The notes beneath the pieces were generated by a model. It was not told where the DNA came from. It made no database searches and worked only from the letters and a program-made list of their open reading frames with translations. Below, one piece after another: positions 1 through 64,000 of a stretch of 64,000 bases of DNA. The position numbers and the translations under genes were made by a program. The stretch spans positions 293 to 64,292 of the forward strand of contig JAJYXV010000003.1 of the NCBI GenBank assembly GCA_021801565.1, in the 5' to 3' direction. Positions within the stretch are counted from its first letter, which is position 1, and the number at the start of each line of letters is the position of its first letter. Origin of the DNA: a bacterium. Lineage in GTDB: Bacteria > Patescibacteriota > Minisyncoccia > UBA6257 > GWB1-50-10.

Positions 1-2
1 TT

Positions 3-1964
3 ATTTTACCTATTCGTACATATCAGGAACTTGATACAGAAACATTCGCCCCTCTTCTTGGTGGACTTTCGAAAATACAAGAATTTGGTGAGGGGGGGGT
101 AATTCAATATGTTTTTAGACCGGCAAAAAAAGATGCAAAGAAGAATGTTTTTGAAACACTTATTGCGCTTAAAAAAGGAGCAAAGCTTAAAGATGTTATT
201 TCTCGTTCTATTTCCATTTCTGATATAAAAAAAGCAGCGGTTGAGGGAACAAATAAAAATGAGCACGCAGAAAAACTTATTGATGAAAACGCCGTTAAGG
301 CTCTTGAAATGAAGTTATCGAAACCACTTTTTGAAGCAAATGTTCGTGTTCTTTCTTCGGCTCCATCCCAAGAATATGCCGATTTGATTTTAGAGGGGGT
401 AAGCGCTGGATTTTCACAATTTGGAACACCGGAACGGAATGAGTTTAATATAATAAAACAAAAAGATCTAAAAAAATTAATTTATCTTTATTCATTTCGC
501 TTGTTTGATGAGAAACAAAAAATGATATTGAACACGGAAGAGCTTGTAAGTATTTTCCATTTTCCCACGCCGTTTACCGATATTCCGAAGGTAAGAGAAT
601 TAAAATATAAGGAGGTTTCCCCTCCGCCAAATCTTCCAAAAGAGGGGATAAAAATTGGGGAAAGTAGATATAGAAATGAAAAACGGGATATTCGTATGAT
701 GCGCGAAGATAGACGGAGGCACATATATGTTATTGGACAGACGGGTACTGGAAAGACGGTATTTTTGAATAATCTTGTGGGTCAAGATATGGAAAAGGGG
801 GAGGGTGTGTGTGTAATAGATCCCAATGGAGATTTATTTGAAGACCTCCTCGCACGCGTGCCAAAATCTCGACTGAAGGATGTTGTTGTGTTTGATCCTG
901 CAGATCTTGAGCGCCCATTGGGGCTGAATATGCTTGAATATGACCCGCGTTTTCCTGAGCAAAAGACGTTTATTATCAATGAGCTTATGGGGATTTTTGA
1001 TACATTATATGATTTGAAAACAACAGGAGGTCCTATGTTTGAACAATATACAAGAAACGCACTTTTGCTTCTTATGGATGATCCAGGTGACGGGTATACC
1101 ATTCTTGAAATTCCGCGGGTGCTTGCGGATACCGAGTTTAGAAAAAAACTTCTTGCGAAATGTAAAAATATTATTGCAAAAGATTTCTGGGAGAAAGAAG
1201 CGGAAAAAGCTGGGGGAGAAGCATCACTTGCAAATCTCGTTCCATATATCACAAGTAAGTTTAATACATTTATCGCTAATGATTATGTTCGTCCAATTAT
1301 TGCTCAGTCAAAGACTACATTGAAATTCAGAGAAATTATCGACGAGGGTAAAATTCTTCTTGTGAATTTGAGTAAGGGAAAGATAGGAGATTTGAATGCT
1401 GGACTCCTTGGAATGATTTTGGTGGGAAAGGTTACCATTGCTTCATTTTCGCGTGCGGATATTCCAATGGAAAAAAGAAGAGATTTTTATCTTTTTATCG
1501 ATGAGTTTCAAAATTTTACTACTCAAAGTATTGCGACAATTCTTTCTGAATCGAGAAAATATCGGCTGTGCCTTACTATTGCACATCAATTTATCGGTCA
1601 GTTATCTGAAAAAATAAGAGACGCGGTATTTGGAAATGTTGGTTCAATTGTAGCGTTTCGTATTGGTGCAGATGACGCCGAATATCTTGTAAAGCAGTTT
1701 GAGCCGGTATTTAATGTTAATAATCTATTAAACATTGATAATCTGAATGCACATGCGAAATTGATGATTAATAATCAGGTGACAGCCCCATTTAATATGT
1801 TTGAACCGTTTCCTCCAAAAGGGAATGTAGATGTTCCAGAACTTGTGAGAGATTATTCGCGGCTTACTTACGGACGACCGCGTGAAATTGTCGAACAGGA
1901 GATTTATGCGCGGTTGCGTGGGAAAGATTCGCAAATATCAGGAGAGATGAAAAAGCAATTTTGA
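3..1964 (+). CDS. P-loop NTPase resembling TraD/VirD4/HerA-type (T4SS coupling-protein-like, DUF87-like); 5'-partial, frame open to window start
   Basis: ORF 309..1964 (551 aa), with the same frame open without stops from nt 3. Walker A YVIGQTGTGKT, CVIDPNGD motif, Walker B-like LFIDEFQNF, AHQ motif. Confidence 0.5.
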   Translation: MLPIRTYQELDTETFAPLLGGLSKIQEFGEGGVIQYVFRPAKKDAKKNVFETLIALKKGAKLKDVISRSISISDIKKAAVEGTNKNEHAEKLIDENAVKALEMKLSKPLFEANVRVLSSAPSQEYADLILEGVSAGFSQFGTPERNEFNIIKQKDLKKLIYLYSFRLFDEKQKMILNTEELVSIFHFPTPFTDIPKVRELKYKEVSPPPNLPKEGIKIGESRYRNEKRDIRMMREDRRRHIYVIGQTGTGKTVFLNNLVGQDMEKGEGVCVIDPNGDLFEDLLARVPKSRLKDVVVFDPADLERPLGLNMLEYDPRFPEQKTFIINELMGIFDTLYDLKTTGGPMFEQYTRNALLLLMDDPGDGYTILEIPRVLADTEFRKKLLAKCKNIIAKDFWEKEAEKAGGEASLANLVPYITSKFNTFIANDYVRPIIAQSKTTLKFREIIDEGKILLVNLSKGKIGDLNAGLLGMILVGKVTIASFSRADIPMEKRRDFYLFIDEFQNFTTQSIATILSESRKYRLCLTIAHQFIGQLSEKIRDAVFGNVGSIVAFRIGADDAEYLVKQFEPVFNVNNLLNIDNLNAHAKLMINNQVTAPFNMFEPFPPKGNVDVPELVRDYSRLTYGRPREIVEQEIYARLRGKDSQISGEMKKQF

Positions 1965-1975
1965 ACATATAGATT

Positions 1976-2614
1976 ATGAATACATATAAAAATGATTTTT
2001 ATTTAGTTAGTATTATCGGTTTTTTAGTCGGGTGGCTTATGCTTCTCCCGGTAAAAAATCTAGGATTTACCGTAACCCCGCTTCTTATTGCGGGAATCGT
2101 TATTGGGTGTTCGGTTTTTGCCCCTGTTGCACTTGTGGTTTTGAAACTATTAGGAAAATTTTGGCCCGTGCTCGAACAGTTCGGAAAATTTGCTGCAGTA
2201 GGAACATTAAATACACTTCTTGATTTAGGAGTGCTGAATTTGTTTATTCTTCTTACTGATATTTCAGTGGGGGTGACATATTCTGGTTTTAAGGCGGTTT
2301 CTTTTCTTGTTGCAACAACAAACAGTTATTTTTGGAACAAATTTTGGACGTTTCAAAGTGCAACTTCCGTAACGGGAAAAGAATATGGACGATTCCTCCT
2401 TTTTACACTCATTGGAACGGCAGTAAATGTTTCAGTGGCCTCTCTTGTGGTGAATGTGGTTGGCGCTCCTCAGGGGGTAAATCCGAAATTATGGGCGAAC
2501 ATTGGTGCATTAATCGGCGTCTTAGTTTCTTTCATGTTGAATTTTCTTAACTATCGATTTGTGGTTTTTAAAGGTTTGGTTCAAAATTCTGAAACGAAGG
2601 GGAAAGAATTTTGA
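1976..2614 (+). CDS. GtrA-family polytopic membrane protein (polysaccharide synthesis/translocation)
   Basis: 212 aa, multi-TM, with GtrA-like C-terminal motif SYFWNKFWTF...NYRFVVFK. Immediately upstream of a GT2 glycosyltransferase. Confidence 0.55.
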   Translation: MNTYKNDFYLVSIIGFLVGWLMLLPVKNLGFTVTPLLIAGIVIGCSVFAPVALVVLKLLGKFWPVLEQFGKFAAVGTLNTLLDLGVLNLFILLTDISVGVTYSGFKAVSFLVATTNSYFWNKFWTFQSATSVTGKEYGRFLLFTLIGTAVNVSVASLVVNVVGAPQGVNPKLWANIGALIGVLVSFMLNFLNYRFVVFKGLVQNSETKGKEF

Positions 2615-2628
2615 GCACCAAATCTTTA

Positions 2629-2724
2629 CCCCGTTAGATAGAGATAAAATTAAATGTTATCGTATATTACAAATAAGGAAATGTTAAAAAACAAAAAGGT
2701 CAATCTAGAATTATATCTAACGGG
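2629..2724 (+). repeat. Intergenic palindromic element, CCCGTTAG...CTAACGGG family (divergent copy)
   Basis: CCCCGTTAGATAGAG ... TTATATCTAACGGGG inverted termini flank an AT-rich core. Right end abuts the GTG at 2725. Confidence 0.45.
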
Positions 2725-3534
2725 GTGCGCAATTTTATATTCTCGCCTCGCTCGAATAAAATTGACATGAGCAAACCATTTTTATCGGTTATTATTCCAG
2801 CATATAATGAATCAAAACGATTGCCACTTACGCTTATTGATATCGATCGAAAACTATCTCTGCGAGATTATGAATATGAAATATTCGTGGTAAGTGACGG
2901 GTCCCGTGATGAAACTGCGGATATCGCCGAACGATTTTCACATATGATAAAAAATCTTCATGTTATTGCAAATAAAGAAAATCATGGGAAAGGATGGGTG
3001 GTGCGGCAGGGAATGCTTGCGGCAAAAGGAAACTGGAGATTGTTTACCGATGCTGATAATTCAACCTCGATTGAACAATTTGATAAAATGGTTCCATATT
3101 TTTCCGCCGCTGGCGGATCTGCCTATAGCGGAAAAAAATCCTTTGATGTGGTGATAGGGTCAAGGGGAATAAAGGGAGCTGAATTACACCCTCCGCAACA
3201 ATGGTATAAGCAGATATTGGGAAAGATGGGAAATTTATTTATACAGATGGTGGTGCTTTGGGGAATACAGGATACACAATGTGGATTCAAATGTTTTTCT
3301 GAAGAGGTAACGGAAAAAGTATTTCCCCTTATGAAAATTGATCGTTGGGGGTTTGATGTGGAAGTGCTTGTGCTTGCAAAGCAGATGGGATATCGGATAA
3401 AAGAAATTCCGGTGCGTTGGGTGAATGATTTTCGTTCAAAAGTGAGCTTAAGCGCATATATTTCGACGCTTCTCGAGGTTATAAAAATCAGATGGTGGTT
3501 ATGGCGAAAACAGTATAAATTGGAAAAAAATTAA
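2725..3534 (+). CDS. Family 2 glycosyltransferase (dolichyl-phosphate-mannose synthase/GtrB-like)
   Basis: LSVIIPAYNES...VVSDGSRDET GT2 signature. Likely true start is the ATG at 2767 (MSKPFLSVII); the GTG at 2725 is in frame. Confidence 0.75.
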   Translation: MRNFIFSPRSNKIDMSKPFLSVIIPAYNESKRLPLTLIDIDRKLSLRDYEYEIFVVSDGSRDETADIAERFSHMIKNLHVIANKENHGKGWVVRQGMLAAKGNWRLFTDADNSTSIEQFDKMVPYFSAAGGSAYSGKKSFDVVIGSRGIKGAELHPPQQWYKQILGKMGNLFIQMVVLWGIQDTQCGFKCFSEEVTEKVFPLMKIDRWGFDVEVLVLAKQMGYRIKEIPVRWVNDFRSKVSLSAYISTLLEVIKIRWWLWRKQYKLEKN

Positions 3535-3539
3535 TTTTT

Positions 3540-4550
3540 ATGTGGCATTCTGAATTTAGGAGGGATACGGTGTCTGGCGATTGGATTCTTTTTGTTCCGG
3601 GGAGAGCGAAAAAACCTGGTGATTTCAAAAAAAAGAAAGAAAAAAGAAAAGTTGCGCCATTTCATACGTGTCGTTTTGAGCACCCATTTAAAAATATCGA
3701 CGAACATATCATTTTGGGATACACACGGACAAAAAAAGGAGACATAAAGATGGATTGGGATCTTTTAGTGCTTAAAAATAAATATCCTGCGGTGACGCAC
3801 TCCGAAAAAAAAGCATTCCATTATACATCGAAATTTTTTGAACTCATCCCGGGAGTAGGTCATCATGATCTTATTGTGACTCGTGATCATAAGAAAAATT
3901 TTCCGGAGCTTTCGAGTATGGAAGCGTTCAGAGTATTTTCTGCATTCCGTGATCGGTATCTTATGCTTTTTCAAGACAAAAATATTCAATACATTTCCAT
4001 GTTTCATAATTGGGGACATACTGCAGGCGCATCGATATTTCACCCCCATTATCAGATGATTGGTATTCCGGTTGTTTCTTCGCGTATTCTACAAACTCTT
4101 CATGGTGCGCGTAATTATTTTTTGCGGAATAAAAAATGCGTCTTCTGTGCAATGATTGCCGAAGAGAAAAAATACAAAAAAAGAATTATTGCTGAGAACG
4201 AATATGCAATTGCATTTACCCCATATGCATCGCGACATGAGTTTGAAGTAAAAATTTTCCCCAAGAAACATTCCGCATATTTTGAAAATACACTTGATGT
4301 GGAGATGGAATCAGTGACAAAACTTCTTCAGCAAGTACTTCGAAAAATGAAAAAAAATCTTGGGGATCCCGATTATAATTTTTTTATTCATACGGCCCCA
4401 GTGTCCGAAAAAACAGCGAATAAAAATTCATTTCATTGGCACGTGGAAGCACGTCCTGTATGGAATATTGCTGCAGGATTTGAGTTTGATACGGGCGTCG
4501 AGATAAATGTAGTAGACCCCGATTTTGCCGCACAAATTCTAAGAAAATAA
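3540..4550 (+). CDS. galT: Galactose-1-phosphate uridylyltransferase-like HIT-family nucleotidyltransferase
   Basis: N-terminus FRRDTVSGDWILFVPGRAKKP, FHPHYQMIG HIT motif, and a second half-site FHWHVEARP. Confidence 0.6.
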   Translation: MWHSEFRRDTVSGDWILFVPGRAKKPGDFKKKKEKRKVAPFHTCRFEHPFKNIDEHIILGYTRTKKGDIKMDWDLLVLKNKYPAVTHSEKKAFHYTSKFFELIPGVGHHDLIVTRDHKKNFPELSSMEAFRVFSAFRDRYLMLFQDKNIQYISMFHNWGHTAGASIFHPHYQMIGIPVVSSRILQTLHGARNYFLRNKKCVFCAMIAEEKKYKKRIIAENEYAIAFTPYASRHEFEVKIFPKKHSAYFENTLDVEMESVTKLLQQVLRKMKKNLGDPDYNFFIHTAPVSEKTANKNSFHWHVEARPVWNIAAGFEFDTGVEINVVDPDFAAQILRK

Positions 4551-4571
4551 GCTCATCCTGATGTGTATAAT

Positions 4572-4597
4572 CGGAGGACAGTTTCCTCCGTTTTTTT
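4572..4597 (+). terminator. Rho-independent terminator after galT-like gene
   Basis: CGGAGGACAGTTTCCTCCG hairpin followed by TTTTTTT. Confidence 0.55.
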
Positions 4598-4598
4598 A

Positions 4599-4627
4599 TT
4601 GACGTGCCTAGGGAAAGAGGATAATAA
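4599..4627 (+). promoter_or_regulatory. Candidate sigma70-like promoter for the 1041-aa gene
   Basis: TTGACG (4599-4604), 16-17 nt spacer, ATAATAAT -10-like. About 40 nt upstream of ATG 4667. Confidence 0.35.
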
Positions 4628-4666
4628 TGAAGACAGCAATTTATTAACAAAACATAGAGGTAGGTA

Positions 4667-7600
4667 ATGAAAAAGATCATCTTTGATGAAAAGGAATTAA
4701 TTCAAATATATGAGGGATCTCCTTCATATTTTGAGTTGATGAAAAAACTTTCTGCGCTTTACGAAAAACAAAAGAAGGCAAAAGAAATTCCAGAGCGTTT
4801 AGTAGAAAGAAAGTTTATTAATTCTGCAAAATCATTGGCAAAAAGACTTAAATTGGTGAAAGAACACCATCATGCCAAATACTCTTTCCGTTTATGGGAT
4901 GAAAATCGTCTTGCAGAGTTTACTCATGCGGTACGAAAAACAATCCGTGAGAGGAAAAAATATGACGTATTGCTCAAGGATTTTCCAGAGCTGGGAAGTA
5001 CAAATATTGTGTACTTTACGATTCAATCGGCAATCCCTGGCGGTATTAAAGGGATTCGCGATGCAATCGCTATGGTCGGGAGCGTCGAGCTTGATACGCT
5101 TCGTGACGCATTGAATGATGCCGAAAGAGGAGTTTTGGATTGTATGAATGAGCTCTACAAAACAAAACGTATGTTACGTGTCGGAGATGTTGCTGAAGTA
5201 ATCAAAAGCAGCAAAGATAGCATTCGTGGTATTATGGTAAAACTTGCTGCGCAGGGTTTCTTTGTGAATATTCCTGGCGAGCATCACTTGTTTTTCAACA
5301 ATTCTCCAAACTTCTACACCCCAAAGGAATTAATGAAGCTTATCTCGACCGAAGAGCAAAATAGGATTGCAAATGTTCTTCATATGGGTCCTATTACCAC
5401 GCGTCGTCTCGCACAACAGCTGTATGGTCAGGAAAAAGTAAGTAATGCATTTCTTTCTACGTATCTTACTAACCTTACCGAACGCGGATTATTGGAAATT
5501 GATCGAGACACCAGTGAATATTTATTGACTAAAAAGGGAAGTGAATTTGGTATTGATGCTACATCAATTCAAGCTCTTGATATCACCATACTTGAAAACA
5601 AATTTCTTATAAGAGACGAAGAACGTTCAAAGCCGTTTAAGAGTCTTTCAGAAGTAAGAAATGCGGTCATTCAAGACAATGAGGATAAGGAGATAAGGTT
5701 GATTGATATATCAAATCATCTTTCTAAGGATAGCTTCAAATTTCTCACTATCTCAGAAATTCTTTTTGGGAATCAAAATACCGATGTAGCCCTTTTGGAA
5801 AAGATCCTTCTCAAATCGGAACCTGATTTTGCGATTGTAAGCGGTCTTGTTCAAGGCACATTCACAGCGCGAAATGTAAAGCGTCAAAATGAGCTTGTTC
5901 AACCTCGAAAATTATATAAGATTGGATCTCAAATAAGCGCCGCATCGCAATTTCTTAATAAACTTGATGAGCGAACAAAAGGTCCGGTTTGTATTGCGCT
6001 TGGTGATGATGATCTTCGTATTGCTGAAGATTATGCAGATATTGCGCAATTGAATGAGGGAAAAACTTGGACATTTGGCGTGAATTACACAAGTCTTACT
6101 GCAGAATTGCAACGAAGGATTAATATTCGCGAATATCACACAAAACGGAAGATTCAGTTTGAAATAATTTTACCGTATCAATATCGAGTACGTCGCGCAT
6201 TAAAAAATGCGAAAGAAGTGTGGAAGGAAATCGGAGTTAAAAAGTCCGAATACCGTCTTATCATGGAAATTCTCATTTTGAATCGCGCAAAACAACCGTA
6301 TCCTGAAATTTATGAAAAAGTTGTTGATGTCAATGCGTTACTTGGTGGTTTAAAACATGGAATTGTTACACCCGATTCTCTGATTTTAAAAGTTGGCGAT
6401 CGTACTATACAGTTTGTGCATAACACGAATTTTAGTGATGTAACACAATATGTAGATCCGCTTTTTACCTCAGAGAAAATTATGCGACATTTCATGTCTC
6501 GTGATTATCAGAAACTACCATGGATGTTGCTTGATGGACATCAAGAGATGTTTTATGGAACATATTTCCAGAATCACTGGGTTATGTGTCTTCCTGGAAT
6601 GCAGAATTCACTTGATATGGCAATGCACCGCAAAAAAACCCTCGTGACACGAGTTCTTCAATCAAAGTCCTTAAGGCAAAATACATTCCGAAAAGATCCA
6701 TCAACACCAGGGGCTGTTGAAATTGAAGTTTGTACTGAAGGTGGAATTGAAAACGATGGAAGAATCCGTCTTAGATTCTTTAATGATAAGATTATGGATT
6801 TACTTGATCGGGAGAAGGGCAAAAAGCACAAACAAACTGTTATTGGAGTTCTCACTGATCTTCAGTTTGGCTCTCCAACAATGCAGCCCGAACTTGTAAT
6901 AAAATATCTTGATTATTTACTCTACACTCGTGGTGCAAGATTGTTACGCGGAAATGGTGATTGGCTTCAGGGGTTTATCTATCCAGGATTTCCAGCAGAA
7001 TCAAGAACATTGCGGATGGTATCGGTTGATGCTCAACAACGCTTTACAAATGAGTTGTTAGTTCCGCTAATTACCGATGCTCCACACCTGGAAGATGTTG
7101 CTTTCTGGCAGGGGAATCATGAATGGGGTATCTGGAGTAATGCACTAACTGGTCAAAATGCGTTGTATTTTATGGAGGCCGCACTTCAAAGATTTATTGA
7201 TGGAATGAGAAAGGCGGGAAAAAATCCAAAACTCAAAACTGCAAGTACGGTAAGTAGAATTATTATGGCTCGTACCACGAATCCGATGGGTGATAGAATT
7301 CTTTTTCCGTATTTTGCTGAGACGGTAGATGAGTGGTTCAAAATTGCGTACACGCACCAGTGGCTTCCATATGGAGGCGGACGAACACCCGTTGATCAAC
7401 CACGTCGCTGGGTAAGCAACATGGCAAATGCTGCGGGAGATATAAATGTGTTGATTGGTGGAGACAAGCATTCGCTGTGGTTGAATCAGGAAGCGGGAAA
7501 GATTCTTATTCAATTGCCTGCTGCCGCAACTCAAAGTGGATATGAACTTGCTCGAGGACTTATGTCTACTGTAATGTTCGCGCTTCTCGTTGTGGATAAT

Positions 7601-7792
7601 CGAAACGGTTTTACGGTTGAATTTATTCCATGGCAATTTCTTACAAACTATAAGTGTGTAAGTAAATTGTATAAAGGAAAAGACAATCAGTTGATTCTTC
7701 CTTCTGAAGATTCAGTTGATTATCGAAATGGAAAATATTCTCCGTATATCGAGAAAATGATTGATTCGCTTACATATTACAAAAAAATGTAA
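4667..7792 (+). CDS. Large orphan protein (1041 aa): winged-helix-like segments plus C-terminal divergent calcineurin-like metallophosphoesterase motifs
   Basis: Long uninterrupted ORF. wHTH-like segments (LTERGLLEIDRDTSEYLLTKKGSEFG; AEVIKSSKDSIRGIMVKLAAQGFF). Ordered motifs VIGVLTDLQFG / RGNGDWLQG / WQGNHEWG / LIGGDKH, resembling phosphoesterase motifs I-II-III-V with correct spacing. Confidence 0.6.
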   Translation: MKKIIFDEKELIQIYEGSPSYFELMKKLSALYEKQKKAKEIPERLVERKFINSAKSLAKRLKLVKEHHHAKYSFRLWDENRLAEFTHAVRKTIRERKKYDVLLKDFPELGSTNIVYFTIQSAIPGGIKGIRDAIAMVGSVELDTLRDALNDAERGVLDCMNELYKTKRMLRVGDVAEVIKSSKDSIRGIMVKLAAQGFFVNIPGEHHLFFNNSPNFYTPKELMKLISTEEQNRIANVLHMGPITTRRLAQQLYGQEKVSNAFLSTYLTNLTERGLLEIDRDTSEYLLTKKGSEFGIDATSIQALDITILENKFLIRDEERSKPFKSLSEVRNAVIQDNEDKEIRLIDISNHLSKDSFKFLTISEILFGNQNTDVALLEKILLKSEPDFAIVSGLVQGTFTARNVKRQNELVQPRKLYKIGSQISAASQFLNKLDERTKGPVCIALGDDDLRIAEDYADIAQLNEGKTWTFGVNYTSLTAELQRRINIREYHTKRKIQFEIILPYQYRVRRALKNAKEVWKEIGVKKSEYRLIMEILILNRAKQPYPEIYEKVVDVNALLGGLKHGIVTPDSLILKVGDRTIQFVHNTNFSDVTQYVDPLFTSEKIMRHFMSRDYQKLPWMLLDGHQEMFYGTYFQNHWVMCLPGMQNSLDMAMHRKKTLVTRVLQSKSLRQNTFRKDPSTPGAVEIEVCTEGGIENDGRIRLRFFNDKIMDLLDREKGKKHKQTVIGVLTDLQFGSPTMQPELVIKYLDYLLYTRGARLLRGNGDWLQGFIYPGFPAESRTLRMVSVDAQQRFTNELLVPLITDAPHLEDVAFWQGNHEWGIWSNALTGQNALYFMEAALQRFIDGMRKAGKNPKLKTASTVSRIIMARTTNPMGDRILFPYFAETVDEWFKIAYTHQWLPYGGGRTPVDQPRRWVSNMANAAGDINVLIGGDKHSLWLNQEAGKILIQLPAAATQSGYELARGLMSTVMFALLVVDNRNGFTVEFIPWQFLTNYKCVSKLYKGKDNQLILPSEDSVDYRNGKYSPYIEKMIDSLTYYKKM

Positions 7793-7794
7793 TC

Positions 7795-7830
7795 CAAAAT
7801 CCGCTTTTACAAAGGGCGGATTTTTATTTG
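7795..7830 (+). terminator. Rho-independent terminator after the 1041-aa gene
   Basis: AAATCCGC-loop-GCGGATTT followed by TTTATTT. Confidence 0.55.
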
Positions 7831-7857
7831 AACTGATATTGTGTAGAATGAGAGGAG

Positions 7858-8505
7858 ATGACAAAAGAAGAACTTATCGGGGAACTTGTGCATGATGGGT
7901 ATTTAAAAACACCGTCAATCATTGATGCATTCACCTATGTTGATCGTGTGGATTTCATCTCAGAAGATATGAAGCGATATACATACACAAATGAACCGCT
8001 TCCCATTGGGTTTGATCAGACAATTTCGCAACCGCTTACTGTAGCATTTATGCTTGAACTACTTTCTCCGAAAATCGGAGATGTAATTTTGGATATTGGT
8101 GTTGGTTCTGGGTGGCAGACCGCACTTCTCGCATTTATTATTTCGCGGGAATATGGAGAAGAAGAACACACTCCATCAGTCTTCGGTGTTGAGCGGATTC
8201 ATGAGTTGTTTGAATCAGCAAGACAAAATGTAGAGAAATATCATTACATAAGCAGAAATATTGTTTTACTTAAAGAAGGAGATGGAACGACGGGTTTTCT
8301 GGAACATGCCCCATATGACAAAATTGTCGCCGCTGCAGCAGCGCCTACAATTCCTCAAGCATGGAAGGATCAATTGAAAATAGGTGGCCGTATTGTAGCC
8401 CCGGTGGATGAATCAATTGTCGTTTTGGATAAAAAAGGAACAATGGATTTTGAAGAAAAACGATATTTCGGTTTTCATTTTGTTCCACTTATCTCGGTTA
8501 ATTAA
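7858..8505 (+). CDS. pcm: Protein-L-isoaspartate O-methyltransferase
   Basis: DQTISQPLTVAFMLELL and ILDIGVGSGWQTALLA SAM-binding motifs typical of PCMT. Confidence 0.8.
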   Translation: MTKEELIGELVHDGYLKTPSIIDAFTYVDRVDFISEDMKRYTYTNEPLPIGFDQTISQPLTVAFMLELLSPKIGDVILDIGVGSGWQTALLAFIISREYGEEEHTPSVFGVERIHELFESARQNVEKYHYISRNIVLLKEGDGTTGFLEHAPYDKIVAAAAAPTIPQAWKDQLKIGGRIVAPVDESIVVLDKKGTMDFEEKRYFGFHFVPLISVN

Positions 8506-8594
8506 TTTGTTTGCACTTATTAATGGAAATTTAATAAGCCATACCCTTATGGGAGACATTTTGGGGTTTTTGTTTTTTTATTTATACTGGATAT

Positions 8595-9752
8595 ATGGTC
8601 ACTTATATACGTAACACTTTGATAAAGAAAGGAACAACGTGCCTCTTGCGCATTGATTTAAATGTTGAATCATTGAAAGATTTATTCCGTGTGGAGTCGG
8701 TTGTTCCGACAATAAAGTTTCTGAGAAAGAAACATGTAAAAATAGTGATATTGAGTCATAGAGGAAGACCGCATCCCGAGGGACAGGGGATTCTGAATTT
8801 TAAATATAAAGTTTCTGACGAAGAGAAAAAGAGATATACATTGAGGCCATTTTCCAATATTGTTTCAAAAAAAATCGGGGAAAAAGTGAAGTTTATTGAC
8901 AGGTCGGATATTCAGGAGATAAGTGAGGAAATAAGAAATTCAAAAGATGAAGTTTTTATTCTTGAAAATATGCGCTTTTGGAGAGAAGAAGAAATGGATA
9001 GTATGGAATTTGGGAGACAACTTGCCTCACTGGGTGATTTTTATGTGAATGATGCGTTTGCGGTGAGTCACCGTGCGAACGCTTCGGTTTCCGCAATTAC
9101 TCGTTTTTTGCCTTCTTATGGCGGTTTGCTTCTCGAAAAAGAATTGGAGAATTTGGATACGGTAATACATAGTCCAAAACATCCATTTGTAATATTAATT
9201 GGGGGAATGAAAGTTTCAGACAAGGTTGGGGTGGTAAAATTCTTTTGGAAAAATGCAGATTCATTTCTTTTTGGCGGGGGAGCAGCAAACACATGTCTTG
9301 CGGCGCGAGGAGCATCAATTGGCACTTCTCTTGTGGATGAAAAAGCGTTTGAAGAAATACGGCCATACCTTGCGTCACTAAAAATACATCTTCCTGTTGA
9401 TACTGTAAATTCAGAAGGTAGAATCTTGGATATCGGGCAAAAAACTATTTCTGAATATACAAATATCATCGCAGATGCAAAAACTATTATATGGAGTGGA
9501 CCAATGGGATTCTTTGAAAAAAAGAAATTTTCTTCTGGAACGACGGAAATGTGGAAAACTATTATAAAATTAGCAAATAAAAACAAAAAAATTGTGATAA
9601 TAATTGGAGGAGGAGAGACCATAGCTTCGCTCAAATTATTAATTACCAACTACAAACTACCGAAAAACATATTTCTCTCGACGGGTGGCGGGGCAATGCT
9701 TGCGTATTTGTCCGGAGAAAAATTACCGGGAATTGAGGCGTTAAAAAAATAA
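8595..9752 (+). CDS. pgk: Phosphoglycerate kinase
   Basis: 385 aa. VNDAFAVSHRANASV signature. N-terminus LLRIDLNVE. Confidence 0.85.
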   Translation: MVTYIRNTLIKKGTTCLLRIDLNVESLKDLFRVESVVPTIKFLRKKHVKIVILSHRGRPHPEGQGILNFKYKVSDEEKKRYTLRPFSNIVSKKIGEKVKFIDRSDIQEISEEIRNSKDEVFILENMRFWREEEMDSMEFGRQLASLGDFYVNDAFAVSHRANASVSAITRFLPSYGGLLLEKELENLDTVIHSPKHPFVILIGGMKVSDKVGVVKFFWKNADSFLFGGGAANTCLAARGASIGTSLVDEKAFEEIRPYLASLKIHLPVDTVNSEGRILDIGQKTISEYTNIIADAKTIIWSGPMGFFEKKKFSSGTTEMWKTIIKLANKNKKIVIIIGGGETIASLKLLITNYKLPKNIFLSTGGGAMLAYLSGEKLPGIEALKK

Positions 9753-9760
9753 TTATAAAT

Positions 9761-9900
9761 CCCGTTAGAAACCCTGCTTACCGGCAGGCAGGCGCAATCG
9801 ATATATATAAAATAAAAAACAACTATGAGATATATAACAAAACAATTAGTCGCAATAAAGCCTATTATGGGTTGCTTGATCGCGATCTGTTTCTAATGGG
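9761..9900 (+). repeat. Intergenic palindromic element, CCCGTTAGAAAC...GATCGCGATCTGTTTCTAATGGG family
   Basis: Left end CCCGTTAGAAAC plus a CCTGCTTACCGGCAGGCAGG hairpin. AT-rich core with ATATATAAAATA. Right end abuts ATG 9901. Confidence 0.6.
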
Positions 9901-10764
9901 ATGAAAAAAATATTAGTGTTATATCACAAAAATTGTCCGGATGGGTTCGGAGGGGCATGGGCGGCATGGAAAAAATTTGGCAATAAAGCTGAATACGTTG
10001 CCGTTGATCCCGATACGCTTCCCGAAAAGTTTCCAAAGGGAAAAGAGATATATTCGGTTGATATAAGCTATCCGGTTTCAGTTCAAAAAAAATTACGGGA
10101 GAAAAACAAATCGCTTGTGATACTTGATCATCACGTGAGTAGAAAAAACGACACGGAGGCGTTTCCCGAAAATACATTTAATAATAATCATTCGGGTGCC
10201 GTGCTTGGATGGAGGTATTTTCATCCAAAAAAGAAGGTACCGAAATTTTTGGAATATATTGAGGATTATGATTTATGGAAATTTTCACTTCCAAAAACAA
10301 GAAGTATTATTCCATATCTCCATATGCAAAAAACTGATTTTATAACATGGGGGGAAATGGCGGATCAACTTGAAAAAAGAAATTGGGAAAAAATTTATTA
10401 TGAACGGGGGATGCTTTTACAAAAATATGAGGATAAAATAGTTGCCGACCTAATAAAAAAAGCAGACCTTGTTCTTTTTGAGAGAAAAAAGGTGTATGCA
10501 GTGAACTCTTCTCTAAGTAACATTGTGGATAAAATTGCTCACAATCTTTGTTTAAAAAAACAGCCGTTTTCAATTGTGTGGCATGAAAGAAGAGGAGAAT
10601 TAAAAGTATCTCTTCGTGCCGATGGGAAAATTGATGTATCGAAGATTGCACAAAAATACGGTGGAGGAGGGCATAAGAGCGCGTCGGGATTCGTAATAAA
10701 AAACGGGAAAAAACCATGGAAGATGGTAAAAACAAAAGACAAAAAACCGAAAACGAAAGATTAG
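9901..10764 (+). CDS. DHH/DHHA1 phosphoesterase (NrnA-like oligoribonuclease/pAp phosphatase)
   Basis: HKNCPDGFGGAWAAW, VILDHH and GGGHKSASGF motifs. Confidence 0.7.
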   Translation: MKKILVLYHKNCPDGFGGAWAAWKKFGNKAEYVAVDPDTLPEKFPKGKEIYSVDISYPVSVQKKLREKNKSLVILDHHVSRKNDTEAFPENTFNNNHSGAVLGWRYFHPKKKVPKFLEYIEDYDLWKFSLPKTRSIIPYLHMQKTDFITWGEMADQLEKRNWEKIYYERGMLLQKYEDKIVADLIKKADLVLFERKKVYAVNSSLSNIVDKIAHNLCLKKQPFSIVWHERRGELKVSLRADGKIDVSKIAQKYGGGGHKSASGFVIKNGKKPWKMVKTKDKKPKTKD

Positions 10765-10776
10765 AAATTTAAAACC

Positions 10777-11196
10777 ATGAAAAATAAAGAAAAAATCGTC
10801 ATTTATACGGACGGAGGGGCGCGAGGGAATCCTGGACCGGCAGCAATTGGGGTGGTATTTCCCAATTTTACAAAAGAATATGGGGAGCAAATTGGAATAA
10901 CGACAAATAATGTTGCTGAATACAAAGCGGTTATTTTTGGGTTAAAAAAAGCGAAGCAGTTACTCGGGGGTAATGAGTGTGAAAAAACGGAAATCGAAAT
11001 TCGGTCAGATAGCGAACTCGTAGTGAATCAAATAAGCGCAAAATATAAAATAAAGGATGAGGATTTGAAACCACTTTTTATCGATGTGTGGAATCTTATG
11101 CAAGATTTTAAAAAAGTGAGCTTTGTTCACGTTCCGAGAGAAAAAAATAAGGAAGCGGATACATTAGTGAATCAAGCACTTGACACACTCTTATAA
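10777..11196 (+). CDS. rnhA: Ribonuclease HI
   Basis: IYTDGGARGNPGPAAIGVV...EYKAVIFGL...IRSDSELVVNQ catalytic motifs. Confidence 0.8.
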   Translation: MKNKEKIVIYTDGGARGNPGPAAIGVVFPNFTKEYGEQIGITTNNVAEYKAVIFGLKKAKQLLGGNECEKTEIEIRSDSELVVNQISAKYKIKDEDLKPLFIDVWNLMQDFKKVSFVHVPREKNKEADTLVNQALDTLL

Positions 11197-11212
11197 GTCA
11201 ATTTTAATTATT

Positions 11213-11662
11213 TTGGTACATCAAACGATAGCTCCGATGTAACATCGGAGAGGAAAGTCCGGACACTCAACCCCGAATTTATTGAGGGGTACGTGTAGTG
11301 GGTAACACCCATCGAGGGAAACCTTAGAGGTGCGAGCAGTGACGCTCCAGCGCGCAAGAGTTGGAGAGACCCAATCCTAAGCTAGAAGGTCTAACTTCGC
11401 TATAGGGATAAAAAAGCGGAGGTGAAACGGCTAAATCCTTACATGAGTGCAAGATCGTGCTATCTTGTGCGGAGCACAAGTAACTGACAACAAACGACTA
11501 ACGACCAACAACGAAGATTTTTTCTATGTATTGTATGTTGTGGGTTGTAAGTTGTAAGTTACTCGCGCTCTGCGCGAGGTGGAGAATCGCTTGAGTCCGA
11601 GAGTAATCAAGGACCTAGATAAATTATCGTATAAACAGAATCCGGCTTATGATGTACCCAAT
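11213..11662 (+). ncRNA. rnpB: RNase P RNA (bacterial type A-like) with an ~85-nt inserted hairpin
   Basis: P4 strands GAGAGGAAAGTCCGGAC (11248-11264) and ACAGAATCCGGCTTAT (11634-11650). P1 GGTACATC / GATGTACC. P3 hairpin CTCCGATG-TAAC-CATCGGAG. Confidence 0.8.
11480..11563 (+). repeat. ACAAC-rich / GTTGT-rich hairpin element (copy A), inside rnpB
   Basis: GTAACTGACAACAAACGACTAACGACCAACAAC ... GTTGTGGGTTGTAAGTTGTAAGTTAC. The arms are complementary. Confidence 0.5.
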
Positions 11663-11880
11663 CCCGCCACTTTTTAAGCGGCGGGATTGACCCCGTGAGT
11701 AGAAACTCGATAAGCCACTTCGTGGCTGTATTTGTAGGCATTTCATTCTTTATGCATTGTATGCATTAACTAGATAAAATTCAGAAAATCCATCTTTTCA
11801 CAATCGAGTTTTCCTGCCTACCGCAGGCAGGCACTACGGGGTTGACTTTTCCCGCTGTTTTGTTAAAAATGTATCTGTTA

Positions 11881-12123
11881 ATGTCACACAATTCAAAATT
11901 CGTCCGGATTGATGGTATTGTCGTTGAGGCCTTACCCGGTCTCGTTTTTCGAGTAAAGATTCTGGTAAAAAATGAAGAAGGGAAAGAAGAAGAACGAGAA
12001 GTGCTTGGGCATCTCGCGGGGAAGTTAAAAATAAATTACATCCGCATTATTCCGGGAGATCGCGTATCGCTTGAGATGCCGAATGTAAATGATCGACGAG
12101 GAAGAATTGTGAGGAGATTATAA
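11881..12123 (+). CDS. infA: Translation initiation factor IF-1
   Basis: MSHNSKFVRIDGIVVEALPGLVFRVKI...NYIRIIPGDRVSLEM aligns to IF-1. The ORF track extends to a TTG at 11842, which is probably not the true start. Confidence 0.8.
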   Translation: MSHNSKFVRIDGIVVEALPGLVFRVKILVKNEEGKEEEREVLGHLAGKLKINYIRIIPGDRVSLEMPNVNDRRGRIVRRL

Positions 12124-12136
12124 TTGAGGTATGCAT

Positions 12137-12247
12137 CCCATTAGAAATCGCGATTGCTGATGGGATAAAAATAAAATGCAAAAAATACAAGTCGTAATTA
12201 AAGAAAGTATAAACCAGTTCGTTTAATCACGATCTGTTTCTCATAGA
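12137..12247 (+). repeat. Degenerate copy of the CCCGTTAGAAAC palindromic element
   Basis: CCCATTAGAAATCGCGAT ... ATCACGATCTGTTTCTCATAGA. Ends at rpmJ ATG 12248. Confidence 0.4.
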
Positions 12248-12364
12248 ATGAAAGTTCGTGCATCAGTAAAAAAGATTTGTCAGCATTGTAAAATCGTCCG
12301 AAGGAACGGCAAGTTGTATGTCATTTGTAAAAAAAATCCGAAACACAAACAAAGACAAGGATAA
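12248..12364 (+). CDS. rpmJ: 50S ribosomal protein L36
   Basis: 38-aa [41 protein letters not shown]. Below the ORF-track size cutoff. Confidence 0.8.
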
Positions 12365-12373
12365 ATAAACAAT

Positions 12374-12757
12374 ATGCGTGTAAGTGGAGTAAATATACCA
12401 GATAATAAAAAAATAGTTGTCTCATTGGCCTACCTTTATGGAATTGGTCCATTTTTATCGAAAAAAATTCTTGAGTCAGTAAAAATTGATCTAAATAAAC
12501 CGACAAAAAGTCTTACCACAGATGAAATTAGTAAGATTCAGGGAGCTATTGAAAAAAAATATAAAATCGAAGGAGAATTGCGCCAAGCAATTCGTCAGAA
12601 CGTGGGTCGATTACGAGATATAAAAGCATATCGCGGAATGCGACATGCGCGGCGTCTTCCGGTTCGCGGCCAGCGGACGAAAACAAATTCTCGGACTGTT
12701 CGGGGAAATGTAAGAAAAACCGCAGGAAGCGGAAAGAGGAAAGTTGAATTGAAGTAG
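12374..12757 (+). CDS. rpsM: 30S ribosomal protein S13
   Basis: MRVSGVNIPDNKKIVVSLAYLYGIG N-terminus. Confidence 0.9.
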   Translation: MRVSGVNIPDNKKIVVSLAYLYGIGPFLSKKILESVKIDLNKPTKSLTTDEISKIQGAIEKKYKIEGELRQAIRQNVGRLRDIKAYRGMRHARRLPVRGQRTKTNSRTVRGNVRKTAGSGKRKVELK

Positions 12758-12783
12758 TAATTACAATCAATACGGAATTTATT

Positions 12784-13236
12784 ATGGGAAAGAAAAAAGT
12801 TATACAAAAAACAAAAGAGCAGTTAATAGAAGAATCAGAAAAAGTTCAAGAAACGACCGAAAGAAAAGCGAGTCAGGGGGGGAAACATAAAATTGAACGA
12901 GGGAGGATTTACATTAATGCATCTTATAATAACACTATTATTACTGTGACGAATGAAGTTGGAAATGTCGTTGCATGGATGTCTTCTGGATCGATAGGAT
13001 TTTCTGGTCCTAAAAAAGCAACCCCATTTGCTGCATCAAAGGTTGCGGAAGCAATTTCAGCAAAGTTGGAGAAAACCGGTCCGTTTAATGTTGATGTATT
13101 CATATGTGGCGTTGGAAAAGGAAGAGATTCCGCGGTACGTACGTTTGCAGCGAAAAAGTTTAACATCCTTTCAATTAAGGATGTAACCCCAATTCCACAT
13201 AACGGTCCGCGTGCTCCGAAGGTAAGAAGAGTATAA
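12784..13236 (+). CDS. rpsK: 30S ribosomal protein S11
   Basis: GRIYINASYNNTIITVTNEVGNVVAWMSSGSIGFSGPKKATPFAA. Confidence 0.9.
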   Translation: MGKKKVIQKTKEQLIEESEKVQETTERKASQGGKHKIERGRIYINASYNNTIITVTNEVGNVVAWMSSGSIGFSGPKKATPFAASKVAEAISAKLEKTGPFNVDVFICGVGKGRDSAVRTFAAKKFNILSIKDVTPIPHNGPRAPKVRRV

Positions 13237-13251
13237 AATCTATTTATGAGT

Positions 13252-13382
13252 CCCGTTAATAATAGTTTTTATATCATTGACGGAATTATGAAATGACATT
13301 ATGTTAAATACACAAAAAACAAAAAAGACGAAATTTACAGAAAAAACGTACGGAAACGTAAACGTTTCCTATTATTAACGGG
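13252..13382 (+). repeat. Intergenic palindromic element, subfamily 2 (CCCGTTAATAATAG...CTATTATTAACGGG)
   Basis: Perfect 14-nt inverted termini. Internal hairpin GGAAACG-TAAA-CGTTTCC. Right end abuts ATG 13383. The preceding ATGAGT starts a tiny ORF. Confidence 0.55.
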
Positions 13383-13985
13383 ATGAAAAAAATTACGGAA
13401 AAAAAAGAACGATCACTCGGTGTAAGACTTTTCTTAAAAGCTGAACGGTGTAATTCTCCAAAATGTGTCATGGTGCGTCGTCCCACTCGTCCTGGTCAGC
13501 ATGGACAAAGACGGCACACGGTTTCTGAATATGGGAAGCAGCTACAAGAAAAACAAAAAATTCAGTTTTTATATGGGTTAACAAACCGCCAGATGACAAA
13601 ATTATTTCAGTCTTCAAATAGAAAAGAAAAGATTTTGCAGGTTCTTGAACATCGTCTTGATCGAGTCGTTTTTCTTCTTGGTTTCGCTGCATCTCCACGT
13701 ATTTCCCGTCAGCTTATTTCGCATGGCCATGTGTTGGTAAATGGAAGAAAAGTGACTATTCCATCGTTTCGTGTTAGGATAAAGGACATCATATCGATTC
13801 GTCCCGAATCTCGATCTCTTAAGCTCTTCGAAGAAATTCAGCTAAAGTTAAAGAAATATTCCTCTCCAGAATGGTTGAAGCTTTTTCCAGAGGAGTTAAA
13901 GGGGGAATGTGTAAAGAATTTTGATCCGGGGCAATCGCAGTTGCCATTTGATGTAAATATCGTCGGAGAATTTTATTCAAGATAA
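13383..13985 (+). CDS. rpsD: 30S ribosomal protein S4
   Basis: RQLISHGHVLVNGRKVTIPSFRV S4 domain. Confidence 0.9.
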   Translation: MKKITEKKERSLGVRLFLKAERCNSPKCVMVRRPTRPGQHGQRRHTVSEYGKQLQEKQKIQFLYGLTNRQMTKLFQSSNRKEKILQVLEHRLDRVVFLLGFAASPRISRQLISHGHVLVNGRKVTIPSFRVRIKDIISIRPESRSLKLFEEIQLKLKKYSSPEWLKLFPEELKGECVKNFDPGQSQLPFDVNIVGEFYSR

Positions 13986-13990
13986 ATTAT

Positions 13991-14743
13991 ATGCAATATT
14001 CACGCGTGAGTGAGTCAGTCGAGATTAAAAAAATCTCAGAAAAGGGAAATGTCGGTGTGTTTCATATTGAAGGGCTTTATACGGGATATGGAACAACAAT
14101 TGGGCATGCATTGCGTCGTGTGTTATTATCGTCGCTTCCTGGGGCTGCAATTACACAAATAAAAATAAAGGGAGTGAATCATGAATTTTCAACATTGCCT
14201 GGCATGACGGAGGACATTGTTGAATTTATGCTTAATTTGAAGAAAGTGAAATTTCATTTTTTTGCAGATGAGCCACAAACACTTTTGTTAAAGGTAAAAG
14301 GGGAGGAGAAAGTAACTGCAGGAGATATTCAATCAACTCCACTTGCAAAAGTAGTAAATCCAGAAGTGCATCTTGCAACGCTTACAAAAAAAAATGCGGA
14401 TCTTGAAGTGGAAGTTACTGTGGAAAAAGGACTTGGATATGTTCCTTCGGAAACAAGACGTTTAGAACGGTTACTTGTGGGAACGATTGTACTCGATGCA
14501 GCGTTTTCTCCGGTTGAACGCGTTTCATTCGAGGTGGAAAATATGCGTGTCGGCGATCGTACCGATTATAACCGACTAAAACTTGAAATCGAAACCGACG
14601 GATCAATTACTCCGTCAGAAGCAATACATAAAGCGGCAAGTATCTTGAAAGATCATTTTGAGAAGGTGTTAACCGTTGAGGTAACTCCGACCACGCTTGT
14701 AGATAATGAAGAAAAGAAGAAAGAAAAGAAAAGTAAGAAGTAG
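13991..14743 (+). CDS. rpoA: DNA-directed RNA polymerase alpha subunit (short form)
   Basis: N-terminal domain similarity (GYGTTIGHALRRVLLSSLPGAAIT). Sits in the ribosomal-protein block. 250 aa, and no HhH C-terminal domain motif was recognised. Confidence 0.75.
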   Translation: MQYSRVSESVEIKKISEKGNVGVFHIEGLYTGYGTTIGHALRRVLLSSLPGAAITQIKIKGVNHEFSTLPGMTEDIVEFMLNLKKVKFHFFADEPQTLLLKVKGEEKVTAGDIQSTPLAKVVNPEVHLATLTKKNADLEVEVTVEKGLGYVPSETRRLERLLVGTIVLDAAFSPVERVSFEVENMRVGDRTDYNRLKLEIETDGSITPSEAIHKAASILKDHFEKVLTVEVTPTTLVDNEEKKKEKKSKK

Positions 14744-14757
14744 ATTGATGTATTATT

Positions 14758-15108
14758 ATGAGGCATTTAAGTGAAACTAAAAAATTTGGCTTGAAACGTG
14801 GCCCGCGAAAGGCGTTTACGAAAATACTCGTGCAGAATTTGATTATGAAGGAACGAATTAAGACGACAGAAGCTCGTGCAAAAGCGATTCGTCCTCAAAT
14901 AGAGCGTTTTGTGAGTTATGGAAAGAAGCAAAACGTTTCGGCACTCCGTGCACTCATGCAAAAATTACCCAAAAAAGCGGCATATAAAATGTATCATGAA
15001 ATTGCTCCACGATATAAAGAAAGAAAAGGGGGATACACAAGAATTGTAAAACATCTTACACTTCGAAAGCATGATGCGGCAAAAATGGCAACTATTGAAT
15101 TTGTATAA
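14758..15108 (+). CDS. rplQ: 50S ribosomal protein L17
   Basis: ARAKAIRPQIERFVS...GGYTRIV. Confidence 0.85.
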   Translation: MRHLSETKKFGLKRGPRKAFTKILVQNLIMKERIKTTEARAKAIRPQIERFVSYGKKQNVSALRALMQKLPKKAAYKMYHEIAPRYKERKGGYTRIVKHLTLRKHDAAKMATIEFV

Positions 15109-15110
15109 TT

Positions 15111-15455
15111 ATGGCAGATCACATTATAGATGCAAAAACTAAAAAATTAGGAAGACTTTCTACTGAAGTAGCATCAATCTTGCAGGGGAAAATATATCCT
15201 TCATATAATCCGAAATTTTCAGGAAATGACAGGGTTATTGTAAAAAATATTAACGGGCTTTCCGTAAGTGGAAGAAAGGCGAATCAAAAGATATATTATA
15301 AACATTCAGGGCCGTTGGGACATTTGAAAGAAAAGAAATATGCTGATGTATTTAAAAAAGATCCAGCATGGATACTTCGCCATGCGGTGAATTTGATGCT
15401 TCCTAAAAATAAGCTTCGAGCAAAACGAATGAGGCGTCTTATTATAGAAAATTAA
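15111..15455 (+). CDS. rplM: 50S ribosomal protein L13
   Basis: LGRLSTEVASILQGK...VIVKNINGLSVSG...MLPKNKL aligns to L13. Confidence 0.85.
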   Translation: MADHIIDAKTKKLGRLSTEVASILQGKIYPSYNPKFSGNDRVIVKNINGLSVSGRKANQKIYYKHSGPLGHLKEKKYADVFKKDPAWILRHAVNLMLPKNKLRAKRMRRLIIEN

Positions 15456-15460
15456 TTATT

Positions 15461-15913
15461 ATGGAGAAAAAGACAGTTACAAAAGAAAAAAAAGAAGTAG
15501 TGAAAAAAGAAAAGGAGAGATATACCGAAACGGTGGGGCGAAGAAAAACGTCCATTGTGCGTGTTCGATTATATCAAACAAAAGAAAAACACGGAGGGAA
15601 ATATGATATTGTCATAAATGATATTCCGTTTACAAAATATTTTCCAATTGAAAAGCAGAGGAAAACAATCATTTCTCCGTTTATGAAGACTGAAGAAGTG
15701 TATCGTGTAACCGCATATGCAAAGGGTGGGGGTATTTTTTCTCAAGCGGAAGCACTTCGTCTGGGAATTACTCGTGCTCTTGTGTCCATGCATCCAGAAA
15801 CACGAAGCAAGTTGAAAGCGCTTGGGTATCTGAAACGTGATCCTCGTATGGTAGAGAGAAAGAAATTTGGAAGCAGAAAAGCTAGGAGACCACAACAGTG
15901 GAGAAAAAGATAG
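15461..15913 (+). CDS. rpsI: 30S ribosomal protein S9 (N-terminally extended)
   Basis: GGGIFSQAEALRLGITRALV...KARRPQQWRKR C-terminus. Confidence 0.85.
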   Translation: MEKKTVTKEKKEVVKKEKERYTETVGRRKTSIVRVRLYQTKEKHGGKYDIVINDIPFTKYFPIEKQRKTIISPFMKTEEVYRVTAYAKGGGIFSQAEALRLGITRALVSMHPETRSKLKALGYLKRDPRMVERKKFGSRKARRPQQWRKR

Positions 15914-15917
15914 TTTT

Positions 15918-15950
15918 AAAAACCCTCGATATACAATCGAGGGTTTTTAA
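15918..15950 (+). terminator. Rho-independent terminator after rpsI
   Basis: AAAACCCTCGAT-ATACA-ATCGAGGGTTTT stem followed by TAAAATTT. Confidence 0.6.
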
Positions 15951-16010
15951 AATTTATATTTGGATCTTTTTAGGAAGTATTTTATTTTTAAATAAGCTAG
16001 AATATATATA

Positions 16011-18500
16011 ATGGATTTTATTCTTGAGAAGAATATACACGGGCTTACCCTAGATGAAGTAGAAAGACGTTTTAAACAATATGGAAAAAACGTTTTTCTT
16101 AAAAAGAAACGCGCCCATGCTTTTACCCTTTTTATCGAAAAGTTTAAAAGTCCACTTCTTCTTATTCTTATTAGTGCAGCAATTATCTCGTTTTTTTTAG
16201 GAGAAAAAACAAACGGGTCTATTATACTCGTAATGGTAGTTATTTCCGGAGTCCTTGATTTTGTGAATACGTATAAATCTGAAAAGGCAATTGCGAAACT
16301 TATTTCGAAGGTAAAAACAACAGCGACAGTTATGCGTGAAGGGGAGAAGCAAGAAATCGAGATATCAGAAATAGTTCCCGGTGATATTATATTTCTTTCG
16401 GCGGGGGATATCATTCCAGCCGATGGTATAATAATTGAAGCAAATGATTTTTTTGTAAATCAATCAACTCTTACCGGTGAATCTCTTCCTATACAAAAAA
16501 TGAATAAGGGAAAAGAAGTGGAGAAGTCGATTTTTGAAGATGAAAAACGTGTTTTTTCTGGTTCAAGCGTGACGACTGGATATGCGGTGATTGAAGTTAC
16601 TGCGACGGGAAAATCAAGTGAGTTTGGAAAAATTGCGGAACATCTCCAAGCGCGCCAGCCGGAAACCGACTTCGAAAAAGGGATAAAACGATTCAGTTTT
16701 TTCATTCTTCGAATCACCACTGCCCTTGTGGTGCTTGTGTTTTTAGGAAATACACTTCTTGGACGCGGGGCGTTTAATTCTTTTGTATTTGCCATCGCAA
16801 TTGCAATAGGACTTACCCCGGAACTTCTTCCTATTATTATGACGGTTGCTTTAAGTAGGGGTTCAATCCGTATGGCAAAAAAAGATGTTGTGGTAAAGAC
16901 ACTATCATCCATACAAAGTTTTGGAGGAATGAATATTTTTTGTACGGATAAAACTGGGACGCTTACGGAAGATAAAATTGTACTTATGAAATATATGGAT
17001 GGATTTGGAAATCCAGAAGAGCACATATTTCTTTATTCATATTTGAGTAGCTATTTCCATACCGGCATTAAAAGTCCGCTTGATGCGGCTATAAAAATGT
17101 ATAAAGAAGTAAATATTGATACATTTAAAAAAATCGATGAAATTCCGTTTGATTTCGAAAGAAAAAGAGATTCGATTATTGTGGAAGAAAACAAGAAAAG
17201 GATATGTATTACGAAAGGTGCCCCAGAAGATATATTACACATTTCCGGTTCTTACGTTATAAATCAAGCATCACGCAAGATAGATGATGAGTCACAAAAA
17301 AGAATATTTGAGCAGTTTACAAAACTAAGCGGAGAGGGATTTCGTGTGCTTGCGGTTGCTGTAAAAGATGTTCAAAAAAAAGAAGAGTATAAAAAGGAAG
17401 ATGAATCGGATATGCAATTTCTCGGGTTTGCCGTATTTCTTGATCCTCCAAAACTTACCGCAAGGGAAGCGGTAAAAGACCTTTCAGCGCTTGGTGTGGA
17501 AATAAAAATTCTCACTGGTGATAGTGAAATATTGACACAAAAGATATGTCGCGATCTTGATATTCCGATGAAAGGAACGTGCACTGGTAGGGAGTTGGAA
17601 AAGATGGACGCTGATATGTTTCTCAAATGCGTCCATGGGAATACTATATTTGCTCGGATTTCTCCTATAGAAAAAGAGAAAATTATTTTAGCCCTTAAAA
17701 ACGATGGGAATTCGGTAGGATATTTAGGGGATGGAATCAATGATGCGCCGGCACTTCGTGCAGCCGATGTGGGTATTTCAGTAAATAATGCCGTCGATAT
17801 AGCAAAAGAGACAGCCGATATAATTTTGCTTCGCAAAAGTCTTCGGGTACTTCATGACGGGGTGATAGAGGGAAGGAAGACGTTCCAAAACACGATGAAG
17901 TATATCATGATGGGGCTCAGTTCGAATTTCGGAAATATGGTTTCGATGACAAGTGCTTCATTTTTTCTTCCATTTTTTCCCATGCTCCCAACGCAAATTT
18001 TACTGAATAATTTTCTTTATGATACGTCGCAATTTGGGCTCCCGACAGATTCTGTTGATAGAGTGGATATAGAAAAACCACAAAAGTGGGATATGCGCTT
18101 TGTTGAATGGTATATGGTGATATTTGGACTTCTCGGTTCTTTTTTTGATTTTGTTACTTTTGGCATACTCCTCTTTGTATTCCATTTTTCGGGATCGCAG
18201 TTCCAAACAGGATGGTTTTTAGCATCACTTGCCGAGCAAATATTTGTTATTTATATTATCCGTACGAAGAAAATTCCATTTTTTCAAAGTGCTCCGAGTA
18301 AGATTCTATTTTTGAATACATTTTTCCTTTTTATCCTTGCGTGGATATTACCGTATATTTCCATTGGTAAATTATTTTCTTTTTCTCCACTTCCCCTTAA
18401 TGTTCTTGTTACGTTGAGCGGGCTTGTTATTGCTTATCTTGTATGCGCCGAATTTTTGAAACACGCGTTCTATAAGAAATATAAAAAAACTTATCTTTAA
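16011..18500 (+). CDS. Cation-transporting P-type ATPase (MgtA / Ca2+-ATPase-like, P2/P3 type)
   Basis: CTDKTGTLT phosphorylation motif. TGES actuator motif (LTGESLP). GDGINDAPAL. About 10 TM segments. 829 aa. Confidence 0.8.
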   Translation: MDFILEKNIHGLTLDEVERRFKQYGKNVFLKKKRAHAFTLFIEKFKSPLLLILISAAIISFFLGEKTNGSIILVMVVISGVLDFVNTYKSEKAIAKLISKVKTTATVMREGEKQEIEISEIVPGDIIFLSAGDIIPADGIIIEANDFFVNQSTLTGESLPIQKMNKGKEVEKSIFEDEKRVFSGSSVTTGYAVIEVTATGKSSEFGKIAEHLQARQPETDFEKGIKRFSFFILRITTALVVLVFLGNTLLGRGAFNSFVFAIAIAIGLTPELLPIIMTVALSRGSIRMAKKDVVVKTLSSIQSFGGMNIFCTDKTGTLTEDKIVLMKYMDGFGNPEEHIFLYSYLSSYFHTGIKSPLDAAIKMYKEVNIDTFKKIDEIPFDFERKRDSIIVEENKKRICITKGAPEDILHISGSYVINQASRKIDDESQKRIFEQFTKLSGEGFRVLAVAVKDVQKKEEYKKEDESDMQFLGFAVFLDPPKLTAREAVKDLSALGVEIKILTGDSEILTQKICRDLDIPMKGTCTGRELEKMDADMFLKCVHGNTIFARISPIEKEKIILALKNDGNSVGYLGDGINDAPALRAADVGISVNNAVDIAKETADIILLRKSLRVLHDGVIEGRKTFQNTMKYIMMGLSSNFGNMVSMTSASFFLPFFPMLPTQILLNNFLYDTSQFGLPTDSVDRVDIEKPQKWDMRFVEWYMVIFGLLGSFFDFVTFGILLFVFHFSGSQFQTGWFLASLAEQIFVIYIIRTKKIPFFQSAPSKILFLNTFFLFILAWILPYISIGKLFSFSPLPLNVLVTLSGLVIAYLVCAEFLKHAFYKKYKKTYL

Positions 18501-18530
18501 CTATATATAAGGCTGTGATATTATTTTTAT

Positions 18531-19226
18531 ATGAATAATAAAATATCTTTTCTTATATTTAGTATTCTTTTGGTGTGTGTTGTTGTGCTTTTTGCATTGG
18601 GAGTGTTTAAAAACCCATTCTCTCAAGTTGAAGAGAAAAGCGACACAACCAAAACAGAGTTACTGGGGTCGACAAATATGGGAAACAAAGAAATTAATAT
18701 GGAACAAGAAACAAAAAAAGTAGGAATCCCAACAATGCAGATTGACATGCAGAAAAAATATACCGCCATACTCCACACCGATTCTGGGGATATAGCGATT
18801 CTCTTACGCACGAAAGAAACCCCAATAACCGCGAATAATTTTGTATATCTTGCAAGGAGAGGATTTTACAATGGAACCATTTTTCATCGGGTAATAAAGG
18901 GATTTATGATTCAGGGTGGAGATCCATTAGGAAACGGTACCGGGGGTCCCGGATATAAATTTAATGATGAGCCATTTCAAGGTGAATACACACGAGGGAC
19001 CGTGGCGATGGCAAATGCGGGACCGAACACGAACGGAAGTCAGTTTTTCATTATGCATAGTGATGTTTCACTTCCTAAGAACTATGTGATTTTTGGAAGT
19101 GTAGTGTCCGGGCTTGATGTGGTGGATAAGATTGCGGATGCAGAGGTTATTCCAAATACTGGTGGAGAACTCTCAAAGCCGAAAATGCCAGTCGTAGTGA
19201 AATCTGTTGATATTACTGAAGAATAA
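18531..19226 (+). CDS. Cyclophilin-type peptidyl-prolyl cis-trans isomerase with N-terminal signal/TM anchor
   Basis: FHRVIKGFMIQGGDPLGNGTGGPGY...MANAGPNTNGSQFFI. Confidence 0.8.
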   Translation: MNNKISFLIFSILLVCVVVLFALGVFKNPFSQVEEKSDTTKTELLGSTNMGNKEINMEQETKKVGIPTMQIDMQKKYTAILHTDSGDIAILLRTKETPITANNFVYLARRGFYNGTIFHRVIKGFMIQGGDPLGNGTGGPGYKFNDEPFQGEYTRGTVAMANAGPNTNGSQFFIMHSDVSLPKNYVIFGSVVSGLDVVDKIADAEVIPNTGGELSKPKMPVVVKSVDITEE

Positions 19227-19227
19227 C

Positions 19228-19419
19228 ATGTTTGATCAATTTAAAATGATGTCAGAAATGATGAAGGGGATGAATCCAGACCAATTGGGGGAGCTGATGA
19301 AAGAGGTGAGTGGAAACAAAAAAGCGATTGAAGACATGGTGCGTTCAATGATAAAAGAGGAAATACAAAAACAAGAACTCGTATCTAAAAAAGATTTGGA
19401 AAAATTTTTGAGGAATTAA
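19228..19419 (+). CDS. Small Met/Lys-rich hypothetical protein
   Basis: 63-70 aa ORF (MFDQFKMMSEMMKGMNPDQLGELMK...). No recognised domain. Overlaps the PPIase stop if started at 19207. Confidence 0.25.
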   Translation: MFDQFKMMSEMMKGMNPDQLGELMKEVSGNKKAIEDMVRSMIKEEIQKQELVSKKDLEKFLRN

Positions 19420-19782
19420 AAAATTTTCAAAAATCTTGAGTTATCCACAAAAAATTATTTTTTGTTTTGCTACACTGAAAGTAGGAAGTATTTTCTGCTT
19501 TGAATGAATGCGACACGTTACATAATTTTATATTGCGTATCATATGTCACCGCGGATGACATATGAAAAGGTCGAACATTAAAAAATTAATATAATTGAA
19601 ATGAAAAAGAAAGCCACGAAAGTAAAGAAAGTTGTAAAGAAGAAAAAGAAATAGAGGCGCCGCGCCGACTGCTGTTCGCGGATAGTACAAAGCCCCCACA
19701 TACATGGGGGCTTTGTGATATACTTACCAATATAAAAGGTCGTATCTATTAATTATTTGCATATCTCATAAATAAAACTTAT

Positions 19783-20016
19783 ATGAAAAAAAATATAGGA
19801 ACCGTAGATAAGATTGTCCGGGGTATTCTTGGACTCGTTCTTATTTATCTTGGGGTATCCCTCTATGCGACAAATCAAGTGTTATCTATTGTTCTCTTTA
19901 TTATAGGATTACTTCTTATTATTACTTCAATGACGGGATTTTGTTTTTTATACACTGTTTTTGGTGTTAGTACGAAAAAAAATGTAATAGAACCTCCGAT
20001 TATTCCACAATCATAG
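19783..20016 (+). CDS. Small inner-membrane protein (YgaP/DUF2892-like)
   Basis: MKKNIGTVDKIVRGILGLVLIYLG, two TM helices. Confidence 0.4.
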   Translation: MKKNIGTVDKIVRGILGLVLIYLGVSLYATNQVLSIVLFIIGLLLIITSMTGFCFLYTVFGVSTKKNVIEPPIIPQS

Positions 20017-20073
20017 AGCTCATATGTTCTCTATGCTACTCTAAAGAGGTCGGCGTATCCGATCTCTTTTATT

Positions 20074-20868
20074 ATGGACACAATAAAGAAGAAAGATATA
20101 GATTTATTTAGGAAAAAAATTTGGGAGTTTTATAGAAAGAACAAAAGAGATTTTTCATGGAGAAAAACGAAAAATCCATATTTTATTCTTGTATCGGAAA
20201 TGATGCTCCAACAAACGCAGACAGAACGGGTCAGGGGAAAATATGAAAAATTTATTTCTTTATTTCCTACAATACATATTCTCGCCAATGCGCCAATAGC
20301 AAGTATATTGTGTGCGTGGCAGGGACTGGGATATAACCGCCGTGCATTATTTTTAAAACGTACAAGTGAAATTATTGCGAAGAAATATAACGGTCATTTT
20401 CCCCGCGATGTGAAAACGTTGGAGAAATTTCCTGGGATCGGTCAGGCAACGGCAGGAGCCATCTCTGCCTTTGCATTTAATATTCCTACAATATTTATAG
20501 AAACGAATATACGGAGGGTATATATCCATTGTTTTTTTGCCTTACGAGACAAGGTTTCAGACAAAGAAATATTGGCATATATAGAAGCAACAATCGATAA
20601 AAAAAATCCAAGAGAATGGTATTATGCACTCATGGATTATGGGGCATTTTTAGGGAAGGTTGAAAGAGAAAATCCAAACACAAGAAGCAGGCATTATAAA
20701 AAACAGAATATTTTTAAAGGATCGGAACGCGAACTTCGCGGGAAGATTTTGAAAGCCGTGCTTTTATATGGAAAGACCATATCATCTTTTATTTCAAAAA
20801 AAACGAACATTGATGAGAAAACGGTAAAAAGAATTTTAAATTTACTGAGATTGGAGGGATTCTTATGA
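20074..20868 (+). CDS. HhH-GPD base-excision DNA glycosylase (MutY/Nth-like, no Fe-S cysteine cluster seen)
   Basis: ILVSEMMLQQTQTERV...FPGIGQATAGAI helix-hairpin-helix GPD motif. C-terminal HTH-like tail. Confidence 0.6.
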   Translation: MDTIKKKDIDLFRKKIWEFYRKNKRDFSWRKTKNPYFILVSEMMLQQTQTERVRGKYEKFISLFPTIHILANAPIASILCAWQGLGYNRRALFLKRTSEIIAKKYNGHFPRDVKTLEKFPGIGQATAGAISAFAFNIPTIFIETNIRRVYIHCFFALRDKVSDKEILAYIEATIDKKNPREWYYALMDYGAFLGKVERENPNTRSRHYKKQNIFKGSERELRGKILKAVLLYGKTISSFISKKTNIDEKTVKRILNLLRLEGFL

Positions 20869-20911
20869 TTGTATCTGGTAAAAATGTGCGATATACTGAT
20901 GAAAATAATTT

Positions 20912-21256
20912 ATGGATAATAACGGACAAAAACAGAATATTACGTATTCGGATTTTGAAAAACTGGATTTACGTATTGCCAAAATAGTAGCCGCCGAAGC
21001 AATACCCACATCCGAAAAGCTTATAAAACTTTCTTTGGATGTAGGAGGAGAATCGCGTCAGATTGTGGCGGGTATCAAAAAACAATATACTCCCGAAGAA
21101 ATTGTGGGGAAATACATCGTTATTGTGGCGAATCTTGAGCCAAGGAAACTTATGGGAGAAGAAAGCAGGGGGATGTTGCTTGCTGCAGGAGATGATGAAC
21201 GTTTTGCGCTTATTATTCCCGAAAAGGAAGTAAATTCGGGTACTTGTGTAAGATAG
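20912..21256 (+). CDS. tRNA-binding protein (CsaA/Trbp111-type EMAP domain)
   Basis: LDLRIAKIVAAEAIP...IVANLEPRKLMGEESRGMLLAA. Confidence 0.7.
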   Translation: MDNNGQKQNITYSDFEKLDLRIAKIVAAEAIPTSEKLIKLSLDVGGESRQIVAGIKKQYTPEEIVGKYIVIVANLEPRKLMGEESRGMLLAAGDDERFALIIPEKEVNSGTCVR

Positions 21257-21257
21257 T

Positions 21258-22616
21258 TTAATACGTAACTCTTCTTAACTCTCCATTTATATCAAGAAAG
21301 TAGAAATTGTCTTGTATAATGTATTTTTTTATATTTTGAGATAGTAACACAGCATTTTGTAGATTTTTTTCGTCCGTCTCAATGGCCCATACGCTGTCTT
21401 TTGCGAGTGCAACAATATAGTTCTGGAAACCCCGAAGCCATTCAAGTGAATCGAATTTTATATTTTTTGCGCTGCCATTTAATAGAAGTGGAATAAACAT
21501 TCCCTTTTTTATTTGTATATTACCGGAGTAATCAGTGATATATGCTATTCCGAGTGTCCCGTTTTCAAATACAACACCCACCCTTTTTTCTTCAGGACTG
21601 AGAGAAAAATATTTTACATTTTTTGCAATCGTCGAAATATCTTTGGTGACGCGGTTGTATATAAAAAGAGTGTTTTGTTCCCCTATAAATAGTAAATATG
21701 AATTGTTTAACACGGGAATATGCATTTCAGTTGAAGAGGCATACATTATTTCCGGTTCGTTTTTGATAAGAAGGTTTACCATAGCGATGTTTCCTTGTGC
21801 ATCTTTTATAAATACGCGAGTATCATCTGAAAAAACTTCATCAATATGTTCCACTCCAAGTATCTTTTCAATAGATATTTTTTTTAGATCAATGATATAA
21901 AGCGATGTTTTTGTTGCAACAATTATTTTGGAGTGGCTGAACGGATGGGGAAGTGCAGTCAGAATCTTTACCGTTCCGGGAAGTTTTAGCTCGCGTTGTT
22001 TTAGGGAATTAAATAATTCTTGAATGTTTATCGCAGTATTCGGATCGGCAATATCAACAAAAAAAAGAGTGTTATTCTTGTCTTTTGTTATTATCCCCCC
22101 CGTTGTTATTGAATAACTGATCACATTAATTCCCCTTATAATGTTGTTATCTATACGTATATCACCTGTGTTATCTTGTAGAATGATACCTTCGCTAGTA
22201 ACCCAAAAGTTTTTTATTGAACTTGAAGCGATTTTTTCTGTCTCTGGATCCGTTTTCCAGAGTCTTATGAAACTTTCAGAAGAAACTACGCCTTTTTCCA
22301 CCGTGATATTTTTTATCCATGGAGAAAATCCGTCTTTTTTGACAACAACCTCATATGTTCCCGACTTTAGGTTTTTTATAAGCGTTCCCTTGTTTATAAT
22401 TCCATCCTCAGATTTATATTGTTTGTTATCGACATAAATTTCCGCGTCTGATGGAGTTGAGCGGATGTATACCGCTCCGGTTTTAGTTATCGTGAGTTTT
22501 TTCCAATCAATAGTGAGTCCCTGCGTGATGATGATAAGATATGCACTTCCTAATATAAATATAGCAATGAACGTGTAATATAATATTTTTCTTCTTTTCT
22601 TTTCCATTTTTCGCAA
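21258..22616 (-). CDS. Membrane-anchored PEGA-domain protein, otherwise uncharacterised
   Basis: N-terminal TM (ILYYTFIAIFILGSAYLIII). PEGA-like SDAEIYVDNK...TYEVVVKKDGFSPW. One of only two clear − strand genes. Confidence 0.55.
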   Translation of the reverse strand: MRKMEKKRRKILYYTFIAIFILGSAYLIIITQGLTIDWKKLTITKTGAVYIRSTPSDAEIYVDNKQYKSEDGIINKGTLIKNLKSGTYEVVVKKDGFSPWIKNITVEKGVVSSESFIRLWKTDPETEKIASSSIKNFWVTSEGIILQDNTGDIRIDNNIIRGINVISYSITTGGIITKDKNNTLFFVDIADPNTAINIQELFNSLKQRELKLPGTVKILTALPHPFSHSKIIVATKTSLYIIDLKKISIEKILGVEHIDEVFSDDTRVFIKDAQGNIAMVNLLIKNEPEIMYASSTEMHIPVLNNSYLLFIGEQNTLFIYNRVTKDISTIAKNVKYFSLSPEEKRVGVVFENGTLGIAYITDYSGNIQIKKGMFIPLLLNGSAKNIKFDSLEWLRGFQNYIVALAKDSVWAIETDEKNLQNAVLLSQNIKKYIIQDNFYFLDINGELRRVTY

Positions 22617-22796
22617 TAATGATCCTTATCGGTATATCATGTTAAAGATGGATCTGCAAATCCTGCACCTTTTCTCAATCATATAAAAGATTTATTTTGG
22701 TATATACGGTCTGAAAATTGTGATCACACAATTAAACTTCTACTATGGGGTTGATTTTACTCCGTTTCGATATTAGAGTATTGAAGAAGAGAAACA

Positions 22797-23813
22797 TTGA
22801 ACATGTTTGTAAGAAAAATAGGTATAGATCTTGGCACAACAAATACCCTCGTTTTTTTACCCGACAAGGGAATTGTTATTAATGAGCCGACGGTTGTCGC
22901 GCTTCGAAAACCCGATAATGCCGTGCTTGCAGTTGGCGCGGAGGCGAAGGAAATGGTGGGACGAACGCCCGATGATATTGTGACATATAAGCCATTAAAA
23001 GATGGAGTAATCGCCGAGTATTATGTGACGCAAGCAATGCTCCATTATTTTATTTCAAGAAGCATTGGGAATTTTAATATTTTTCATCCAGAAGTGGTTA
23101 TCTCGGTTCCTGCGGGAATTACTTCAACTGAATATCGCGCGGTCATGAATGCCGCAAAAGAAGCAGGAGCAAAAGATGTCTATTTGGTAAAAGAACCCCT
23201 TCTTGCATCACTTGGTGCTGGAATTCCAATTCATTCGTCAGAAGGCAATATGATTGTAAATATCGGAGGAGGAACCACGGAGGTTGCGGTTATCTCATTG
23301 GGAGGAATCGTGGCATGGGCAAGTCTTCGTGTTGCGGGAAATAGATTTGACCAATCAATTACTGAATATATAAAGAAAAAATATGGATTGGCAATTGGAG
23401 AAGGAACTGCGGAAAATATAAAAATCAACATTGGTACTGCCATTCCTAATCGCACAAAAACAGAAATGAAAATACGTGGGCGGGACCTTTCATCTGGGTT
23501 GCCAAAAGACTTAAATATAAATTCGAACGAGGTGGCAGAGGCAATTAATGCTCATCTTGTGGATATTGTGAATTCCATACAGTCCGTTTTTAATGTAACC
23601 CCACCAGAACTTGCCGCTGATATTATGGAAAAAGGAATTATTCTTTCTGGAGGAAGTTCACAGTTAAGAGACTTAGATGAATTTTTGAAACGTTCCCTTG
23701 GTGTCTCCGCATATGTTGCAGAAGAACCGATTTTTTGTGTTGCAAAGGGAACAGCAATTATTTTGAATCATTTGGATGTCTATAAGAGAACGCTCTTAAA
23801 TAAGAGATCGTAA
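22797..23813 (+). CDS. mreB: Rod shape-determining protein MreB
   Basis: [13 protein letters not shown] phosphate-1 motif. Actin-like ATPase over its full length. Confidence 0.85.
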   Translation: MNMFVRKIGIDLGTTNTLVFLPDKGIVINEPTVVALRKPDNAVLAVGAEAKEMVGRTPDDIVTYKPLKDGVIAEYYVTQAMLHYFISRSIGNFNIFHPEVVISVPAGITSTEYRAVMNAAKEAGAKDVYLVKEPLLASLGAGIPIHSSEGNMIVNIGGGTTEVAVISLGGIVAWASLRVAGNRFDQSITEYIKKKYGLAIGEGTAENIKINIGTAIPNRTKTEMKIRGRDLSSGLPKDLNINSNEVAEAINAHLVDIVNSIQSVFNVTPPELAADIMEKGIILSGGSSQLRDLDEFLKRSLGVSAYVAEEPIFCVAKGTAIILNHLDVYKRTLLNKRS

Positions 23814-23819
23814 TTTTTT

Positions 23820-24596
23820 ATGTTTTTTGGATATGAAGATAAGCGCGATCGATTTATGACTCTTGCGCAAGATCATGTGCTGAGGCATGCATATCTTTTT
23901 TTTGGAGATGAGGGAGTAGGGAAGAAGACGTTTGCGCTTATGTTTGCAAATTTTCTCGAGTCTGGAGAATTCGCTGTTTCAGAAAAACCCCTTATTGATT
24001 CGACTGTCTTTTCTCCGAACGAAAAAGGGGTTATTGGAATTGATGAAATGAGAATAGTGAAGAAGTTTTTATTTCAGAAACCGTTTGTTTCTTCGAAACG
24101 CATTGCGGTTATTGATCGCGCTGAGGAGCTTACCGAGGAGGCGGCAAGCGCTCTCTTGAAAATTGTGGAGGAACCACCACTGCACGCATTGCTTATTTTT
24201 ATTGCGCAAAATACCGAATCTTTTTTTCCTCCTCTCCTTTCGCGGTTTACCAAAGAATATTTTCCACGTCTTTCAGATGAAGAAGTGGAACATATAGTAA
24301 TGGAGCAATATAAAGTTTCGGAAAAACGCGCAAAAGAAATAGCGGCAGAATCATTTGGGAGGATTGGGAGGGCAGTGAATTTGATTGAAAAGAAAAGAAC
24401 AAAAAAGAAAGAGGAAGAGACGGTGGAGGATATAATTGAACGTAATATTTTTGAACTTCGAGCAAAAGACCGAATAAGGAATTCAAAAAAGATTTCTTGG
24501 CTTCTTAATCGGCTTTCGCTTGTAAAGCGGTATAATACGAATCCCAAACTCCAGTTAAAAAGTGTACAATATATAATTGATAAGAAATATGATTGA
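23820..24596 (+). CDS. holB: DNA polymerase III delta' subunit-like AAA+ protein
   Basis: HAYLFFGDEGVGKKTFALMFANFL, clamp-loader delta'-like. Confidence 0.6.
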   Translation: MFFGYEDKRDRFMTLAQDHVLRHAYLFFGDEGVGKKTFALMFANFLESGEFAVSEKPLIDSTVFSPNEKGVIGIDEMRIVKKFLFQKPFVSSKRIAVIDRAEELTEEAASALLKIVEEPPLHALLIFIAQNTESFFPPLLSRFTKEYFPRLSDEEVEHIVMEQYKVSEKRAKEIAAESFGRIGRAVNLIEKKRTKKKEEETVEDIIERNIFELRAKDRIRNSKKISWLLNRLSLVKRYNTNPKLQLKSVQYIIDKKYD

Positions 24597-25131
24597 AGAA
24601 TTTAAAAAACAGGCAGAAGAAATCGTTCAAACATTCAAAAAAGAAATAGCGGGGATTCGCACTAATCGTCCTAGTGCCGGGCTTATTGAAGATATTAAAG
24701 TATTGTATTATGGCCAGTCTGTTCCAATTAAACATGTTGGATCGGTGGGGGTGACCCCTCCGCGCGAATTACACGTTCAGGTGTGGGATTCATCGGCAGT
24801 GGGTCTTGTTTCGAAAGCTATTGAATCTTCACAATTAGGATTGTCTCCACAGGTTGAGGGGAATACCGTGCGGGTATTCCTTCCAGAACTCAGTAAGGAG
24901 CGGAGGGATGAATTTATAAAACACGTGAAAAAAATATCGGAACAATATCGTATAGAACTTCGCCACACGCGAGATGAGGCGAATAAAGATGTTGAAAGGC
25001 GTCTTGATGAAAAAGAAATCACCGAAGATGAGAAATTTAAGGAACGCGAAGATATTCAAAAAATAACCGACAGGGTAAATGGGGAAATAGAGGGGTTACT
25101 TGAAGAGAAAATAAAGGAAATACAAGAATAA
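24577..25131 (+). CDS. frr: Ribosome recycling factor
   Basis: RTNRPSAGLIEDIKV...LSKERRDEFIKHVKK. Confidence 0.85.
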   Translation: MIRNMIEEFKKQAEEIVQTFKKEIAGIRTNRPSAGLIEDIKVLYYGQSVPIKHVGSVGVTPPRELHVQVWDSSAVGLVSKAIESSQLGLSPQVEGNTVRVFLPELSKERRDEFIKHVKKISEQYRIELRHTRDEANKDVERRLDEKEITEDEKFKEREDIQKITDRVNGEIEGLLEEKIKEIQE

Positions 25132-25140
25132 CATATGGAT

Positions 25141-25273
25141 CCCGTTAATGATAACTTTTTTCAGAAGATGGGAATTTTATGATTACATTTAATTATGAAG
25201 AATAAAAAAGAAAGGTACGACACATACAGACAAAAAGTGTACAGAAACGATTGCGTTTCTTATCATTAACGGG
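25141..25273 (+). repeat. Intergenic palindromic element, subfamily 2 (CCCGTTAATGATAA...TTATCATTAACGGG)
   Basis: Perfect 14-nt inverted termini. Internal hairpin AGAAACG-ATTG-CGTTTCT. Flanked by ATGGAT on both sides. Right end abuts ATG 25274. Confidence 0.55.
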
Positions 25274-26338
25274 ATGGATATTGTACTCATTATTGTGGGC
25301 CTTTCGGTGCTCATACTTGTGCATGAGATTGGACATTTTGTGAGTGCTAAATTTTTCGGAATCGGTGTCGAAGAATTTGGCATAGGGTTTCCCCCCCGGA
25401 TTTTTGGCAAAAAATATAAAGGAACACTCTATAGTGTGAATGCACTTCCATTTGGCGGATTTGTAAAAATAATTGGCGAAGATGGGGATGAGAATGAAAA
25501 GGGTAATGAAATAAAAAAAGATTCGTTAAATTTTTCTTCTCAGAAAATATGGAAGAGAGTAATTGTTCTGGTGGCAGGCGTTTCAATGAACATCATTGCC
25601 GGATGGATTATTTTTAGTGCTGTGTTTATGGTGGGGGTGCCGACAAAACTTACCATTATTGATGTATCTTCAAATTCTCCAGCGGCAATAGCAGATATAA
25701 AAGCAAATGATTTTATTGTAAAAGCTACCTATAGCACAAAAACACTTGAGGATCCCATTCAAACTAAAGATTTTATCAGCCTTGTAAAAGAAGCGGGGGA
25801 AAACAACATAACACTTACCCTACAAAGGGGAAAGGAGGTGATAGAAAAAACGCTTCAAGGAAGAATACATCCTCCTGAAGGACAGGGTTCGCTTGGATTG
25901 GGATTGGGGGAATCGGGCGTTGAACGAAAAAGTTTTTTTGGAAGTTTGTGGTATGGAGCAACGTACACATGGGATATCATACGAATGACGACCATTGGAT
26001 TTTTTGATCTCATTGTAAAAATATTTTCTGCACCAGGAATGGTAAAAAATGTTGCGGGTCCCGTGGGGATTGTGGTGATTGCAAAACAAGCGGCCGATAT
26101 CGGTTTTGTATATTTTCTTCAATTGCTCGCGCTTATTTCGATAAATTTGGCGGTATTAAATTTATTGCCGTTTCCCGCACTCGATGGGGGACGCGTGCTT
26201 CTCCTTGCAATTGAAAAAATAAAAGGGAGTCCCGTTTCACTTCGTGTACAATCATATATAAATATGGCGGGTTTCTTTCTTCTAATTGCACTTATGCTTT
26301 TTGTGACGTTTCAGGATGTGACAAAACTGTTTAAGTAG
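25274..26338 (+). CDS. rseP: RseP/site-2 zinc metalloprotease (PDZ-containing)
   Basis: LVHEIGHFVSAKFFG HExxH. Polytopic membrane protein. LDGG motif. Confidence 0.75.
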   Translation: MDIVLIIVGLSVLILVHEIGHFVSAKFFGIGVEEFGIGFPPRIFGKKYKGTLYSVNALPFGGFVKIIGEDGDENEKGNEIKKDSLNFSSQKIWKRVIVLVAGVSMNIIAGWIIFSAVFMVGVPTKLTIIDVSSNSPAAIADIKANDFIVKATYSTKTLEDPIQTKDFISLVKEAGENNITLTLQRGKEVIEKTLQGRIHPPEGQGSLGLGLGESGVERKSFFGSLWYGATYTWDIIRMTTIGFFDLIVKIFSAPGMVKNVAGPVGIVVIAKQAADIGFVYFLQLLALISINLAVLNLLPFPALDGGRVLLLAIEKIKGSPVSLRVQSYINMAGFFLLIALMLFVTFQDVTKLFK

Positions 26339-26366
26339 TAATCTCACGACTTGCGATGTTGTAATA

Positions 26367-26394
26367 TTGACATTTTTGTGGTTTGTGCTATAAT
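26367..26394 (+). promoter_or_regulatory. Strong sigma70-like promoter candidate
   Basis: TTGACA (26367-26372), 16-nt spacer, TATAAT (26389-26394). About 55 nt upstream of ATG 26449. Confidence 0.45.
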
Positions 26395-26448
26395 AGAAGA
26401 GCAAATTAATAACGGTTATTTGATGTTTTTGGGATAGTCCCAGAAGCG

Positions 26449-27081
26449 ATGAATGACCACAAATATGAGAGGTATATCATGGGACGTAGTAAAAAATCTA
26501 GTATTGCAATTATTTCCGCACTTACCTTGTTTATTGAATTTTTATCTAATGTATTCAAATTTTTGAAAAAGATCGGTGGAAATGAGGAAATGACATACAG
26601 TTTCATTTCTTCTCCTGATGGAGCAAAGGAGTTTGCAGAACTTATCTTTTCCAAAACAAAAATAGTTGTTGATGAAACGAAAAAAATAATTCGATCTCTT
26701 TCTGATCTCATCACCTCATTAAAACTCGACTGGGTAAACGAAAACATCAACGAAACAAACTTCCCCGTTCAACCAGAAGACTTGATCGAAACCGAAAAGG
26801 AATACAAAGAATTCCACTTCAGAAAGACCATGTCTTCAGAAAGTGTCATTGCGGAGATGAATAAAGAAAACTTTCGCCCCGCAACCACACGAGAGCAATT
26901 AAAGTGGGCTCTCAAGAACTGGGATGGGAAATCTATTATTGTTGCTCTCGGACAATCTTGGCTTAATTCCTATGGCAATCGTCACGTGTCTGTGCTCTGC
27001 TTTGGTTTGCGTGAGCTGGATCTGTTTTGGTTCGGCGATGACTGGTCTGTCAATTCTCGTTTCCTTGGTGTTCGCAAGTAG
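26449..27081 (+). CDS. Hypothetical protein (N-terminal TM, no recognised domain)
   Basis: 210-aa ORF preceded by a consensus promoter and followed by a terminator. Confidence 0.35.
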   Translation: MNDHKYERYIMGRSKKSSIAIISALTLFIEFLSNVFKFLKKIGGNEEMTYSFISSPDGAKEFAELIFSKTKIVVDETKKIIRSLSDLITSLKLDWVNENINETNFPVQPEDLIETEKEYKEFHFRKTMSSESVIAEMNKENFRPATTREQLKWALKNWDGKSIIVALGQSWLNSYGNRHVSVLCFGLRELDLFWFGDDWSVNSRFLGVRK

Positions 27082-27091
27082 TATTAATTTT

Positions 27092-27128
27092 GGGACTGGA
27101 ATTTTTAATTTCCGGTCCCTTTGTTTTT
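27092..27128 (+). terminator. Rho-independent terminator
   Basis: GGGAC-TGGAATTTTTAATTTCC-GGTCCC followed by TTTGTTTTT. Confidence 0.5.
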
Positions 27129-27197
27129 AATTTTTGTTGATTTAGGGCACAAGTTGTCACGGGGGCCTGGTTTTGGTAGGATACAAATGATAAATAC

Positions 27198-28901
27198 ATG
27201 CGCCAATCACGTTATTTTTTGAAGACCACAAAGACCTTTTCCGAAGAGGATAAGGTTATTTCTGCGCGTTTTTTGAAGCAGGCGGGATATATTCAAGAGT
27301 CTGTTGCGGGGCGCTATTATTTTCTTCCTATCGGACAGAGAGTGCAGCAGAAGATAATGGCAATAATTAGAGATGAGATGGATAAGGGAGGAGCACAAGA
27401 AATGGTTTCACCAATTTTACATCCGGTGGAATTATGGAAAGAAACAAACCGCACAAACACAACTGGGTTTGAACTTATGAAAGTGAAAGATCGACGGGGG
27501 TCAGAGTTTGCGCTCGGTGGCACTGCCGAAGAAATGTTTGTCGACTTAGTTCGAAAATATGAGTTGAGTTATAAAGACCTCCCATTTCATTTATATCAAT
27601 TTTCTCCAAAATTTCGCGATGAGCTTCGCGCACGCGGGGGGCTATTGCGTGTTCGCGAATTTATTATGAAAGATGGGTACTCATTTCATAGAGATGAAGG
27701 AAATTTTAAGAGTGAATACGAAAAAATGAAACAGATGTACACGAGAATTTTCGAACGCATGGAACTTTCAACTACAGTTGTCGAGGCAGATAATGGGTAT
27801 ATCGGAGGGGAATATTGCCATGAATTTATTTCAGAATCAGATATTGGCGAGAGTAAATATTTTATTACCGAAGATAAGACGTACGCCGCGCATGAGGATG
27901 TTGCAAAATTCAAGAGAAATCCAGCAAATATGGGGGCAGCGATGCTGCCGTTTCAGATTATTGGCCAGCCGGAGTGGGTGCAGACGATGGATGATAATGT
28001 AAAACACTATAAAAAAGAGAAGAATAATTTTTTGAAGAATGTAGTGTATAAAAATCGTGTAAACGGAGAAATTATTATTGCTGTTGTAACCGGTGATTTA
28101 GAAGTGAATCAAAATAAACTCGAGCACGTGTTGCATGCGGTGGGACAACTGGAACCGGCGGAAGATGCTGATCTTATCGCATTAGGAACAAAGCACGGAT
28201 ATGTACATTGTTGGGGACACAAGGGAGCGCGATATATTGGAGATATTATTTTAAAAGATGCAAAAAATTTGATTGGAGGGCAGAAGGAAGAAATGACCGA
28301 TTCTGTAAATGTAAATTATGGAAGGGACTTTACATGTGAACTACTTGCAGATATTACTACGGCAAAATCAGGAGATTATGCAGAACATGGTGGCCGTCTC
28401 ATAGAAGGACGAGGAATTGAAGTGGGAAACACATTTCAACTTGGATATCACTACACTGATCTTATGAAAGGGGCAGTGTATCGCGATGAAGATGGAACTG
28501 AAAAGCCATATTACATGGGATGTTATGGAATTGGTGTGGGACGTACAATGGCAGCGATTGTAGAGAAGTTTCATGATGAGAAAGGAATTATATGGCCGGA
28601 ACAAGTAGCTCCGTTTTATGCACATCTGCTCGCCATTGGTGAAATAAACGAAAAACTTGAAAAATTTGCCGATGAGGTGTATGAAAAGCTTAGTGCATCT
28701 GGTATTGAAGTGTTATATGATGATCGAAAAAAGATGTCCGCAGGAGAAAAATTTTCCGATGCTGACCTCATTGGAATTCCATGGCGCATTATTGTAAGTG
28801 AGAAGACAACGAAGGAGGGGAAAATTGAAGTAAAAAAGAGATCTGGAAAAGAATCAAAGATGATGACGGTAGAAGATTTCATAACACACACAAAAAAATA
28901 A
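27198..28901 (+). CDS. proS: Prolyl-tRNA synthetase
   Basis: N-terminus MRQSRYFLKTTKTFSEEDKVISARFLKQAGYI aligns to bacterial ProRS. Class II motifs. Confidence 0.85.
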   Translation: MRQSRYFLKTTKTFSEEDKVISARFLKQAGYIQESVAGRYYFLPIGQRVQQKIMAIIRDEMDKGGAQEMVSPILHPVELWKETNRTNTTGFELMKVKDRRGSEFALGGTAEEMFVDLVRKYELSYKDLPFHLYQFSPKFRDELRARGGLLRVREFIMKDGYSFHRDEGNFKSEYEKMKQMYTRIFERMELSTTVVEADNGYIGGEYCHEFISESDIGESKYFITEDKTYAAHEDVAKFKRNPANMGAAMLPFQIIGQPEWVQTMDDNVKHYKKEKNNFLKNVVYKNRVNGEIIIAVVTGDLEVNQNKLEHVLHAVGQLEPAEDADLIALGTKHGYVHCWGHKGARYIGDIILKDAKNLIGGQKEEMTDSVNVNYGRDFTCELLADITTAKSGDYAEHGGRLIEGRGIEVGNTFQLGYHYTDLMKGAVYRDEDGTEKPYYMGCYGIGVGRTMAAIVEKFHDEKGIIWPEQVAPFYAHLLAIGEINEKLEKFADEVYEKLSASGIEVLYDDRKKMSAGEKFSDADLIGIPWRIIVSEKTTKEGKIEVKKRSGKESKMMTVEDFITHTKK

Positions 28902-28903
28902 TT

Positions 28904-29932
28904 ATGGTAATCAAAAAAAATATAGGTATTGATTTAGGAACGGACACCACACAAATTTATCTGGAGAAGAGAGGAATTATGGTGAATGAACCATCAATTG
29001 TTGCGTTTAATAACCGCACCAATAGGGTAGTTGCACACGGGGCGGAAGCAAAGACTATGCTTTCAAGAACTCCTGCACACATCACTGCACTCCGTCCGAT
29101 TGTACATGGAGTTATCGCTGATTTTGATATGGCACGCGAAATGATCCAACGTTTTTTGAAAAATGAGAAATTTCCATATTCACTTATCACAAGAATGATT
29201 GTGAGTATTCCCACGAATCTTACTGAGGTAGAACGAAAATCGGTAGAGGATCTTTTGAAAGAATCTGGAGCATCGCGTGTGTATCTTATCGAGCAACCGC
29301 TTGCAGCTGCGTTTGGAAGTCAGCTTGATATTAATCGTCCAACCGCATTTCTTATTGTCGATATGGGCGCCGGAACGACTGATATGGCAATTATCTCAAT
29401 GAATGGCATTGTCGTTTCAAAACGGCTTAAAATCGGTGGTGATTATCTCAATCAGGAAATTATAAGGGCGGTCAGAGAAGAATTAAAATTAAACATCGGT
29501 GAACCGACTGCTGAAGATATAAAAATCGGACTTGGATCTGCTGTGCCGCTTGGAGAGCGCTTGGAGATTACTATACGGGGAAGAGATGTGTTGTCGGGTT
29601 TACCAAGGGAAATATCGCTACGCGATACGCAAGTGCGTTTATGGATATCACGTCCACTAAAAGCAATCACCGAAGCGCTTAAAGATTTAATTGAAAGTGC
29701 TCCTCCGGAACTCGTGGGTGATATTTATCGAAATGGAATTTATCTTTGTGGAGGAGGAAGTTTGCTTCGCGGGATTAATCAGTTATTTGAAAAGGAAATT
29801 GGAGTATCTGTATGGATTGTCGATGAGCCGCTTACGAGTATCGCTCGTGGAACTGGGTTAGTCGCAGAAAATTTTGAAAAATACGAGCACGTTCTTAATA
29901 ATTTTTCCAATATAAAATTAGGAAATATATAG
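28904..29932 (+). CDS. MreB-like actin homologue (second paralog)
   Basis: IGIDLGTDTTQIY, DMGAGTTD, CGGGSLLRGI actin-fold motifs. Heads a mreC-mreD-mrdA cluster. Confidence 0.7.
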   Translation: MVIKKNIGIDLGTDTTQIYLEKRGIMVNEPSIVAFNNRTNRVVAHGAEAKTMLSRTPAHITALRPIVHGVIADFDMAREMIQRFLKNEKFPYSLITRMIVSIPTNLTEVERKSVEDLLKESGASRVYLIEQPLAAAFGSQLDINRPTAFLIVDMGAGTTDMAIISMNGIVVSKRLKIGGDYLNQEIIRAVREELKLNIGEPTAEDIKIGLGSAVPLGERLEITIRGRDVLSGLPREISLRDTQVRLWISRPLKAITEALKDLIESAPPELVGDIYRNGIYLCGGGSLLRGINQLFEKEIGVSVWIVDEPLTSIARGTGLVAENFEKYEHVLNNFSNIKLGNI

Positions 29933-29962
29933 AGCGATGATGAGAGAGGATATATATACACT

Positions 29963-30652
29963 ATGAAAAACTTTTTCAAGTTTTTTCTTTTTTTTATCTT
30001 TATTATATGTACGCTTACCGTGCTTATCGTGGCACATCGTGATATTGCTTCATTTTTGCATGATGGAAGTGCATTTTTAAGTTCGCTATTTTCTAGACAA
30101 TATACCATTCAGGAACTTACGCTCGAAAATGAAAGTTTAAAACAACAACTTGAGTCTCTTCATATCCCCCGCGAAAAGAAAGAGCGGTATCACTATAAGA
30201 TCGCTCGCGTATATTCACAATATCCATTCAACGATGCAGCATCGATTATTGTAGATCTTGGATCAGATGATGGTATTACAGTGGGAATGCCGGTGATGGT
30301 GAAAGAAGGGATTTTTCTTGGAAAAGTAAAAAATGTGAAAAGAACACAAAGTGAAATTGAAACAATTTTCAGTCCGGAATGGAAAATGAGTGTAAATATC
30401 GGAAAAAACATGATAAAAGCGGTATTAAATGGAGCCCCCACTCCAGGCATAGATCTCATTCCTATAGACGAAAATGTTTCATTTGGAGATAAGGTAACAA
30501 ATAATACTTCAGATTTTCCAATGGGTGCACTTTTGGGAACTATTTCAGAAATAAATAAAAATGCGAATGATGTGTGGAAAAGATCCTCTCTTAAAACTCC
30601 TTATAAAATTGAATTCCTCAACACGGTACTTATTATTGTAGACTTTCCATAA
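29963..30652 (+). CDS. mreC: Rod shape-determining protein MreC-like
   Basis: N-terminal TM, coiled-coil (ESLKQQLESL), beta-rich C-terminus. Position between the mreB paralog and mreD/PBP2. Confidence 0.5.
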   Translation: MKNFFKFFLFFIFIICTLTVLIVAHRDIASFLHDGSAFLSSLFSRQYTIQELTLENESLKQQLESLHIPREKKERYHYKIARVYSQYPFNDAASIIVDLGSDDGITVGMPVMVKEGIFLGKVKNVKRTQSEIETIFSPEWKMSVNIGKNMIKAVLNGAPTPGIDLIPIDENVSFGDKVTNNTSDFPMGALLGTISEINKNANDVWKRSSLKTPYKIEFLNTVLIIVDFP

Positions 30653-30654
30653 TA

Positions 30655-31167
30655 ATGAAAAGAAATTTTGAAGAACATATAAAGACGTTTCTTATTTTGT
30701 TTTTTTGTTTTACAGTGCTTTTTATTGTCCAATATTTCAGAATAATAACGATATTTGGGATTATTCCTAATTTTATCCTCTTGTTTTTTCTTCTCTTTCC
30801 ATTTCTACAATTCCATTTCTTATTTTTTATTTTTTGTTCAGTTCTTTATTGCGTGTTCACTTTTTTTTATGCACCATTTTGGCTTATTTCCAGCATTGCA
30901 CTTCTCCTCCCTGTTTTATTTATCTATGTAGTAAAAAAATTTCTTACCGGCAATTCTTTTATTGATTTTCTTTTCTCTGTTGCGTGTTCTACAATTCTTT
31001 TTTACATAATTTCTTTTTTACTTGCTCACACAGAATCATATCAAAACATGGTTGCTCAGTTTGTTTCTTCATTGTTGAAAATAAGTGTTGTTGAACTGTG
31101 TATCAATATGGTTTTGGGAGTCGTTATATGGATATTTTTTAAAAGAGTAGGAAAAGCACTTCGATAA
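30655..31167 (+). CDS. mreD: MreD-like polytopic membrane protein
   Basis: 170 aa, 5-6 TM. Conserved position; the call is by context only. Confidence 0.4.
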   Translation: MKRNFEEHIKTFLILFFCFTVLFIVQYFRIITIFGIIPNFILLFFLLFPFLQFHFLFFIFCSVLYCVFTFFYAPFWLISSIALLLPVLFIYVVKKFLTGNSFIDFLFSVACSTILFYIISFLLAHTESYQNMVAQFVSSLLKISVVELCINMVLGVVIWIFFKRVGKALR

Positions 31168-31179
31168 TATACAAACAAC

Positions 31180-33036
31180 ATGTCACGCAGAAATTTAAAT
31201 CTAGAAGACATACTTACCGATCGTGTAACCGAGGAGGATTTTTTAGAGGTTCCCCTGACCGATAAAGTGTTTCGATGGATATTTTTTTGTATTGTTTTGG
31301 TTTTTTTAGCTATCCTTGGACAATTTATTTATATCAACATTGGAGAGGGAAGTTTCTATAAAAATCGCGCAGTGGTAAATATGAGTGATATAAAGATACA
31401 CCCAGCTCCGCGCGGTATTATTTTTGATCGGTTTGGAACTCCACTGCTAAGAAATGAACCCGCGGTTCGCGTATTTCTTTCTCCACATGATTTCCCCGAA
31501 GATTATTCACTTCGGTCGAAAGCACTAGAAGATATTGCATCGGTTGCGAACATTGATTTTTTTGAGTTAAAGAAGATGATCGGGGAAAAAGATTGGGGCC
31601 AAGGAGAAAATTTATTGCTTCTTGATGACGCATCGCACGATCAGGTTATTGCACTTTCTGCGCTTGATCTGAAGGGTGTGTATATTGAACCCACGTTTAA
31701 GAGAGTATATGAATACCCGCTTATTTTTTCTCATGTGCTTGGATATACAGGTCTTGTGAATGCAAACGATTTGAAAAACGATATAAATCTTTCTGTTGAT
31801 GACAAAATAGGACGTTCTGGCCTTGAAGCATTTTATGATGAATATTTGAGAGGAAATAATGGAAAAGAAGTGTTTTTTAGAAATGCGCAGGGAAAAGTGG
31901 AAGAAAAACGTTCTGTACAAGAACCACAATCTGGTTTTGCGCTCCATACGTTTATAGATGCAGAACTTCAAAAATACATGTATACACGTCTTACGGATGC
32001 ACTTACCTCCCTTGGGCGAGATAGTGGTGCTGCAATTGCGATGAATCCGAAAAACGGTGAAATTCTTGGATTGGTAAGCATACCCGGATTTGATGCAATG
32101 AATTTAAAAGAAGCACTTATAAATCAGAGAAAACCGCTTTTTAATCGTGCTGTGAGCGGTATATATAATCCAGGTTCGACAATAAAACCGCTCGTTGCTA
32201 TTGCTGCGCTCACAGAGGGAGTGATTGATCCAAAAAAACAAATTTATTCGGCGGGGTACATAGAAATTCCAAATCCGTATAATCCATCACAACCGGGACG
32301 TTTTTTGGATTGGAAGCCGAATGGATGGGTCGACGTACATTCCGCACTTTCGAAGTCGAGTAATATTTATTTTTATGAAGTGACTGGTGGATTTGAAAAC
32401 CAGAAAGGTATTGGAATAATGAAATTGAAAGAATGGTGGCAAAAATTTGATCTTGATAAGAAGACAAATATAGACCTTGTAGGAGAGCAACAAGGTTTTC
32501 TTCCTGATCCCACGTGGAAAGAAAATGAGCGAGGAGAACCGTGGCGTTTGGGAGATACGTATAATGTTGCAATTGGGCAGGGTGATTTTATGATCACTCC
32601 AATGGAACTTCTGAACTATATTTCCGCAGTTGCAAATGGCGGGATTTTATACAAACCTCGTATCGTGAAGGAAATAGTCGATGACAAGGGAAATAAGACA
32701 CAAGAAATGCCTGTAGAGATCTTGAGTGATTTAAGAAAAGAAATTTCGACGTTCTTACCCGATGCACAGAATGGGATGCGTGGGGTTGTAGCGGAATCAT
32801 ATGGTACCGCGCACTCTTTAAACTCATTGCCATTTGAAGTTGCGGCAAAAACAGGGACTGCACAAATACAAAACAATGCAAAAGTAAATGCATTTTTTGT
32901 CGGATATGCGCCGTTCAAAGATCCTCAAATTGCGCTCCTCATTCTTGTCGAAAATGCAAAAGAGGGAAGTTTGAATACTATACCGGTAGCAAAGGACATT
33001 TTCCTGTGGTATTATGAAAATCGAATAAAAAAATAA
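31180..33036 (+). CDS. mrdA: Penicillin-binding protein 2 (class B transpeptidase)
   Basis: SxxK (GSTIKP), SSN and KTGTA motifs. N-terminal TM and dimerisation domain. Confidence 0.8.
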   Translation: MSRRNLNLEDILTDRVTEEDFLEVPLTDKVFRWIFFCIVLVFLAILGQFIYINIGEGSFYKNRAVVNMSDIKIHPAPRGIIFDRFGTPLLRNEPAVRVFLSPHDFPEDYSLRSKALEDIASVANIDFFELKKMIGEKDWGQGENLLLLDDASHDQVIALSALDLKGVYIEPTFKRVYEYPLIFSHVLGYTGLVNANDLKNDINLSVDDKIGRSGLEAFYDEYLRGNNGKEVFFRNAQGKVEEKRSVQEPQSGFALHTFIDAELQKYMYTRLTDALTSLGRDSGAAIAMNPKNGEILGLVSIPGFDAMNLKEALINQRKPLFNRAVSGIYNPGSTIKPLVAIAALTEGVIDPKKQIYSAGYIEIPNPYNPSQPGRFLDWKPNGWVDVHSALSKSSNIYFYEVTGGFENQKGIGIMKLKEWWQKFDLDKKTNIDLVGEQQGFLPDPTWKENERGEPWRLGDTYNVAIGQGDFMITPMELLNYISAVANGGILYKPRIVKEIVDDKGNKTQEMPVEILSDLRKEISTFLPDAQNGMRGVVAESYGTAHSLNSLPFEVAAKTGTAQIQNNAKVNAFFVGYAPFKDPQIALLILVENAKEGSLNTIPVAKDIFLWYYENRIKK

Positions 33037-33045
33037 ATATAATAT

Positions 33046-33504
33046 ATGGAAATAGTATATCTCACAAAAGATAGGTATGAAGAGCTTCAAAAGGAGCTTG
33101 ATGAGCTAAAAACGGCAGGAAGAAGACAGGTTGCTGACCGCCTAAAACACGCCAAAGAACTTGGCGATTTGTCTGAAAATTCGGAATACCAAGAGGCTCG
33201 AGAAGAACAATCAAGACTCGAGCAGAAAATCAATCAACTCGACGAACTCCTTCGTCACTCATCAATTATTAAAAAATCAAGCGGAATTGACTCTGTGCGT
33301 ATTGGTTCGAAAGTAAAAGTACAGAAGAACAAGGAGGTTACAATGTATACTATTGTTGGATCAAATGAAGCTGATCCTTCAAACGGATTTATTTCAAACG
33401 AGTCTCCCATTGGACGCAGTCTCCTTGGAAAGAAGGTGGGAGATACCACAACATTTATCACCCCAAAGGGGGAGATTTCATGTCGTATATTAGGTATAGA
33501 ATAA
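33046..33504 (+). CDS. greA: Transcription elongation factor GreA
   Basis: LGDLSENSEYQEAREEQSRLEQKINQL coiled-coil, FKBP-like C-terminus. Confidence 0.85.
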   Translation: MEIVYLTKDRYEELQKELDELKTAGRRQVADRLKHAKELGDLSENSEYQEAREEQSRLEQKINQLDELLRHSSIIKKSSGIDSVRIGSKVKVQKNKEVTMYTIVGSNEADPSNGFISNESPIGRSLLGKKVGDTTTFITPKGEISCRILGIE

Positions 33505-33666
33505 TATTTTCTTTACACTGAGTAGTTCCACCTGCCGCGAGCAGGGAAAACTCAATCGACATAGTGTGTGGATATTTACGGAAACGTTATTGTATTATAT
33601 GGACAACATACAAGATAAAAAGTCGGTGGATACAAAGGAAACACAATTGAGTTTCTACTACTCGAT

Positions 33667-35112
33667 ATGCTTGAAGAAATAATACATGATCGCAGAAAGA
33701 AATGTTCAGAATATGAAACAAAAGCTTCAGCCTTTCCTGCGGTTGTGGAGCGTTCGCATCATATTGGAGAGGTTATAAAAAATTTTGATTCGTTTCTCGA
33801 ACAAGAAAAAAAACTTTCACTTGTGGGGAGAATATTCACGCTTAGAGATCAAGGGGGTATTCTTTTTGCTGATATAAACGATGAGTCAGGGAAATTGCAA
33901 TTTGTGTTTAGCGACACGGAAACAAAGGATTTCTCTTTTATCCAAAAAACATTTGATAATGGAGATTTGATTGAGGCGCATGGAATTCCATACAAAACAA
34001 AAAGAGGTGAGAATAGTTTGTTGGTAAAAAATGCGCGTATTGTCGCAAAATCGTTGCGACCTGTACCGACAACATGGTACGGACTTGAAGACACGGAGAT
34101 GCTTTTACGAGATCGTTATCTTGACCTCCTTCTTCACGAGGATACAAAAGAGTTGTTTAGAAAAAAAGCATTATTTTGGGAAACGATCCGCGATTACTTA
34201 AAAAAAGAAAAATATCTTGAGGTTGAAATGCCGGTGCTTGAACCAGTTCCAGGAGGGGCTGAGGCACGTCCATTTATTACTCACCACAATGCCCTTGATG
34301 AAGATTTTTATCTGCGCATTTCTCTTGAACTCCCGCTGAAAAAAGTGCTCGTGGGGGGTATTGAAAAGGTTTTTGAAATTGGCAGGATCTTCAGAAATGA
34401 GGGAATTGATCGGGAGCACCTTCAGGATTATACGCAGATGGAGTGTTATAGCGCATATGAAAACTATGATGATATGATGCGATTCATTGAAGGAATGTAT
34501 AAAGAGGTGGTGAAAAAACTTTTTGGAGCACTTAAGGTGAGAATTCAAGACGCTGATATTGACTGGGGAGAAAAATGGCCCAAAGTAGATTATTATGAAA
34601 TCTTCAAAAAAGAAACAGGGATTAATCTTTCAAGTGCTACTGAAGAGCAGTTACAGAAAAAGGCGCGCGAGTTGAATATTTCTATTAAGCCTTTCTATAA
34701 GAAAGGAAGACTTATTGATCTTATCTATAAGAAGGCTGTCCGTCCAAATTTGATACAACCATGCTTTCTTGTTGATCCACCAGTCGAGATAGAACCACTC
34801 GCAAAACGCTTGGATTCCGATAAAGGACGCGTTGCCCGCTTTCAAATTCTTGCACTTGGTACAGAGCTTGGGAAAGGATTTTCCGAATTAAATGATCCGC
34901 GCGATCAGCGCGAGCGTTTTGAAGATCAGATGAAATTACGCGAAGAGGGAGATGTTGAAGCACAGATAATTGATGAAGAATTTATTGAGGCATTGGAATA
35001 TGGAATGCCTCCAGCTGCTGGGTTTGGCATGTCCGAACGTTTGTTTGCGGTGCTTATGGGGCGTCCAATACGGGAAACTGTCGTTTTTCCGCTTATGAAG
35101 AAAAAAGAGTAA
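33667..35112 (+). CDS. lysS: Lysyl-tRNA synthetase (class II)
   Basis: OB-fold N-terminus, FRNEGIDREH motif 2 region, GGIGIDR-like motif 3 (GFGMSERL). Confidence 0.85.
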   Translation: MLEEIIHDRRKKCSEYETKASAFPAVVERSHHIGEVIKNFDSFLEQEKKLSLVGRIFTLRDQGGILFADINDESGKLQFVFSDTETKDFSFIQKTFDNGDLIEAHGIPYKTKRGENSLLVKNARIVAKSLRPVPTTWYGLEDTEMLLRDRYLDLLLHEDTKELFRKKALFWETIRDYLKKEKYLEVEMPVLEPVPGGAEARPFITHHNALDEDFYLRISLELPLKKVLVGGIEKVFEIGRIFRNEGIDREHLQDYTQMECYSAYENYDDMMRFIEGMYKEVVKKLFGALKVRIQDADIDWGEKWPKVDYYEIFKKETGINLSSATEEQLQKKARELNISIKPFYKKGRLIDLIYKKAVRPNLIQPCFLVDPPVEIEPLAKRLDSDKGRVARFQILALGTELGKGFSELNDPRDQRERFEDQMKLREEGDVEAQIIDEEFIEALEYGMPPAAGFGMSERLFAVLMGRPIRETVVFPLMKKKE

Positions 35113-35115
35113 TCT

Positions 35116-36375
35116 ATGCTAGATATAAATTTTATTCGGGAAAATATCGAGGAAGCAAAAAAAATTCTTGGAAAAAAAAATGTCGATCCGAAACTTATTG
35201 ATAAATTTTTACGTCTTGATACTGAATGGAGAACCAAGACTGCTGCGCTTGATCAGTTGAAGTCGGAACAAAATGTGGTAAGTAAAGAATTGGGGAAAAC
35301 ACAGGGTGAAGACCTCCTTTCAAAAGCACAAATTTTAAAAAAACGTATTGCTGAAATTACTATAGAACGTGATGAACTTGAAAAAAAACGTAATGAAATA
35401 TTCCGAAAATTTCCAAACCCTCCGCTTGATGATGTGCCGGTATTTCCAGATGAATCTGGAAATAAAGTGTTGAGGGAGGTTGGTACGATACCGAAATTTG
35501 ATTTTGAACCAAAGGATTATCTTGTGCTTGGAGAGAAACTTGGACTCATCAATGTAAAAAAGGCAGGAGAAGTATCAGGATCTCGTTTTGGATATTTAAT
35601 GGGTGATGTAGCACTTCTCGAATTTGCACTTGTAAAACTTGCTATGGACACACTTATTCCTCATGGATTTATCCCAGTGATCCCCCCTGTGTTTGTAAAA
35701 GAAAAAACAATGCAGGCGATGGGATATGTGGATCGACGTGAAGATATGGAAGAAACGTATTTTTTTGAAAAAGATGGATTATATCTCGTTGGAACGTCGG
35801 AACAATCAGTGGGACCGTTTCATATGGGAGATATATTAAATGAGGAAGAACTACCAAAGCGTTACGTGTCATTTTCAACATGTTTTCGTCGGGAAGCGGG
35901 AAGTTATGGAAAAGACACAAAAGGAATTCTTCGTGTGCATCAGTTTGATAAGATAGAGATGTTTAGTTTTTGTAAACCGGAAAATTCTCAGGCAGAACAT
36001 GAGTTTCTTCTTTCACTTGAAGAAAAACTTATGCAAGCCTTAAAACTTCCATATCGTGTAATTCAGATGTGCACTGGTGATCTTGGGAATGTTGCTGCCG
36101 CAAAATATGATATTGAAGCATGGTTTCCTTCACAGAATACGTATCGCGAAACACATTCGACATCGAATTGCACCGACTTTCAGGCGCGAAGGTTAAATAT
36201 AAAATATCGACCAAAAGGAAAAGGTGAGAAGCCGAAATTTATACATACATTGAATGGTACCGCATTTTCACAGCGCCCCATTCTCGCGATTATGGAAAAC
36301 TATCAAACAAAAGAGGGAACGATACGGGTTCCAGAAGCATTGCAACCGTATATAGGAAAGAAGGAAATAAAATAG
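35116..36375 (+). CDS. serS: Seryl-tRNA synthetase
   Basis: MLDINFIRENIEEAKK N-terminal coiled-coil. Class II core FRREAGS...GTAFS. Confidence 0.85.
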   Translation: MLDINFIRENIEEAKKILGKKNVDPKLIDKFLRLDTEWRTKTAALDQLKSEQNVVSKELGKTQGEDLLSKAQILKKRIAEITIERDELEKKRNEIFRKFPNPPLDDVPVFPDESGNKVLREVGTIPKFDFEPKDYLVLGEKLGLINVKKAGEVSGSRFGYLMGDVALLEFALVKLAMDTLIPHGFIPVIPPVFVKEKTMQAMGYVDRREDMEETYFFEKDGLYLVGTSEQSVGPFHMGDILNEEELPKRYVSFSTCFRREAGSYGKDTKGILRVHQFDKIEMFSFCKPENSQAEHEFLLSLEEKLMQALKLPYRVIQMCTGDLGNVAAAKYDIEAWFPSQNTYRETHSTSNCTDFQARRLNIKYRPKGKGEKPKFIHTLNGTAFSQRPILAIMENYQTKEGTIRVPEALQPYIGKKEIK

Positions 36376-36400
36376 GAGTTGGCTACTCACGAGCTAATTA

Positions 36401-36440
36401 CATTCCAATATTCTGTAGAATATTGGAATGTTGTTTTTTT
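36401..36440 (+). terminator. Rho-independent terminator after serS
   Basis: Perfect 14-bp stem CATTCCAATATTCT / AGAATATTGGAATG followed by TTGTTTTTTT. Confidence 0.6.
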
Positions 36441-36480
36441 AAATTACTTTGATTTCTTATTTTTGCTACAATGAGCATAT

Positions 36481-37146
36481 ATGGGGAATTTTGGAAAGAT
36501 TTTAATTGGAGTTGCGATTATTGGGTTGCTTATCTATGGAGCATATTATGCATATACAAATTGGTGGGGGAATGGAAATGCCGATAGTGCGGTAGGAAAA
36601 GTAAAGGGTATTGCGGTTGAAGCGGTGCAGAGCACAAAAGAAAAAATATCGGAAGCACAAACAACGACAGGAGAAAAAATTGGGACATTTATAAAGGAAA
36701 AAACCGGATCGGTAATTTCCTCTATTGGAAACTCAATTTCAAGTTTTGGGGATTCTATAGTTGGCGAAAAGGTAACTACTAATCAAAATACTTCTGGAGG
36801 AAATTCAAGTATTAATTCTTCTCCACAGACAGTCGTACTATCAGGTGGTGTGAATAGTACCACCACGGAAGCTGCAACAGGATCAAATTTTGTTTTACCA
36901 CCTCCCTTTACTGCAATTATTACAAAAATAAATACACCGCTTGCGTTTTCAATAAATAGAGAGGTAAATTATTCGATTGATTGGGCAGATGGAACTACAG
37001 AAAAAGGAAAAGTTTTGGCCGGAGAAAGTATGTTAGTTTCACATGAGTGGAAAAAACAGGGGGATTATACTATTGTGTTCACTATTGTTGACTCTACAGA
37101 AAGTCACACCTATTCATTTCCTATAAGGGTATATGAGTCCCGTTAG
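36481..37146 (+). CDS. Hypothetical membrane-anchored, Ser/Thr/Gly-rich protein
   Basis: N-terminal TM, low-complexity middle. Its stop codon TAG lies inside the left terminus of the next palindromic element. Confidence 0.35.
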   Translation: MGNFGKILIGVAIIGLLIYGAYYAYTNWWGNGNADSAVGKVKGIAVEAVQSTKEKISEAQTTTGEKIGTFIKEKTGSVISSIGNSISSFGDSIVGEKVTTNQNTSGGNSSINSSPQTVVLSGGVNSTTTEAATGSNFVLPPPFTAIITKINTPLAFSINREVNYSIDWADGTTEKGKVLAGESMLVSHEWKKQGDYTIVFTIVDSTESHTYSFPIRVYESR

Positions 37147-37257
37147 AAACAGCGATCGCGCGCATAAACTATAAATTTTAGAGATATATATACTATGGTC
37201 GGATATATAAAATATACGTACACTTCGCATTTTTGATCGCGATCTGTTTCTAACGGG
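37139..37257 (+). repeat. Intergenic palindromic element, subfamily 1 (canonical copy)
   Basis: CCCGTTAGAAACAGCGATCGCG ... GATCGCGATCTGTTTCTAACGGG with an AT-rich core (GGATATATAAAATATAC). Right end abuts ATG 37258. Confidence 0.6.
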
Positions 37258-38073
37258 ATGAATAAATTTAAAAAAACTGAAATTCTTTCTGCACAACGCT
37301 CGCATAAACCGAGAAAAAAAATTCGCGTTTGGGGAATTGCGCTTATTATATTTTTTGTTGTTGGAATTCTTATCGGATTGTCTTATCTTATTTTGAATAT
37401 GCAGATGCTTAAGGTACAGAGTATAAAAGTATCGGGAGTCCGCCTTACAAATCAGAATACTATCATTTCTTCTTTTTTTGCAGAGTCGGTAAAGCAAAAA
37501 GCGTGGTTGGTGCTCCTTGGTCCCGATAACCTTCTTTTTTGGAAATTTGCCCCAGAAGAAATTTCTCCTCTGTATGTTTCTACAGTGCAAGATATAAAAA
37601 AAGACGTTAGTTTTGGAGAGAAGAAAGTTCTTTTGGATGTAACAGAACGTTCAGTGGTGAACGTACTTTGTGAATATAATGGAGGAAAGTGTTATGGAAT
37701 GGATGAAAACGGGTTTGTTTTTTCTTCTGTACCGGAAGTGCATGGTGCACTTATTTTGCGGTTTGAGGCGGGTCCAGGAGAGAAAATAATGGTGGGGAAA
37801 CAATACCTTGATTCCCCCGAGTGGACGAAAAATATTATGGAAACAATTTCGATTATGGAATCTGAAGGGTTTACTCCTAAATTAATAAAGGTAAAAGGGG
37901 TTGGACTCGAAGAGTGGGAAGCGGTAATGCCTGAAGGATTTTCTTTTTATTTTAGCCTTCACTTTATTCCTGAAAATTTCCGTTCAATCTTAAACGATAT
38001 TTCTTCAAAGACTCGTCTCGATACGCTCCAATATTTCGATTTTCGAGTGCAGAACAGAGTGTATTATAAATGA
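37258..38073 (+). CDS. ftsQ: FtsQ/DivIB-like cell-division protein (POTRA)
   Basis: Basic N-terminus, single TM, POTRA-like region (LKVQSIKVSGVRLTNQNTI). Confidence 0.45.
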   Translation: MNKFKKTEILSAQRSHKPRKKIRVWGIALIIFFVVGILIGLSYLILNMQMLKVQSIKVSGVRLTNQNTIISSFFAESVKQKAWLVLLGPDNLLFWKFAPEEISPLYVSTVQDIKKDVSFGEKKVLLDVTERSVVNVLCEYNGGKCYGMDENGFVFSSVPEVHGALILRFEAGPGEKIMVGKQYLDSPEWTKNIMETISIMESEGFTPKLIKVKGVGLEEWEAVMPEGFSFYFSLHFIPENFRSILNDISSKTRLDTLQYFDFRVQNRVYYK

Positions 38074-40091
38074 TAAATAAAAATTGATGTTCCAATACGA
38101 GCATCAGGGGTTGGAATCGGAGCATACTCTGCTTGTGTTGGTTTTAATTCGTGTAACCATAGATATCTTTCGTCGTCTTTTTGTGGAAATGTTCCCATTT
38201 TTTTCCCTGAGGCTTGCACAAGTACATTTCCGGAAACAGCAAGCCATTCGATATTTTCAGCTCTTGGGTTTCCTTTTATAGATTTCCATTCAACGACGCG
38301 ATCATTTCCGAGATAATATTTTGGATCTCCACCTCCAAAATAATCAACCGCAATTTTTTTAATGTCGTTATTTGGATCACCATCGTTATTTTTTTCCTCT
38401 ACCCAACTTTTTAGACGTTTTAAATCTTGTCCCCAATCATAATTTGAATCCGCTACATAGCGAAATCCTCCAAGTGTTCCACCGCCCATTTGATTGAAAT
38501 AAGAAAGAAAATAAGGAGATGCAGCAAACGTTTCTCCGATAAACCATAATATAAGAATTCCAAGTCCGATTCTCCTTATGGTAATTTTTTTTGTATCCGC
38601 GTGTTCATATGAATAGGTAGATACGCTGTAATTTTTTGATGGAATATTCTGTGTTCCTTGTTTATTTCCAGAAAACAGAGTGTTAAATGCTGTTTTTAAT
38701 GCACTTGTGGCAAGGATATATAAAAAGGGAAGTGTTGGAATAAGATGGCGCATTCCGATATTGAGAGGGCTTTTCATGCTGTATACCCAATATATAACGA
38801 CAAAAATAAACATTGAAAACTCTGCAAAATTTGTTCCGAGGTAGTCAGAAAATCTTTTTATCACCGATTTTTCCTTTTTCATCCCCCTTATGATGTGCAT
38901 ACACGAAAACAATATTCCAAAGAAAATAATGAGAAGTGAAGGGATGGTTTCTTTAAGGAGAAATACAATTGGGAAATAATACCACCATCCAAGATTTGAT
39001 ACTTCACCCAAAAAATATCCAGTATTCCCTCCAGCTGCTCGCTGGAACGTCATTAAAAGTCCCAAGGAATATTCTCCAAGCGGTCGAAGTAGCGTTGACT
39101 CAGTAAGGAGAAGAGAAATTTTTGCGATCCATTGAGGAGAAAAAGATTGAAGTATTTTTTGAGAGTCTTCTATTTGTCGTTCGTGGGGGTAATGAAGGGT
39201 AAAGAGGGTGTAAACCGCAAAAATAATGAGAAAAGCAATTATGAGAATTATGAAAAATTGTACTATATATTTTTTTACGTTTTTTGTTTTTGTATATACT
39301 TCTTTTTCTTCCTCTCTAAGATTTTTTATTCTCATTTTTTCAAAAATGAGAAATATAATTCCAATGATGACAAAATAGGGAAGAAGGAGCACATTTGAAA
39401 ATTTCATAAGTTCCGCAATACCGAGCGTGATTCCTGCAAAAATTATATTTCCTTTTTTGGGAGAAAGGAGAAACTTGATGAATGCATACGTTGCAAGAAA
39501 TGTTCCGAGCGCTGCCCCTATATCAGTGGTCACATAATGACCATGCGCGATAACTGTCGGAGAAAATCCAAAGAGAAGCGTTGGAAGAAGTGCCCACCAT
39601 CGTCCCATAAGTTCATTTGCCCATACATAGATAAGGATAATAAAAAAGAGTGTAAGGATAATTGGAAATATACGCGATGCAAATAGGATATTATCTGCAT
39701 TATTTCCTGATCCATAGAGAAATTTTTTCCCCGCATCCCACTGTCCGTTCAAACTATCTTTCCAACTTTTATCATCGGTAGGAAATTTTATCTCTTGAAA
39801 TAAGAGAGGAATAGCCGCAAGCGCCTTTATAAGCGGGGGATGTTCAGGATTTAGGCGATAATCAAGCAGTTTTATATATCCATATCCCGCAGGGATATGA
39901 GCTAATTCATCCATTGTTGCAGATTCTTGATATGCGCCCCGTAGCATAAAGAATGCTGAGACAACAACAAGGATACTAAGGAATACAAACGGGATTTTTG
40001 AGTGGTTCTGAAAAGTCATATGAGAGTATGCTATTATAATAATATAAAATAGGATATTCATGAACTCCCTCAGAAACAAACAAAAAATCAT
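38064..40091 (-). CDS. GT-C fold lipid-carrier-dependent glycosyltransferase (PMT/ArnT-like family)
   Basis: 675 aa, more than 10 TM. First loop motif MDELAHIPAGYGY...NPEHPPLIK. Confidence 0.65.
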   Translation of the reverse strand: MIFCLFLREFMNILFYIIIIAYSHMTFQNHSKIPFVFLSILVVVSAFFMLRGAYQESATMDELAHIPAGYGYIKLLDYRLNPEHPPLIKALAAIPLLFQEIKFPTDDKSWKDSLNGQWDAGKKFLYGSGNNADNILFASRIFPIILTLFFIILIYVWANELMGRWWALLPTLLFGFSPTVIAHGHYVTTDIGAALGTFLATYAFIKFLLSPKKGNIIFAGITLGIAELMKFSNVLLLPYFVIIGIIFLIFEKMRIKNLREEEKEVYTKTKNVKKYIVQFFIILIIAFLIIFAVYTLFTLHYPHERQIEDSQKILQSFSPQWIAKISLLLTESTLLRPLGEYSLGLLMTFQRAAGGNTGYFLGEVSNLGWWYYFPIVFLLKETIPSLLIIFFGILFSCMHIIRGMKKEKSVIKRFSDYLGTNFAEFSMFIFVVIYWVYSMKSPLNIGMRHLIPTLPFLYILATSALKTAFNTLFSGNKQGTQNIPSKNYSVSTYSYEHADTKKITIRRIGLGILILWFIGETFAASPYFLSYFNQMGGGTLGGFRYVADSNYDWGQDLKRLKSWVEEKNNDGDPNNDIKKIAVDYFGGGDPKYYLGNDRVVEWKSIKGNPRAENIEWLAVSGNVLVQASGKKMGTFPQKDDERYLWLHELKPTQAEYAPIPTPDARIGTSIFIYHL

Positions 40092-40884
40092 AACACCAAA
40101 AAAAGGAATATATGGGTTTTCTCTTGTGGAACTTATGATTTATATCGGTATATTTGCCGTAAGTGCCGTGTTCCTTGTGAGTATTTTAACGGTAGTAACT
40201 CAAATTCAAGTGAGACAGACCTCTGTACACGAACTAAATCAACAAATTTCGTTTGTTCGTGCAGTCGTCGAACGTTTTGTCCAAACGTCAAGTCTGGTGG
40301 ATATGACGACAGCGGTCACGACCTCGACAATAAAGCTCCGCATGTCTTCCTCGACGAATGATGTGGTGTTGGTCTATCCATTAAATTCAATTCTTTATCT
40401 TGAAGAGAGAGACGCATCGGGCAATTCAACCGTGAAACCCCTCACCGATTCAAATGTGGTGGTAGATAATTTTTCTGCAACAAAATACCAGACTCCAAAC
40501 GGATTTTCATTGGTGCAAATTGATATGTCTCTTAGTTATAATGCGACAAATCCTCGTGCAATGGCGACACGAACACTCAAAACTGCAATCGCGAGAATTT
40601 CTGCCGCCGAGTTTGATTCGTCGGTGTATCCAAATACGAGTGGAAGTTTTGATATTGGAACGGCGACAAAAAATTGGAATAATGCTTATTTTGCCGGGGT
40701 GGTAGGAATTGGTGCAACAAGTTTTAGCCCTGGATATAAGGCGGTAATTAGTGGGGGAGATTTAGGTATCCGTGATGTAAATACCGGGCTTATTGTAAAA
40801 ACACCTGATGGTTCGGCGTGCTATCGCCTCGGGGTCACGAACTCTGGAGGGGTGACGACGACGCTTGTGGGAACGTGCCCGTAG
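40060..40884 (+). CDS. Type IV pilin / pseudopilin (prepilin N-terminal methylation domain)
   Basis: KKGIYG|FSLVELMIYIGIFAVSAVFLVSIL class III signal peptide. Confidence 0.6.
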   Translation: MNSLRNKQKIITPKKGIYGFSLVELMIYIGIFAVSAVFLVSILTVVTQIQVRQTSVHELNQQISFVRAVVERFVQTSSLVDMTTAVTTSTIKLRMSSSTNDVVLVYPLNSILYLEERDASGNSTVKPLTDSNVVVDNFSATKYQTPNGFSLVQIDMSLSYNATNPRAMATRTLKTAIARISAAEFDSSVYPNTSGSFDIGTATKNWNNAYFAGVVGIGATSFSPGYKAVISGGDLGIRDVNTGLIVKTPDGSACYRLGVTNSGGVTTTLVGTCP

Positions 40885-40968
40885 GCATCTATGGTGGGGT
40901 ATTTTAGTATAAATCAGCACTTGACATGGTTGAGTGCTGATTTATAATGGAGACATATTCTTATAAGC

Positions 40969-41682
40969 ATGAGGGAACGGACAAGGGATATTCTTAAAGC
41001 GGGAATTCAATATTTTATAAAGACCGGCATTCCCATTACTTCGGAGCGTCTCTATGAAGAATATGATTTTGGTATTAAACCCGCGATGATTCGGTGTGAA
41101 TTAAATGCACTTGATGATGCGGGGTATCTTGAACAAAATCATCCGTCGGGAGGACGTTGGCCGACGCATAAAGGATATAAGTTTTTTGTTGACAATCTTC
41201 TTTTGATAGGAGAAGAAAAAAATTCTGATTCTCTTGATCGGACATTTGGTCATTTGGTGGATGATTTACTTCGCGGTGATAAACGTTCGTTCGTAAAACA
41301 AATATCTGATTCAACAAACATGTTGAGTGTTGGGTATGAACCCGAGCATGATGAATTTTATAACAGCGGACTTCACGATTTGTTTAATCGATTGGAAATG
41401 AACGTGAAAGAAGATTTTTTGAAAGTAGTTGAGGATTTTGAATTAATTACAAAACGACTTGAAGAGGATAGAGAATGGTGGGAGAGGTCTTCAACATGGC
41501 CGCAGGTGTTTATTGGGCACAGCCCAGTGACGAAAAGCAAGCATATTTCGGTAATTGCCGAACGTTTAAATTTGCCTGAGGGAGATTTTCTTTTGTTTCT
41601 TGTAGGACCAAACCGAATGGATTACGAGCGATCAATACATATGATTCGCTTTCTTCAAAGGTCAATTGATGAAAAAATTTAA
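40969..41682 (+). CDS. hrcA: Heat-inducible transcription repressor HrcA (short form)
   Basis: N-terminal wHTH RTRDILKAGIQYFIKTGIPITSERL...GGRWPTHKGYKFFV. Upstream of grpE-dnaK-dnaJ. Confidence 0.6.
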   Translation: MRERTRDILKAGIQYFIKTGIPITSERLYEEYDFGIKPAMIRCELNALDDAGYLEQNHPSGGRWPTHKGYKFFVDNLLLIGEEKNSDSLDRTFGHLVDDLLRGDKRSFVKQISDSTNMLSVGYEPEHDEFYNSGLHDLFNRLEMNVKEDFLKVVEDFELITKRLEEDREWWERSSTWPQVFIGHSPVTKSKHISVIAERLNLPEGDFLLFLVGPNRMDYERSIHMIRFLQRSIDEKI

Positions 41683-41684
41683 TT

Positions 41685-42191
41685 ATGGAAGAAGATATAA
41701 AAAACAATAAACAAGAAGAAGAAAAATCAGAAGAAAAAAATGGAAATGAATTGGAATTGTGTATGAAAAAATGTGATGAATATCTTGATGGATGGAAACG
41801 GGCGAAAGCAGATTTTTTGAACTATAAAAAAGAAGAGGGAGAACGCATTTCTGAGCTTATAAAATTTGGCAATGAATCAATTATGTCCGATCTCATCACT
41901 GTTCTTGATAGTTTTAACCTCGGAATTTCTTTAAGCAATGATGAAACGGCGAAGAAAGGGATGATGCTTATTAAGGTGCAAATGGAGGATATTCTAAAAC
42001 GATACGGACTTGAAAAGATTTCAGTAGAACATGGGGGAAGTTTTGATCCGAAGATGCAAGAGGCGGTTGATGAGATTGTTTCGGAATATCCAGAGGGATC
42101 GGTAGCTGAAGAAATAGAGAAGGGATATGTATTAAATGGGAAGGTAATACGGCCGATAAAAGTGAAATTATCAAAAGGCAATGGGGGATAA
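41685..42191 (+). CDS. grpE: Nucleotide exchange factor GrpE
   Basis: Coiled-coil followed by GrpE C-terminal beta domain (GYVLNGKVIRPIKV). Confidence 0.8.
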   Translation: MEEDIKNNKQEEEKSEEKNGNELELCMKKCDEYLDGWKRAKADFLNYKKEEGERISELIKFGNESIMSDLITVLDSFNLGISLSNDETAKKGMMLIKVQMEDILKRYGLEKISVEHGGSFDPKMQEAVDEIVSEYPEGSVAEEIEKGYVLNGKVIRPIKVKLSKGNGG

Positions 42192-42269
42192 GGTAAAAAT
42201 TACAAATTAAAATAACAAACAAATTTAAAACAAAGGGTCAAATATAAAAATATTAATATTATAAAAAAT

Positions 42270-44180
42270 ATGGCAAAAATTTTAGGAATTGATTTAGGAA
42301 CAACAAACTCTGCAATGGCGATTATGGAAGGTGGAGAACCACGTGTTCTTGAAAATCAAGAAGGAAACAGAACCACCCCATCTATTGTGGCATTTAGCAA
42401 GTCGGGAGAACGCCTTGCTGGCCTTCTTGCAAAGCGTCAGGCAGTCGTAAATCCGAAAAATACGATTTTTTCAGTAAAGCGTTTAATTGGAAGAAAATTT
42501 TCTGATCCAGAAGTGCAGCGTGACAAACAGTGGTTACCGTATGATCTTAAAGAATCGAGTCAGGGAGGGGTTGAAATCAAAATGGGAGAGAAGTGGTATA
42601 CCGCTGAAGAAATCTCCGCAATGATCCTACAGAAACTAAAATTGGACGCAGAAGCGAAATTGGGAGAAAAAATTGATGAAGCGGTTATCACTGTTCCTGC
42701 ATATTTTGATGATAGTCAGCGCCAAGCAACAAAAACTGCGGGGGAAATTGCGGGATTTAAAGTACGGAGAATTATCAATGAACCAACGGCAGCAGCACTG
42801 GCATACGGGTTAAACAGAAAGAAGAACGAGCAAATTGTGGTATATGATTTTGGTGGAGGAACGTTTGATATTTCAATTCTCGAGGTAGGAGATGATACTG
42901 TTGAAGTAAAAGCAACTGGAGGTGATACACATTTGGGAGGAGATGATTTTGATAAACGTATTATTGAATATCTTGTGCAGGAATACAAAAAACAGGATGG
43001 AATTGATATTTCAAAAGATTCACTCGCACTCCAACGCTTACGGGAAGCGGCAGAGCGTGCAAAACACGAACTCTCAACGGCACTCGAAACAGAAATTAAC
43101 CTTCCTTATATCACATCAGATGCGTCAGGTCCAAAACATTTTGTAATAAAACTTACGCGTGCAAAACTTGAGGATCTGGTCAGTGATTTTATTACTCGAT
43201 CAATTGATCTTGTTCGTGAGGCGGTAACAAATCTTTCACCAAAGGGTGCTGGAATGAAATTAGAAGACATAGATGAAGTAGTGCTTGTGGGAGGACAGAC
43301 ACGAATGCCCGCAATACAAGAGGCTGTGAAAAAATTATTTGGAAAAGAAGCACATAAAGGAATTAATCCGGATGAAGTAGTTGCAATTGGTGCCGGTATA
43401 CAGGCGGGAGTGCTTCAGGGAGACGTGAAAGATATCCTCCTTCTTGATGTGACACCGCTTACATTGAGTATTGAAACACTTGGGGGTGTGGCAACGCCAA
43501 TGATTCAAAAAAATACAACTGTGCCGACCTCAAAGAGCCAGGTCTTTTCTACAGCAGCCGATAGTCAAACTTCGGTGGAAATTCACATTGGTCAAGGTGA
43601 ACGTCCGATGATGGCAGATAATAAAACACTTGGACGATTTATTCTTGATGGTATTCCACCTTCACCTCGTGGTATTCCACAGATTGAAGTGACGTTTGAT
43701 ATTGATGCAAACGGGATATTGAATGTTTCTGCAAAAGATAAAGCGAGTGGAAAAACGCAGTCAGTGCGTATTGAAGCATCGACGAGTTTAAGCAAAGACG
43801 AAGTTGAAAAATTAAAAAAGGAAGCAGAAATGTATGCAGCTGATGATCAAAAGAAAAAAGAAATGATTGAAGTGAAAAACCAGGCGGAATCAGCGGTATA
43901 TCTTGCCGAAAAGAGTTTGCGTGATGCCGGCGATAAAATTCCTGCGGATATAAAAACTGGTGTTGAACAAAAAATCGCGCGCTTAAAAGAAGTAAAAGAG
44001 GGAACAGATGTCCAAGTGATTCAAACAGCAACACAAGAACTTTCACAAGAATTACAAAAGGTTGGTCAATTCATGTATAATAATACCAATCAACCTTCTC
44101 AAGAAGGAGGAGAAAAGAATCCTGAGGGGGGTGAGGAACAACATGACACCGGGTCCGACAGTAACAGCACAAGCAGTTGA
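42270..44180 (+). CDS. dnaK: Chaperone DnaK (Hsp70)
   Basis: [18 protein letters not shown] and [12 protein letters not shown] signatures. Confidence 0.9.
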
Positions 44181-45192
44181 GGCGGAAATAGATCGAAGTA
44201 TCCTGAAAATTATTTTTCTGGCGCTTTTTGGCGCGGGTCTTTCCGTGTTGTCGGTGAAGCTCTTTCTTAATTTCTTATTGGATATCCAAAGTGGGTTTTT
44301 CTTCCTTTGGCTTGCTGCTGCGATTGGGTTTCTTGTGGTAATTCTTTTGGAAACAATTTTTATCAAAAGCAGAATGAAATTAATTGGGATTATGTTTCTT
44401 CAGGGAATCGTTCCACTTGCGCTTTTTATCGATCAGTTATATCCGATCATTTCAGTTCCATTAATAACTGGCGCGGGCCTTTTTGTATTGTTTCTCATAC
44501 TTGGTTCGCATAAGGGATGGAGATTTTTGGGGGAAAGTCTCACTATCCGATTTTCATTTATGGCAAAAATTGTTTTGCCAAAAGTAGTGATGGGGATGAT
44601 TTTCTTGCTTCTTTCGGTCATGTATATCCAATATTTTGAACTAAACAAGTTCACTGATACACTGGGAAGATCTGTTGTTTCGGAGATGCTTATTGCCAGC
44701 GAACCTGTGGTGAAATTGTGGTTTCCAAATGTAAATTTTGACCAGAATACACAGTCATTTTTTGAATCGGTCGCTGAGGCGCAGTTGAAAAATATTCGTG
44801 TTGAAACGACACGAGGTGACGGAGCTCGTGTTTCCGTCGAGTTCAAGACACTTACCGATGATATGAAAAAGAAAATTATAAGCGATGTAGGTGAAAAGAT
44901 AAGGATAATATTTGAAGAAAAATCAAATTCTTCATTTTCTCCAAATACATTAATAAAAGAATCGATATTTCTTGCAACAAAAAAATATATTCAAAACAGT
45001 TCTGAAAAAATGGGAAGCTTATTTTCTATTATCGTAATTATTATTGCGTTTTTTACCTTCAAAGGAGTTTTTTCCCTTATTCATTGGCTTATTAGTCTTA
45101 TCGCATTTCTCATATATAAGTTTCTTGTAGTCGTGGGGTTTGCCTATATTAATCTTGAAAGCAGAAGTAGGGAATTTATATTATTGTCGTGA
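44143..45192 (+). CDS. Hypothetical polytopic membrane protein
   Basis: ORF 44062..45192 overlaps the dnaK 3' end. The true start is uncertain; it may be at ATG 44143 (overlap 38 nt) or at a GTG/TTG further downstream. Multiple TM segments. Confidence 0.3.
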
Positions 45193-45298
45193 TAAAAATA
45201 AAAACTAAAATCTTATCTCTTTTGAATGAATTTTTGAGATTTCTAGCCTATGGCTGGTCTGCCTCGGGTGGAGATTTTTGAAGTTCAAAATTTTTTGT

Positions 45299-46417
45299 AT
45301 GTCTAAAGATTTCTATTCGATCTTAGGAGTAGCACGCGGTGCTTCCGAGGAAGAAATAAAAAAAGCATATCGGAAACTTGCACATCAATATCATCCCGAT
45401 AAAGCGGGTGGTGATGAAAAGAAATTTAAGGAAATTAATGAGGCATATCAAGTGCTCTCGAATAAGGAAAAACGTGCACAGTATGATCAATTTGGGACAA
45501 CATTTTCTTCTCAAGGCGGATCCGCTTATGGCGGAGACGGATCACCATTTGGTTTTGGTGGATTCAATCAAAACGATTTTCAAAACTGGAATTTTCAAAG
45601 TGGATTTGAGGGTGGGGATTTTGGCGATATTTTTGAGACGATATTTGAACAATTTGGTGGCGGAGGTGGACGGAAGCGTCAAACATACAAACACGGGTCT
45701 GATATAGAAACACGAATTGAGCTTACACTTGAAGAAGCATTTTTTGGGAAGAAACACGAATTGGGATTCAAAACGTATGTGGCATGTAAAGATTGTGGAG
45801 GAGTAGGACATGATGCGTCAAGGGGATTTTCCACATGTGCGAAATGTAACGGGAAAGGAGAAATACGTGTTGAGAAAAAAACATTTTTTGGAAATTTCGC
45901 TCAAGTGAAAGCGTGTGATACGTGTTCCGGTCGCGGACAGATTCCAAATAAAATTTGTAGCACGTGTAAAGGAGTAGGGAGAGTCGCTGATATAAAAGAA
46001 GTAACGGTAGATATTGCACCGGGAGTTGAAGACGGGCAAGTAGTAAAAATAAAAGGTGGAGGAGAAGCGGGAGAACGTGGGGGTGGATCGGGTGACTTGT
46101 ATGTAAATATTCGAATAAAACCACACGCAGTGTTTAAGAGAAAGAAAAGTGACTTATATATAAATAAAGAAATAAAAATTGTGGATGCTATTTTAGGAAA
46201 AAAGATTAAGATGCAAGAAATTAATGGAACAATATTTGAGTTCTCGGTTCCGCCAGATTTTAATTTTGATGGACCATTTAAGGTTTCAGGAAGAGGAATG
46301 CCACACCTCGGATCTCCATCACGTGGGGATTTGTATATTCATTTTTCTCTTAAAATGCCGAAAAAACTTTCTAAGAAAGCAAAGGAGTTATTGGAGGAAT
46401 TAGAGAGGGAATTATAG
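45299..46417 (+). CDS. dnaJ: Chaperone DnaJ
   Basis: J-domain (HPD in HQYHPDKA), G/F-rich linker, four CxxCxGxG repeats. True start is probably [11 protein letters not shown]. Confidence 0.85.
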
Positions 46418-46722
46418 ATTGACCTAAATCGTATTTTGTGTATTATATACACAAGCCCGTAGATAGTCCCGATTTTATATGCGCGAAGCGAATTAATAAA
46501 ATCGTGGATCCCGATCAGGAAAATGTATTGGGATAGGCAGCCAGAAATGGCAGAAGTCCTGCTGAGGAAACAAAAATAGGTGTTAGCAAGTTAGGTATTA
46601 GGTGTTTAGGAAATTTCTAAATTACTAATGGTCTAGCCGTCTAACTTTCTGATTTAAGAGTCTGCGGCGAAAGGTCGGAGATTTTTTTGTTTTGTTTGAG
46701 CGAAGCGAAATTACAAAACAAA

Positions 46723-46887
46723 CCCCGTTAGATACATATGTATTTTGTCTATGTGTTGAAAAGTAGGAAAGATTCAAATTTTTATGTTGGAAAGACTAAA
46801 AATTTGAAAGAGTGTCTTGAAAACATAAAGGGGGAAGAGATGTCTAAAGAACAGGCTTAAGTATGATCTTTATGGTATCTAATAGGG
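46723..46887 (+). repeat. Degenerate palindromic element (CCCCGTTAGATAC ... GTATCTAATAGGG)
   Basis: Inverted termini, 11 of 13 matching, about 165 bp apart in the long rplJ leader. Confidence 0.3.
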
Positions 46888-46932
46888 TACTGAATTTTGT
46901 GTTTATTCGCGAAGCTTATAAACAAAATTCGT

Positions 46933-47430
46933 ATGAAAACAAAAGCACAAAAGATAAAAAAAGTTGAGGAAGGAGGAAAAATCGTTGATGAAAAAAATAC
47001 GTTGATCTTTGCCGATTTTACTGGAACAAAAGTGAATGATATGAATTCACTCAGAAAAAGTCTTTATGCACTTGAATCAAAATTTGAAGTATTCAAAAAG
47101 CGTTTGTTCCGTGTGGTTTTACAACAAAAGGGATTTGAATTTAATCCAGAAACACTTGTGGGTCAACTTGGTGTTATTCACACCAATAAGAGATTAGATG
47201 AAATTGCGGGACCAGTGTACAAGTTTGCAAAACAATTCAAGACATTCAAAATTCTCGGAAGTGTTGATTTGAAGAGTAAGATATTTGTTTCAGGAACGGA
47301 GGTTGAAGCAATTGGACAATTACCTTCACGTGAAGTACTTATTGCGCAAGTGGTGGGTACAATCGCAGCGCCAATGAGTGCCTTTCTCTATGTGTTAAGT
47401 GAGAGATCAAAACAATTACAGTCGAAATAA
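46933..47430 (+). CDS. rplJ: 50S ribosomal protein L10
   Basis: MKTKAQKIKKVEEGGKIVDEKNTLIFADFTGTKVNDMNSLRK. The ORF track gives a longer N-terminus starting at 46897. Confidence 0.8.
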   Translation: MKTKAQKIKKVEEGGKIVDEKNTLIFADFTGTKVNDMNSLRKSLYALESKFEVFKKRLFRVVLQQKGFEFNPETLVGQLGVIHTNKRLDEIAGPVYKFAKQFKTFKILGSVDLKSKIFVSGTEVEAIGQLPSREVLIAQVVGTIAAPMSAFLYVLSERSKQLQSK

Positions 47431-47435
47431 AAATA

Positions 47436-47507
47436 ACTAACAACAAACAACAAACGACCAACAACAGGATATAAAAAGTTGTATGTTGTAAGTCGTAGGT
47501 TGTGGGT
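47436..47507 (+). repeat. ACAAC-rich / GTTGT-rich hairpin element (copy B), between rplJ and rplL
   Basis: AACTAACAACAAACAACAAACGACCAACAACAGG ... GTTGTATGTTGTAAGTCGTAGGTTGTGGGT. Confidence 0.5.
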
Positions 47508-47515
47508 AAAATATT

Positions 47516-47881
47516 ATGGAAAAATTTAATGATATCATTGAGAAAATCGAGAAAATGACCGTTGTAGAACTTGCGGAGCTCGTAAAAGTTCTCGAAGAAA
47601 AGTTTGGAGTAACCGCATCAATGCCATCAACTGGAGGAGCGGGAGTGGCAGGAGCGGAAGTTGTTGAGAAAACGGAATTTAACGTAGTCCTAAAAGTGGC
47701 GGGTGATCAGAAAATCAATGTGATCAAGGCCATCAGAGAAGCAACCGGATTGGGACTGAAAGAAGCAAAGGATATTGCTGATGCAGCTCCAAAGACGGTG
47801 AAAGAAGGAATGAAGAAGGAAGATGCGGAAGAGTTGAAGAAGAAACTCGAAGCAGCAGGTGCAACAGTGGCGTTAGAATAA
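47516..47881 (+). CDS. rplL: 50S ribosomal protein L7/L12
   Basis: [15 protein letters not shown]...[30 protein letters not shown]. Confidence 0.9.
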
Positions 47882-48120
47882 AATAAACGTTTTGTAGTGC
47901 CGACGGTTTGTTTGTTCCAGCGATAAACAACCGTCTGCACTCTCGTTTTGAAAATCCGCTCAGTAGCGGAACCAAGCTTTTCAAAACTCCGAGAGCCACC
48001 ACAAAATGTTTATTTTATTCTTTTTTAATTTGGTTTAAAATACAAAATATGGGCGCTTACCCGCCCATCCTGCCTACCAGTGGCAGGCGGTAGGCAGAAC
48101 TCAGATAGTTTTAAATATTT

Positions 48121-48192
48121 GCGCGCATAGCTCAGTGGTAGAGCGTTCCGTTCACATCGGAGAGGTCGTAGGTTCGATCCCTACTGCGCGCA
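48121..48192 (+). tRNA. tRNA-Val (anticodon CAC)
   Basis: Manual cloverleaf. Acceptor GCGCGCA / TGCGCGC, D-stem GCTC / GAGC, anticodon stem TTCCG / CGGAG, loop TTCACAT, T-loop TTCGATC. CCA not encoded. Confidence 0.85.
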
Positions 48193-48271
48193 CAAAAATA
48201 CGGCTGGTTGTTAGGTTCCCTGCCCGCCGTAATCTGACGAAGGAGGGGATCCCTACACTACAAGGCGCACT

Positions 48272-48907
48272 ATGAAAATTACTAAATTCGGACATTGTTG
48301 TTTTTTAATCGAGGAACAAGGTTTGAGGATTTTAACTGATCCTGGAACATATTCAACAGGACAGAACGATGTAAAAGATATTGATGTAGTTCTTATCACA
48401 CATGATCATAACGATCATTTACACATGGATTCATTAAAAACGATTTTAAAAAATAATCCTCAGGCGAAAGTTATTACTAATAAGAGTGTTGGTATTTTAC
48501 TGGAAAAGGAGGGAATCATTTTTTCTATTATTGAAGATAATCAGAGTTTATTGAAGAATAATGTGTTAATTGAAGGATTTGGAAAAAGTCATGCTGTCAT
48601 GTATTCCTCGATTCCTCAAATACAAAATACTGGCTATTTTATCGCAAATAAACTTTTTTATCCTGGCGATGCGTTTACTAATCCAAAAAAACAAATTGAA
48701 ATTTTAGCATTACCGGTGGCTGGTCCTTGGATGAAATTATCAGAGGCAATTGATTATGCGCTTGAGTTGAAACCAAAAGTTTGTTTTCCCGTGCATGAAG
48801 GTATTTTGAAATCGCCTGGTTCTACACATCGAATACCACCACAAATATTGGAACCAGAGGGAATAAAATTCATTATTTTAGAATTCAAAAAGGAATACAC
48901 ATTTTAG
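48272..48907 (+). CDS. MBL-fold metallo-hydrolase
   Basis: VVLITHDHNDHLH (HxHxDH) motif. Confidence 0.7.
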   Translation: MKITKFGHCCFLIEEQGLRILTDPGTYSTGQNDVKDIDVVLITHDHNDHLHMDSLKTILKNNPQAKVITNKSVGILLEKEGIIFSIIEDNQSLLKNNVLIEGFGKSHAVMYSSIPQIQNTGYFIANKLFYPGDAFTNPKKQIEILALPVAGPWMKLSEAIDYALELKPKVCFPVHEGILKSPGSTHRIPPQILEPEGIKFIILEFKKEYTF

Positions 48908-48912
48908 GAAGA

Positions 48913-48954
48913 AAAAATACAAAATCGCCCAGGTAGGCGATTTTGTATTTTTTG
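48913..48954 (+). terminator. Rho-independent terminator
   Basis: AATACAAAATCGCC-CAGGTAG-GCGATTTTGTATT followed by TTTT. Confidence 0.6.
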
Positions 48955-49009
48955 GTAGAAGAGTTATCTTTATAGATAGAAATGTTTTCAATTTAATAAG
49001 GATAGGAAA

Positions 49010-49321
49010 GTGAATAACGATAAAAGAATTCTGAAAAAGTCCGAGTTGAAAGAGAATATTACATACATCGTCTGTCCTGATCCAACGTGTAAATTGTTTT
49101 TTTGTGAAACACGTGCATGTCCATGTATTTTAGAGTGTCCAATGAGGGAGAAAGAAAAACTTATATTTCTTTGCCCATTGTGTAGGGAACCTATTATTCA
49201 TGATGGATATTTTAATCCATATTTTCAACATATAACCCATGAGTGTACTGATACAGGAAGACACCCGATTATTTTTGCTACTGATAATCCATTTCGCCTT
49301 TTATATAAAATACCGACATAA
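49010..49321 (+). CDS. Small cysteine-rich hypothetical protein (zinc-ribbon-like)
   Basis: CPDPTC...CETRACPC...CPLCREP. No recognised family. Confidence 0.3.
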   Translation: MNNDKRILKKSELKENITYIVCPDPTCKLFFCETRACPCILECPMREKEKLIFLCPLCREPIIHDGYFNPYFQHITHECTDTGRHPIIFATDNPFRLLYKIPT

Positions 49322-49395
49322 TGTTGGTATTTTTTGTTTTAGAACAGTTATTTTCTAGAGTGAGAAGTTAGAAGAATATAAGGTATAATAAAATC

Positions 49396-49680
49396 ATGGA
49401 ACAAATAAAAGAAAAAATAGTAAAAATAAAAGAAAATGGACAAAGCGTGCGAAGAGAGGTAAGAAAACAAACTCTTAATTATATTCTTGCAGCGTTGGGA
49501 CTTGTTGCTGGTCTTTCATGGAATGATACAATTAAGGCGCTTATTGAATATTTTTTTCCACTTCAGGAAAATTCCCTTTTGGCAAAAGTGATTTATTCCA
49601 TTTTCATTACTTTTGTTGTTGTGTTTGTGAGTTACTATATTACAAAGGCGTTTAGAAAAGAAAGAAGCGAAGGAGAATGA
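49396..49680 (+). CDS. Small hypothetical membrane protein
   Basis: 94 aa, two predicted TM helices, followed by a terminator. Confidence 0.3.
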   Translation: MEQIKEKIVKIKENGQSVRREVRKQTLNYILAALGLVAGLSWNDTIKALIEYFFPLQENSLLAKVIYSIFITFVVVFVSYYITKAFRKERSEGE

Positions 49681-49708
49681 TTTTTTTCTTGATTTACTAA
49701 AATTAAAA

Positions 49709-49730
49709 GCCGCTCAAAGAGCGGTTTTTA
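49709..49730 (+). terminator. Rho-independent terminator
   Basis: GCCGCTC-AAA-GAGCGGT followed by TTTTT. Confidence 0.55.
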
Positions 49731-49887
49731 ATTTGGGGGGAATTAGTATGTTTTTACATTTTCATATGTAAATTTAGTGGAGTGAATAACCTGTTGATAA
49801 ATGAAAAATAGAATATAGATTTATGTAGAAAAATGCTGATTTTTTTGATATTCGTCTCCTATGTAAAATGGTTTTTGTTTTTTATGA

Positions 49888-49960
49888 TGTGTGGTGTATT
49901 ATGAAATGGAAGTGGGGAATTGTGGATAAGAGTGTGGATAAGTACCCATTGTGGGGGATA
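49888..49960 (+). promoter_or_regulatory. Array of GTGG(G/A) repeats with two perfect TGTGGATAA nonamers upstream of mraZ; candidate MraZ operator, also DnaA-box-like
   Basis: TGTGGTGTA, GTGGGG, TGTGGATAA (49921), TGTGGATAA (49934) and TGTGGGGGA at roughly 10-16 bp spacing. 11-80 nt upstream of mraZ ATG 49971. Confidence 0.4.
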
Positions 49961-49970
49961 ACTCAAAAAT

Positions 49971-50402
49971 ATGCTTCTTGGTGAATATAAACATACAATA
50001 GATCCAAAAGGAAGAGTTGCTATTCCTGCGAAGTTTCGAGAGAAATTTACTGCAGGTGCAATCGTTACTCGCGGTTTGGATCACTGTCTTTTTGTGTTTA
50101 GTAAATCCGAGTGGGAGATACTGGCACAGAAAATTATTTCACTTCCGCTTGCACAAGCCGACTCCCGTGCGTTTGCTCGTCTTATGCTTTCGGGCGCAAC
50201 CGATGTTGAGCTTGATGTGCAGGGAAGAATTTTGATTCCGGACTCACTTCGAAATTATGCGCAGATGAAGAAGCAGGTGGTGGTGACCGGAATGTATACA
50301 CGCGTTGAATTGTGGGATACGGATGCATGGGAAGCGTACAAGAAAAAAACCGAAAGTGCAGCAGATGAAATTGCCGAGAAATTGAGTGAGTTGGGAATCT
50401 AA
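49971..50402 (+). CDS. mraZ: Transcriptional regulator MraZ
   Basis: MLLGEYKHTIDPKGRVAIPAKFR and a second DxxGR repeat (ELDVQGRILIP). Confidence 0.8.
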   Translation: MLLGEYKHTIDPKGRVAIPAKFREKFTAGAIVTRGLDHCLFVFSKSEWEILAQKIISLPLAQADSRAFARLMLSGATDVELDVQGRILIPDSLRNYAQMKKQVVVTGMYTRVELWDTDAWEAYKKKTESAADEIAEKLSELGI

Positions 50403-50405
50403 TTT

Positions 50406-50499
50406 ACCAACAACAAACAACATACAACTAACAACATGAAAAACACAGAGATATATAAAAGTCCGCCAGTCGTTCGTTGTTGGTTGTGGGTTGTATGTT
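50406..50499 (+). repeat. ACAAC-rich / GTTGT-rich hairpin element (copy C), overlapping the rsmH start
   Basis: ACCAACAACAAACAACATACAACTAACAACATG ... CAGTCGTTCGTTGTTGGTTGTGGGTTGTATGTT. The right arm contains the rsmH ATG (50495). Confidence 0.5.
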
Positions 50500-51376
50500 A
50501 ATACATGAGCCAGTTCTTTTAAATGAAGTAATACAAGTTCTTAATCCAAAGTCTGGAGAATTTTTTATCGATGGTACGGTGGGAGGAGGGGGACATGCTG
50601 CGGCGATTGAAAAATATTTGGGGTCAGATGGAAGAATTCTTGCGGTTGATGTTGATGATGAAGCAGTAGAACGTACGACCGCGGAATTTAAAATTTCGAA
50701 TTTAAAATTTAAAATTTTCCATGCGAACTATACTGAAATCCCGGAGATACTAAAAAAAGAAAAATTGCCGAAGGCAGATGGATTAATTCTTGATTTTGGA
50801 TTTTCTTCTTTCCAAATTGACGATTCAAAAAGAGGATTCAGTTTTCTTCACGCCGCACCACTTGATATGCGATATGATATTCATTCAAAAAATGTTTCTG
50901 CAGAAGATGTGGTAAATGGAGTAAGCGAAAAAGATCTTGCTCTTATCTTTTGGAAATATGGAGAGGAGCGATGGAGTAGGGTGATTGCAAAGAAAATTAT
51001 TAATGAACGAAAAAAGAAAAGGATAAAGACAACTATTGAATTGGCACATATTGTAGAAAAAGCGATTTCACGAAAAGGACGCACCCACCCAGCGACAAAA
51101 ATCTTTCAAGCGCTCCGCATTTATGTAAACAAAGAACTTGAAAACGTAGAGACAATCATGAGGGAGATTTCGGATATTGTCGGCAACAATGGACGGGTCG
51201 CTGTGATTTCGTTCCATTCATTGGAAGATAGAATTGTGAAGAATGCATTTCGGGATCTTGTGAAGTCAAAAAAAGCAATATTTATAAACAAAAAACCAAT
51301 TATTCCCACTCGGACGGAAATTTTAAAAAATCCACGAAGCCGTTCCGCAAAACTCAGGGCAATACAAATTATTTAA
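50495..51376 (+). CDS. rsmH: 16S rRNA m4C1402 methyltransferase RsmH (MraW)
   Basis: MLIHEPVLLNEVIQVL...FIDGTVGGGGHA. The ORF track starts at the TTG at 50477. Confidence 0.8.
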   Translation: MLIHEPVLLNEVIQVLNPKSGEFFIDGTVGGGGHAAAIEKYLGSDGRILAVDVDDEAVERTTAEFKISNLKFKIFHANYTEIPEILKKEKLPKADGLILDFGFSSFQIDDSKRGFSFLHAAPLDMRYDIHSKNVSAEDVVNGVSEKDLALIFWKYGEERWSRVIAKKIINERKKKRIKTTIELAHIVEKAISRKGRTHPATKIFQALRIYVNKELENVETIMREISDIVGNNGRVAVISFHSLEDRIVKNAFRDLVKSKKAIFINKKPIIPTRTEILKNPRSRSAKLRAIQII

Positions 51377-51385
51377 TTTTTATAT

Positions 51386-51676
51386 ATGACCATTATTAAT
51401 CCAGCCAAAAATAGAGATTATATACGATTTTTGATAATGTTTTTTGGCATGATCTTTATCGCGGGTGTTATTTATATTTCAGAATATAACGCGTTTGTTG
51501 ATGCGAGGTATGAATCAAAAATATTGAAGCAGGATATTGTAAAACTACAGGAGCAAAATGCAGAACTGAAGAATTCATATTATCAAATGACGGATCCTAC
51601 GCGTTTAGAAAAATTAGCTACTGATTACGAACTTATTCTTGATCGACAACCAAAGTATTTAGGATCCGCGCAATGA
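51386..51676 (+). CDS. ftsL: FtsL-like small cell-division protein
   Basis: 96 aa, single TM plus coiled-coil. Conserved position between rsmH and ftsI; the call is by context only. Confidence 0.4.
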   Translation: MTIINPAKNRDYIRFLIMFFGMIFIAGVIYISEYNAFVDARYESKILKQDIVKLQEQNAELKNSYYQMTDPTRLEKLATDYELILDRQPKYLGSAQ

Positions 51677-53283
51677 AAAATTTTCGATTCTACGCACTCT
51701 TTTTTATTTTTGTCATATTATATAGCGCACTTGGCGCCAATCTTTACAAACTGCAGATCAGTAAGGGTGCAGAATTTTCGGCAAAAGCAGATGTAGTAAA
51801 AGAGATAGAAAAAGAACTTACTTTGCGTCGTGGTCAAATATTTTTTACAGATAAATTTGATACGAGTATTCCTATTGCTCTTAATAAAGATGAACCTATT
51901 ATTTTTATTGCACCAAATGAAATAAAAAGTCCGAAAAAGACAAGTGAGGAACTCAGCAAAATTTTCGGAATAGATGCTTTGAAGTTAGAAGAAGTGATTA
52001 ATTCAAATCCAGAGAGCTATTTTTTTCCGTTAGTTGATAGAGCGACTGAAGAGCAGGTAAACTTTGTAAGCGAAAAAAAACTTGAGGGTGTGCATGTAGA
52101 ACAAAAACAGTATCGTTCGTATCCATACGATAACCTTGCATCGCAAGTGATTGGATATGTTGGAAAGAATGATAAGAATCCAGAACCCACCGGGATTTAT
52201 GGTATTGAACGTTTTTATGATAAAGAACTTTCCGGTGGAGAAGATATTCATCTTACCATTGATAGAAATATACAATCGCATGCGGAACAGCTTCTCAATA
52301 GGTACATTGAAAAATTTAAGGCGACTGGGGGAACGATGATCGTGGAGAATCCAAAAACGGGAAAAATTATTGCACTTACTAGCAAACCAGATTTCAATCC
52401 AAATGAATATGGGAAATCAAATATAAAGAATTTTATAAATCCAGCGGTTCAGTATCAGTATGAACCTGGATCGGTATTTAAGCCGCTTACCATGTCGGCG
52501 GGGATTGATACGGGGGCGTTTACTCCTAATACAACGTTTGTCGATAAGGGATTTGTAACACTGAATGGGAGAACAATTCATAATGCGGAAAATAAAGTAT
52601 ATGGAAGGATCACTATGACGAGTGTGATTGAAAATTCTGTAAATACGGGAGCGGTATATGCAGAGCAACTTATTGGACATAAAAATTTTTATGAATATTT
52701 AAAGAAGTTCGGTTTTACAGAAAAAACAGGGATTAATTTACCAGAAGAAATTGCTGGAAATATACGGAATCTTGAACGAAAAGATGCGCGTGCCATTGAT
52801 TTCGCAACTGTTGCATTCGGACAGGGAGCTGCAGTAACACCGCTTCAGCTTGTGAATGCATTTTCGGTATTAGCAAATGGGGGATTGCTTATGAAGCCAT
52901 ATATTAATGAAGATGAAGCTCCGTATGTGGTACGGCGCGTGATAAGTGATGACACGGCGAAAAAAGTAACCTCAATGATTGAAACAACAGTTGAAAAAGC
53001 GAAAATAGCGGCAATTCCACAATATAGAGTTGCGGGAAAAACTGGGACAGCATACATTCCTGAAAATGGGAAGTATACAGAGGAAATGATTCATACATTT
53101 GTCGGATTTGCGCCAGTAAGCGATCCGCAGTTTGTCGTGTTAGTAAAACTTGATCGTCCACAGATCGGCGAGCTTGCGGGTCTCACTGTTGTTCCGGCTT
53201 TTCGTGAGTTATCCGAATTTATATTGAATTATTACAACATTCCTCCCGATAAGGTAAGCGCTGCACAGAATTCATCCCGTTAG
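51673..53283 (+). CDS. ftsI: Penicillin-binding protein (class B, FtsI-like transpeptidase)
   Basis: SVFKP (SxxK), SxN and KTGTA motifs. Its stop codon TAG lies inside the next palindromic element. Confidence 0.8.
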   Translation: MKNFRFYALFFIFVILYSALGANLYKLQISKGAEFSAKADVVKEIEKELTLRRGQIFFTDKFDTSIPIALNKDEPIIFIAPNEIKSPKKTSEELSKIFGIDALKLEEVINSNPESYFFPLVDRATEEQVNFVSEKKLEGVHVEQKQYRSYPYDNLASQVIGYVGKNDKNPEPTGIYGIERFYDKELSGGEDIHLTIDRNIQSHAEQLLNRYIEKFKATGGTMIVENPKTGKIIALTSKPDFNPNEYGKSNIKNFINPAVQYQYEPGSVFKPLTMSAGIDTGAFTPNTTFVDKGFVTLNGRTIHNAENKVYGRITMTSVIENSVNTGAVYAEQLIGHKNFYEYLKKFGFTEKTGINLPEEIAGNIRNLERKDARAIDFATVAFGQGAAVTPLQLVNAFSVLANGGLLMKPYINEDEAPYVVRRVISDDTAKKVTSMIETTVEKAKIAAIPQYRVAGKTGTAYIPENGKYTEEMIHTFVGFAPVSDPQFVVLVKLDRPQIGELAGLTVVPAFRELSEFILNYYNIPPDKVSAAQNSSR

Positions 53284-53413
53284 AAACCCTGCCCGCCGGT
53301 AGGCAGGTGCGATTGCGCCTAGAAGATATTAATTTAAAAAACATGCATACCATCGTCGAATATATAAAATATACACATATCGCACTCATCGATCGCGATC
53401 TGTTTCTAACTGG
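53276..53413 (+). repeat. Intergenic palindromic element, subfamily 1
   Basis: CCCGTTAGAAAC plus a CCTGCCCGCCGGTAGGCAGG hairpin ... GAATATATAAAATATAC ... GATCGCGATCTGTTTCTAACTGG. Abuts murF ATG 53414. Confidence 0.6.
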
Positions 53414-54718
53414 ATGAAAAACTTTTTTCTTTCGATTCTTAAAAAAAAGGTAAAATTTCTTGCAAAACTTACGCTGAAGCGCTACAACCCGGGTATTGTA
53501 GGTATTACGGGAAATATTGGAAAAACATCCACAAAAGAGGCAGTTGGAGTTGTACTTTCGCAAGCACGAAGAGTACGCGCATCATCAAAAAATTTTAATA
53601 ACGAATTGGGGTTACCACTTTCTATTCTTGGAGATTGGAATGTAACAGAAGGAATCTTTTTTTGGATGAAGGTATTTTTTAAATCGATATACCAGCTTGT
53701 CATTAAAAACAAAAAATACCCTGAAATAATTGTATTAGAATATGGAGTTGATCGGGCGGGGGACATGAAATATTTACTTGATATTGCACGTCCGCATATT
53801 GGTATTTTTACTGCAATGGGAGATGAAATGCCCGTACATATCGAATTCTTTAGCGGTATTGAAGCAATTGTGAAAGAGAAATCTAGACTTATACAACAAC
53901 TTCCTACAACGGGGTTTGCAATTTTGAATGCAGATGACATTCGTGTGATGGCAACGAGGGAATATACACATGCAAATGTAGTGACATTTGGATTTTCTGA
54001 AAAGGCAAATATGCGGATTAGTGGTTTTTCGAGCTATGTTTCTGAGGATGGTGGGGGGGTGACGTTTAAGCTTACGTATGGAGGAAGTGTGGTGCCGGTG
54101 CGGATTGATGGAGGACTAGGAAGGGCACCTGCATATGCCGCTGCGATAGGTGCTGTGGTTGGATTGGTGTTTGGAATGAATTTGGTAAAAATTGCAGAAG
54201 CGCTTTCTCATTATATTCCTCCAAGTGGACGAGAGCGTGTCATTCGTGGAGTGCGCCACTCAATTATTATTGATGATACATATAATGCGTCTCCAAGTGC
54301 TACAAAGGAGGCCCTCTCTACACTGAAGAGTTTAAGTGCAAAAAGAAAAATTGCTGTGTTGGGGGATATGCTTGAGTTAGGGAAATATACGTTTGACGAA
54401 CATCAAGCAATCGGACGCCTTATTCCTGAAAGTGCGGATTTATTATTTACTGTCGGTATCCGTGCAAAAATTATTGCCGAGACTGCTGAAAAAATTGGAT
54501 TTTCAAAGAAAAAAATATTTGTATTTACCAATATTCATGAAGCGGCAATGCAACTACAACAAAAAGTATTGCGCGGAGATCTTATTTTGATAAAGGGATC
54601 ACAAGGAGTCCGCATGGAACGGGTGGTAAAAGAAATTATGGCTGAACCGCTTCGAGCAAAAGAATTTTTAGTGAGACAAAGTAGATCATGGTTACGAAGG
54701 GCGGGATTGTATGATTAA
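53414..54718 (+). CDS. murF: UDP-N-acetylmuramoyl-tripeptide--D-alanyl-D-alanine ligase
   Basis: GITGNIGKTSTKE P-loop, GNFNNELGLP motif, Mur ligase middle and C-terminal domains. Confidence 0.7.
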   Translation: MKNFFLSILKKKVKFLAKLTLKRYNPGIVGITGNIGKTSTKEAVGVVLSQARRVRASSKNFNNELGLPLSILGDWNVTEGIFFWMKVFFKSIYQLVIKNKKYPEIIVLEYGVDRAGDMKYLLDIARPHIGIFTAMGDEMPVHIEFFSGIEAIVKEKSRLIQQLPTTGFAILNADDIRVMATREYTHANVVTFGFSEKANMRISGFSSYVSEDGGGVTFKLTYGGSVVPVRIDGGLGRAPAYAAAIGAVVGLVFGMNLVKIAEALSHYIPPSGRERVIRGVRHSIIIDDTYNASPSATKEALSTLKSLSAKRKIAVLGDMLELGKYTFDEHQAIGRLIPESADLLFTVGIRAKIIAETAEKIGFSKKKIFVFTNIHEAAMQLQQKVLRGDLILIKGSQGVRMERVVKEIMAEPLRAKEFLVRQSRSWLRRAGLYD

Positions 54719-54929
54719 AGCTCTACGAAATACGTTAGTTAGCGAAACAAATATATAAAAATCTCGTTATTCTTGCGCCCGGTATTTAATTTCGCTATAG
54801 TGATGGACGTTATTGGCCCTGTCGTTCCCGATTTCTCATCTGACATTTCAGATATGAGAAATCGAGGACTCTCGATTTATTTCCAATGGGATTGGAAATA
54901 AATCGGAGCTAACGACTCATTGACGGAGT

Positions 54930-55187
54930 ATGATATACACCCTTTATATCCTCAAATCGAACAAGAGTGGAAGATATTATGTAGGATCAACCAGTAATAT
55001 TATTCATCGTCTTGCAGAACATAATGGTGGTAGGGTAAAATCAACAAGAGCATATATACCATGGAGTGTGGCATATACGAAGACATTTCACTCACTTTCT
55101 GAGGCAAGAAGAAGAGAGTTGCAAGCGAAATCTTGGAAAAGTAGGGATGCTATTGAAAAATTATTGGCCTCATCGTCTAACGGCTAG
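54930..55187 (+). CDS. Small GIY-YIG (URI) domain protein (COG2827/YhbQ-like)
   Basis: YTLYILKSNKSGRYYVGSTSNIIHRLAEHN. Its last ~22 nt overlap the 5' end of tRNA-Glu. Confidence 0.6.
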   Translation: MIYTLYILKSNKSGRYYVGSTSNIIHRLAEHNGGRVKSTRAYIPWSVAYTKTFHSLSEARRRELQAKSWKSRDAIEKLLASSSNG

Positions 55188-55237
55188 GACAATGCCCTCT
55201 CACGGCATAAATAGGAGTTCGATTCTCCTTGGGGCTG
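55166..55237 (+). tRNA. tRNA-Glu (anticodon CUC)
   Basis: Manual cloverleaf. Acceptor GGCCTCA / TGGGGCT (two G-U pairs), D-stem GTCT / GGAC, anticodon stem ATGCC / GGCAT, loop CTCTCAC, T-loop TTCGATT. Discriminator G. Confidence 0.7.
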
Positions 55238-55314
55238 CACTTAGAAAATCATATCGAGATTTTGAGGTATAGATTTTCAAGTGCTCCGATCGTAGTATTG
55301 GAGCAAAAAATATT

Positions 55315-55920
55315 ATGAATATTCGCGCTATTGGTTTTGATTATGGTGGTGTCATCGAAGGGGATTCTGGAAGTGTATTTGAAAAGGGAGTGGGAGACCT
55401 TCTTGGTATAGATAAAGAAACTTTTAAAAAAGTATATTTTGAAAACAATTTTCTCGTAAATACTGGGCAGTTAAGTTGGGAGGAATTTTGGAAAAAAGTT
55501 TTGATTGAACTTGGAAAAACGGAAAAAACTTCCGAATTTTTTGAATTTCTCAAAAATCAGCCCAAACCAAGAATTAATGAGAATATAGTGCAACTTATCA
55601 GTAAATTAAAATCCAGGGGATATAAAGTTGGTATTTTGAGTAACAATTCAATCGAAAAAGCACAAAAAATTCGTTCTTCGGAAATTGCAAAATATTTTGA
55701 CACGATGGTTTTTTCCGAAGAGGTGGGGTATATGAAACCACAGCCCGGGATATTTGAAATATTCATAAAAAATCTCAATATAAAAATAGAAGAACTTGCC
55801 TTTGTCGATGATACTGAACAAAGCTTAAAGACAGCCAAGGAAGTTGGATTTCATCCTATCCTTTTCACCGATTATGAAAATCTAGTAAAGGATCTTCAAT
55901 TTATTGGAATTGAGTTATAA
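55315..55920 (+). CDS. HAD-superfamily hydrolase (subfamily IA-like)
   Basis: GFDYGGVI motif I, SNNS motif II region, K...VDD motif III/IV. Confidence 0.65.
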   Translation: MNIRAIGFDYGGVIEGDSGSVFEKGVGDLLGIDKETFKKVYFENNFLVNTGQLSWEEFWKKVLIELGKTEKTSEFFEFLKNQPKPRINENIVQLISKLKSRGYKVGILSNNSIEKAQKIRSSEIAKYFDTMVFSEEVGYMKPQPGIFEIFIKNLNIKIEELAFVDDTEQSLKTAKEVGFHPILFTDYENLVKDLQFIGIEL

Positions 55921-55929
55921 TTTTTATAT

Positions 55930-56826
55930 ATGAAAATGTTTGAGTCGGATGTGAATAAAAAAGAAGCGTTGGATAAACGTTTTGAAAATCCAGAAGTTTT
56001 GGAACTTGATGAATTTCCAAAGGGGAGAGTGGAAATAATTGACTTAGATCCGCGGGAGAAAAAAACAGAGATACCTCTCATGATAGTTCCTGGGTGGGCC
56101 GCAACTGCGGAGGTGTGTAAAGAAAACAGTCAGATTTTTTCAGAAGAACTAGGGCGTAGAACAATAACTCTTAATGCGCCACATGGAATCGAAACAGATC
56201 CACAAGAGGATATTCCACTTGCGGAATTACGAAAGGCGGCCGCGATAACAAGGGTTATGGAAGAGAAGAATATTGAAAAGGTTGATATACTCACACATTC
56301 TGAAGGAGCGCTTTTTACGACTATTGCGGCAATGCAAAATCCGGAAAAATTCAGAAGTATTGTATATTTTTCTCCTGCCGGGTTAGTTGGTGAAGATACT
56401 TTTTGGAAGCTTATATCCAGGTTTGGTTCTGATTTATTGCAACAGTGGAAAGATCGTAAAAAAAGTCCCGAACGTGAATCAAAAATAAATGCCGCACTTA
56501 TTGAAGCACTTAAAACATTTAAAAATCCTAAAATGTCGATTGATGAAATAATGGCTATTGCGGATTTGCAAATACAGGAAAATTTGCGGGAATTGAAACA
56601 ATTTGGTATAAAAATTGTTATTATGCACCCCGTGGGAGATAAGGCTTTTCCGATGGAAAAAATGCAAAAAATGGTAGATGGAGAAATGGTGAATGGATTT
56701 ATTTCTGTGGGAGATGCAAGAAAGACTGGGGAAGTTGCCGAAACCCATAATGCATGGTATTTGACTCCACGGAAATATACTCTTGCAATTGATTCGATAT
56801 TGAAGAATTTTGATGAAAAGAAGTAA
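55930..56826 (+). CDS. Alpha/beta-hydrolase fold protein
   Basis: THSEGA nucleophile-elbow-like motif and alternating beta/alpha pattern. Substrate unknown. Confidence 0.5.
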   Translation: MKMFESDVNKKEALDKRFENPEVLELDEFPKGRVEIIDLDPREKKTEIPLMIVPGWAATAEVCKENSQIFSEELGRRTITLNAPHGIETDPQEDIPLAELRKAAAITRVMEEKNIEKVDILTHSEGALFTTIAAMQNPEKFRSIVYFSPAGLVGEDTFWKLISRFGSDLLQQWKDRKKSPERESKINAALIEALKTFKNPKMSIDEIMAIADLQIQENLRELKQFGIKIVIMHPVGDKAFPMEKMQKMVDGEMVNGFISVGDARKTGEVAETHNAWYLTPRKYTLAIDSILKNFDEKK

Positions 56827-56916
56827 TAAACTAACCCAATATGAATATAGAAAAAAGAAATTGTCAGAATTGTCCGCCCGAGGCGGATCAGCCTTGGGCT
56901 GATAAATATTAAACTT

Positions 56917-58617
56917 ATGAAAGAAGAACGAACATGTCAAAACTGTAAAAACCGATTTGTTATCGAGTCGGAAGACTTTGATTTTTATAAAAAAATTAGT
57001 GTTCCACCCCCAACATGGTGTCCGGAATGCAGACTTATTCGGCGATTTTCGTTTATGAATTTGTGGAGTCTGTATAAACGGAAATGCTCAAAGTGTGGTA
57101 AATCAATGGTAAGTATCCATGCAGAAGATACCGAATTTCCAGTCTACTGTCAGCCATGTTGGTGGGCCGACGATTGGGATGGAACCGAATATGCTATGGA
57201 ATATAACCAAAATCGGCCATTTCTTGAGCAGGTACGGGAGTTGGTTAATAAAACTCCATACATGGGTCTTGAGAGTGCATATCTCACCAATACAAACAGT
57301 GATTATACAAACGGAACGGCATATTCAAAAAATTGTTATATGACGTTTTGGGCAGATTATTGTGAAAATGTTTATTATTCGATATTTCTTTTTAATCTTC
57401 GTGATTCGTTAAATTGTTATAGAATGAAAGATAGTGAGCTTTGTTATGAAGATGTTGGATGTTATAAGTGCTACACGACGTATTATTCTGAAGAATGTGA
57501 TTCATGTACCGATGTATGGTTTTCACGCTCTTGTACTGGATGCACAAATTGTTTTGGGTGTATTAATTTGCGGAATAAAAGCTATTGTATTTTTAATGAG
57601 CAATATACAAAAGAAAAATATTTTGAAAAATTGAAAGAATTTAATCTTTCATCATATTTTGCATTGGAGAATATAAGAAGGAAGGTTTATGAATTTTGGT
57701 TGAAATATCCTCGCAGAGCATATATAGGGAATAGTTTGAATGTAAATGTGACGGGTGACTATGTATATGAGTCGAAGAATTCACGCGACACCTACATGGC
57801 AAGTGGTGTTGAGGATTCGCGGTTTACTCAATTTATCTCAGTTGCAAAAGCGCATGATTCTTATGATTATACCGGATGGGGAAATGGCGCAGAACGTATT
57901 TATGAGTCATGTGTTGTTGGAGAGGGGGCAAATAATATAAAGTTCTCAAATGAGTGCTGGCCCGATGTATTGAATATTGAATATTCAATTTATGCAATTA
58001 CGTGCAAAAATGTTATGGGTTGTGTGAATCTAAAGCGCAAGGAATATTGTATTTTAAATAAACAATATACAAAAGAAGAATATGAAAAATTATCAACGCA
58101 TATCCGCGAAGAGATGATTCGAAATCCCTATGTTGATTCTTTGGGTCGCACATGGAAATATGGTGAATTTTTACCGTATGAACTTTCTCCTTTCACATAT
58201 AATCAAACAATAGCGTTGGCTTTTTTCCCAAAAAATAAGGAAGAAATTTTAAAAGAAGGAATACGGTGGCATGAGGCAGAAGAAAACGAATATATAATTA
58301 CCATACAAGCGAAAGATCTTCCGGATTCCATTCAAAATACAGATGAATCTATTTTGAAGGAAGTTATTGCGTGTGAAACTTGTGGAAAGGCGTATAAAAT
58401 TCTTCAGGGAGAATTAGACCTCCTAAGGAGATTTTCATTGCCGATATATCACCATTGTTCAACGTGTCGAAGAAATGCATTATTTTTTAGAACAAATTTA
58501 CCGCGTTTATACAATAGAAATTGTATGAAGTGTAATAAACAAATAAATACTTCATATGCACCCGACAGACCAGAAATTGTGTATTGCGAACAATGCTATC
58601 AAGCGGAAATGGTGTAG
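56917..58617 (+). CDS. Large cysteine-rich protein with terminal zinc-ribbon domains and internal Cys repeats (uncharacterised)
   Basis: N-terminal CQNC-x21-CPECRLIRR is mirrored at the C-terminus as CETC...CSTCRRN. Internal repeats GC[IV]NL[RK]xKxYCI[FL]N[EK]QYTKE[KE]Y occur twice. 566 aa. Confidence 0.5.
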   Translation: MKEERTCQNCKNRFVIESEDFDFYKKISVPPPTWCPECRLIRRFSFMNLWSLYKRKCSKCGKSMVSIHAEDTEFPVYCQPCWWADDWDGTEYAMEYNQNRPFLEQVRELVNKTPYMGLESAYLTNTNSDYTNGTAYSKNCYMTFWADYCENVYYSIFLFNLRDSLNCYRMKDSELCYEDVGCYKCYTTYYSEECDSCTDVWFSRSCTGCTNCFGCINLRNKSYCIFNEQYTKEKYFEKLKEFNLSSYFALENIRRKVYEFWLKYPRRAYIGNSLNVNVTGDYVYESKNSRDTYMASGVEDSRFTQFISVAKAHDSYDYTGWGNGAERIYESCVVGEGANNIKFSNECWPDVLNIEYSIYAITCKNVMGCVNLKRKEYCILNKQYTKEEYEKLSTHIREEMIRNPYVDSLGRTWKYGEFLPYELSPFTYNQTIALAFFPKNKEEILKEGIRWHEAEENEYIITIQAKDLPDSIQNTDESILKEVIACETCGKAYKILQGELDLLRRFSLPIYHHCSTCRRNALFFRTNLPRLYNRNCMKCNKQINTSYAPDRPEIVYCEQCYQAEMV

Positions 58618-58652
58618 TCTATAAAGTTAAAAGTCCATAAAATTTTTAAAAT

Positions 58653-58901
58653 ATGAAAGAAGAACGAACGTGTCAAAACTGTGAATCTGTTTTCATTATT
58701 GAAGATGAGGATTTTCAGTTTTACAAAAAAATTGATGTACCCCCACCGACGTTTTGTTGGAAGTGTAGATTACAAAGAAGGATGATGTGGAGAAATACGA
58801 GGGTGGTATATAAACGCGCCGATCTTGGAAATCTTACTCTTTTTTCAGCATTTTCACCGGATTCTCCATTAAAGATTGAAATATATTATAATATTGGTTA
58901 G
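58653..58901 (+). CDS. Truncated paralog of the N-terminal zinc-ribbon domain of the preceding gene (possible gene fragment)
   Basis: The first 30 nt are identical to the 56917 start in 29 of 30 positions. Protein MKEERTCQNCESVFIIEDEDFQFYKKIDVPPPTFCWKCRLQRR, after which homology is lost. Confidence 0.4.
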   Translation: MKEERTCQNCESVFIIEDEDFQFYKKIDVPPPTFCWKCRLQRRMMWRNTRVVYKRADLGNLTLFSAFSPDSPLKIEIYYNIG

Positions 58902-58906
58902 GTTGC

Positions 58907-59683
58907 ATGTTTATGGAAAGCGAATCAATAAAATTTCTCAAAAATATTGAAGATAACACAGGTTTTCTACCTGATGTTTTTATTAAGAAGAAAATAATTG
59001 GTAGAGGAGCTTTTGGGACTGTTTATGAAGCAGAAATTGAAAAAAATTCTCATAAAAAATCGTTCGCGATTAAGGATTATAGATTAGGGTCTGGGATAAC
59101 AGAACGAATGCCAGAAGAACAAATTAAGAGGTTTGTATTAAGAGCATTTAGTGCTTACGAGGAAGCAAAAAAGGTAGGACTCAAGGTTTTTCCCACTGTA
59201 AGAATTAGTCAAGATCACTACCAATTATTGATGTCTTTGAAAGAAAATGATAAATATTCTTTGTTAAGTAAGGGGAATGCAGATGATTTATTTTCTGACA
59301 GAGATAATAAAAGAATGGAGCGGGTAGAGAATATTACAAACATTCAAGAATTAGTTGCTGATATTGAAAGCAATTTACTGAAAGCATCAGAACACAAAAT
59401 TTATCTTCCTTGGGATTCATATTTTTTTGTTGTAGAAAAATCTAATCCTACACATCTTGATTTTGTGATAGGGGATTATGATTATGTTGCAGATAAAGAC
59501 TATAGAGAAAGAGAATATAAACAAAAAGAATTTTTTGATATGAATATAAATGAAGCAAAAAGCTCACTAAAAAACCTATTCTATTCTTATCTCAAAAAAG
59601 AAAAAGAAGAAGAATTTGATATCTCAGTAGCAGGATTATTAGATAAATTTCGGGTAGAAAATATTGATAAATTTAACCAATAG
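58907..59683 (+). CDS. Protein-kinase-like protein (Gly-rich loop + AIK lysine present; HRD/DFG not evident), possible pseudokinase
   Basis: IGRGAFGTVYEA...SFAIKDY matches kinase subdomains I-II. No HRDLKxxN catalytic loop was found. Acidic, Lys/Glu-rich C-terminus. Confidence 0.45.
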   Translation: MFMESESIKFLKNIEDNTGFLPDVFIKKKIIGRGAFGTVYEAEIEKNSHKKSFAIKDYRLGSGITERMPEEQIKRFVLRAFSAYEEAKKVGLKVFPTVRISQDHYQLLMSLKENDKYSLLSKGNADDLFSDRDNKRMERVENITNIQELVADIESNLLKASEHKIYLPWDSYFFVVEKSNPTHLDFVIGDYDYVADKDYREREYKQKEFFDMNINEAKSSLKNLFYSYLKKEKEEEFDISVAGLLDKFRVENIDKFNQ

Positions 59684-59750
59684 GCAATTATTATTAAACT
59701 AACATTTTCTCAAATCTACCTTCCTGTATAAGTAGCGTAGGAATATAAAG

Positions 59751-60764
59751 ATGAAAACGAAAGTCATAAAAATAAGTTCAAAAAAACCGGAAGTAAAAAT
59801 AATCCAAAACGCTGCAGTAATTATAAAGAACGGCGGACTTGTGGCATTCCCGACAGAGACGGTATATGGACTTGGTGCAAATGCATTTAATGCAAGCGCA
59901 GTAAGAAAAATTTTTAAAGCGAAAAGACGTCCAGCGGACAATCCATTTATTGTGCATGTGAGTGATGAGAAAATGTTGAAGTTAGTAGCGAAAGAAATTC
60001 CAGAAAAAGCAATTCCGCTTATGAAGAAATTTTGGCCAGGGCCCCTTACGATTGTATTCAGAAAGAAAAAACGAATTCCAAACGTAGTAACCGCCGGAGG
60101 GGACACGGTTGCAGTGAGAATTCCTTCACATCCAGTGGCGCTCGCGCTTATAAGGGAAGCGGGGATTCCAATAGCCGCACCATCGGCAAATACCTCAACG
60201 CGTCCGAGTCCAACGGAAGCAAAGCATGTGTATGAGGATTTTAACGGAAAAATTCCACTTATCCTTAATGGAGGAAAAACAAATATTGGTGTTGAATCGA
60301 CTGTGCTTGATTTGACGATAAATGTCCCTACATTATTGCGGAAAGGAAAAGTAACAAAAAAAGATATTGAGAAAGTTATCGGTGTTATAAAGGTTCATGT
60401 GAAAAAAACAAAGGGGGTGGTGAAGTCTCCCGGTCAAAAATATAAACACTATGCTCCAAAAGCATCTCTCGTCCTTGTTTATGGTGGGATAAAAGCGGTA
60501 AAGAAAATTATTTCAAAATATAGTAAGAAAAAGATTTTTGTCATTACTTTTTCGGAACATATGGATAAATACCCAAAGACATGTGAAATATATGTTCTTG
60601 GAAAAAAACAAAATACAATTGCGGCAGCAAAAAACTTTTTTTCGCTACTTCGAAAATGTGACAAAAATGGGGCTGATGTGATTATAGTCGAAGCGGTTGT
60701 TGAAAAGGGAGTTGGGGAGGCACTTATGGATAGAATTTCCCGTGCGGCCTCAATGATTGTATAA
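59751..60764 (+). CDS. tsaC: L-threonylcarbamoyladenylate synthase (Sua5/YrdC/TsaC family with Sua5 C-terminal domain)
   Basis: GGLVAFPTETVYGLGANAFN and RPAPSANTSTRPSPT motifs. 337 aa. Confidence 0.8.
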   Translation: MKTKVIKISSKKPEVKIIQNAAVIIKNGGLVAFPTETVYGLGANAFNASAVRKIFKAKRRPADNPFIVHVSDEKMLKLVAKEIPEKAIPLMKKFWPGPLTIVFRKKKRIPNVVTAGGDTVAVRIPSHPVALALIREAGIPIAAPSANTSTRPSPTEAKHVYEDFNGKIPLILNGGKTNIGVESTVLDLTINVPTLLRKGKVTKKDIEKVIGVIKVHVKKTKGVVKSPGQKYKHYAPKASLVLVYGGIKAVKKIISKYSKKKIFVITFSEHMDKYPKTCEIYVLGKKQNTIAAAKNFFSLLRKCDKNGADVIIVEAVVEKGVGEALMDRISRAASMIV

Positions 60765-60772
60765 TCTAAATT

Positions 60773-61666
60773 ATGATAGAAAACATAGCAGTTATAGGGG
60801 CGGGGAGAATTGGAAATGCCTTTGCGAGGATTTTTAAGAAAAAGGGATATACTGTTGAATTATGGGATAAAGAAGAGGGGAGAGTTCGTGGACAAAAAAG
60901 CCTTTTTGAAGTAGTGTCGAGTGCCGATGTTATTTTTTTATGTGTTCCCTCATGGGCGCTTCGTGAAGTATGTGGGCTTATAAAAAGCGCGGTAAGAAGT
61001 GGTGTATATGTTATTTCAACTGCAAAAGGCATTGAGAGAGAAACATTAAAAACACCAGATGAAACTATTGATGAATTTTTTTTGAAAAAAGAATTTGGAA
61101 TGTTAGGGGGGCCAATGCTTGCCGAGGAAATTGATTTAGATCACGTTGGTATTGGGGTTATTGGTTCTGCAGGTGAAGATGTATATAAGACAGTACATGG
61201 AATATTTCATGGCACGCCAGTACATATGCTGTATTCAAAAGATGTGCATGGTGTGGCACTTGGGGGAATATTAAAAAATGTATATGCACTTGCATTTGGC
61301 ATTGCTGACGGGCTCAAATGGAGCGGGAATGCAAAAGGATGGTTTCTTGTGAAATCAATGAATGAAATTGCGCGTCTCGCGCGCATACTAGGGGGGAGAA
61401 AGAAAACTATACTTGATGTTGCGGGACTTGGAGATTTAGCAACATGCGGATTTAGTGAATATTCAAGAAATAGGAGAGCAGGACAGGATGTATTAGAAGA
61501 TGGAAAATTTGACATAAAAAGTGAAGGAGTGGTATCAGCGCCATCTCTATTTATACTTGCAGGACGACGCGTAAAGAAATTTGAGATTTTGTTTGCATTG
61601 AAAGAAATAATAGATGAGAAAAAAGATCCAAGAATGGTATTTCAAAATTTATTAGAAAAGGTATAA
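60773..61666 (+). CDS. gpsA: NAD(P)H-dependent glycerol-3-phosphate dehydrogenase
   Basis: IAVIGAGRIGNAFA Rossmann motif. GGILKNVYALAFGIADGL...GLGDLATCGFSEYSRNRRAG aligns to GpsA. Confidence 0.75.
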   Translation: MIENIAVIGAGRIGNAFARIFKKKGYTVELWDKEEGRVRGQKSLFEVVSSADVIFLCVPSWALREVCGLIKSAVRSGVYVISTAKGIERETLKTPDETIDEFFLKKEFGMLGGPMLAEEIDLDHVGIGVIGSAGEDVYKTVHGIFHGTPVHMLYSKDVHGVALGGILKNVYALAFGIADGLKWSGNAKGWFLVKSMNEIARLARILGGRKKTILDVAGLGDLATCGFSEYSRNRRAGQDVLEDGKFDIKSEGVVSAPSLFILAGRRVKKFEILFALKEIIDEKKDPRMVFQNLLEKV

Positions 61667-61677
61667 TCAGAAGCTCT

Positions 61678-62490
61678 ATGGATGAATTAAAAACAAAAAA
61701 AATAAAGAAGTTTAGATCAGAATTTATCTGGTTTGGATTATTGGGACTTATTGTGTTGCTTATTGTTGCGTCTTTTATATTAAAAGGTTCAAATTATCTT
61801 TCAGTAACACATATAAAAGATACGAATTTGTTTTTTCCGCTTATTACCATTTCTTCGCTTCTTGATAGTGTAAACCCATGTGCATTTTCTGTTCTTCTGC
61901 TTACCATTGCATTTCTTTTTAATATTGGTCGCTCTCGAGGACATATTTTAAAAGTCGGGGGACTTTATATACTTGGGATTTTTCTTACGTATATTCTTAT
62001 TGGATATGGAGTATTGAGTGTTCTTAATGTATTCAGTATTCCACGCCTCATGTCGAAAGTGGGGGCGACAATTATTATTTTGTTTGGGATAATAAATCTT
62101 TTGGGGGGAATTTTTCCACGTTTTCCAATTAAACTTGGAATTCCGAAAAGCGCACATGGACGACTTGCGGTGTTCATTGAAAAGGCATCATATCCTGCCG
62201 GATTAATTCTCGGTGTGCTTGTTGGTCTTTTTGAATTCCCATGTACCGGAGGCCCGTACCTTTTTGTATTGGGGTTACTTCATGATCAGGGTTCATTTTG
62301 GTCTGGGTTCTGGTATCTCTTGTGGTACAACTTTGTATTTGTTTCACCGCTTATCATCATGCTTTTTCTCGCAGCAAATAATTTTGCCTTAGAAAAACTC
62401 TCCACGTGGAGAAAAGAAAGTGCACATAATATGAAAATATGGGGGGCACTCGCGATGATTTTACTTGGAGTCTTTATCTTTCTTTTTTAG
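61678..62490 (+). CDS. ccdA: CcdA/DsbD-family thiol-disulfide transporter (cytochrome c biogenesis-type membrane protein)
   Basis: LDSVNPCAFSVLLLTIAFL and FEFPCTGGPY paired-cysteine TM motifs. Confidence 0.65.
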   Translation: MDELKTKKIKKFRSEFIWFGLLGLIVLLIVASFILKGSNYLSVTHIKDTNLFFPLITISSLLDSVNPCAFSVLLLTIAFLFNIGRSRGHILKVGGLYILGIFLTYILIGYGVLSVLNVFSIPRLMSKVGATIIILFGIINLLGGIFPRFPIKLGIPKSAHGRLAVFIEKASYPAGLILGVLVGLFEFPCTGGPYLFVLGLLHDQGSFWSGFWYLLWYNFVFVSPLIIMLFLAANNFALEKLSTWRKESAHNMKIWGALAMILLGVFIFLF

Positions 62491-62512
62491 CGGTGTACAC
62501 TAAAATTCACTT

Positions 62513-63040
62513 ATGGATCAAGAAAAATTTAAACAATTATTATCACGGGTAGATGAGTTAAGGCGAGGAGGAAGTTTTGATCTTTCTCTTGAAGAGGATT
62601 TGAGTATTGCGGTTATGAATCTTGTAAGTCTTGAAGAGCACTTTTTCTTTACGGGAGAAAAAACAGAAAAGTCAGAATATTTTAGCTTACTTCAAGAGAC
62701 GCGAGAGATCAGAAAATCTTTACTTGGACGAATGATTCCGGCGCATGAGGGAGAAACGTGGTGTATTTCAAAACATCTTCTTGCGGCAAGTATGCGGGTG
62801 ATGGAGGTGGGGACAAAGCTTCTTGGAGATGGAAAGAAGGAAGAGGCGGAAGAGATGTTTAAGAAAGCGTACAAGATATATGCAATGTTTTGGGGATTAC
62901 GTTTGAAACTTATTGATGTCGCGGGAGTGAAAAAGATAAAAGATGGTCAATTGAATGTCCATGATAAGAGTTCAGATGAAAAAAAACAATGGACGGTTGA
63001 AGATATAGTCGAAAAATTAGTTGATTGTTGCGATGAATAA
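62513..63040 (+). CDS. Hypothetical protein
   Basis: 175-aa ORF, no recognised motif. Its stop overlaps the next start (ATGAATAA). Confidence 0.3.
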   Translation: MDQEKFKQLLSRVDELRRGGSFDLSLEEDLSIAVMNLVSLEEHFFFTGEKTEKSEYFSLLQETREIRKSLLGRMIPAHEGETWCISKHLLAASMRVMEVGTKLLGDGKKEEAEEMFKKAYKIYAMFWGLRLKLIDVAGVKKIKDGQLNVHDKSSDEKKQWTVEDIVEKLVDCCDE

Positions 63041-63416
63041 AAATATTATTCCGGTCATAGCAATTGGCATTGTGCTTGTTGCGATCCTTGTGGTTATTGT
63101 CATAACTACCAATGCGGGAGGAGGAAAAAATACGGTAAACCTTGATGTATTTGCACAGTGTCTCGCATCAAAGAATATTACGATGTATGGCGCTGAATGG
63201 TGCACCCATTGTAAGGACGAAAAAGCGGGATTTGGCAGTTCGTTTAAATACGTGCCGTATGTTGAGTGTACAGTTGAGACTCAGAAGTGTATTGATAAGG
63301 GAGTTGATTCATATCCTACGTGGATTTTTCCTGATGGAAAGAAATTAGTGGGAACACAAGGGGTACAGAAGTTATCCGAAGAAAGTGGATGCCCACTTCC
63401 CCAGGGAGCAAAATAG
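63033..63416 (+). CDS. Membrane-anchored thioredoxin-fold protein (CxxC)
   Basis: N-terminal TM, YGAEWCTHCKDEK active-site-like motif. Adjacent to ccdA. Confidence 0.55.
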   Translation: MNKNIIPVIAIGIVLVAILVVIVITTNAGGGKNTVNLDVFAQCLASKNITMYGAEWCTHCKDEKAGFGSSFKYVPYVECTVETQKCIDKGVDSYPTWIFPDGKKLVGTQGVQKLSEESGCPLPQGAK

Positions 63417-63420
63417 AATA

Positions 63421-63446
63421 AAAAACCGCCATGTGCGGTTTTTTTG
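63421..63446 (+). terminator. Rho-independent terminator
   Basis: ACCGC-CATGT-GCGGT followed by TTTTTT. Confidence 0.6.
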
Positions 63447-63486
63447 TATATGCAAAATAAATAGTATAATAAAGGCGAATTAATCT

Positions 63487-64000
63487 ATGAATAGAAAAAT
63501 AAGAAATCTTGATGAACTTGCAGTGACACAAGAACGGAGGCACGTACTTGAGTTATTTGAGTATGGTCTCCAATCAATTGATACCGAGGCGGCGGTGAAA
63601 CGAAATGTAAGTTTTGATGGGCGGATACTTATAGTTGCTGGCGAATCCTACGTCATTGCTGATATAAAAAAAATTTTTGTTGTAGGAATAGGAAAATGTG
63701 CACTTGAAGCGGTTCAGGCACTTGAAGATGTGCTGGGTGATCAGATTTATGGAGGAATAGTGGTGGATGTGCACGATGGAAAACTAAAAACCGGAAAGAT
63801 TCAGATGTTTGTTGGTGACCACCCTTTTCCTAGTGAAAGAAATATTTCTGCAACAAAAGCAATTATTGATTTGCTAAGAGGTGCAGAAGAAAAAGATTTA
63901 GTAATTACAGTGATTTCGGGTGGCGGATCATCGCTTCTCTGCCAACCGGAGAATCTCACGTGCTATGACGAAAGGAAAATAGATGAATGTTTATTTCGCG
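63487..64000 (+). CDS. Glycerate kinase (MOFRL/TtuD family), 3'-partial (runs off window)
   Basis: ATG at 63487. ILIVAGESYVIADIKKIFVVGIGKCA...MFVGDHPFPSE...VISGGGSSLL. No stop before nt 64000. Confidence 0.6.
   Translation, partial: MNRKIRNLDELAVTQERRHVLELFEYGLQSIDTEAAVKRNVSFDGRILIVAGESYVIADIKKIFVVGIGKCALEAVQALEDVLGDQIYGGIVVDVHDGKLKTGKIQMFVGDHPFPSERNISATKAIIDLLRGAEEKDLVITVISGGGSSLLCQPENLTCYDERKIDECLFR

Follow-up and report, generated by a model that had tools for sequence, protein, structure and literature searches.

Palindromic elements in the window

The ftsQ-like gene that begins at position 37258 of the 64,000-nucleotide stretch of DNA analysed here (the whole of which we call the window) is directly preceded by a palindromic element, and eight further copies lie elsewhere in the window; three types, a, b and c, are distinguished. 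Coordinates below are those of the window.

2629-2725, + strand: c-type copy, CCCCGTTAGATAG...TATCTAACGGGG; 36.6 bits; no visible duplication
9761-9900, + strand: a-type copy with an extra CCTGC..GGCAGG hairpin, between pgk and the DHHA1 (nrnA-like) gene; 62.3 bits
11691-11841, - strand: ninth copy, degenerate, CCCCGTGAGTAGAAACTCGAT...ATCGAGTTT..CACTACGGGG, between rnpB (RNase P RNA gene) and infA
12137-12247, + strand: a-type copy, degenerate, CCCATTAGAAAT...GTTTCTCATAGA, between infA and rpmJ; 55.4 bits
13252-13382, + strand: b-type copy, CCCGTTAATAATAG...CTATTATTAACGGG, between rpsK and rpsD; flanks ATGAGT and ATGAAA
25141-25273, + strand: b-type copy, between frr (RRF) and rseP; perfect duplication, ATGGAT and ATGGAT
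37133-37138, + strand: left duplicate of the start (ATGAG) with the invariant T; the right copy, ATGAA at 37258-37262, is the ftsQ-like start
37139-37257, + strand: focal copy, a-type, outer stem CCCGTTAGAAACAG / CTGTTTCTAACGGG, inner stem GATCGCG, AT-rich core
46723-46888, + strand: c-type copy, CCCCGTTAGATAC...GTATCTAATAGGG, ending 44 nt upstream of the rplJ ATG at 46933; no visible duplication
53276-53413, + strand: a-type copy, between the PBP2 gene and murF; left flank ATTCAT; 46.7 bits

All eight copies listed in the initial annotation, with inverted termini CCCGTTA(G/A)...TAACGGG, are present where it had placed them, and the inverted degenerate copy at 11691-11841 brings the total to nine in 64 kb. 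The heptamer TAACGGG occurs 14 times in the window against 4.7 expected, a count reached by none of 100 shuffles. The features it had ascribed to a first subfamily are also there, namely the GATCGCGATC extension and ATATATAAAATA core in the copies at 9761, 37139 and 53276 and the CCTGC...GGCAGG hairpin in two of these, 9761 and 53276. Folding predicts a long hairpin for each copy (z between -2.9 and -5.3), with -37.3 kcal/mol for the focal copy. A covariance model built on 12 copies, 11 of them from other genomes, recovered seven of the eight listed copies with E-values from 9e-23 to 8e-6, each scoring higher on the + strand (for the focal copy, 101.9 bits on + and 51.8 on -), and gave no further significant matches in the window; the c-type copy at 46723 was missed by this a-type model. 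The single orientation reported for the copies must be limited to the eight listed, because the ninth is inverted: its interior aligns better in the inverted sense both to the copy at 53276 (16 versus -7.5) and to that at 9761 (5 versus -6). This ninth copy is flanked on both sides by TTGA (11687-11690 and 11842-11845) and adjoins no start codon.

A true start codon adjoins six of the nine copies (9761, 12137, 13252, 25141, 37139 and 53276), and elements occupy six of the 33 ATG[AG]A gene starts in the window. The direct junction with a start codon that had been proposed for most of the family holds for these six copies but not for those at 2629 and 46723. The former abuts a GTG that is probably not the start of the GT2 gene; the probable start is the ATG at 2767, 41 nt downstream of the copy, with which the Pfam domain begins at residue 7. 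The latter lies 44 nt from rplJ. Left flanks in the window are usually ATGNN followed by T, a duplicate of the downstream start, in various states of preservation: those of copy 12137, whose downstream gene is confirmed as rpmJ, read ATGCAT and ATGAAA, and the left duplicate of copy 9761 has decayed to ATAAAT (9755-9760). The ORF upstream of the focal copy now terminates at a TAG within the left arm, as does the PBP2 ORF in the left arm of copy 53276. Both the motif TTGACG-17-TATGTT and a small hairpin, GGAAACGTAAACGTTTCC, are found in copy 13252. Genes in the window show no visible Shine-Dalgarno sequence upstream.

Filled and empty sites in relatives

Six junctions are polymorphic among relatives of 56-86% protein identity. 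The focal ftsQ site is empty in three loci (L333, L334 and L335); L333 has one ATG only, which the upstream ORF overlaps by 8 nt. The pgk-DHHA1 junction is filled in the window and in L210 and empty in L208 and L209, where it reads AAATAATT/ATGAAAAAAATATT. The rpsK-rpsD junction is filled in the window, empty in L209, L210 and L213, and retains only a right-arm remnant in L208. Between infA and rpmJ there is an a-type copy in the window, a b-type copy in L208 that is near-identical to window copy 13252, and an empty site in L213, and the frr-rseP junction holds a b-type copy in the window, none in L213, and a c-type and an a-type copy in tandem at the same start codon in L210. The start of a pilin gene is filled in L333 and L334 and empty in the window, at 40060. 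One start codon carries different subfamilies in different genomes, and one subfamily occurs at different genes in related genomes; tandem and nested copies were found in L008, L210 and L095. Seven independent assemblies all contain one and the same copy, which is therefore not an assembly artefact. As a negative control, a scan of JGI metagenomes for S4 gave 80 unrelated rpsD loci, from relatives of at most 45% identity, all of which lack the element; relatives as distant as these were of no use for orthology.

The fixed orientation and the junction with the start codon had originally been taken as arguments against a mobile element and in favour of an RNA-level device, a line of reasoning that the comparisons do not support. 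We read the junction the other way, as the signature of an insertion, because the element sits between two copies of ATGNN and the orthologous sites of relatives are empty. The fallback reading in the initial annotation, a MITE for which ATGGAT around copy 25141 is the target duplication, was correct: the duplication is real and the orthologous sites are empty.

The duplicated start codon

In 31 of 44 copies the left and right flanks agree at positions 4-5, where permutation gives an expectation of 20.9 (P<0.0002), and empty sites hold a single copy of ATGNN. The flanks covary with the gene, being ATGGA/ATGGA and ATGAA/ATGAA for a-type copies within L210 and ATGCAA/ATGCAA in L081, and copies that lie away from genes are flanked by duplications as well (ATTGA, ATTTA, GTCTA, and the TTGA of copy 11691). 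The duplication appears to span 4-6 nt. Of 44 copies, 42 have a T-A flank pair and all have an A/G-U pair. The junction can be parsed either as a 5-bp duplication with an extra T, or as a 4-bp TGNN duplication in which the terminal T/A pair belongs to the element; under the second parse the A of the regenerated ATG comes from the element itself. At foreign loci the flank logo partly reflects the search method, because the search seed ATCCCGTTAGAAAC imposes 'AT' beside one end; the copies found without the seed (in the window, L208, L210, L333 and L334) have the same flanks. The combination of an extra invariant T with a duplication of 4-6 nt is a poor fit to a simple fixed stagger, which counts against a MITE. 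Of the upstream ORFs, eight end at the TGA of the duplicated ATGA and five at the left-arm TAG; another 13 stop short of the duplicated ATG by no more than 20 nt.

Shared ends across phyla

A 14-mer scan returned 120 loci, about 43 of which have paired termini 27-189 nt apart, with identical ends and unrelated interiors; their hosts belong to the ultra-small bacteria of the CPR lineages, to Omnitrophota and to Planctomycetota, the taxonomic labels being those of the MAG depositors. Ends of 12-14 nt are common to Parcubacteria, Saccharibacteria, Microgenomates-type lineages, Omnitrophota and Planctomycetota. Such identity of ends across phyla, around unrelated interiors, is unusual for a MITE family and counts against that assignment. 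In 34 of 48 minimal pairs an ORF of at least 100 codons begins at the very next base, and the genes that follow have unrelated functions and are complete from residue 1. Minimal hairpins of 27-30 nt stand alone in L054, L107 and L112.

The outer ends, (T)CCCGTTA...TAACGGG(A), are invariant within element ends CCCGTTAG...CTAACGGG, and the interior can be as short as a few bases or as long as about 165 nt. Each arm is 12 nt or longer, with positions 1-7 invariant and positions 8-12 covarying; all 44 copies have Watson-Crick pairs at positions 8 and 9, and three kinds of pair occur at either position. Paired cells make up 97.6% of the a-type alignment, whose covariation score was reached by none of 500 shuffles. 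The hairpins and the covariation raised in the initial annotation are both found. Copies of the a-type, the commonest subfamily, have the same orientation relative to the gene in 15 of 15 cases; symmetric cut-and-paste would need selection or a directional mechanism to produce this, and it too counts against a MITE. Many copies have a small GC hairpin shortly before the right arm, and GGAGG, GAGG or AGGG lies directly inside the right arm in the 49-50 nt copies of Omnitrophota and in several copies from Planctomycetota and Saccharibacteria. The b-type motif TTGACG-17-TATGTT is kept across two genomes despite a differing spacer.

Viral contigs gave 119 single chance matches to the 14-mer and no element, and BLAST against plasmids and phages gave no match. 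At Rfam gathering thresholds only two tRNAs pass in the window and no family covers the elements; with E allowed up to 10, the only models matched by the focal copy are those of generic hairpins (miRNA precursors), far below threshold. Literature searches with the end sequences returned chance matches only, such as a C. elegans primer, and we found no description of the element in the searchable literature on MITEs, start codons and CPR.

Origin and mobilisation of the elements

The copies are in our judgement most probably non-autonomous, hairpin-forming mobile elements of the MITE kind, with a target specificity for start codons, that form a new family spanning several phyla. They are short (36-189 nt) and non-coding with terminal inverted repeats, they are flanked by a target-site duplication, and they are polymorphic for presence and absence, which are the properties by which MITEs are recognised. 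No conserved ORF lies within them, no autonomous partner with the same ends was found among end pairs 260-4000 nt apart in the examined loci, and a Pfam scan of 26 window ORFs revealed no transposase; mobilisation would be the work of a putative enzyme. The filled and empty sites show that insertion occurs where a gene begins, usually at ATGAA, ATGGA or ATGAG, and that these bases are duplicated. The downstream ATGNN stays the working start codon, and the upstream copy is left behind, often to decay. At the left end the duplicated ATGA supplies TGA, and CCCGTTAG supplies TAG, giving stops in two frames that close an upstream ORF overlapping the start; the right end supplies, again in two frames, a TAA that precedes the ATG by 4 nt or a TGA that overlaps it, and the third frame enters the ATG in frame. 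With stop codons borne on its ends, the element can thus fit tightly packed or overlapping gene junctions in genomes with almost no intergenic space. The preference for start codons may combine a DNA-level target, AT(G)NR, with the loss of all insertions that break genes.

Strong predicted hairpins, a position at the start codon and covariation in the stem would also be expected of a cis-regulatory RNA, such as an operator, a riboswitch-like element or an RNase III site, that evolved in place and is not mobile DNA. We nevertheless consider this origin highly improbable. Presence and absence differ between relatives of 70-86% S4 identity, so that the filled and empty sites contradict it, and the flanking duplications, the tandem and nested copies, the recurrence of the same ends at unrelated genes in several phyla and the lack of a matching Rfam family all speak against it. 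By these sequence comparisons the elements are mobile DNA and not RNA operators that arose at each gene. Still harder to credit are integron-type attC recombination sites or ORF-less cassettes. Like attC sites, the elements are folded imperfect palindromes with conserved cores at the base of a covarying stem, a variable centre (3 to >100 nt) and a fixed orientation between genes, and the c-type arms match the core consensus exactly (GTTAGAT for GTTRRRY, ATCTAAC for RYYYAAC). We reject attC membership, however, because the order of the core sites is reversed: the arms read CCC-GTTAGAA-AC ... GT-TTCTAAC-GGG, with GTTRRRY in the 5' arm, RYYYAAC in the 3' arm, and GTT/AAC at the outer rather than the inner end of the stem. 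In addition, the flanking genes are not cassettes but housekeeping genes (ribosomal proteins, murF, ftsQ, frr) that are syntenic in all relatives, the scanned window proteins include no integrase, and the ATGNN duplication is not a product of attC x attI recombination.

Two further accounts accept mobility and differ from the MITE reading in how the elements move or why they are kept. In the one we regard as rather unlikely, a HUH/Y1 enzyme acting in trans moves the hairpins in single-stranded form, much as for REPIN-RAYT or IS200/IS605 'PATE' elements, and insertion is directional, 3' of a short target (ATGAA); the apparent duplication is then the element's own right-end cleavage motif. Compensatory changes, found at positions 8-12 and within the inner stem, show the stem to be conserved as a structure, which would suit such a process, as would the strict orientation of all 15 a-type copies, the asymmetric junction with T on the left only and the minimal hairpins that stand alone; the failure to find a flanking transposase is what a single-copy trans enzyme would lead one to expect. 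Yet the flanks vary with the gene (L210, L081), for which a true target duplication is the simpler account, the unpaired GTAG or CGTC tag by which REPs are defined (PMC3733652) is missing, and no Y1 transposase was seen. PATEs insert directionally 3' of a fixed target of 4-5 nt and make no duplication; directionality and hairpins fit, but flanks that change together with the target gene favour true duplication.

The other account, which we hold to be possible though doubtful, is that elements of mobile origin are now kept for a function, either as a portable translation-start cassette (promoter, 5' stabilising hairpin and ribosome-binding region) or as a start-codon-occluding stem that gates or couples translation. 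It would explain why the stem takes in the AU of AUG and why orientation relative to the gene is fixed, and it draws on the GGAGG, GAGG or AGGG motifs inside the right arm in Omnitrophota and in several Planctomycetota and Saccharibacteria copies, on the preserved b-type motif with its differing spacer, and on the small GC hairpin before the right arm. Against it, promoter-like scores in 36 copies are 8.18 on the sense and 8.08 on the antisense strand (P=0.63), a leader ORF from the duplicated ATG is open in eight of 28 long copies versus seven and six for the other frames, A-C mismatches (11) outnumber sense-strand G-U pairs (5) over arm positions 1-12, close relatives lack the element at the same genes, and the downstream genes have no common function. 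The portable promoter of the initial annotation is not sustained by these scores; as a sigma-70 promoter it was rejected because window scans were at chance level, with sense equal to antisense, and only the b-type TTGACG-17-TATGTT is left as a lead. A selected leader peptide, or coupling by full read-through, was likewise rejected, the ATG frame being no more open than the other two; the enrichment of open frames over shuffles is compositional, because all three frames are similarly open. Wobble pairs offer no case for selection on pairing of the sense RNA, given that G-U is rarer than A-C mismatch.

Comparison with known systems

The Correia elements (CREE/NEMIS) of Neisseria are non-coding palindromic MITEs of ~100-160 bp with long terminal inverted repeats that lie near or between genes. 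They are co-transcribed with genes, their ends can supply expression signals, and their stems in mRNA are RNase III substrates; they duplicate TA, are not known outside Neisseria, occur in either orientation and have no known tie to start codons. The elements described here differ from that description of Correia elements in their ATGNN duplication, fixed orientation, other ends and hosts in several phyla. Rickettsia palindromic elements (RPE) are selfish palindromes of ~100-150 bp that survive in very compact genomes by inserting in frame within ORFs, where they are translated and coding capacity is spared. The present elements are likewise palindromic and spare coding capacity in compact genomes, but their place is the first codon, where a regenerated ATG keeps the following ORF whole. 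RPEs are mentioned in PMC3733652. In the RNA phage MS2, the replicase start downstream of the coat gene is masked by long-range mRNA pairing that is opened by upstream translation. An upstream ORF or mini-ORF similarly ends in or beside the left arm here, whereas the pairing partner is delivered by a mobile element and the coupling is proposed from sequence. What sets the elements apart from integron attC sites is their reversed core sites, the target duplication and a context without integrase or cassettes.

The ends of piggyBac and IS1380-type transposons, which we take to begin with CCC..., followed by TAGAAA, provide a lead (presumably CCCTAGAAAGATA in piggyBac, compared with CCCGTTAGAAAC here). 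Both have short duplications of 4-5 bp that start with T, and precise loss would fit the empty sites of relatives; the target, on the other hand, is ATGNN or TGNN here and not TTAA, and no such transposase was found. The resemblance, of about ten bases, may be due to chance, and literature searches on IS1380/piggyBac ends found only papers on eukaryotic piggyBac.

REP sequences and REPINs, which are associated with RAYT, are short, hairpin-forming intergenic repeats conserved in structure over sequence and mobilised in trans (PMC3116915, PMC3733652). In REPs a palindrome of 20-40 nt has an unpaired tag, GTAG or CGTC, at one end (PMC3733652); REPINs, each built from a pair of inverted REPs, are lineage specific, and no target duplication has been reported for them (PMC3116915, PMC3733652). 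The elements here share the small size, the intergenic position, the hairpin and the conservation of structure over sequence, but they have a single long stem with a variable loop, and the same ends recur in different phyla. Their ends, (T)CCCGTTAG / CTAACGGG(A), are fully paired, and we reject membership of the REP family because the tag is absent and a duplication is present; no RAYT (Y1) gene was seen in the window. We also found no support for a DNA uptake sequence, a dif/Xer site, a CIRCE-like operator or a translational bypass (hop) element, nor for mimicry of the initiator-tRNA anticodon stem (GGG/CCC beside CAU/AUG) or complementarity of UUAGAAA to the 16S 3' tail.

Potential consequences for gene starts

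The observation made in the initial annotation is partly confirmed, with several details corrected, and its interpretation is partly supported; the RNA-level roles it envisaged are possible as consequences of insertion. In a read-through mRNA the arms would form a stem of 14-22 bp that takes in the AU of AUG, and translation of the downstream gene would then need ribosomes that finish the upstream ORF or mini-ORF and melt the left arm, a form of translational coupling. In the Omnitrophota and Planctomycetota versions, a Shine-Dalgarno sequence just inside the right arm could instead drive downstream translation. An effect of the stem on translation is plausible on these grounds, and a stable stem over the start codon probably affects both gene calling and expression.

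A broader and more tentative view, less likely than not in our estimation, is that of a pan-phylum mobile hairpin that homes to start codons, rebuilds the split ATG and, through a stem that contains the start codon, couples or gates translation of the gene behind it, its (T)CCCGTTA ends being recognised by a putative enzyme. The ATG would be rebuilt from the element's terminal A and the duplicated TG. If this is true, the elements would be a mobile device for rewiring gene starts in the most compact bacterial genomes and not neutral junk. To our knowledge, no other transposable element has the start codon as its normal landing site and ends that spare both neighbouring genes; if correct, selfish DNA would here follow a new 'safe harbour' strategy in genomes with ~89% coding sequence, and insertion of this kind may explain the tolerance of CPR genomes for repeats. 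Ends of 12-14 nt shared across phyla point to a mobilising enzyme that has been widely exchanged, or else to a cellular factor that the hosts have in common. One report describes some Saccharibacteria as now culturable and genetically tractable (PMC10633639), so these predictions are testable.

Copies in the window

The element with inverted ends CCCGTTA...TAACGGG belongs to a mobile, non-coding, hairpin-forming family with invariant ends. The window has a G+C content of 37%, is ~89% coding with nearly all genes on the + strand, and comes from a host placed by S4 homologues among Jorgensenbacteria-like Parcubacteria. The eight copies listed in the initial annotation are all present and share the ends CCCGTTA(G/A)... 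(left) and ...TAACGGG (right); the end heptamer occurs 14 times in the window against 4.7 expected, and a long hairpin is predicted for each listed copy (z -2.9 to -5.3). Copies are named by their left coordinate, and a degenerate ninth was added.

Element copies in the window
a-type, CCCGTTAGAAAC..GATCGCGATCTGTTTCTAACGGG: copies 9761, 12137, 37139 (focal copy, 37139-37257, +) and 53276
b-type, CCCGTTAATRATA...: copies 13252 and 25141
c-type, CCCCGTTAGATA...: copies 2629 and 46723
degenerate ninth copy, 11691-11841: between the RNase P RNA gene and infA, TTGA on either side

Twelve a-type copies, of which 11 come from other genomes, were used to build a covariance model, which recovered seven of the eight listed copies and gave no other significant match in the window. 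All seven score higher on the + strand. The single orientation originally proposed holds for the eight listed copies, but not for copy 11691, whose interior aligns better when inverted. The proposed junction with a start codon likewise stands at six of the nine copies, which adjoin the true starts of the DHHA1 gene, rpmJ, rpsD, rseP, the ftsQ-like gene and murF, and not at copies 2629, 46723 and 11691. Downstream of the two c-type copies, the real starts lie 41 and 44 nt away: with ATG 2767 as the start, the GT2 Pfam domain begins at residue 7, and with ATG 46933 as the rplJ start, the L10 domain begins at residue 2; the "GTG" start read directly after copy 2629 is thus probably spurious. The 515 nt preceding rplJ also hold three copies of a ~29-nt motif (TTTTRTWTGMGCGAAGCGAAWT...; 46473-46501, 46690-46718, 46899-46927) spaced by ~210 nt, the last two of which bracket the c-type element.

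Filled and empty sites

Comparison with loci from other genomes (L-numbers) revealed that insertions are polymorphic among relatives. The rpsD copy is present in seven independent assemblies of the same species and is therefore not an assembly artefact.

Junctions with and without the element (slash, junction)
pgk/DHHA1, empty: L208/L209, AAATAATT / ATGAAAAAAATATT
pgk/DHHA1, filled: window, AAATAATT-ATAAAT-(element)-ATGAAAAAAATATT; L210, ATGAAT-(a-type)-ATGAAAAAAAA
rpsK/rpsD, empty: L209, TAATACCATGAAAAAAATT; also L210, L213
rpsK/rpsD, filled: window; L208, only AAATTATTATTAAAGGG / ATG, remnant of a b-type right arm
infA/rpmJ: empty in L213; a-type in window; b-type in L208, nearly identical to the window rpsD copy
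frr/rseP, empty: L213, genes overlapping
frr/rseP, filled: window, b-type; L210, TTTAT-(c-type)-ATGGAT-(a-type)-ATGGATATT, a tandem pair at one start codon
ftsQ-like gene (focal), empty: L333 (FtsQ identity 81%), one ATG, upstream ORF overlapping by 8 nt; also L334, L335
ftsQ-like gene (focal), filled: window, upstream ORF extends into the left arm, ending at the TAG there
pilin gene start: empty in window at 40060; b-type copy in L333, L334

The rpsK/rpsD junction differs between two samples of one species, with the remnant forming a 17-nt spacer at L208 5491-5507 and TACC at L209 5490-5493, which looks like imprecise and near-precise element loss within one population. Between rpsM and rpsK, L208 (4877-4983) and L209 carry another palindromic element with different ends, CCCCGCCCGATAAC...GTATCAGGCGGGG, to which the a-type model gives a weak match (24 bits); the window has no element at this junction.

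Target duplication

CCCG is nearly always preceded directly by ATGNN and then T, and the gene's own ATGNN directly follows CGGG.

Flanks in the window (left / right)
25141: ATGGAT / ATGGAT
37139: ATGAGT / ATGAAT
13252: ATGAGT / ATGAAA
12137: ATGCAT / ATGAAA
left flanks, decayed: ATAAAT at 9761; ATTCAT at 53276

Pentamer positions 4 and 5 both agree between the two sides in 31 of 44 non-redundant copies, against 20.9 under permutation, a count reached by none of 5000 permutations. The flank duplication is statistically real and starts with the start codon, and what had been kept as a fallback, a MITE with ATGGAT at 25141 as its target duplication, is borne out. Rare starts are repeated on the left (ATGAG/ATGAG and ATGGA/ATGGA, three copies each; ATGCAA/ATGCAA; ATGAAAT/ATGAAAT), and copies away from genes are flanked by duplications of ATTGA (L017), ATTTA (L091), GTCTA (L120) and TTGA (11691). 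The target is ATGAA in 31/44 copies, ATGAG in 4 and ATGGA in 4, with ATTGA and ATTTA at non-genic sites; ATG[AG]A starts 33 of the 64 + strand genes of the window, with the element present at six of the 33.

The base adjoining CCCG is T in 43/44 copies, independent of the gene's sixth base, whereas empty sites carry A, A, A, T and C at this position, indicating that the target is not the source of this T. The junction can be parsed in two ways. One, favoured by L120, is a 5-bp duplication with an additional T; the other, favoured by the c-type and 11691 copies, in which C...G replaces T...A, is a symmetric element T-CCCG...CGGG-A that duplicates 4 bp (TGAA and similar). Under the 4-bp parsing, the A of the regenerated ATG would be supplied by the element.

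Stem structure

Arm positions 1-7 never vary; Watson-Crick pairing holds at positions 8 and 9 in 44/44 copies, with three pair types at each, and at positions 10-12 in 36-43/44, with several. The a-type consensus has two stems, an outer one of 14 bp that includes the start-codon AU and an inner one of 7 bp with A-U / G-C alternation (7 vs 4), as well as a gene-proximal bulge of 4 nt (A[T/C]CT). Paired cells make up 97.6% of the a-type alignment, compared with 31-42% in slid controls. Double-sided changes occur at four a-type pairs, and the covariation score was reached by 0/500 shuffles; the stem thus covaries, as the initial annotation had asked to see, and its pairing is selected. The polarity of the bulge and of a C-against-T mismatch (position 13) relative to the gene is constant in 15/15 a-type copies from eight genomes. 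The pairing signal would be alike for an RNA stem and for a palindrome needed in DNA transposition; an RNA-favouring wobble on the sense strand was not found at positions 1-12 (5 G-U vs 11 A-C).

Gene junctions

From the duplicated ATG, the left arm has the open frame ATG AAT CCC GTT AGA AAC, and its two remaining frames stop at TGA (in ATGA) or TAG (in CCCGTTAG). Of the right-arm frames, ..TTT CTA ACG GGA TGA stops overlapping the ATG, ..TTC TAA CGG G ATG stops 4 nt before it, and ..TCT AAC GGG ATG continues in the gene's frame. A co-directional upstream ORF ends inside 60 nt at 30/44 copies: 8 at the TGA of the duplicated ATGA, 5 at the left-arm TAG, and 13 within 20 nt upstream of the duplicated ATG. 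These ends, together with the arm stops, place the element typically at tight or overlapping operon junctions with neither gene damaged. No Shine-Dalgarno-like purine tract was found upstream of any gene start in the window; upstream regions are AU-rich (e.g. TAATTATT-ATG), and abutting or overlapping genes are common. Initiation in this host seems independent of SD pairing.

Distribution across genomes

An exact scan for ATCCCGTTAGAAAC over 596 Gb, one genome per species, returned at least 120 loci; most single matches are noise, because a 14-mer is expected thousands of times by chance in 596 Gb. A second inverted terminus lies 27-189 nt away at ~43 loci among the matches listed, and the family is distributed across phyla.

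Paired loci among the matches listed (taxon labels of depositors)
CPR, ~27: Saccharibacteria, Parcubacteria/Paceibacterota, Jorgensen-, Zambryski-, Vogel-, Nomura-, Sung-, Kerfeld-, Levybacteria, Kazan
Omnitrophota, 4
Planctomycetota, 5
unclassified MAGs, a few

Termini of paired loci are identical, and interiors are unrelated in length and sequence. An ORF of at least 100 codons begins at the very next base in 34/48 minimal pairs, and 20 abutting ORFs scanned with Pfam are unrelated housekeeping and envelope genes (e.g. SecF, DnaJ, IleRS, LigA, RpoA, TrmD, RnfD, PGI) whose domains begin at the N-terminus, which marks the abutting ATG as a real start. The seed fixes "AT" beside one end; flanks are alike in seed-independent copies (window, L208, L210, L333, L334). 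No element was found in 80 unrelated rpsD loci (~0.38 Mb), nor a paired element of this type around 119 chance 14-mer matches in viral contigs (1.04 Mb), where the few inverted pairs are 190-2233 nt apart with unrelated arms and flanks.

Minimal 27-30 nt hairpins consisting of arms only (CCCGTTAGAAAC-N3-4-GTTTCTAACGGG) lie away from start codons at L054 2403-2429, L107 2752-2779 and L112 3867-3893, that of L107 followed by a T-run and intrinsic-terminator-like; they may have arisen by internal deletion or may represent the basic mobile unit.

Possible function and relation to known systems

The start-codon association may reflect a DNA target preference combined with purging of disruptive insertions, and the fixed orientation could stem from selection or from a directional mechanism. 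On read-through transcripts, the stem would mask the AUG until ribosomes completing the upstream ORF or a mini-ORF melted the left arm. Such a mini-ORF crosses from the left ATG to a right-arm stop or enters the gene in frame in 14/35 copies. Selection on it finds no support, as the ATG frame is no more open than the others in the 28 long copies (8 vs 7 and 6). The left ATG is gone in 9/44 copies. The portable promoter initially suggested fared poorly, with promoter-like scores alike in sense and antisense (P=0.63) and window scans at chance. Several features are functional leads: a b-type TTGACG-17-TATGTT kept in two genomes despite a differing spacer; a small GC hairpin directly before the right arm in many copies; GGAGG, GAGG or AGGG just inside the right arm, 11-12 nt from the ATG, in short Omnitrophota, Planctomycetota and Saccharibacteria versions; and a third arm segment in a compact 49-50 nt Omnitrophota version with internal GGAGG.

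Compact Omnitrophota version, three arm segments
L103 3787-3835 and 3218-3266
L109 2109-2158
L079 36-85

Its middle segment (TAACGGGAT) is able to pair with the left arm in place of the right arm, and the two predicted folds, one leaving SD and AUG free and the other (left arm with right arm) masking the AUG, have similar predicted energies.

In how it works, the element is closest to a MITE such as the Neisseria Correia element, and in lifestyle it is like REPIN and RPE elements. REP identity was rejected given the duplication and the lack of a GTAG or CGTC tag, as was integron attC identity, the core sites being in reversed order with no cassette context. A resemblance of the ends to piggyBac/IS1380-type termini offers a tentative lead. 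We found no autonomous copy in the loci examined, no transposase among the window ORFs scanned, no matching Rfam family, and no mention of the end sequences or the start-codon phenomenon in the searchable literature (subscription journals and ISfinder being outside coverage).

Other repeats and RNAs in the window

A bacterial class A RNase P RNA at 11213-11664 (+) scores 96.3 bits against an Rfam gathering score of 100, below the default-scan threshold, probably lowered by a ~90-nt inserted hairpin. This hairpin belongs to a second family, unrelated to the element, in which A/C-rich arms (ACAACAAACGACCAACAAC) pair with G/T-rich arms (GTTGTRRGTTGT); the many G-U pairs suggest that it matters as RNA.

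Second hairpin family and further repeats
11473-11565: second family, inside rnpB
47426-47510: second family, between rplJ and rplL
50396-50495: second family, before rsmH (mraW)
47875-48021: long near-perfect inverted repeat, outer arms 25 nt and 92% complementary, -61 kcal/mol with nested hairpins
56904-57033 / 58640-58769: 130-nt direct repeat, 71% identity

The inverted repeat begins at the rplL stop codon; after it come a T-run and then a tRNA gene at 48121. The direct repeat covers the starts of two neighbouring ORFs, both beginning ATGAAAGAAGAA, which are probably paralogous genes.

Follow-up and report, generated by a model that had tools for sequence, protein, structure and literature searches.

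What does it mean when two genes in a Patescibacteria genome take their stop codons from the same repeated motif? In the window, by which we mean the whole 64-kb stretch of DNA that was analysed, the ORF at 51673-53283, which encodes an FtsI-like PBP (Pfam PBP_dimer and Transpeptidase), finishes with ...AAT TCA TCC CGT TAG, the TAG lying at 53281-53283, and the ORF at 36481-37146 closes in the same manner (...TAT GAG TCC CGT TAG, with TAG at 37144-37146). Both TAGs fall within the 13-nt motif TCCCGTTAGAAAC. This forms the left half of an inverted repeat, whose right arm, GTTTCTAAC(G/T)GG, directly adjoins the start of the following gene (ATG at 37258 and at 53414). The original prediction that these two stops are the left terminus of an element is thus borne out by reading the sequence.

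The short answer to our question is that the overlap is a minor side effect, a by-product of the insertion of a mobile element at a place where the upstream gene once overlapped the start of the next one. We hold the transposon origin and this by-product reading, taken together, with high confidence, and we consider it likely that the whole explanation, in which the element also has a translational relay function, is correct.

Stop codons and C-terminal tails

A comparison of C-termini with element-free orthologs, which the original prediction had itself proposed, found that the terminal residues differ. The nearest FtsI orthologs (80-85% identity) end in NK, SK, NK and IN, and the element-encoded SR occurs in 0/119 other FtsI homologs; orthologs of the 36481 ORF end RVY*, RVYN*, RVYNG* or RVYETL* when the site is empty and RVYESR* when it is filled. 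The prediction had offered two origins, insertion of an element that created the stop or an ancient junction, and the former is right, since element-free orthologs end otherwise. Where the upstream gene once ended past the insertion point, insertion displaces its old stop, and the frame now reads ..(AT GRR) TCC CGT TAG, gaining Ser-Arg and the TAG of the terminus; the two stop overlaps in the window are by-products of this kind. An overlapping junction of this sort is seen at the empty 36481 site in L159, which reads ..TAT A-ATG-GCT-AA.

Could the meeting of stop and motif simply be a coincidence with no causal link to the element? One frame in three meets the TAG, and the FtsI homolog P0056 has an ..ESR tail that arose without any element: it was suspected of being a third independent insertion, but the codons are AGC AGA TAA, no element is present and the likeness is fortuitous. 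In both window cases, however, TCC CGT TAG is element sequence, which upholds the claim that the terminal Ser-Arg is element-encoded; the same tail is found in 10 other copies, and orthologs with empty sites stop elsewhere with other residues, so that we give coincidence scarcely any credence.

Other genomic copies supply stops too, as a check on 109 non-redundant copies from genomes other than that of the window made clear. In 12 of them the long upstream ORF ends at the terminus TAG, with tails ..ESR, GSR, SSR, QSR or GPR; in 10/109 the upstream stop lies in the flanking repeat, in 9/109 deeper in the element, and in the remainder upstream. The idea of a fixed inter-cistron spacer running from stop to start consequently holds on the start-codon side only: the right end is constant at the host ATG, and it is by chance that the left end coincides with an upstream stop, in ~11% of copies. 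Nor are the C-termini constrained by nucleotide-level conservation, as had been suggested: the conserved domain ends before these tails, which differ freely from ortholog to ortholog, and the SR tail is a neutral appendage. The original prediction also overlooked a copy that gives no upstream stop, a diverged copy and the sister families, and took the left end rather than the right as the constant feature.

Copies, target site and turnover

What, then, is this element? The CCCG-TAG-AAAC motif is its left terminal inverted repeat, a typical element is ~120-140 nt long, and the TIRs span 12-21 bp, with a 12-nt core, CCCGTTAGAAAC / GTTTCTAACGGG, that extends to ~21 nt. Sister families have the outer termini CCCGTTA...TAACGGG in common, and the dispersed copies are small (95-176 nt), with ORFs of at most ~40 codons and no transposase gene. 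Seven copies from three families occur in the window, where ~12% of genes carry one and where those genes have housekeeping roles that are unrelated to one another (L36, S4, murF, an ftsQ-like gene, an M50 peptidase, a DHH protein and a GT2 glycosyltransferase). With at most one mismatch, CCGTTAGAAAC has 7 matches in the window against 0.99 expected, and the 20-mer GATCGCGATCTGTTTCTAAC has 3 against 0 expected; nhmmer detects four family-1 copies (E = 1e-24 to 4e-15).

The copies described here are all on the + strand. The family-1 element between the ftsI-like PBP gene and murF (53275..53413; nhmmer, sequence reading and orthologous sites) has a decayed left direct repeat, of which ..TTCAT remains, a left terminus, T+CCCGTTAGAAAC (53275-53287), that holds the PBP TAG (53281-53283), and an extra GC hairpin at ~53288-53308; its internal ORF (53343-53417, 24 aa) ends in a TGA that overlaps the murF ATG (ATGA), and its right arm, GATCGCGATCTGTTTCTAACTGG, ends at 53413, next to that ATG at 53414. 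The same three lines of evidence define the family-1 element between the 36481 ORF (PKD-like) and the ftsQ-like gene (37133..37257), in which the left repeat ATGAG (37133-37137) and T (37138) precede CCCGTTAGAAAC (37139-37150), which supplies the upstream stop (TAG, 37144-37146), the right arm extends to 37257, next to the host ATGAA (37258-37262), and the internal ORF is frameshifted and stops 22 nt short of the host start. The family-1 element at 9755..9900 (nhmmer, sequence reading and the L024 ortholog), which separates pgk from a DHH/DHHA1 gene, gives no upstream stop, the pgk stop lying outside it at 9750-9752; it comprises a decayed left repeat ATAAA (9755-9759), T (9760), CCCGTTAGAAAC (9761-9772), a GC hairpin (~9773-9793) and an internal ORF at 9825-9896 (23 aa, MRYITKQLVAIKPIMGCLIAICF; TAA at 9894-9896), with the host ATG at 9901, and its orthologous copy in L024 has an intact left repeat, ATGAAT. 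A diverged family-1 element (nhmmer E = 3.9e-15) separates infA from rpmJ (L36) at 12131..12247, with ATGCA (12131-12135), T (12136) and CCCATTAGAAAT (12137-12148) on the left and a right arm, ..GATCTGTTTCTCATAGA, that ends at 12247, the L36 ATG following at 12248.

Family 2 is found between rpsK (S11) and rpsD (S4) at 13246..13382 (TIR CCCGTTAATAATAG / CTATTATTAACGGG), with the left repeat ATGAG at 13246-13250, the element itself from 13252, an internal ORF at 13301-13378 (25 aa; TAA at 13376-13378) and the host ATG at 13383, and again between frr (RRF) and an M50 peptidase gene at 25135..25273 (sequence reading and strain alleles), where the flanking repeats are perfect (ATGGA(T) at 25135-25140, ATGGAT at 25274-25279), the element itself spans 25141-25273 and the internal ORF occupies 25195-25269 (24 aa; TAA at 25267-25269). 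Exact-protein look-ups gave no empty allele for S4, and L36 was not on record. The short family-3 element (95 nt; CCCGTTAGATAG.. / ..TATCTAACGGG; 2630..2724) adjoins the GTG start (2725) of the GT2 glycosyltransferase gene and has no clear flanking repeat and no terminal uORF.

Beyond the window, an exact 19-mer scan of one genome per species gave 56 loci, ~47 of which are elements, in ~30 Patescibacteria MAGs; the matches in actinobacteria (L022, L025, L028, L046, L049, L052 and L055) and those at L015 and L051 are unrelated, as they lie in apparent ORFs and lack the left arm. With a left-arm 21-mer, 81 metagenome loci were recovered, all of the same architecture. CPR-rich groundwater, such as that sampled at Hainich and Rifle, was among the sources of the loci. 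No account of these elements turned up in the literature, which was searched for the terminus sequences as well.

The target site is plain from the flanks. The element is flanked by ATGRR, a 5-nt direct repeat made up of the start codon of the downstream gene and the two bases after it: ATG directly follows the right end in 52/58 copies and stands at -6 on the left in 37/58, nucleotides 4-5 are equal on the two sides in 34 of these 37 (permutation mean 15.8, maximum 25 in 10,000 trials), position -1 is T in 56/58 copies, and the flank logo conserves only A-T-G-R-R. RR occurs at 89/97 element-associated starts versus 28/44 native starts (Fisher p = 1.4e-4). The length of the TSD is ambiguous by one nucleotide, as it can be read as 5 nt plus an asymmetric left T or as 4-5 nt if the element is TCCCG..CGGGA, and a few copies have 6 nt. 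The element inserts at ATGRR and duplicates it, so that the right copy regenerates the host start and the left copy is followed by the element-borne T. Immediately upstream of a host start is where 92/109 copies stand, and for this placement and the single orientation, selection or a further targeting step must be invoked. The ATGRR preference alone does not fully account for ~84% of copies lying at real gene starts in one orientation.

Insertions are lineage- and strain-specific and recent, and they have struck the same start codons repeatedly. At ftsI|murF, neither the relative L058 (83% identical; ..AAATAGatATGAAA) nor L061 has an element, and in L059 a family-2 element at the murF start represents an independent hit; at 36481|ftsQ-like, L159 and L160 lack the element and L161 has an independent hit by a variant; and the clean filled/empty pair, with 94% flank identity, consists of L095, which reads caatagtATGAGTtttata (empty), and L078, in which caatagtATGAGT and ATGAGTtttata stand on either side of 154 nt (filled). 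Presence and absence are thus polymorphic at orthologous sites, and elements may also be exchanged: between L069 and L071 not one nucleotide differs in 1355 nt of upstream and 2565 nt of downstream flank, but the elements themselves do, and either allele occurs in at least three independent assemblies; at the frr|M50 site other strains with SNP-free flanks have a 118-nt family-1-like element instead of the window's family 2. Within one genome, interiors are 94-100% identical at unrelated loci with unrelated flanks, and tandem arrays of elements exist. With less assurance, we infer that swaps at one site proceed by tandem insertion at the regenerated ATGRR and then deletion between direct repeats.

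These sites also bear on the second origin that had been offered, an ancient, vertically inherited stop-to-start junction or leader module. Such a module would fit ends that are nearly identical across many Patescibacteria lineages and a right end always fused to the start codon, but it is contradicted at the very sites that suggested it, where L058, L061, L159 and L160 have no element and L059 has one of another family, and more generally by orthologous sites that are empty in relatives at 80-94% identity, by different families at one site and a swap within SNP-free flanks, by near-identical copies at unrelated loci of one genome with functionally unrelated downstream genes, and by the scarcity (~11%) of upstream stops within the terminus. 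We regard it as very improbable, and describe the element instead as a putative non-autonomous, MITE-like transposon superfamily of Patescibacteria, with transposition read from its footprints.

In the search for a parent, all loci were examined for solo arms, for long-range TIR pairs (165-4000 nt) and for ORFs that end at the TAA of the right arm, and the candidates were pairs of separate MITEs, truncated or nested copies, or upstream genes reading through; neither the window nor 162 loci (1.15 Mb) nor viral contigs yielded an autonomous element or a transposase whose termini match, and Pfam found no transposase in two minus-strand genes and neighbouring genes. Integron attC sites, which have a 5' inverse core RYYYAAC and a core GTTRRRY 3' in that order, were rejected by inspection, as the ends here (GTTAGAAAC...GTTTCTAAC) come in the opposite order and the cores are imperfect.

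Internal ORF and hairpin

How might such an element sit in front of essential genes? An ORF of at least 15 codons that begins with ATG and ends at the right-arm TAA is present in 41/58 copies, against 4.9 +/- 2.1 (maximum 11) in interior shuffles, and ORFs ending in the other two frames number only 5 and 0 among the same 58 copies. Where a host start stands at the right end (n = 100), the TAA precedes that start by 4-5 nt in 73 copies and an ATGA overlap joins the two in 6, so that 73-79% keep the ORF. Interior ATGs are mostly in frame (91, versus 21 and 28 out of frame), distal stops mostly out of frame (122 and 115, versus 24 in frame), a 36-nt hairpin insertion in the L078 element preserves the frame, and family 2 has the same TAA-CGGG-ATG design. 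Against a function of this ORF in translation, 12% of copies are without a terminal uORF; in the window the uORF is disrupted or shifted in two of the four family-1 copies and missing from the 95-nt element, although these copies stand before essential genes; and uORF conservation could partly reflect common descent within subfamilies.

The genes of the window are without SD, the genome has almost no Shine-Dalgarno sites, and many of its cistrons are joined by a stop, 2-12 nt and ATG; in the window, where one + strand ORF of 100 codons or more follows another with no element between them, 19/50 junctions measure 15 nt or less. From the sequence patterns, the internal ORF probably mimics these native stop-start junctions and hands ribosomes back to the host gene, and we lean somewhat towards a relay as its function. 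The small ORF would start in the AT-rich interior or at the duplicated left ATG, read through the right arm and end either with the TAA in ..TTCTAAcgggATG, which stands 4 nt ahead of the host start, or in an ATGA overlap; its translation would melt the terminal hairpin and pass ribosomes to the host start by termination-reinitiation. The element would be tolerated before essential genes because it carries its own translational relay.

A purely selfish MITE is the obvious competitor, one in which the ORF would be a relic of the parent's transposase frame, beginning near one inverted repeat and stopping within the other, with no role for the host, and in which insertions would persist simply because an SD-less, AT-rich ATG would need no upstream context. 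The genome is without SD anyway, the inverted repeats determine those parts of the peptide that the termini encode (PVRNRDR.., ..IAICF*), its interior shows little sequence conservation, and the copies that lack the uORF, some of them in the window, fit as well. However, the frame stays open across highly diverged interiors and indels (41/58 against 4.9, and the in-frame 36-nt insertion), and neither the enrichment of in-frame ATGs nor the five-fold depletion of in-frame stops is expected of a decaying relic. Moreover, in each of two families whose termini differ, TAA stands exactly 4 nt ahead of the ATG, and the sequence before the host ATG, unlike that of native starts, is GC-rich and paired in a hairpin of -37 to -42 kcal/mol. 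We therefore think a purely selfish element unlikely and favour the relay.

Might the hairpin be the functional unit instead, a long RNA cleaved by RNase III or serving as a structural regulator that uncouples cistrons, after the manner of Neisseria Correia elements or rRNA intervening sequences, with the ORF and the stops incidental? All copies can fold a terminal stem of ~13-22 bp, within which lies everything as far as the host ATG (predicted MFE -37 to -42 kcal/mol, z = -3.2 to -4.6), and arm variants often co-vary (GAAGC/GCTTC, GAGGT/ACCTC, CCTG/CAGG). Single-arm changes, on the other hand, have no strand bias, 21 of them giving G.U on the + strand and 21 giving A.C there, changes that would make G.U on the opposite strand only, so that the arms behave as symmetric, protein-binding DNA repeats rather than as a selected RNA helix, and strand-specific RNA pairing is rejected as the cause of their conservation; there is no Rfam match even at E <= 10, and the ATGRR duplication and the frame conservation would be left unexplained. 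An RNA hairpin as the functional unit is accordingly quite improbable in our estimation, and the relay stays our preferred reading.

Several further candidates were rejected. For ribozyme, intron and leader families, Rfam on the whole window returned 2 tRNAs only at the gathering threshold, and E-value scans of two elements (E <= 10) gave only sub-threshold hairpin noise; for a terminator-promoter cassette, sigma-70 and intrinsic-terminator scans of three copies gave nothing above shuffle expectation. Translational bypass, with a hop from the left to the right ATGRR, does not suit 21/58 copies without a left ATG, a third codon position that differs and a terminated ORF in between. Group I-like splicing has a 5' exon ending in U and an element ending in G in its favour, but would need a much larger element, and Rfam has no match to this one.

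Significance and known systems

CPR/Patescibacteria genomes are among the smallest and most compact of bacterial genomes and are usually regarded as poor in mobile DNA, and here a widespread mobile superfamily sits exactly on the start codons of essential genes, including those of a ribosomal-protein operon. If the relay is true, the transposon makes its own insertions harmless at the level of translation, and we gain a handle on start-codon choice in SD-less CPR bacteria. There are practical consequences as well: annotations acquire spurious C-terminal extensions (SR tails and occasionally read-through of a whole element), and the elements break metagenome assemblies, as with contig L163, which breaks off 24 nt ahead of rpsD, a place that an element fills in the window. 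Because strains with identical flanks carry different elements at one site, the elements are very fast-evolving strain markers.

How do they compare with what is known? Bacterial MITEs such as Correia/NEMIS of Neisseria and ERIC of enterobacteria are alike in being ~100-150 nt long, with TIRs, a short TSD, many copies and no transposase, and in being co-transcribed with their neighbours as a long mRNA hairpin. Correia elements target TA, whereas the elements described here target ATGRR at start codons and have no sequence or Rfam similarity to them. These elements also differ from bacterial MITEs in strongly preferring one orientation relative to the downstream gene, in a frame-conserved internal ORF that ends 4 nt before the regenerated start, and in their host phylum, Patescibacteria. 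Correia inverted repeats are cleaved by RNase III (reviewed in PMC10969869), and a survey of MITEs does not mention Patescibacteria (PMC11602168).

Rickettsia palindromic elements (RPEs) are likewise small, palindromic, mobile and ORF-bearing, and alter host proteins on insertion (PMC10969869), much as upstream proteins gain SR or longer tails here. RPEs, however, insert in frame within genes and join the protein, whereas these elements lie at the gene boundary (92/109 immediately upstream of a host start), with a separate ORF that is terminated before the ATG in ~80% and a downstream protein that is unchanged. The IS1380 and piggyBac families have 4-bp TSDs and CC..GG termini as common features (PMC10045372), and CCCG..CGGG termini occur in all families here; the repeat is 5 or 4-5 nt rather than clearly 4, the target ATGRR is unlike TTAA, and no transposase was found, so that an IS1380- or piggyBac-type DDE transposon is a possible parent, which we put forward as a lead only.

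A parallel in design lies within the host itself, in native coupled junctions, which the right end of the element resembles in its TAA, 4 nt and ATG, or ATGA, with the difference that the upstream 'cistron' is a 19-40 codon ORF on a mobile element. It is tempting to go further, and we do so tentatively, holding the idea to be rather doubtful: the elements could be a previously undescribed 'translationally silent' class of start-codon-homing transposons, which would capture the host start for an ORF of their own (a transposase in the autonomous parent, a relic of 19-40 codons in the MITEs) and return the ribosome by termination-reinitiation. Such a class may especially suit SD-less, tightly coupled Patescibacteria genomes, with fast turnover at the starts of essential genes, and would, if true, be the transposon counterpart of introns and inteins, neutralising its own insertion.

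Stop codons inside the left arm

The gene for the FtsI-like PBP (51673-53283; Pfam PBP_dimer and Transpeptidase) ends in AAT TCA TCC CGT TAG and ORF 36481-37146 ends in TAT GAG TCC CGT TAG. At both loci TCC CGT TAG falls within TCCCGTTAGAAAC. This sequence forms the left arm of an inverted repeat, and the corresponding right arm, GATCGCGATCTGTTTCTAAC(G/T)GG, directly abuts the next ATG (murF at 53414 and an ftsQ-like gene at 37258, respectively). The sequence at both loci thus bears out the original observation that the two TAG stops lie within the element's left terminus, and that the final Ser-Arg is encoded by the element. Element motifs occur in the window far above chance, and each copy is predicted to fold into a terminal hairpin with an energy of -37 to -42 kcal/mol and z-scores from -3.2 to -4.6.

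Seven elements are found in the window, all on the + strand, and each has its right end against the start codon of a gene on that strand. Family 1 precedes a DHH/DHHA1 gene (9761-9900), rpmJ (12137-12247), the ftsQ-like gene (37139-37257) and murF (53276-53413), family 2, with arms CCCGTTAATRATAR / YTATYATTAACGGG, precedes rpsD (13252-13382) and an M50 peptidase gene (25141-25273), and a 95-nt family 3 copy (2630-2724) precedes the GTG start of a GT2 glycosyltransferase. Since these are unrelated housekeeping genes, the window elements do not mark a regulon. Nor is a stop within the terminus a constant feature, because pgk stops 9 nt 5' of the element at 9761. Indeed, in a wider set of 109 copies the upstream long ORF terminates at the left-arm TAG in 12, within the left repeat in 10 (such as at a TGA that was once part of an ATGA overlap) and deeper inside the element in 9, so that other copies do supply stops but the majority do not, and the idea of a fixed inter-cistron spacer is not supported. 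At some loci from other genomes or metagenomes (such loci and contigs carry L-numbers here), namely L119, L115/L157, L013 and L132, the upstream gene stays open through the entire element to the right-arm TAA (open frame 95-126 codons), giving C-terminal extensions of ~40 residues, as compared with the 2-residue SR tail.

Orthologs show what the sites look like when empty. Among 120 FtsI homologs, the tails past the conserved ..PPDK vary freely in both sequence and length. In the nearest relatives, at 80-85% identity, they end in NK, SK, NK and IN, and the element-encoded SR is found in the window FtsI only. The site is empty in L058 (an 83% relative; ..CAA AGC AAA TAG at ATG AAA AAT) and likewise in L061 (67%), and L059 (80%) carries a family-2 element exactly at the murF ATG. 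The ..ESR tail of another FtsI homolog, P0056, was considered as element-derived and rejected: it is encoded by AGC AGA TAA, the element is absent and the match is due to chance. For ORF 36481, the conserved part of the orthologs ends in ..RVY, followed by ESR, NG, no tail, N or ETL. L159 (tail NG) is empty, reading ..GTC TAT A-ATG-GCT-AA-A TTT, so that the two genes overlap by 8 nt and the upstream stop falls within downstream codons 2-3, L160 is also empty (TGA, 8 nt, ATG), and L161 (tail ESR) has a variant element with the flanks ATGAGT / ATGAAT, as at the window locus. The pre-insertion window site is reconstructed as ..GTA T[ATGAA]T AA.., with the upstream gene ending ..VYE-TAA; insertion after ATGAR displaced the old TAA, and the frame now continues into GAG TCC CGT TAG, gaining Ser-Arg.

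Terminal residues therefore differ where the element is absent, at both genes, and of the two origins originally offered it is insertion with creation of a stop that these empty sites, with their other tails and stops, support. An ancient junction module is contradicted by the empty orthologous sites in L058, L061, L159 and L160, and the supposed constraint on the C-termini is not supported, the FtsI tails varying freely. The stop-codon overlap is a recurrent minority by-product of transposon insertion into overlapping gene junctions, and as such ordinary fallout.

Target-site duplication and recent turnover

The canonical structure of a copy is [ATGRR]T-CCCGTTAGAAACCGCGATCGC...AT-rich interior...GATCGCGATCTGTTTCTAACGGG-[ATGRR]N. 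An ATG immediately follows the right end in 52 of 58 copies and stands at -6 on the left in 37, and in 34 of these 37 nucleotides 4-5 agree between left and right (AA/AA, AG/AG, GA/GA, GG/GG, CG/CG; permutation mean 15.8, max 25). Repeats are also seen in non-ATG flanks (ATTTTA/ATTTTA, CGTTG/CGTTG). The T at -1 is present in 56/58 copies while the corresponding right-hand position is free, and we therefore assign it to the element. Boundary and duplication are ambiguous by one base: the repeat is either 5 nt, the T then being asymmetric, or 4-5 nt where the element is taken as TCCCG..CGGGA. A flank logo of 108 copies conserves only A-T-G-R-R, and RR after the ATG is commoner at element-associated than at native starts (89/97 vs 28/44, p = 1.4e-4). 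A filled/empty pair with 94% flank identity, empty L095 (caatagtATGAGTtttata) and filled L078 (caatagtATGAGT[CCCG..154 nt..CGGG]ATGAGTtttata), shows the insertion event directly: the element is a mobile insertion with target-site duplication. Single-arm variants are symmetric, 21 changes giving G.U on the + strand and 21 giving A.C, so that the arms behave like protein-recognised DNA repeats, unlike a selected RNA helix.

The insertions are recent. Copies within a single genome have interiors 94-100% identical in unrelated flanks, and contigs encoding an identical M50 peptidase split into two alleles, one with a 133-nt family-2 element (the window, L069 and four other assemblies), the other with a 118-nt family-1-like element, CCCGTTAAAGACCGCGATCGC..GATCGCGATCTGTCTCTAACGGG (L071, L074, L075). 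Both sit between identical ATGGAT repeats, and L069 and L071 show 0 differences over 1355 nt upstream and 2565 nt downstream; as each allele occurs in at least three independent assemblies, this is no assembly artefact. Tandem pairs (right end, ATGAAT, left end) occur in L005 3880-4121 (also L099 and L113), L045 ~5922-6157, L125 ~3688 and L138 ~5771, separated by the 6-nt ATGAAT alone (ACGTGT in L138), which means that the regenerated target beside a resident element gets hit again. Given such arrays, the simplest path for the allele swap would be that a second element enters at the regenerated ATGRR and a deletion between the direct repeats then removes one of the two. Nested and truncated derivatives are present in L104 (- strand, ~835-1070), L133 (7226-7290) and L142 (- strand, ~754-820): one is an element within another's right arm, and the remainder are deletion forms of ~50 nt that have another, orphan right arm after them (..CTATCTCTAACGGG ATG).

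The internal ORF and translation of the host gene

Shine-Dalgarno motifs are nearly absent from the window genes, whose starts are AT-rich (for example, 13991, 15111, 15461, 28904 and 41685), and of 50 element-free junctions between consecutive + strand ORFs, each of at least 100 codons, 19 are ≤15 nt, typically TAA, 2-12 nt and ATG, with short overlaps also seen. In this genome, SD-independent initiation and termination-reinitiation thus seem to be the rule. At elements, the sequence directly before the host ATG is GC-rich and predicted to be base-paired, unlike the native starts.

In 41/58 copies the TAA of ..TTCTAAcgggATG closes an ATG-initiated ORF that is 15 codons or longer, against 4.9 +/- 2.1 (max 11) in interior shuffles and 5 and 0 in the other two frames. 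Among 100 non-redundant copies with a host start at the right end, the TAA lies 4-5 nt upstream in 73; the remainder have an ATGA overlap (6), a stop within 30 nt (5), the host frame (4) or no ORF (12). Interior ATGs fall in frame 91 times and in the other two frames 21 and 28 times; for stops near the 3' part the in-frame count is 24, vs 122 and 115. The 36-nt hairpin insertion in L078 keeps the frame, and family 2 is laid out alike. In 25 copies one ORF extends all the way from the duplicated left ATG (M-N/S/D-PVRNRDR...IAICF*), and in 26 the left ATG has decayed yet the internal ORF is retained, so that the internal start is the conserved one; as the left ATG can be dispensed with, ribosome hopping was rejected. 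Of the window copies, 37139 carries a frameshift in its uORF and 53276 uses the ATGA-overlap frame.

The internal peptide is poorly conserved, and what is maintained would appear, from sequence comparison, to be translation of something up to the host start rather than the peptide. With the frame kept and the peptide not, we read the ORF as probably a termination-reinitiation relay for the host gene: the small ORF would be translated up to the host ATG, where the ribosome would reinitiate, and this translation may also melt the terminal hairpin.

Distribution and identity of the element

An exact right-arm 19-mer, scanned against a collection with one genome per species, hit 56 loci, ~47 of them full elements, in ~30 Patescibacteria MAGs labelled Vogelbacteria, Liptonbacteria, Brennerbacteria, Falkowbacteria and Paceibacterota, among others, with at least 9 copies in one Vogelbacteria genome. 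A left-arm 21-mer found 81 metagenome loci, mostly groundwater, all with identical architecture. FtsI homologs put the window organism near Jorgensenbacteria/Paceibacteria. We rejected L015 and L051, where the 19-mer lies within an apparent open reading frame, and seven loci from freshwater Actinobacteria (Nanopelagicaceae-type MAGs; L022, L025, L028, L046, L049, L052, L055), which are unrelated and have no left arm. In these seven, GATCGCGATCTGTTTCTAA lies inside apparently one conserved ORF with similar flanks and is a coincidence. The metagenome contig L163 starts 24 nt upstream of rpsD, where the window carries an element, which suggests that the repeats fragment assemblies of this organism.

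Only some elements contain, immediately interior to one of the two arms, a GC-rich mini-hairpin with the sequence CCTGCC-loop-GGCAGG or, in a longer form, CTGCCTGCCCGAAAGAACGGTATTTTCCGTTCAGGCGG (window 9773-9793 and 53288-53308; L161 1831-1851; L078 and L138 near the right arm). It gives the impression of a second module, smaller and either mobile or expandable. Both arms contain GATC sites, within GCGATCGC / GATCGCGATC (e.g. window 37151-37160 and 37235-37244), the octamer GCGATCGC being identical to the cyanobacterial HIP1 palindrome. One might speculate that these sites tie element activity to DNA methylation, by analogy with GATC in IS10/IS50 ends. Elsewhere in the window, an unusually long non-coding stretch of ~480 nt between dnaJ and rplJ (46418-46896), with no Rfam match, holds a partial terminus-like CCCCGTTAGATAC (46723-46735) and, at ~46740-46860, a by-eye translation resembling a short, putative GIY-YIG-type nuclease fragment. 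A stand-alone 85-aa GIY-YIG ORF (54930-55187; Pfam PF01541 precomputed for the corresponding gene in L062) lies 3' of murF and adjoins tRNA-Glu (55166-55238).

No Rfam family matched the element (window scan, and two elements at relaxed E), scans around three copies gave no promoter or terminator signal above background, and an integron attC site was rejected, as its core sites would have to stand in the opposite order. Neither an autonomous element nor a transposase turned up in the window, in viral contigs or in 1.15 Mb of loci. Our literature search, which included the terminus sequences themselves, found no description of such elements, and neither Patescibacteria nor insertion at start codons is mentioned in a MITE survey or a review, both of 2024. 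The element is a MITE superfamily specific to start codons, with a conserved uORF at its terminus and fast turnover, widespread in CPR bacteria; as a form of a known kind, it appears to be new. As a lead only, its CC..GG termini and short target-site duplication are reminiscent of IS1380/piggyBac, for which CC..GG termini and 4-bp duplications are described (PMC10045372).

Follow-up and report, generated by a model that had tools for sequence, protein, structure and literature searches.

Do the cysteine-rich proteins and the kinase-like protein encoded side by side at this locus act together, or are they chance neighbors? An earlier note on this DNA had proposed that duplicated zinc-ribbon proteins and a pseudokinase constitute a signaling or defense module. 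Within the 64,000-nucleotide stretch that we analyzed (hereafter, the window), the genes in question are flanked by GIY-YIG, HAD and alpha/beta-hydrolase genes on the upstream side and by Sua5 on the downstream side, with the tRNA-Glu, the GIY-YIG gene and the hydrolases located upstream of the cluster as the note had described:

55166-55238: tRNA-Glu (position located in the sequence)
56870..56905, + strand: GC-rich hairpin in the gap that separates the hydrolase stop codon from the start codon of the 566-aa gene, 12 nt before the latter
56917-58617, + strand: open reading frame (ORF) of 566 aa, Cys-rich protein "A"
58653-58901, + strand: ORF of 82 aa, apparent truncated paralog remnant
58907-59683, + strand: ORF of 258 aa, predicted kinase-fold protein

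In our assessment, the interval probably comprises three functionally unlinked units, namely, a conserved ortholog of a Cys-rich family, a remnant of one of its paralogs, and a sporadically distributed protein with a kinase-like fold, so that the position of the kinase-like gene beside the zinc-ribbon genes and Sua5 would be lineage-specific and incidental.

The observations that the earlier note had drawn from the sequence, that is, the ORFs, the Cys motifs, the closely similar starts of two of the genes, and the Gly-loop with its lysine, all hold. Three other assemblies (GCA_027423585.1, SRR13178629 and SRR22746132) contain the three genes in the same arrangement with 100% identity; because the same arrangement recurs in independent assemblies, an assembly duplication at 58600-58700, which had been flagged for checking, can be ruled out. 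The hairpin upstream of the 566-aa gene has a folding energy of -23.9 kcal/mol (z -4.6 against shuffles), occurs once in the whole window, and lies in a region that is 72% conserved upstream of a paralog in the related genome L002; it may terminate the upstream gene or serve as a structured leader. Rfam, promoter and terminator scans over 54500-60000 detected nothing besides the tRNA.

The 566-aa protein carries the same module at both ends, CxxC-x24-CxxCR followed by CxxC-x17-CxxC, on either side of a duplicated core:

56935..57159, + strand: N-terminal zinc-ribbon pair, C7-x2-C10-x24-C35-x2-C38-R, then C57-x2-C60-x17-C78-x2-C81
57268..57654, + strand: core repeat 1, aa ~118-246, with cysteines laddered at 9-residue intervals
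57724..58116, + strand: core repeat 2, aa ~270-400, which duplicates repeat 1 within the protein
58372..58596, + strand: C-terminal zinc-ribbon pair, C486-x2-C489-x24-C514-x2-C517-R, then C536-x2-C539-x17-C557-x2-C560

The shared terminal module had been recognized in the earlier note, although with a first spacer of about 21 residues instead of 24. The similarity between the two ends is statistically real because the C-terminal end of the 566-aa protein is matched by residues 1-85 of a paralog (over residues 480-564, E 1.4e-9) and by the 82-aa ORF (over residues 480-556, E 1.8e-5). The second CxxC ribbon and the internal duplicated Cys motif are likewise present, the motif being part of a larger duplication in which residues 118-246 of the paralog match residues 270-400 (E 6e-10). 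The ladder of core repeat 1 consists of C140, 149, 167, 176, 185, 194 and C197, 206, 215, 224, accompanied by a C206-x2-C209-x2-C212-x2-C215 cluster, and the repeat closes with a 'GCxNLxxKxYCIxNxQYTKEEY' motif plus a helix. Most of the ladder cysteines are replaced in core repeat 2, where C369 and C378 are retained. Among 63 orthologs, every ribbon cysteine is invariant, including all eight of the N-terminal ribbons. When 15 orthologs and paralogs are compared, the first N-terminal ribbon is retained in every sequence and the second in only 8-10, the C-terminal ribbon cysteines in 14-15, C369 in 15 and C378 in 13; C197/206/209/212/215 are retained in 14 of 15 paralogs.

Scans of the three proteins against Pfam, NCBIfam, PADLOC and PHROGs yielded only sub-threshold zinc-finger and kinase N-lobe matches. 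The closest known domains of the Cys-rich protein are the treble-clef zinc fingers zf_Tbcl (PF13451) and zf_Tbcl_2 (TIGR04272, PF23477), the latter sharing the exact CxxC-x17-CxxC spacing with C57-C81 and C536-C560. PF23477 matches the C-terminal pair at 19.8 bits (cut-off 27) and 57 of the 63 orthologs at E <= 0.01 (best E 2e-9), TIGR04272 scores 14.6 bits (cut-off 36), and a weak PF13451 match is found in 17 of 63 family members. Zinc binding by CxxC-x17-CxxC domains was demonstrated by ICP-MS, for Methanosarcina small proteins only (PMC12704099). The zf_Tbcl models, however, describe domains or small proteins of ~37-48 aa, whereas the 566-aa protein has four ribbons flanking a ~400-aa core. 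This core matches no Pfam or NCBIfam family and no solved structure, and the family profile retrieves only LIM-type Cys-rich proteins from among PDB sequences. Structurally, the core resembles beta-solenoids weakly. We compared it with Cys-ladder and hexapeptide solenoids, including the Tenebrio antifreeze protein, left-handed beta-helix acyltransferases and gamma-carbonic anhydrases, curli, and bactofilin; the scores are near noise, the model has a pLDDT of 47-70 in the solenoid part, and the acyltransferase and carbonic-anhydrase residues are missing. We read the duplicated core as a putative metal-stabilized solenoid. Because the protein is cytoplasmic, its cysteines are more likely to be metal ligands than to form disulfides.

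The 566-aa protein is a conserved ortholog of an uncharacterized family that is spread across Patescibacteria and occurs, with a length of ~567 aa, in thousands of assemblies. It aligns over its full length (100% coverage, 55-87% identity) to more than 100 of the listed family members, scores 1006 bits against the family profile, and shares with them the conserved length, the four terminal ribbons and the duplicated core. Between genome pairs, it is 55-65% identical, compared to 30% for Sua5 and 35% for a TraG-like protein, the two comparable proteins against which its conservation was ranked. Each locus contains exactly one ~1000-bit ortholog (908-1010 bits) within a tandem array of paralogs, with two copies in L015, at least four in L018, eight in L021, three in L026, at least six in L027 and a single copy each in L019 and L020. 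The gene in the window is the most conserved copy of its family, and the contexts of the family are of the housekeeping type, most often with cell-envelope/cell-shape machinery and RNA modification genes as neighbors. In the literature, we found no description of this family or of the kinase-like family.

The kinase-like protein likely starts at the second ATG, at 58913, which would give 256 aa. Two stretches stand out:

59000..59074, + strand: N-lobe motifs for ATP binding, namely, G32-x-G34-x-x-G37 and K56, the lysine of beta3
59414..59482, + strand: candidate active-site acidic cluster, D170, then D185-F-V-I-G189-D190-Y-D192

The Gly-loop (G32-R-G34-A-F-G37) and the lysine of the AIK motif are those of a kinase, as had been noted: among 113 family members, K56 is present in 113, G34 in 112 and G37 in 95, and the region around the Gly-loop and K56, the equivalent of PKA K72, aligns to kinase N-lobes. 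Models show a bilobal kinase fold, and the resemblance to kinases is not a chance one. By sequence, this resemblance is confined to the N-lobe. Pkinase and PK_Tyr_Ser-Thr matches are weak and restricted to the motif stretch, the family profile retrieves only kinase N-lobes from PDB sequences, a C-lobe-only profile (A6) retrieves noise and no kinase, and hhalign of the family against the PKA sequence aligns the Gly-loop alone. HRD and DFG are indeed missing as literal motifs, as the earlier note had stated. Nevertheless, D190 is invariant (113/113) and D170 nearly so (110/113), with D185 and G189 in 102 members each and D192 in 104. D190 directly follows strand 180-188, at the position of the DFG Asp (PKA D184), and HMMER sets 'iGDlD' opposite 'IGDFG' of PKR, in a stretch that is itself sub-threshold (-1.9 bits). 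D170, the single conserved residue of the catalytic-loop region, is located in a 3-residue turn directly before a predicted beta strand (172-177) and fits either the D166 or the N171 position of PKA. Helix 70-89 holds no conserved acidic residue among the 113 members that could correspond to the alphaC glutamate (PKA E91), its conserved positions being A77, A80, N83, Y84, A87 and K88.

Is this protein a true pseudokinase that binds nucleotide without a catalytic base and functions as a scaffold or switch? The missing HRD motif, the lack of a conserved alphaC Glu and the failure of the C-lobe profile to retrieve kinases by sequence are all compatible with such a role. Furthermore, the register I165-x-L167-x-x-D170 can set D170 at PKA N171, with a variable residue at D166 (numbering: PMC1261164); D170 may then stand for the metal-binding Asn and not for the catalytic Asp, in which case the protein would have no catalytic base. 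However, D170, D185, D190, D192 and N213 surround the predicted active site and are kept in 90-100% of the 113 diverse members, which is unusual in a dead enzyme. Moreover, the active kinases ChaK (an alpha-kinase) and PIPKIIbeta do without the usual helix of the catalytic loop, with hardly anything between the catalytic Asp and strand 7, and PIPKIIbeta lacks the K72-E91 ion pair (PMC1261164, Scheeff & Bourne 2005). The kinase-like protein would parallel these enzymes in its D170-x-[strand 172-177] order, and it parallels PIPKIIbeta in having no conserved alphaC Glu. Although a serious contender, the pseudokinase is the less probable interpretation.

The closest known systems are the minimal atypical protein-kinase-like ATPases, that is, the RIO kinases (Rio1/Rio2/RIOK3) and Bud32/PRPK. 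Still, the kinase-like protein has no RIO1 or Bud32-type match in Pfam or NCBIfam at E <= 1, and Rio1 matches the family at profile positions 26-86 only (E 0.39). In contrast to RIO and Bud32, it lacks the HxDLxxxN motif, the IDxxQ / IDFG motifs, the HxD...N catalytic loop and the conserved alphaC Glu, has additional conserved residues (D185, D192 and N213), and belongs to a sporadic family of bacteria (Patescibacteria) whose genes have no ribosome-biogenesis or KEOPS partner nearby. Its own family, which is unannotated, consists of stand-alone proteins of ~240 aa with a minimal protein-kinase-like fold.

The 82-aa ORF between these two genes had been interpreted as a recent tandem duplication or truncation. 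As reported, its start is nearly identical to that of the 566-aa gene (29/30 nt); further on, the shared nucleotides drop to 66/90, 86/129 and 123/246. It scores 76.6 bits against the family profile (positions 2-77). L002 has a full-length paralog at the equivalent position, and the ORF aligns in frame to its residues 1-73, beyond which no homology is found in any frame. The truncation is thereby upheld. A recent duplication is not, because the ORF resembles the divergent L002 paralog (over 55 residues, 80% nt and 73% aa identity) more closely than it does the 566-aa gene next to it (67% nt and 65% aa); the two full-length types share only 43% identity. Judged by these alignments, the ORF corresponds to the initial ~73 codons of another, divergent member of the tandem array, an old copy of which a deletion of ~1.5 kb would have left only the beginning, and a pseudogene fragment is its most likely nature. 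We consider it improbable that the ORF encodes a functional stand-alone mini zinc-ribbon protein. The ORF is intact, has a start codon, and retains the entire first ribbon (C7, C10, C35 and C38); its first 55 residues have remained similar to the full-length paralog while the rest decayed; and small stand-alone CxxC zinc-finger proteins that bind zinc do exist (PMC12704099). But all cysteines of the second ribbon are gone, the end of the ORF is unrelated sequence, and the ORF is confined to one species, the matches being a single exact cluster, spread over 8 contigs, and two pieces cut from longer genes, and the copies in other assemblies being 100% identical, with none diverged.

What, then, has brought the kinase-like gene to this place? 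The kinase-like family (447 clusters) is scattered sporadically across Patescibacteria in unrelated neighborhoods, and all-against-all comparison of neighbors identified no conserved partner gene. The samples of contexts are small, with 10 kinase-like loci outside the lineage of the window and 7 other zinc-ribbon loci; a four-sequence alignment (A1) served for the alignment-based locus search. The patchy spread of the family and the different context of each member would suit cargo of a mobile element or prophage inserted between the paralog array and Sua5, and so would two homologs, one located directly after genes for the small and the large terminase subunit and for a ParB-methyltransferase (P0002), and the other adjoining a serine recombinase (P0124). 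Yet, half of the 10 outside contexts are plain housekeeping ones without mobility genes (L008, L010, L011, L013 and L014), and neither flanking repeats nor an integrase were found in the window. GenBank phages and PLSDB contain no matches to either family, and in IMG/VR, the kinase-like family has none and the zinc-ribbon family has one marginal partial match at a contig end. Accordingly, mobile cargo is rather doubtful as an explanation.

The adjacent Sua5 gene brings to mind a KEOPS-like arrangement in which the kinase-like protein would act as a Bud32-like ATPase with Sua5/TsaC in t6A modification. This role, which we deem very unlikely, was rejected: Sua5 adjoins the gene only in the lineage of the window, and at none of the 10 other loci does a Sua5 or TsaD gene occur within 5 kb; RIO and ordinary eukaryotic-type kinases score equal to or above Bud32; the protein has no sequence match to any Bud32/RIO model; and the sporadic family contrasts with the universal synthesis of t6A.

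A joint signaling or anti-phage defense module on a tRNA-adjacent accessory island, in favor of which one could cite the adjacency, co-orientation and short spacers of the genes, the variable MurF-Sua5 interval with a GIY-YIG gene beside tRNA-Glu, and the weak N-lobe matches to the defense kinases mad6 and PD-T4-6, is scarcely credible, considering that a zinc-ribbon family member is found within 5 kb in 0 of the 10 other kinase-like loci and a kinase-like gene within 6-8 kb in 0 of the 7 other zinc-ribbon loci, that the zinc-ribbon proteins have no PADLOC match, that the 566-aa gene is a highly conserved core gene, and that phage genomes contain neither family. The PADLOC matches of the kinase-like protein span the Gly-loop/Lys region only (residues ~14-103, against much longer models; best E 2.6e-6), and partner genes are lacking. 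Because the Cys-rich module belongs to a ubiquitous family without a kinase association, the module proposal does not survive on the earlier note's own terms, and the co-occurrence in Patescibacteria that it had suggested examining does not, among the loci compared, extend beyond this lineage. Of the accessory-island context, one part stands, as the content of the MurF-Sua5 interval does vary among close relatives, but a cargo status of the 566-aa gene is not supported, given its Patescibacteria-wide spread and housekeeping contexts. In the only related lineage available, paralog, kinase-like gene and Sua5 follow one another in this order as well, as would be expected from either linkage or shared ancestry.

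For the three unlinked units that we favor, we infer the metal content, oligomerization and ligands as follows. The 566-aa family is cytoplasmic and pseudo-symmetric, with a basic treble-clef/zinc-ribbon pair at either end of the duplicated core. Each of the four ribbons would bind one Zn and serve as a module that contacts a macromolecule, either a nucleic acid or another protein. The rigid core could be a scaffold able to pair with its own paralogs, in a family that appears to grow as tandem arrays of divergent copies and to perform a housekeeping role. The kinase-like protein would bind ATP via the Gly-loop and K56, and Mg via D190 at the DFG position, with D170 and D185, D192 or N213 effecting phosphoryl transfer or the hydrolysis of ATP, as atypical kinases of the RIO/Bud32 type do. 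A bolder version, which we put forward as a long shot, is that the ~567-aa family is a new Patescibacteria-specific class of cytoplasmic metalloproteins whose four zinc ribbons hold the duplicated Cys-ladder solenoid between them and whose residues C197/206/209/212/215 may carry a cluster of the Fe-S or multi-Zn kind, forming a hetero-oligomeric scaffold with tandem paralogs in an essential housekeeping role, for example, in cell-envelope/cell-shape maintenance or RNA modification, and that the ~240-aa kinase-fold family is a new catalytic branch of kinases with a loop-less active site.

The lead of a defense or signaling module can be dropped. What remains are two uncharacterized families of proteins from Patescibacteria, a group with reduced genomes whose conserved unknowns are mostly untouched. 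The ~567-aa family, with no solved structural relative and up to eight tandem copies, is a good target for structural and metal-content studies. The kinase-fold family would add to the kinase superfamily a minimal branch that is unrecognizable by sequence, and its residues K56, D170, D190, D192 and N213 are open to direct mutagenesis.

The three ORFs lie where the earlier note had placed them, all on the plus strand, and its sequence observations are confirmed. They are preceded by genes for MurF, a GIY-YIG protein, a HAD hydrolase, and an alpha/beta hydrolase, and followed by those for Sua5/TsaC and GpsA:

55166-55238, tRNA-Glu
56917-58617, plus strand, gene for the 566-aa Cys-rich protein
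58653-58901, plus strand, 82-aa ORF
58907-59683, plus strand, gene for the 258-aa kinase-like protein

The GIY-YIG ORF (54930-55187) shares 22 nt with the 5' end of tRNA-Glu. The corresponding locus of a close relative, L002 (GCA_021823645.1; 3621-3760), has no GIY-YIG gene and carries a 35-nt partial copy of the 5' part of the tRNA, 32 nt upstream of an intact tRNA-Glu; the arrangement looks like the footprint of a small GIY-YIG element targeting the tRNA gene. A GC-rich hairpin (56870-56905; -23.9 kcal/mol, z -4.6), single-copy in the window, is located within the AT-rich intergenic region 12 nt ahead of the 566-aa gene start and is partly conserved upstream of the zinc-ribbon paralog in L002.

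Each end of the 566-aa protein consists of a double module, CxxC-x24-CxxCR and, 18 residues on, CxxC-x17-CxxC (C7/10/35/38 and C57/60/78/81; C486/489/514/517 and C536/539/557/560). The claim that the same module occupies both termini thus holds, but the spacer, given as about 21 residues, counts 24. This terminal repeat is statistically real (E 1.4e-9), and an internal repeat relates residues ~118-246 to ~270-400 (E 6e-10; both by BLASTP via a paralog). Cysteines in the core form a 9-residue ladder (140, 149, 167, 176, 185, 194 and 197, 206, 215, 224), with a cluster C206-x2-C209-x2-C212-x2-C215, and the protein contains no hydrophobic segment. In both pairs, the first ribbon has a basic pI (8.5 and 9.4), and all sixteen ribbon cysteines, along with many aromatic residues, are invariant among 63 orthologs. 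Matches to family models are confined to short zinc-finger domains: PF23477 (zf_Tbcl_2; 19.8 bits vs a cut-off of 27), which matches 57/63 orthologs, PF13451, which matches 17/63, and TIGR04272 (14.6 bits vs a cut-off of 36). For CxxC-x17-CxxC domain representatives, ICP-MS has demonstrated bound zinc (PMC12704099).

Relatives retrieved by a database search number more than 6,590. Among the best 120, alignments span the full length at 54-87% identity, one identical copy aside; lengths are 560-585 aa in nearly all and lower in a few, every one is unnamed or "hypothetical", and the named sources are Patescibacteria (Jorgensen-, Lipton-, Brenner-, and Nomurabacteria, Paceibacterota). In the same genome pairs, the 566-aa ortholog is 55-65% identical, compared with 30% for Sua5 and ~35% for a TraG-like protein. 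The 566-aa gene is not accessory-island cargo; it is a core member of a large Patescibacteria family that is uncharacterized and structurally unmatched.

Elsewhere, the ortholog is accompanied by arrays of equally long but divergent paralogs, which are 30-48% identical to it and to one another. Exactly one copy per locus scores ~1000 bits (908-1010) against the ortholog profile, the remaining copies scoring 340-700 bits. The first N-terminal ribbon, both C-terminal ribbons, C197/206/209/212/215, and C369 are kept in 14-15 of 15 ortholog and paralog sequences, and the second N-terminal ribbon is gone in about half of the paralogs. The non-paralog neighbors vary among 7 independent contexts: mur, mre, or pbp genes (4/7), a t6A gene, Sua5 or TsaD (3/7), ribosomal protein genes (3/7), and CutA1 with a TraG-like ATPase (2-3/7).

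Copies of the zinc-ribbon family at loci of other genomes
L015: 2
L018: at least 4 (6001-13713), adjoining CutA1 and a TraG/VirD4-like ATPase
L019: 1
L020: 1
L021: 8 (28-12245 and 14212-15731), adjoining CutA1 and a TraG/VirD4-like ATPase
L026: 3 (6115-11508), directly after MreB-MreC-PBP2
L027: at least 6 (1-9704)

The window itself encodes a TraG/VirD4-like coupling-protein homolog (3-1961), 55 kb from the 566-aa gene and 34-36% identical to those of L018 and L021.

As originally described, the 82-aa ORF starts with DNA nearly identical to that of the 566-aa gene (29/30 nt) and then diverges (66/90, 86/129, 123/246 identical). In L002, whose flanks are 75-88% identical to the window and whose kinase-like protein is 93% identical, a full-length zinc-ribbon family member, split by a frameshift into ORFs of 464 and 196 aa, lies directly upstream of the kinase-like gene. 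The 82-aa ORF aligns in frame with residues 1-73 of this paralog, and no further homology to it was found in any other frame. Because the paralog is only 43% identical to the window 566-aa protein, the two genes are old paralogs; together with the in-frame match, this age identifies the 82-aa ORF as the stump of the second array member after a ~1.5-kb deletion. Of the two origins proposed earlier, truncation stands, but recent tandem duplication does not, given that the ORF is nearer to the L002 paralog (identical at 80% of 129 nt and at 73% of the first 55 aa positions) than to the adjoining 566-aa gene (67% and 65%, respectively). All four cysteines of its second ribbon are lost. The matching first 30 nt are a shared conserved 5' end (MKEERxCQNC is common to all three genes), to which gene conversion possibly contributed. 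The ORF was found in the window species only, and 56801-59800 is 100% identical in three further assemblies, so that an assembly duplication is excluded.

Gene decay distinguishes the two genomes along the MurF-Sua5 stretch (window 53000-60000, L002 2000-7000). In L002, the HAD gene is reduced to its first ~60 codons, and the locus has, beside the frameshifted paralog, neither the alpha/beta hydrolase gene nor the conserved 566-aa ortholog. At its 5' end and upstream of it, the L002 paralog looks like the window 566-aa gene, which is consistent with a deletion that arose when the two paralogs recombined at their similar 5' ends.

The 258-aa protein contains the kinase glycine loop (GRGAFG) and lysine (K56) noticed initially. 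Its annotated start (58907-58915) is probably 6 nt early: homologs begin 'ME..', and other assemblies have a 256-aa product from the second ATG (58913). Word-based search detected three relatives, and exhaustive profile search gave 447 clusters (247 at E <= 1e-10), mostly of stand-alone proteins about 220-260 aa in length, a few extending to 340 aa. Structure comparison gave scores of 12.4 for Rio1, 12.2 for RIOK3, 11.9 for Rio2, 11.4 and 10.5 for Bud32, 10.4 for HopBF1, and 10-11.7 for many eukaryotic-type kinases. The protein belongs to a minimal kinase-fold family that is not annotated. The Gly-loop/Lys region is the sole part recognizable by sequence, and a C-lobe-only profile had no kinase match; the statement that no HRD or DFG motif is recognizable is therefore correct.

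Conservation in the family points to a predicted active site: K56 and D190 (113/113 each), G34 (112/113), D170 (110/113), N213 (107/113), D192 (104/113), and D185 (102/113). D190 occupies the DFG position, after strand 180-188, and HMMER places iGDlD opposite IGDFG of PKR in a stretch that scores below threshold (-1.9 bits). D170 lies within a three-residue turn directly ahead of strand 172-177. The active kinases ChaK and PIPKIIbeta have no catalytic-loop helix, their catalytic Asp being joined almost linearly to strand 7, and PIPKIIbeta also lacks the Lys-Glu ion pair (Scheeff and Bourne, PMC1261164); the family may share with them this loop-less link of Asp to strand 7. The register I165-x-L167-x-x-D170 would put D170 at the N171 metal-ligand position and leave no catalytic base, as in a pseudokinase, which we regard as rather unlikely; an active atypical kinase or ATPase is the more probable reading.

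Outside the window lineage, 10 kinase-like loci represent 8 distinct places, L005-L007 sharing one homolog (P0124).

Neighbors of the kinase-like gene
L001: terminase genes and ParB-methyltransferase
L005-L007: ~290-aa protein of unknown function; serine recombinase beside the L007 copy
L008: split MurA-like gene
L010: adenylosuccinate lyase and IMPDH
L011: DsbA and sigma-70
L012: unknowns
L013: HlyD and RNase HII
L014: S9 and GrpE

In L001 (3077-5621), the homolog P0002 (36% identical) comes directly after genes for both terminase subunits, small and large, and for a ParB-N6-methyltransferase; this stretch probably represents a Patescibacterium prophage or an element derived from a phage. MurA is split in L008 (3429-4985): one ORF joins an XRE-type HTH domain to an N-terminal piece of this EPSP-synthase-fold protein, the next encodes the remainder, and the kinase-like homolog follows immediately.

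Two phage or recombinase contexts make a mobile-element origin of the kinase-like gene possible, but such contexts are not general for this gene, and neither family was found in phage collections, bar one marginal partial zinc-ribbon match in IMG/VR. All-against-all neighbor comparison of the 10 loci found the gene itself shared and no other neighbor. The zinc-ribbon family, Sua5, and TsaD occur within 5 kb at 0/10 of these loci, and the kinase-like gene within 6-8 kb at 0/7 other zinc-ribbon loci. Because there is no co-occurrence in either direction, the functional reading as a zinc-ribbon plus pseudokinase signaling or defense module, which the earlier note itself had made dependent on such an association, is not supported. 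A Bud32-with-Sua5 reading, suggested by adjacency, is likewise rejected, as neither Sua5 nor TsaD lies within 5 kb of the kinase-like gene at any of the 10 loci.

The locus juxtaposes a core Cys-rich family gene, a decayed paralog stump, and a member of a minimal kinase-fold family. Judging from motif conservation and fold, the Cys-rich family would present Zn-ribbon binding modules on a metal-stabilized scaffold, and the kinase-like family would carry out ATP-dependent phosphoryl transfer or hydrolysis by means of a loop-less kinase fold.
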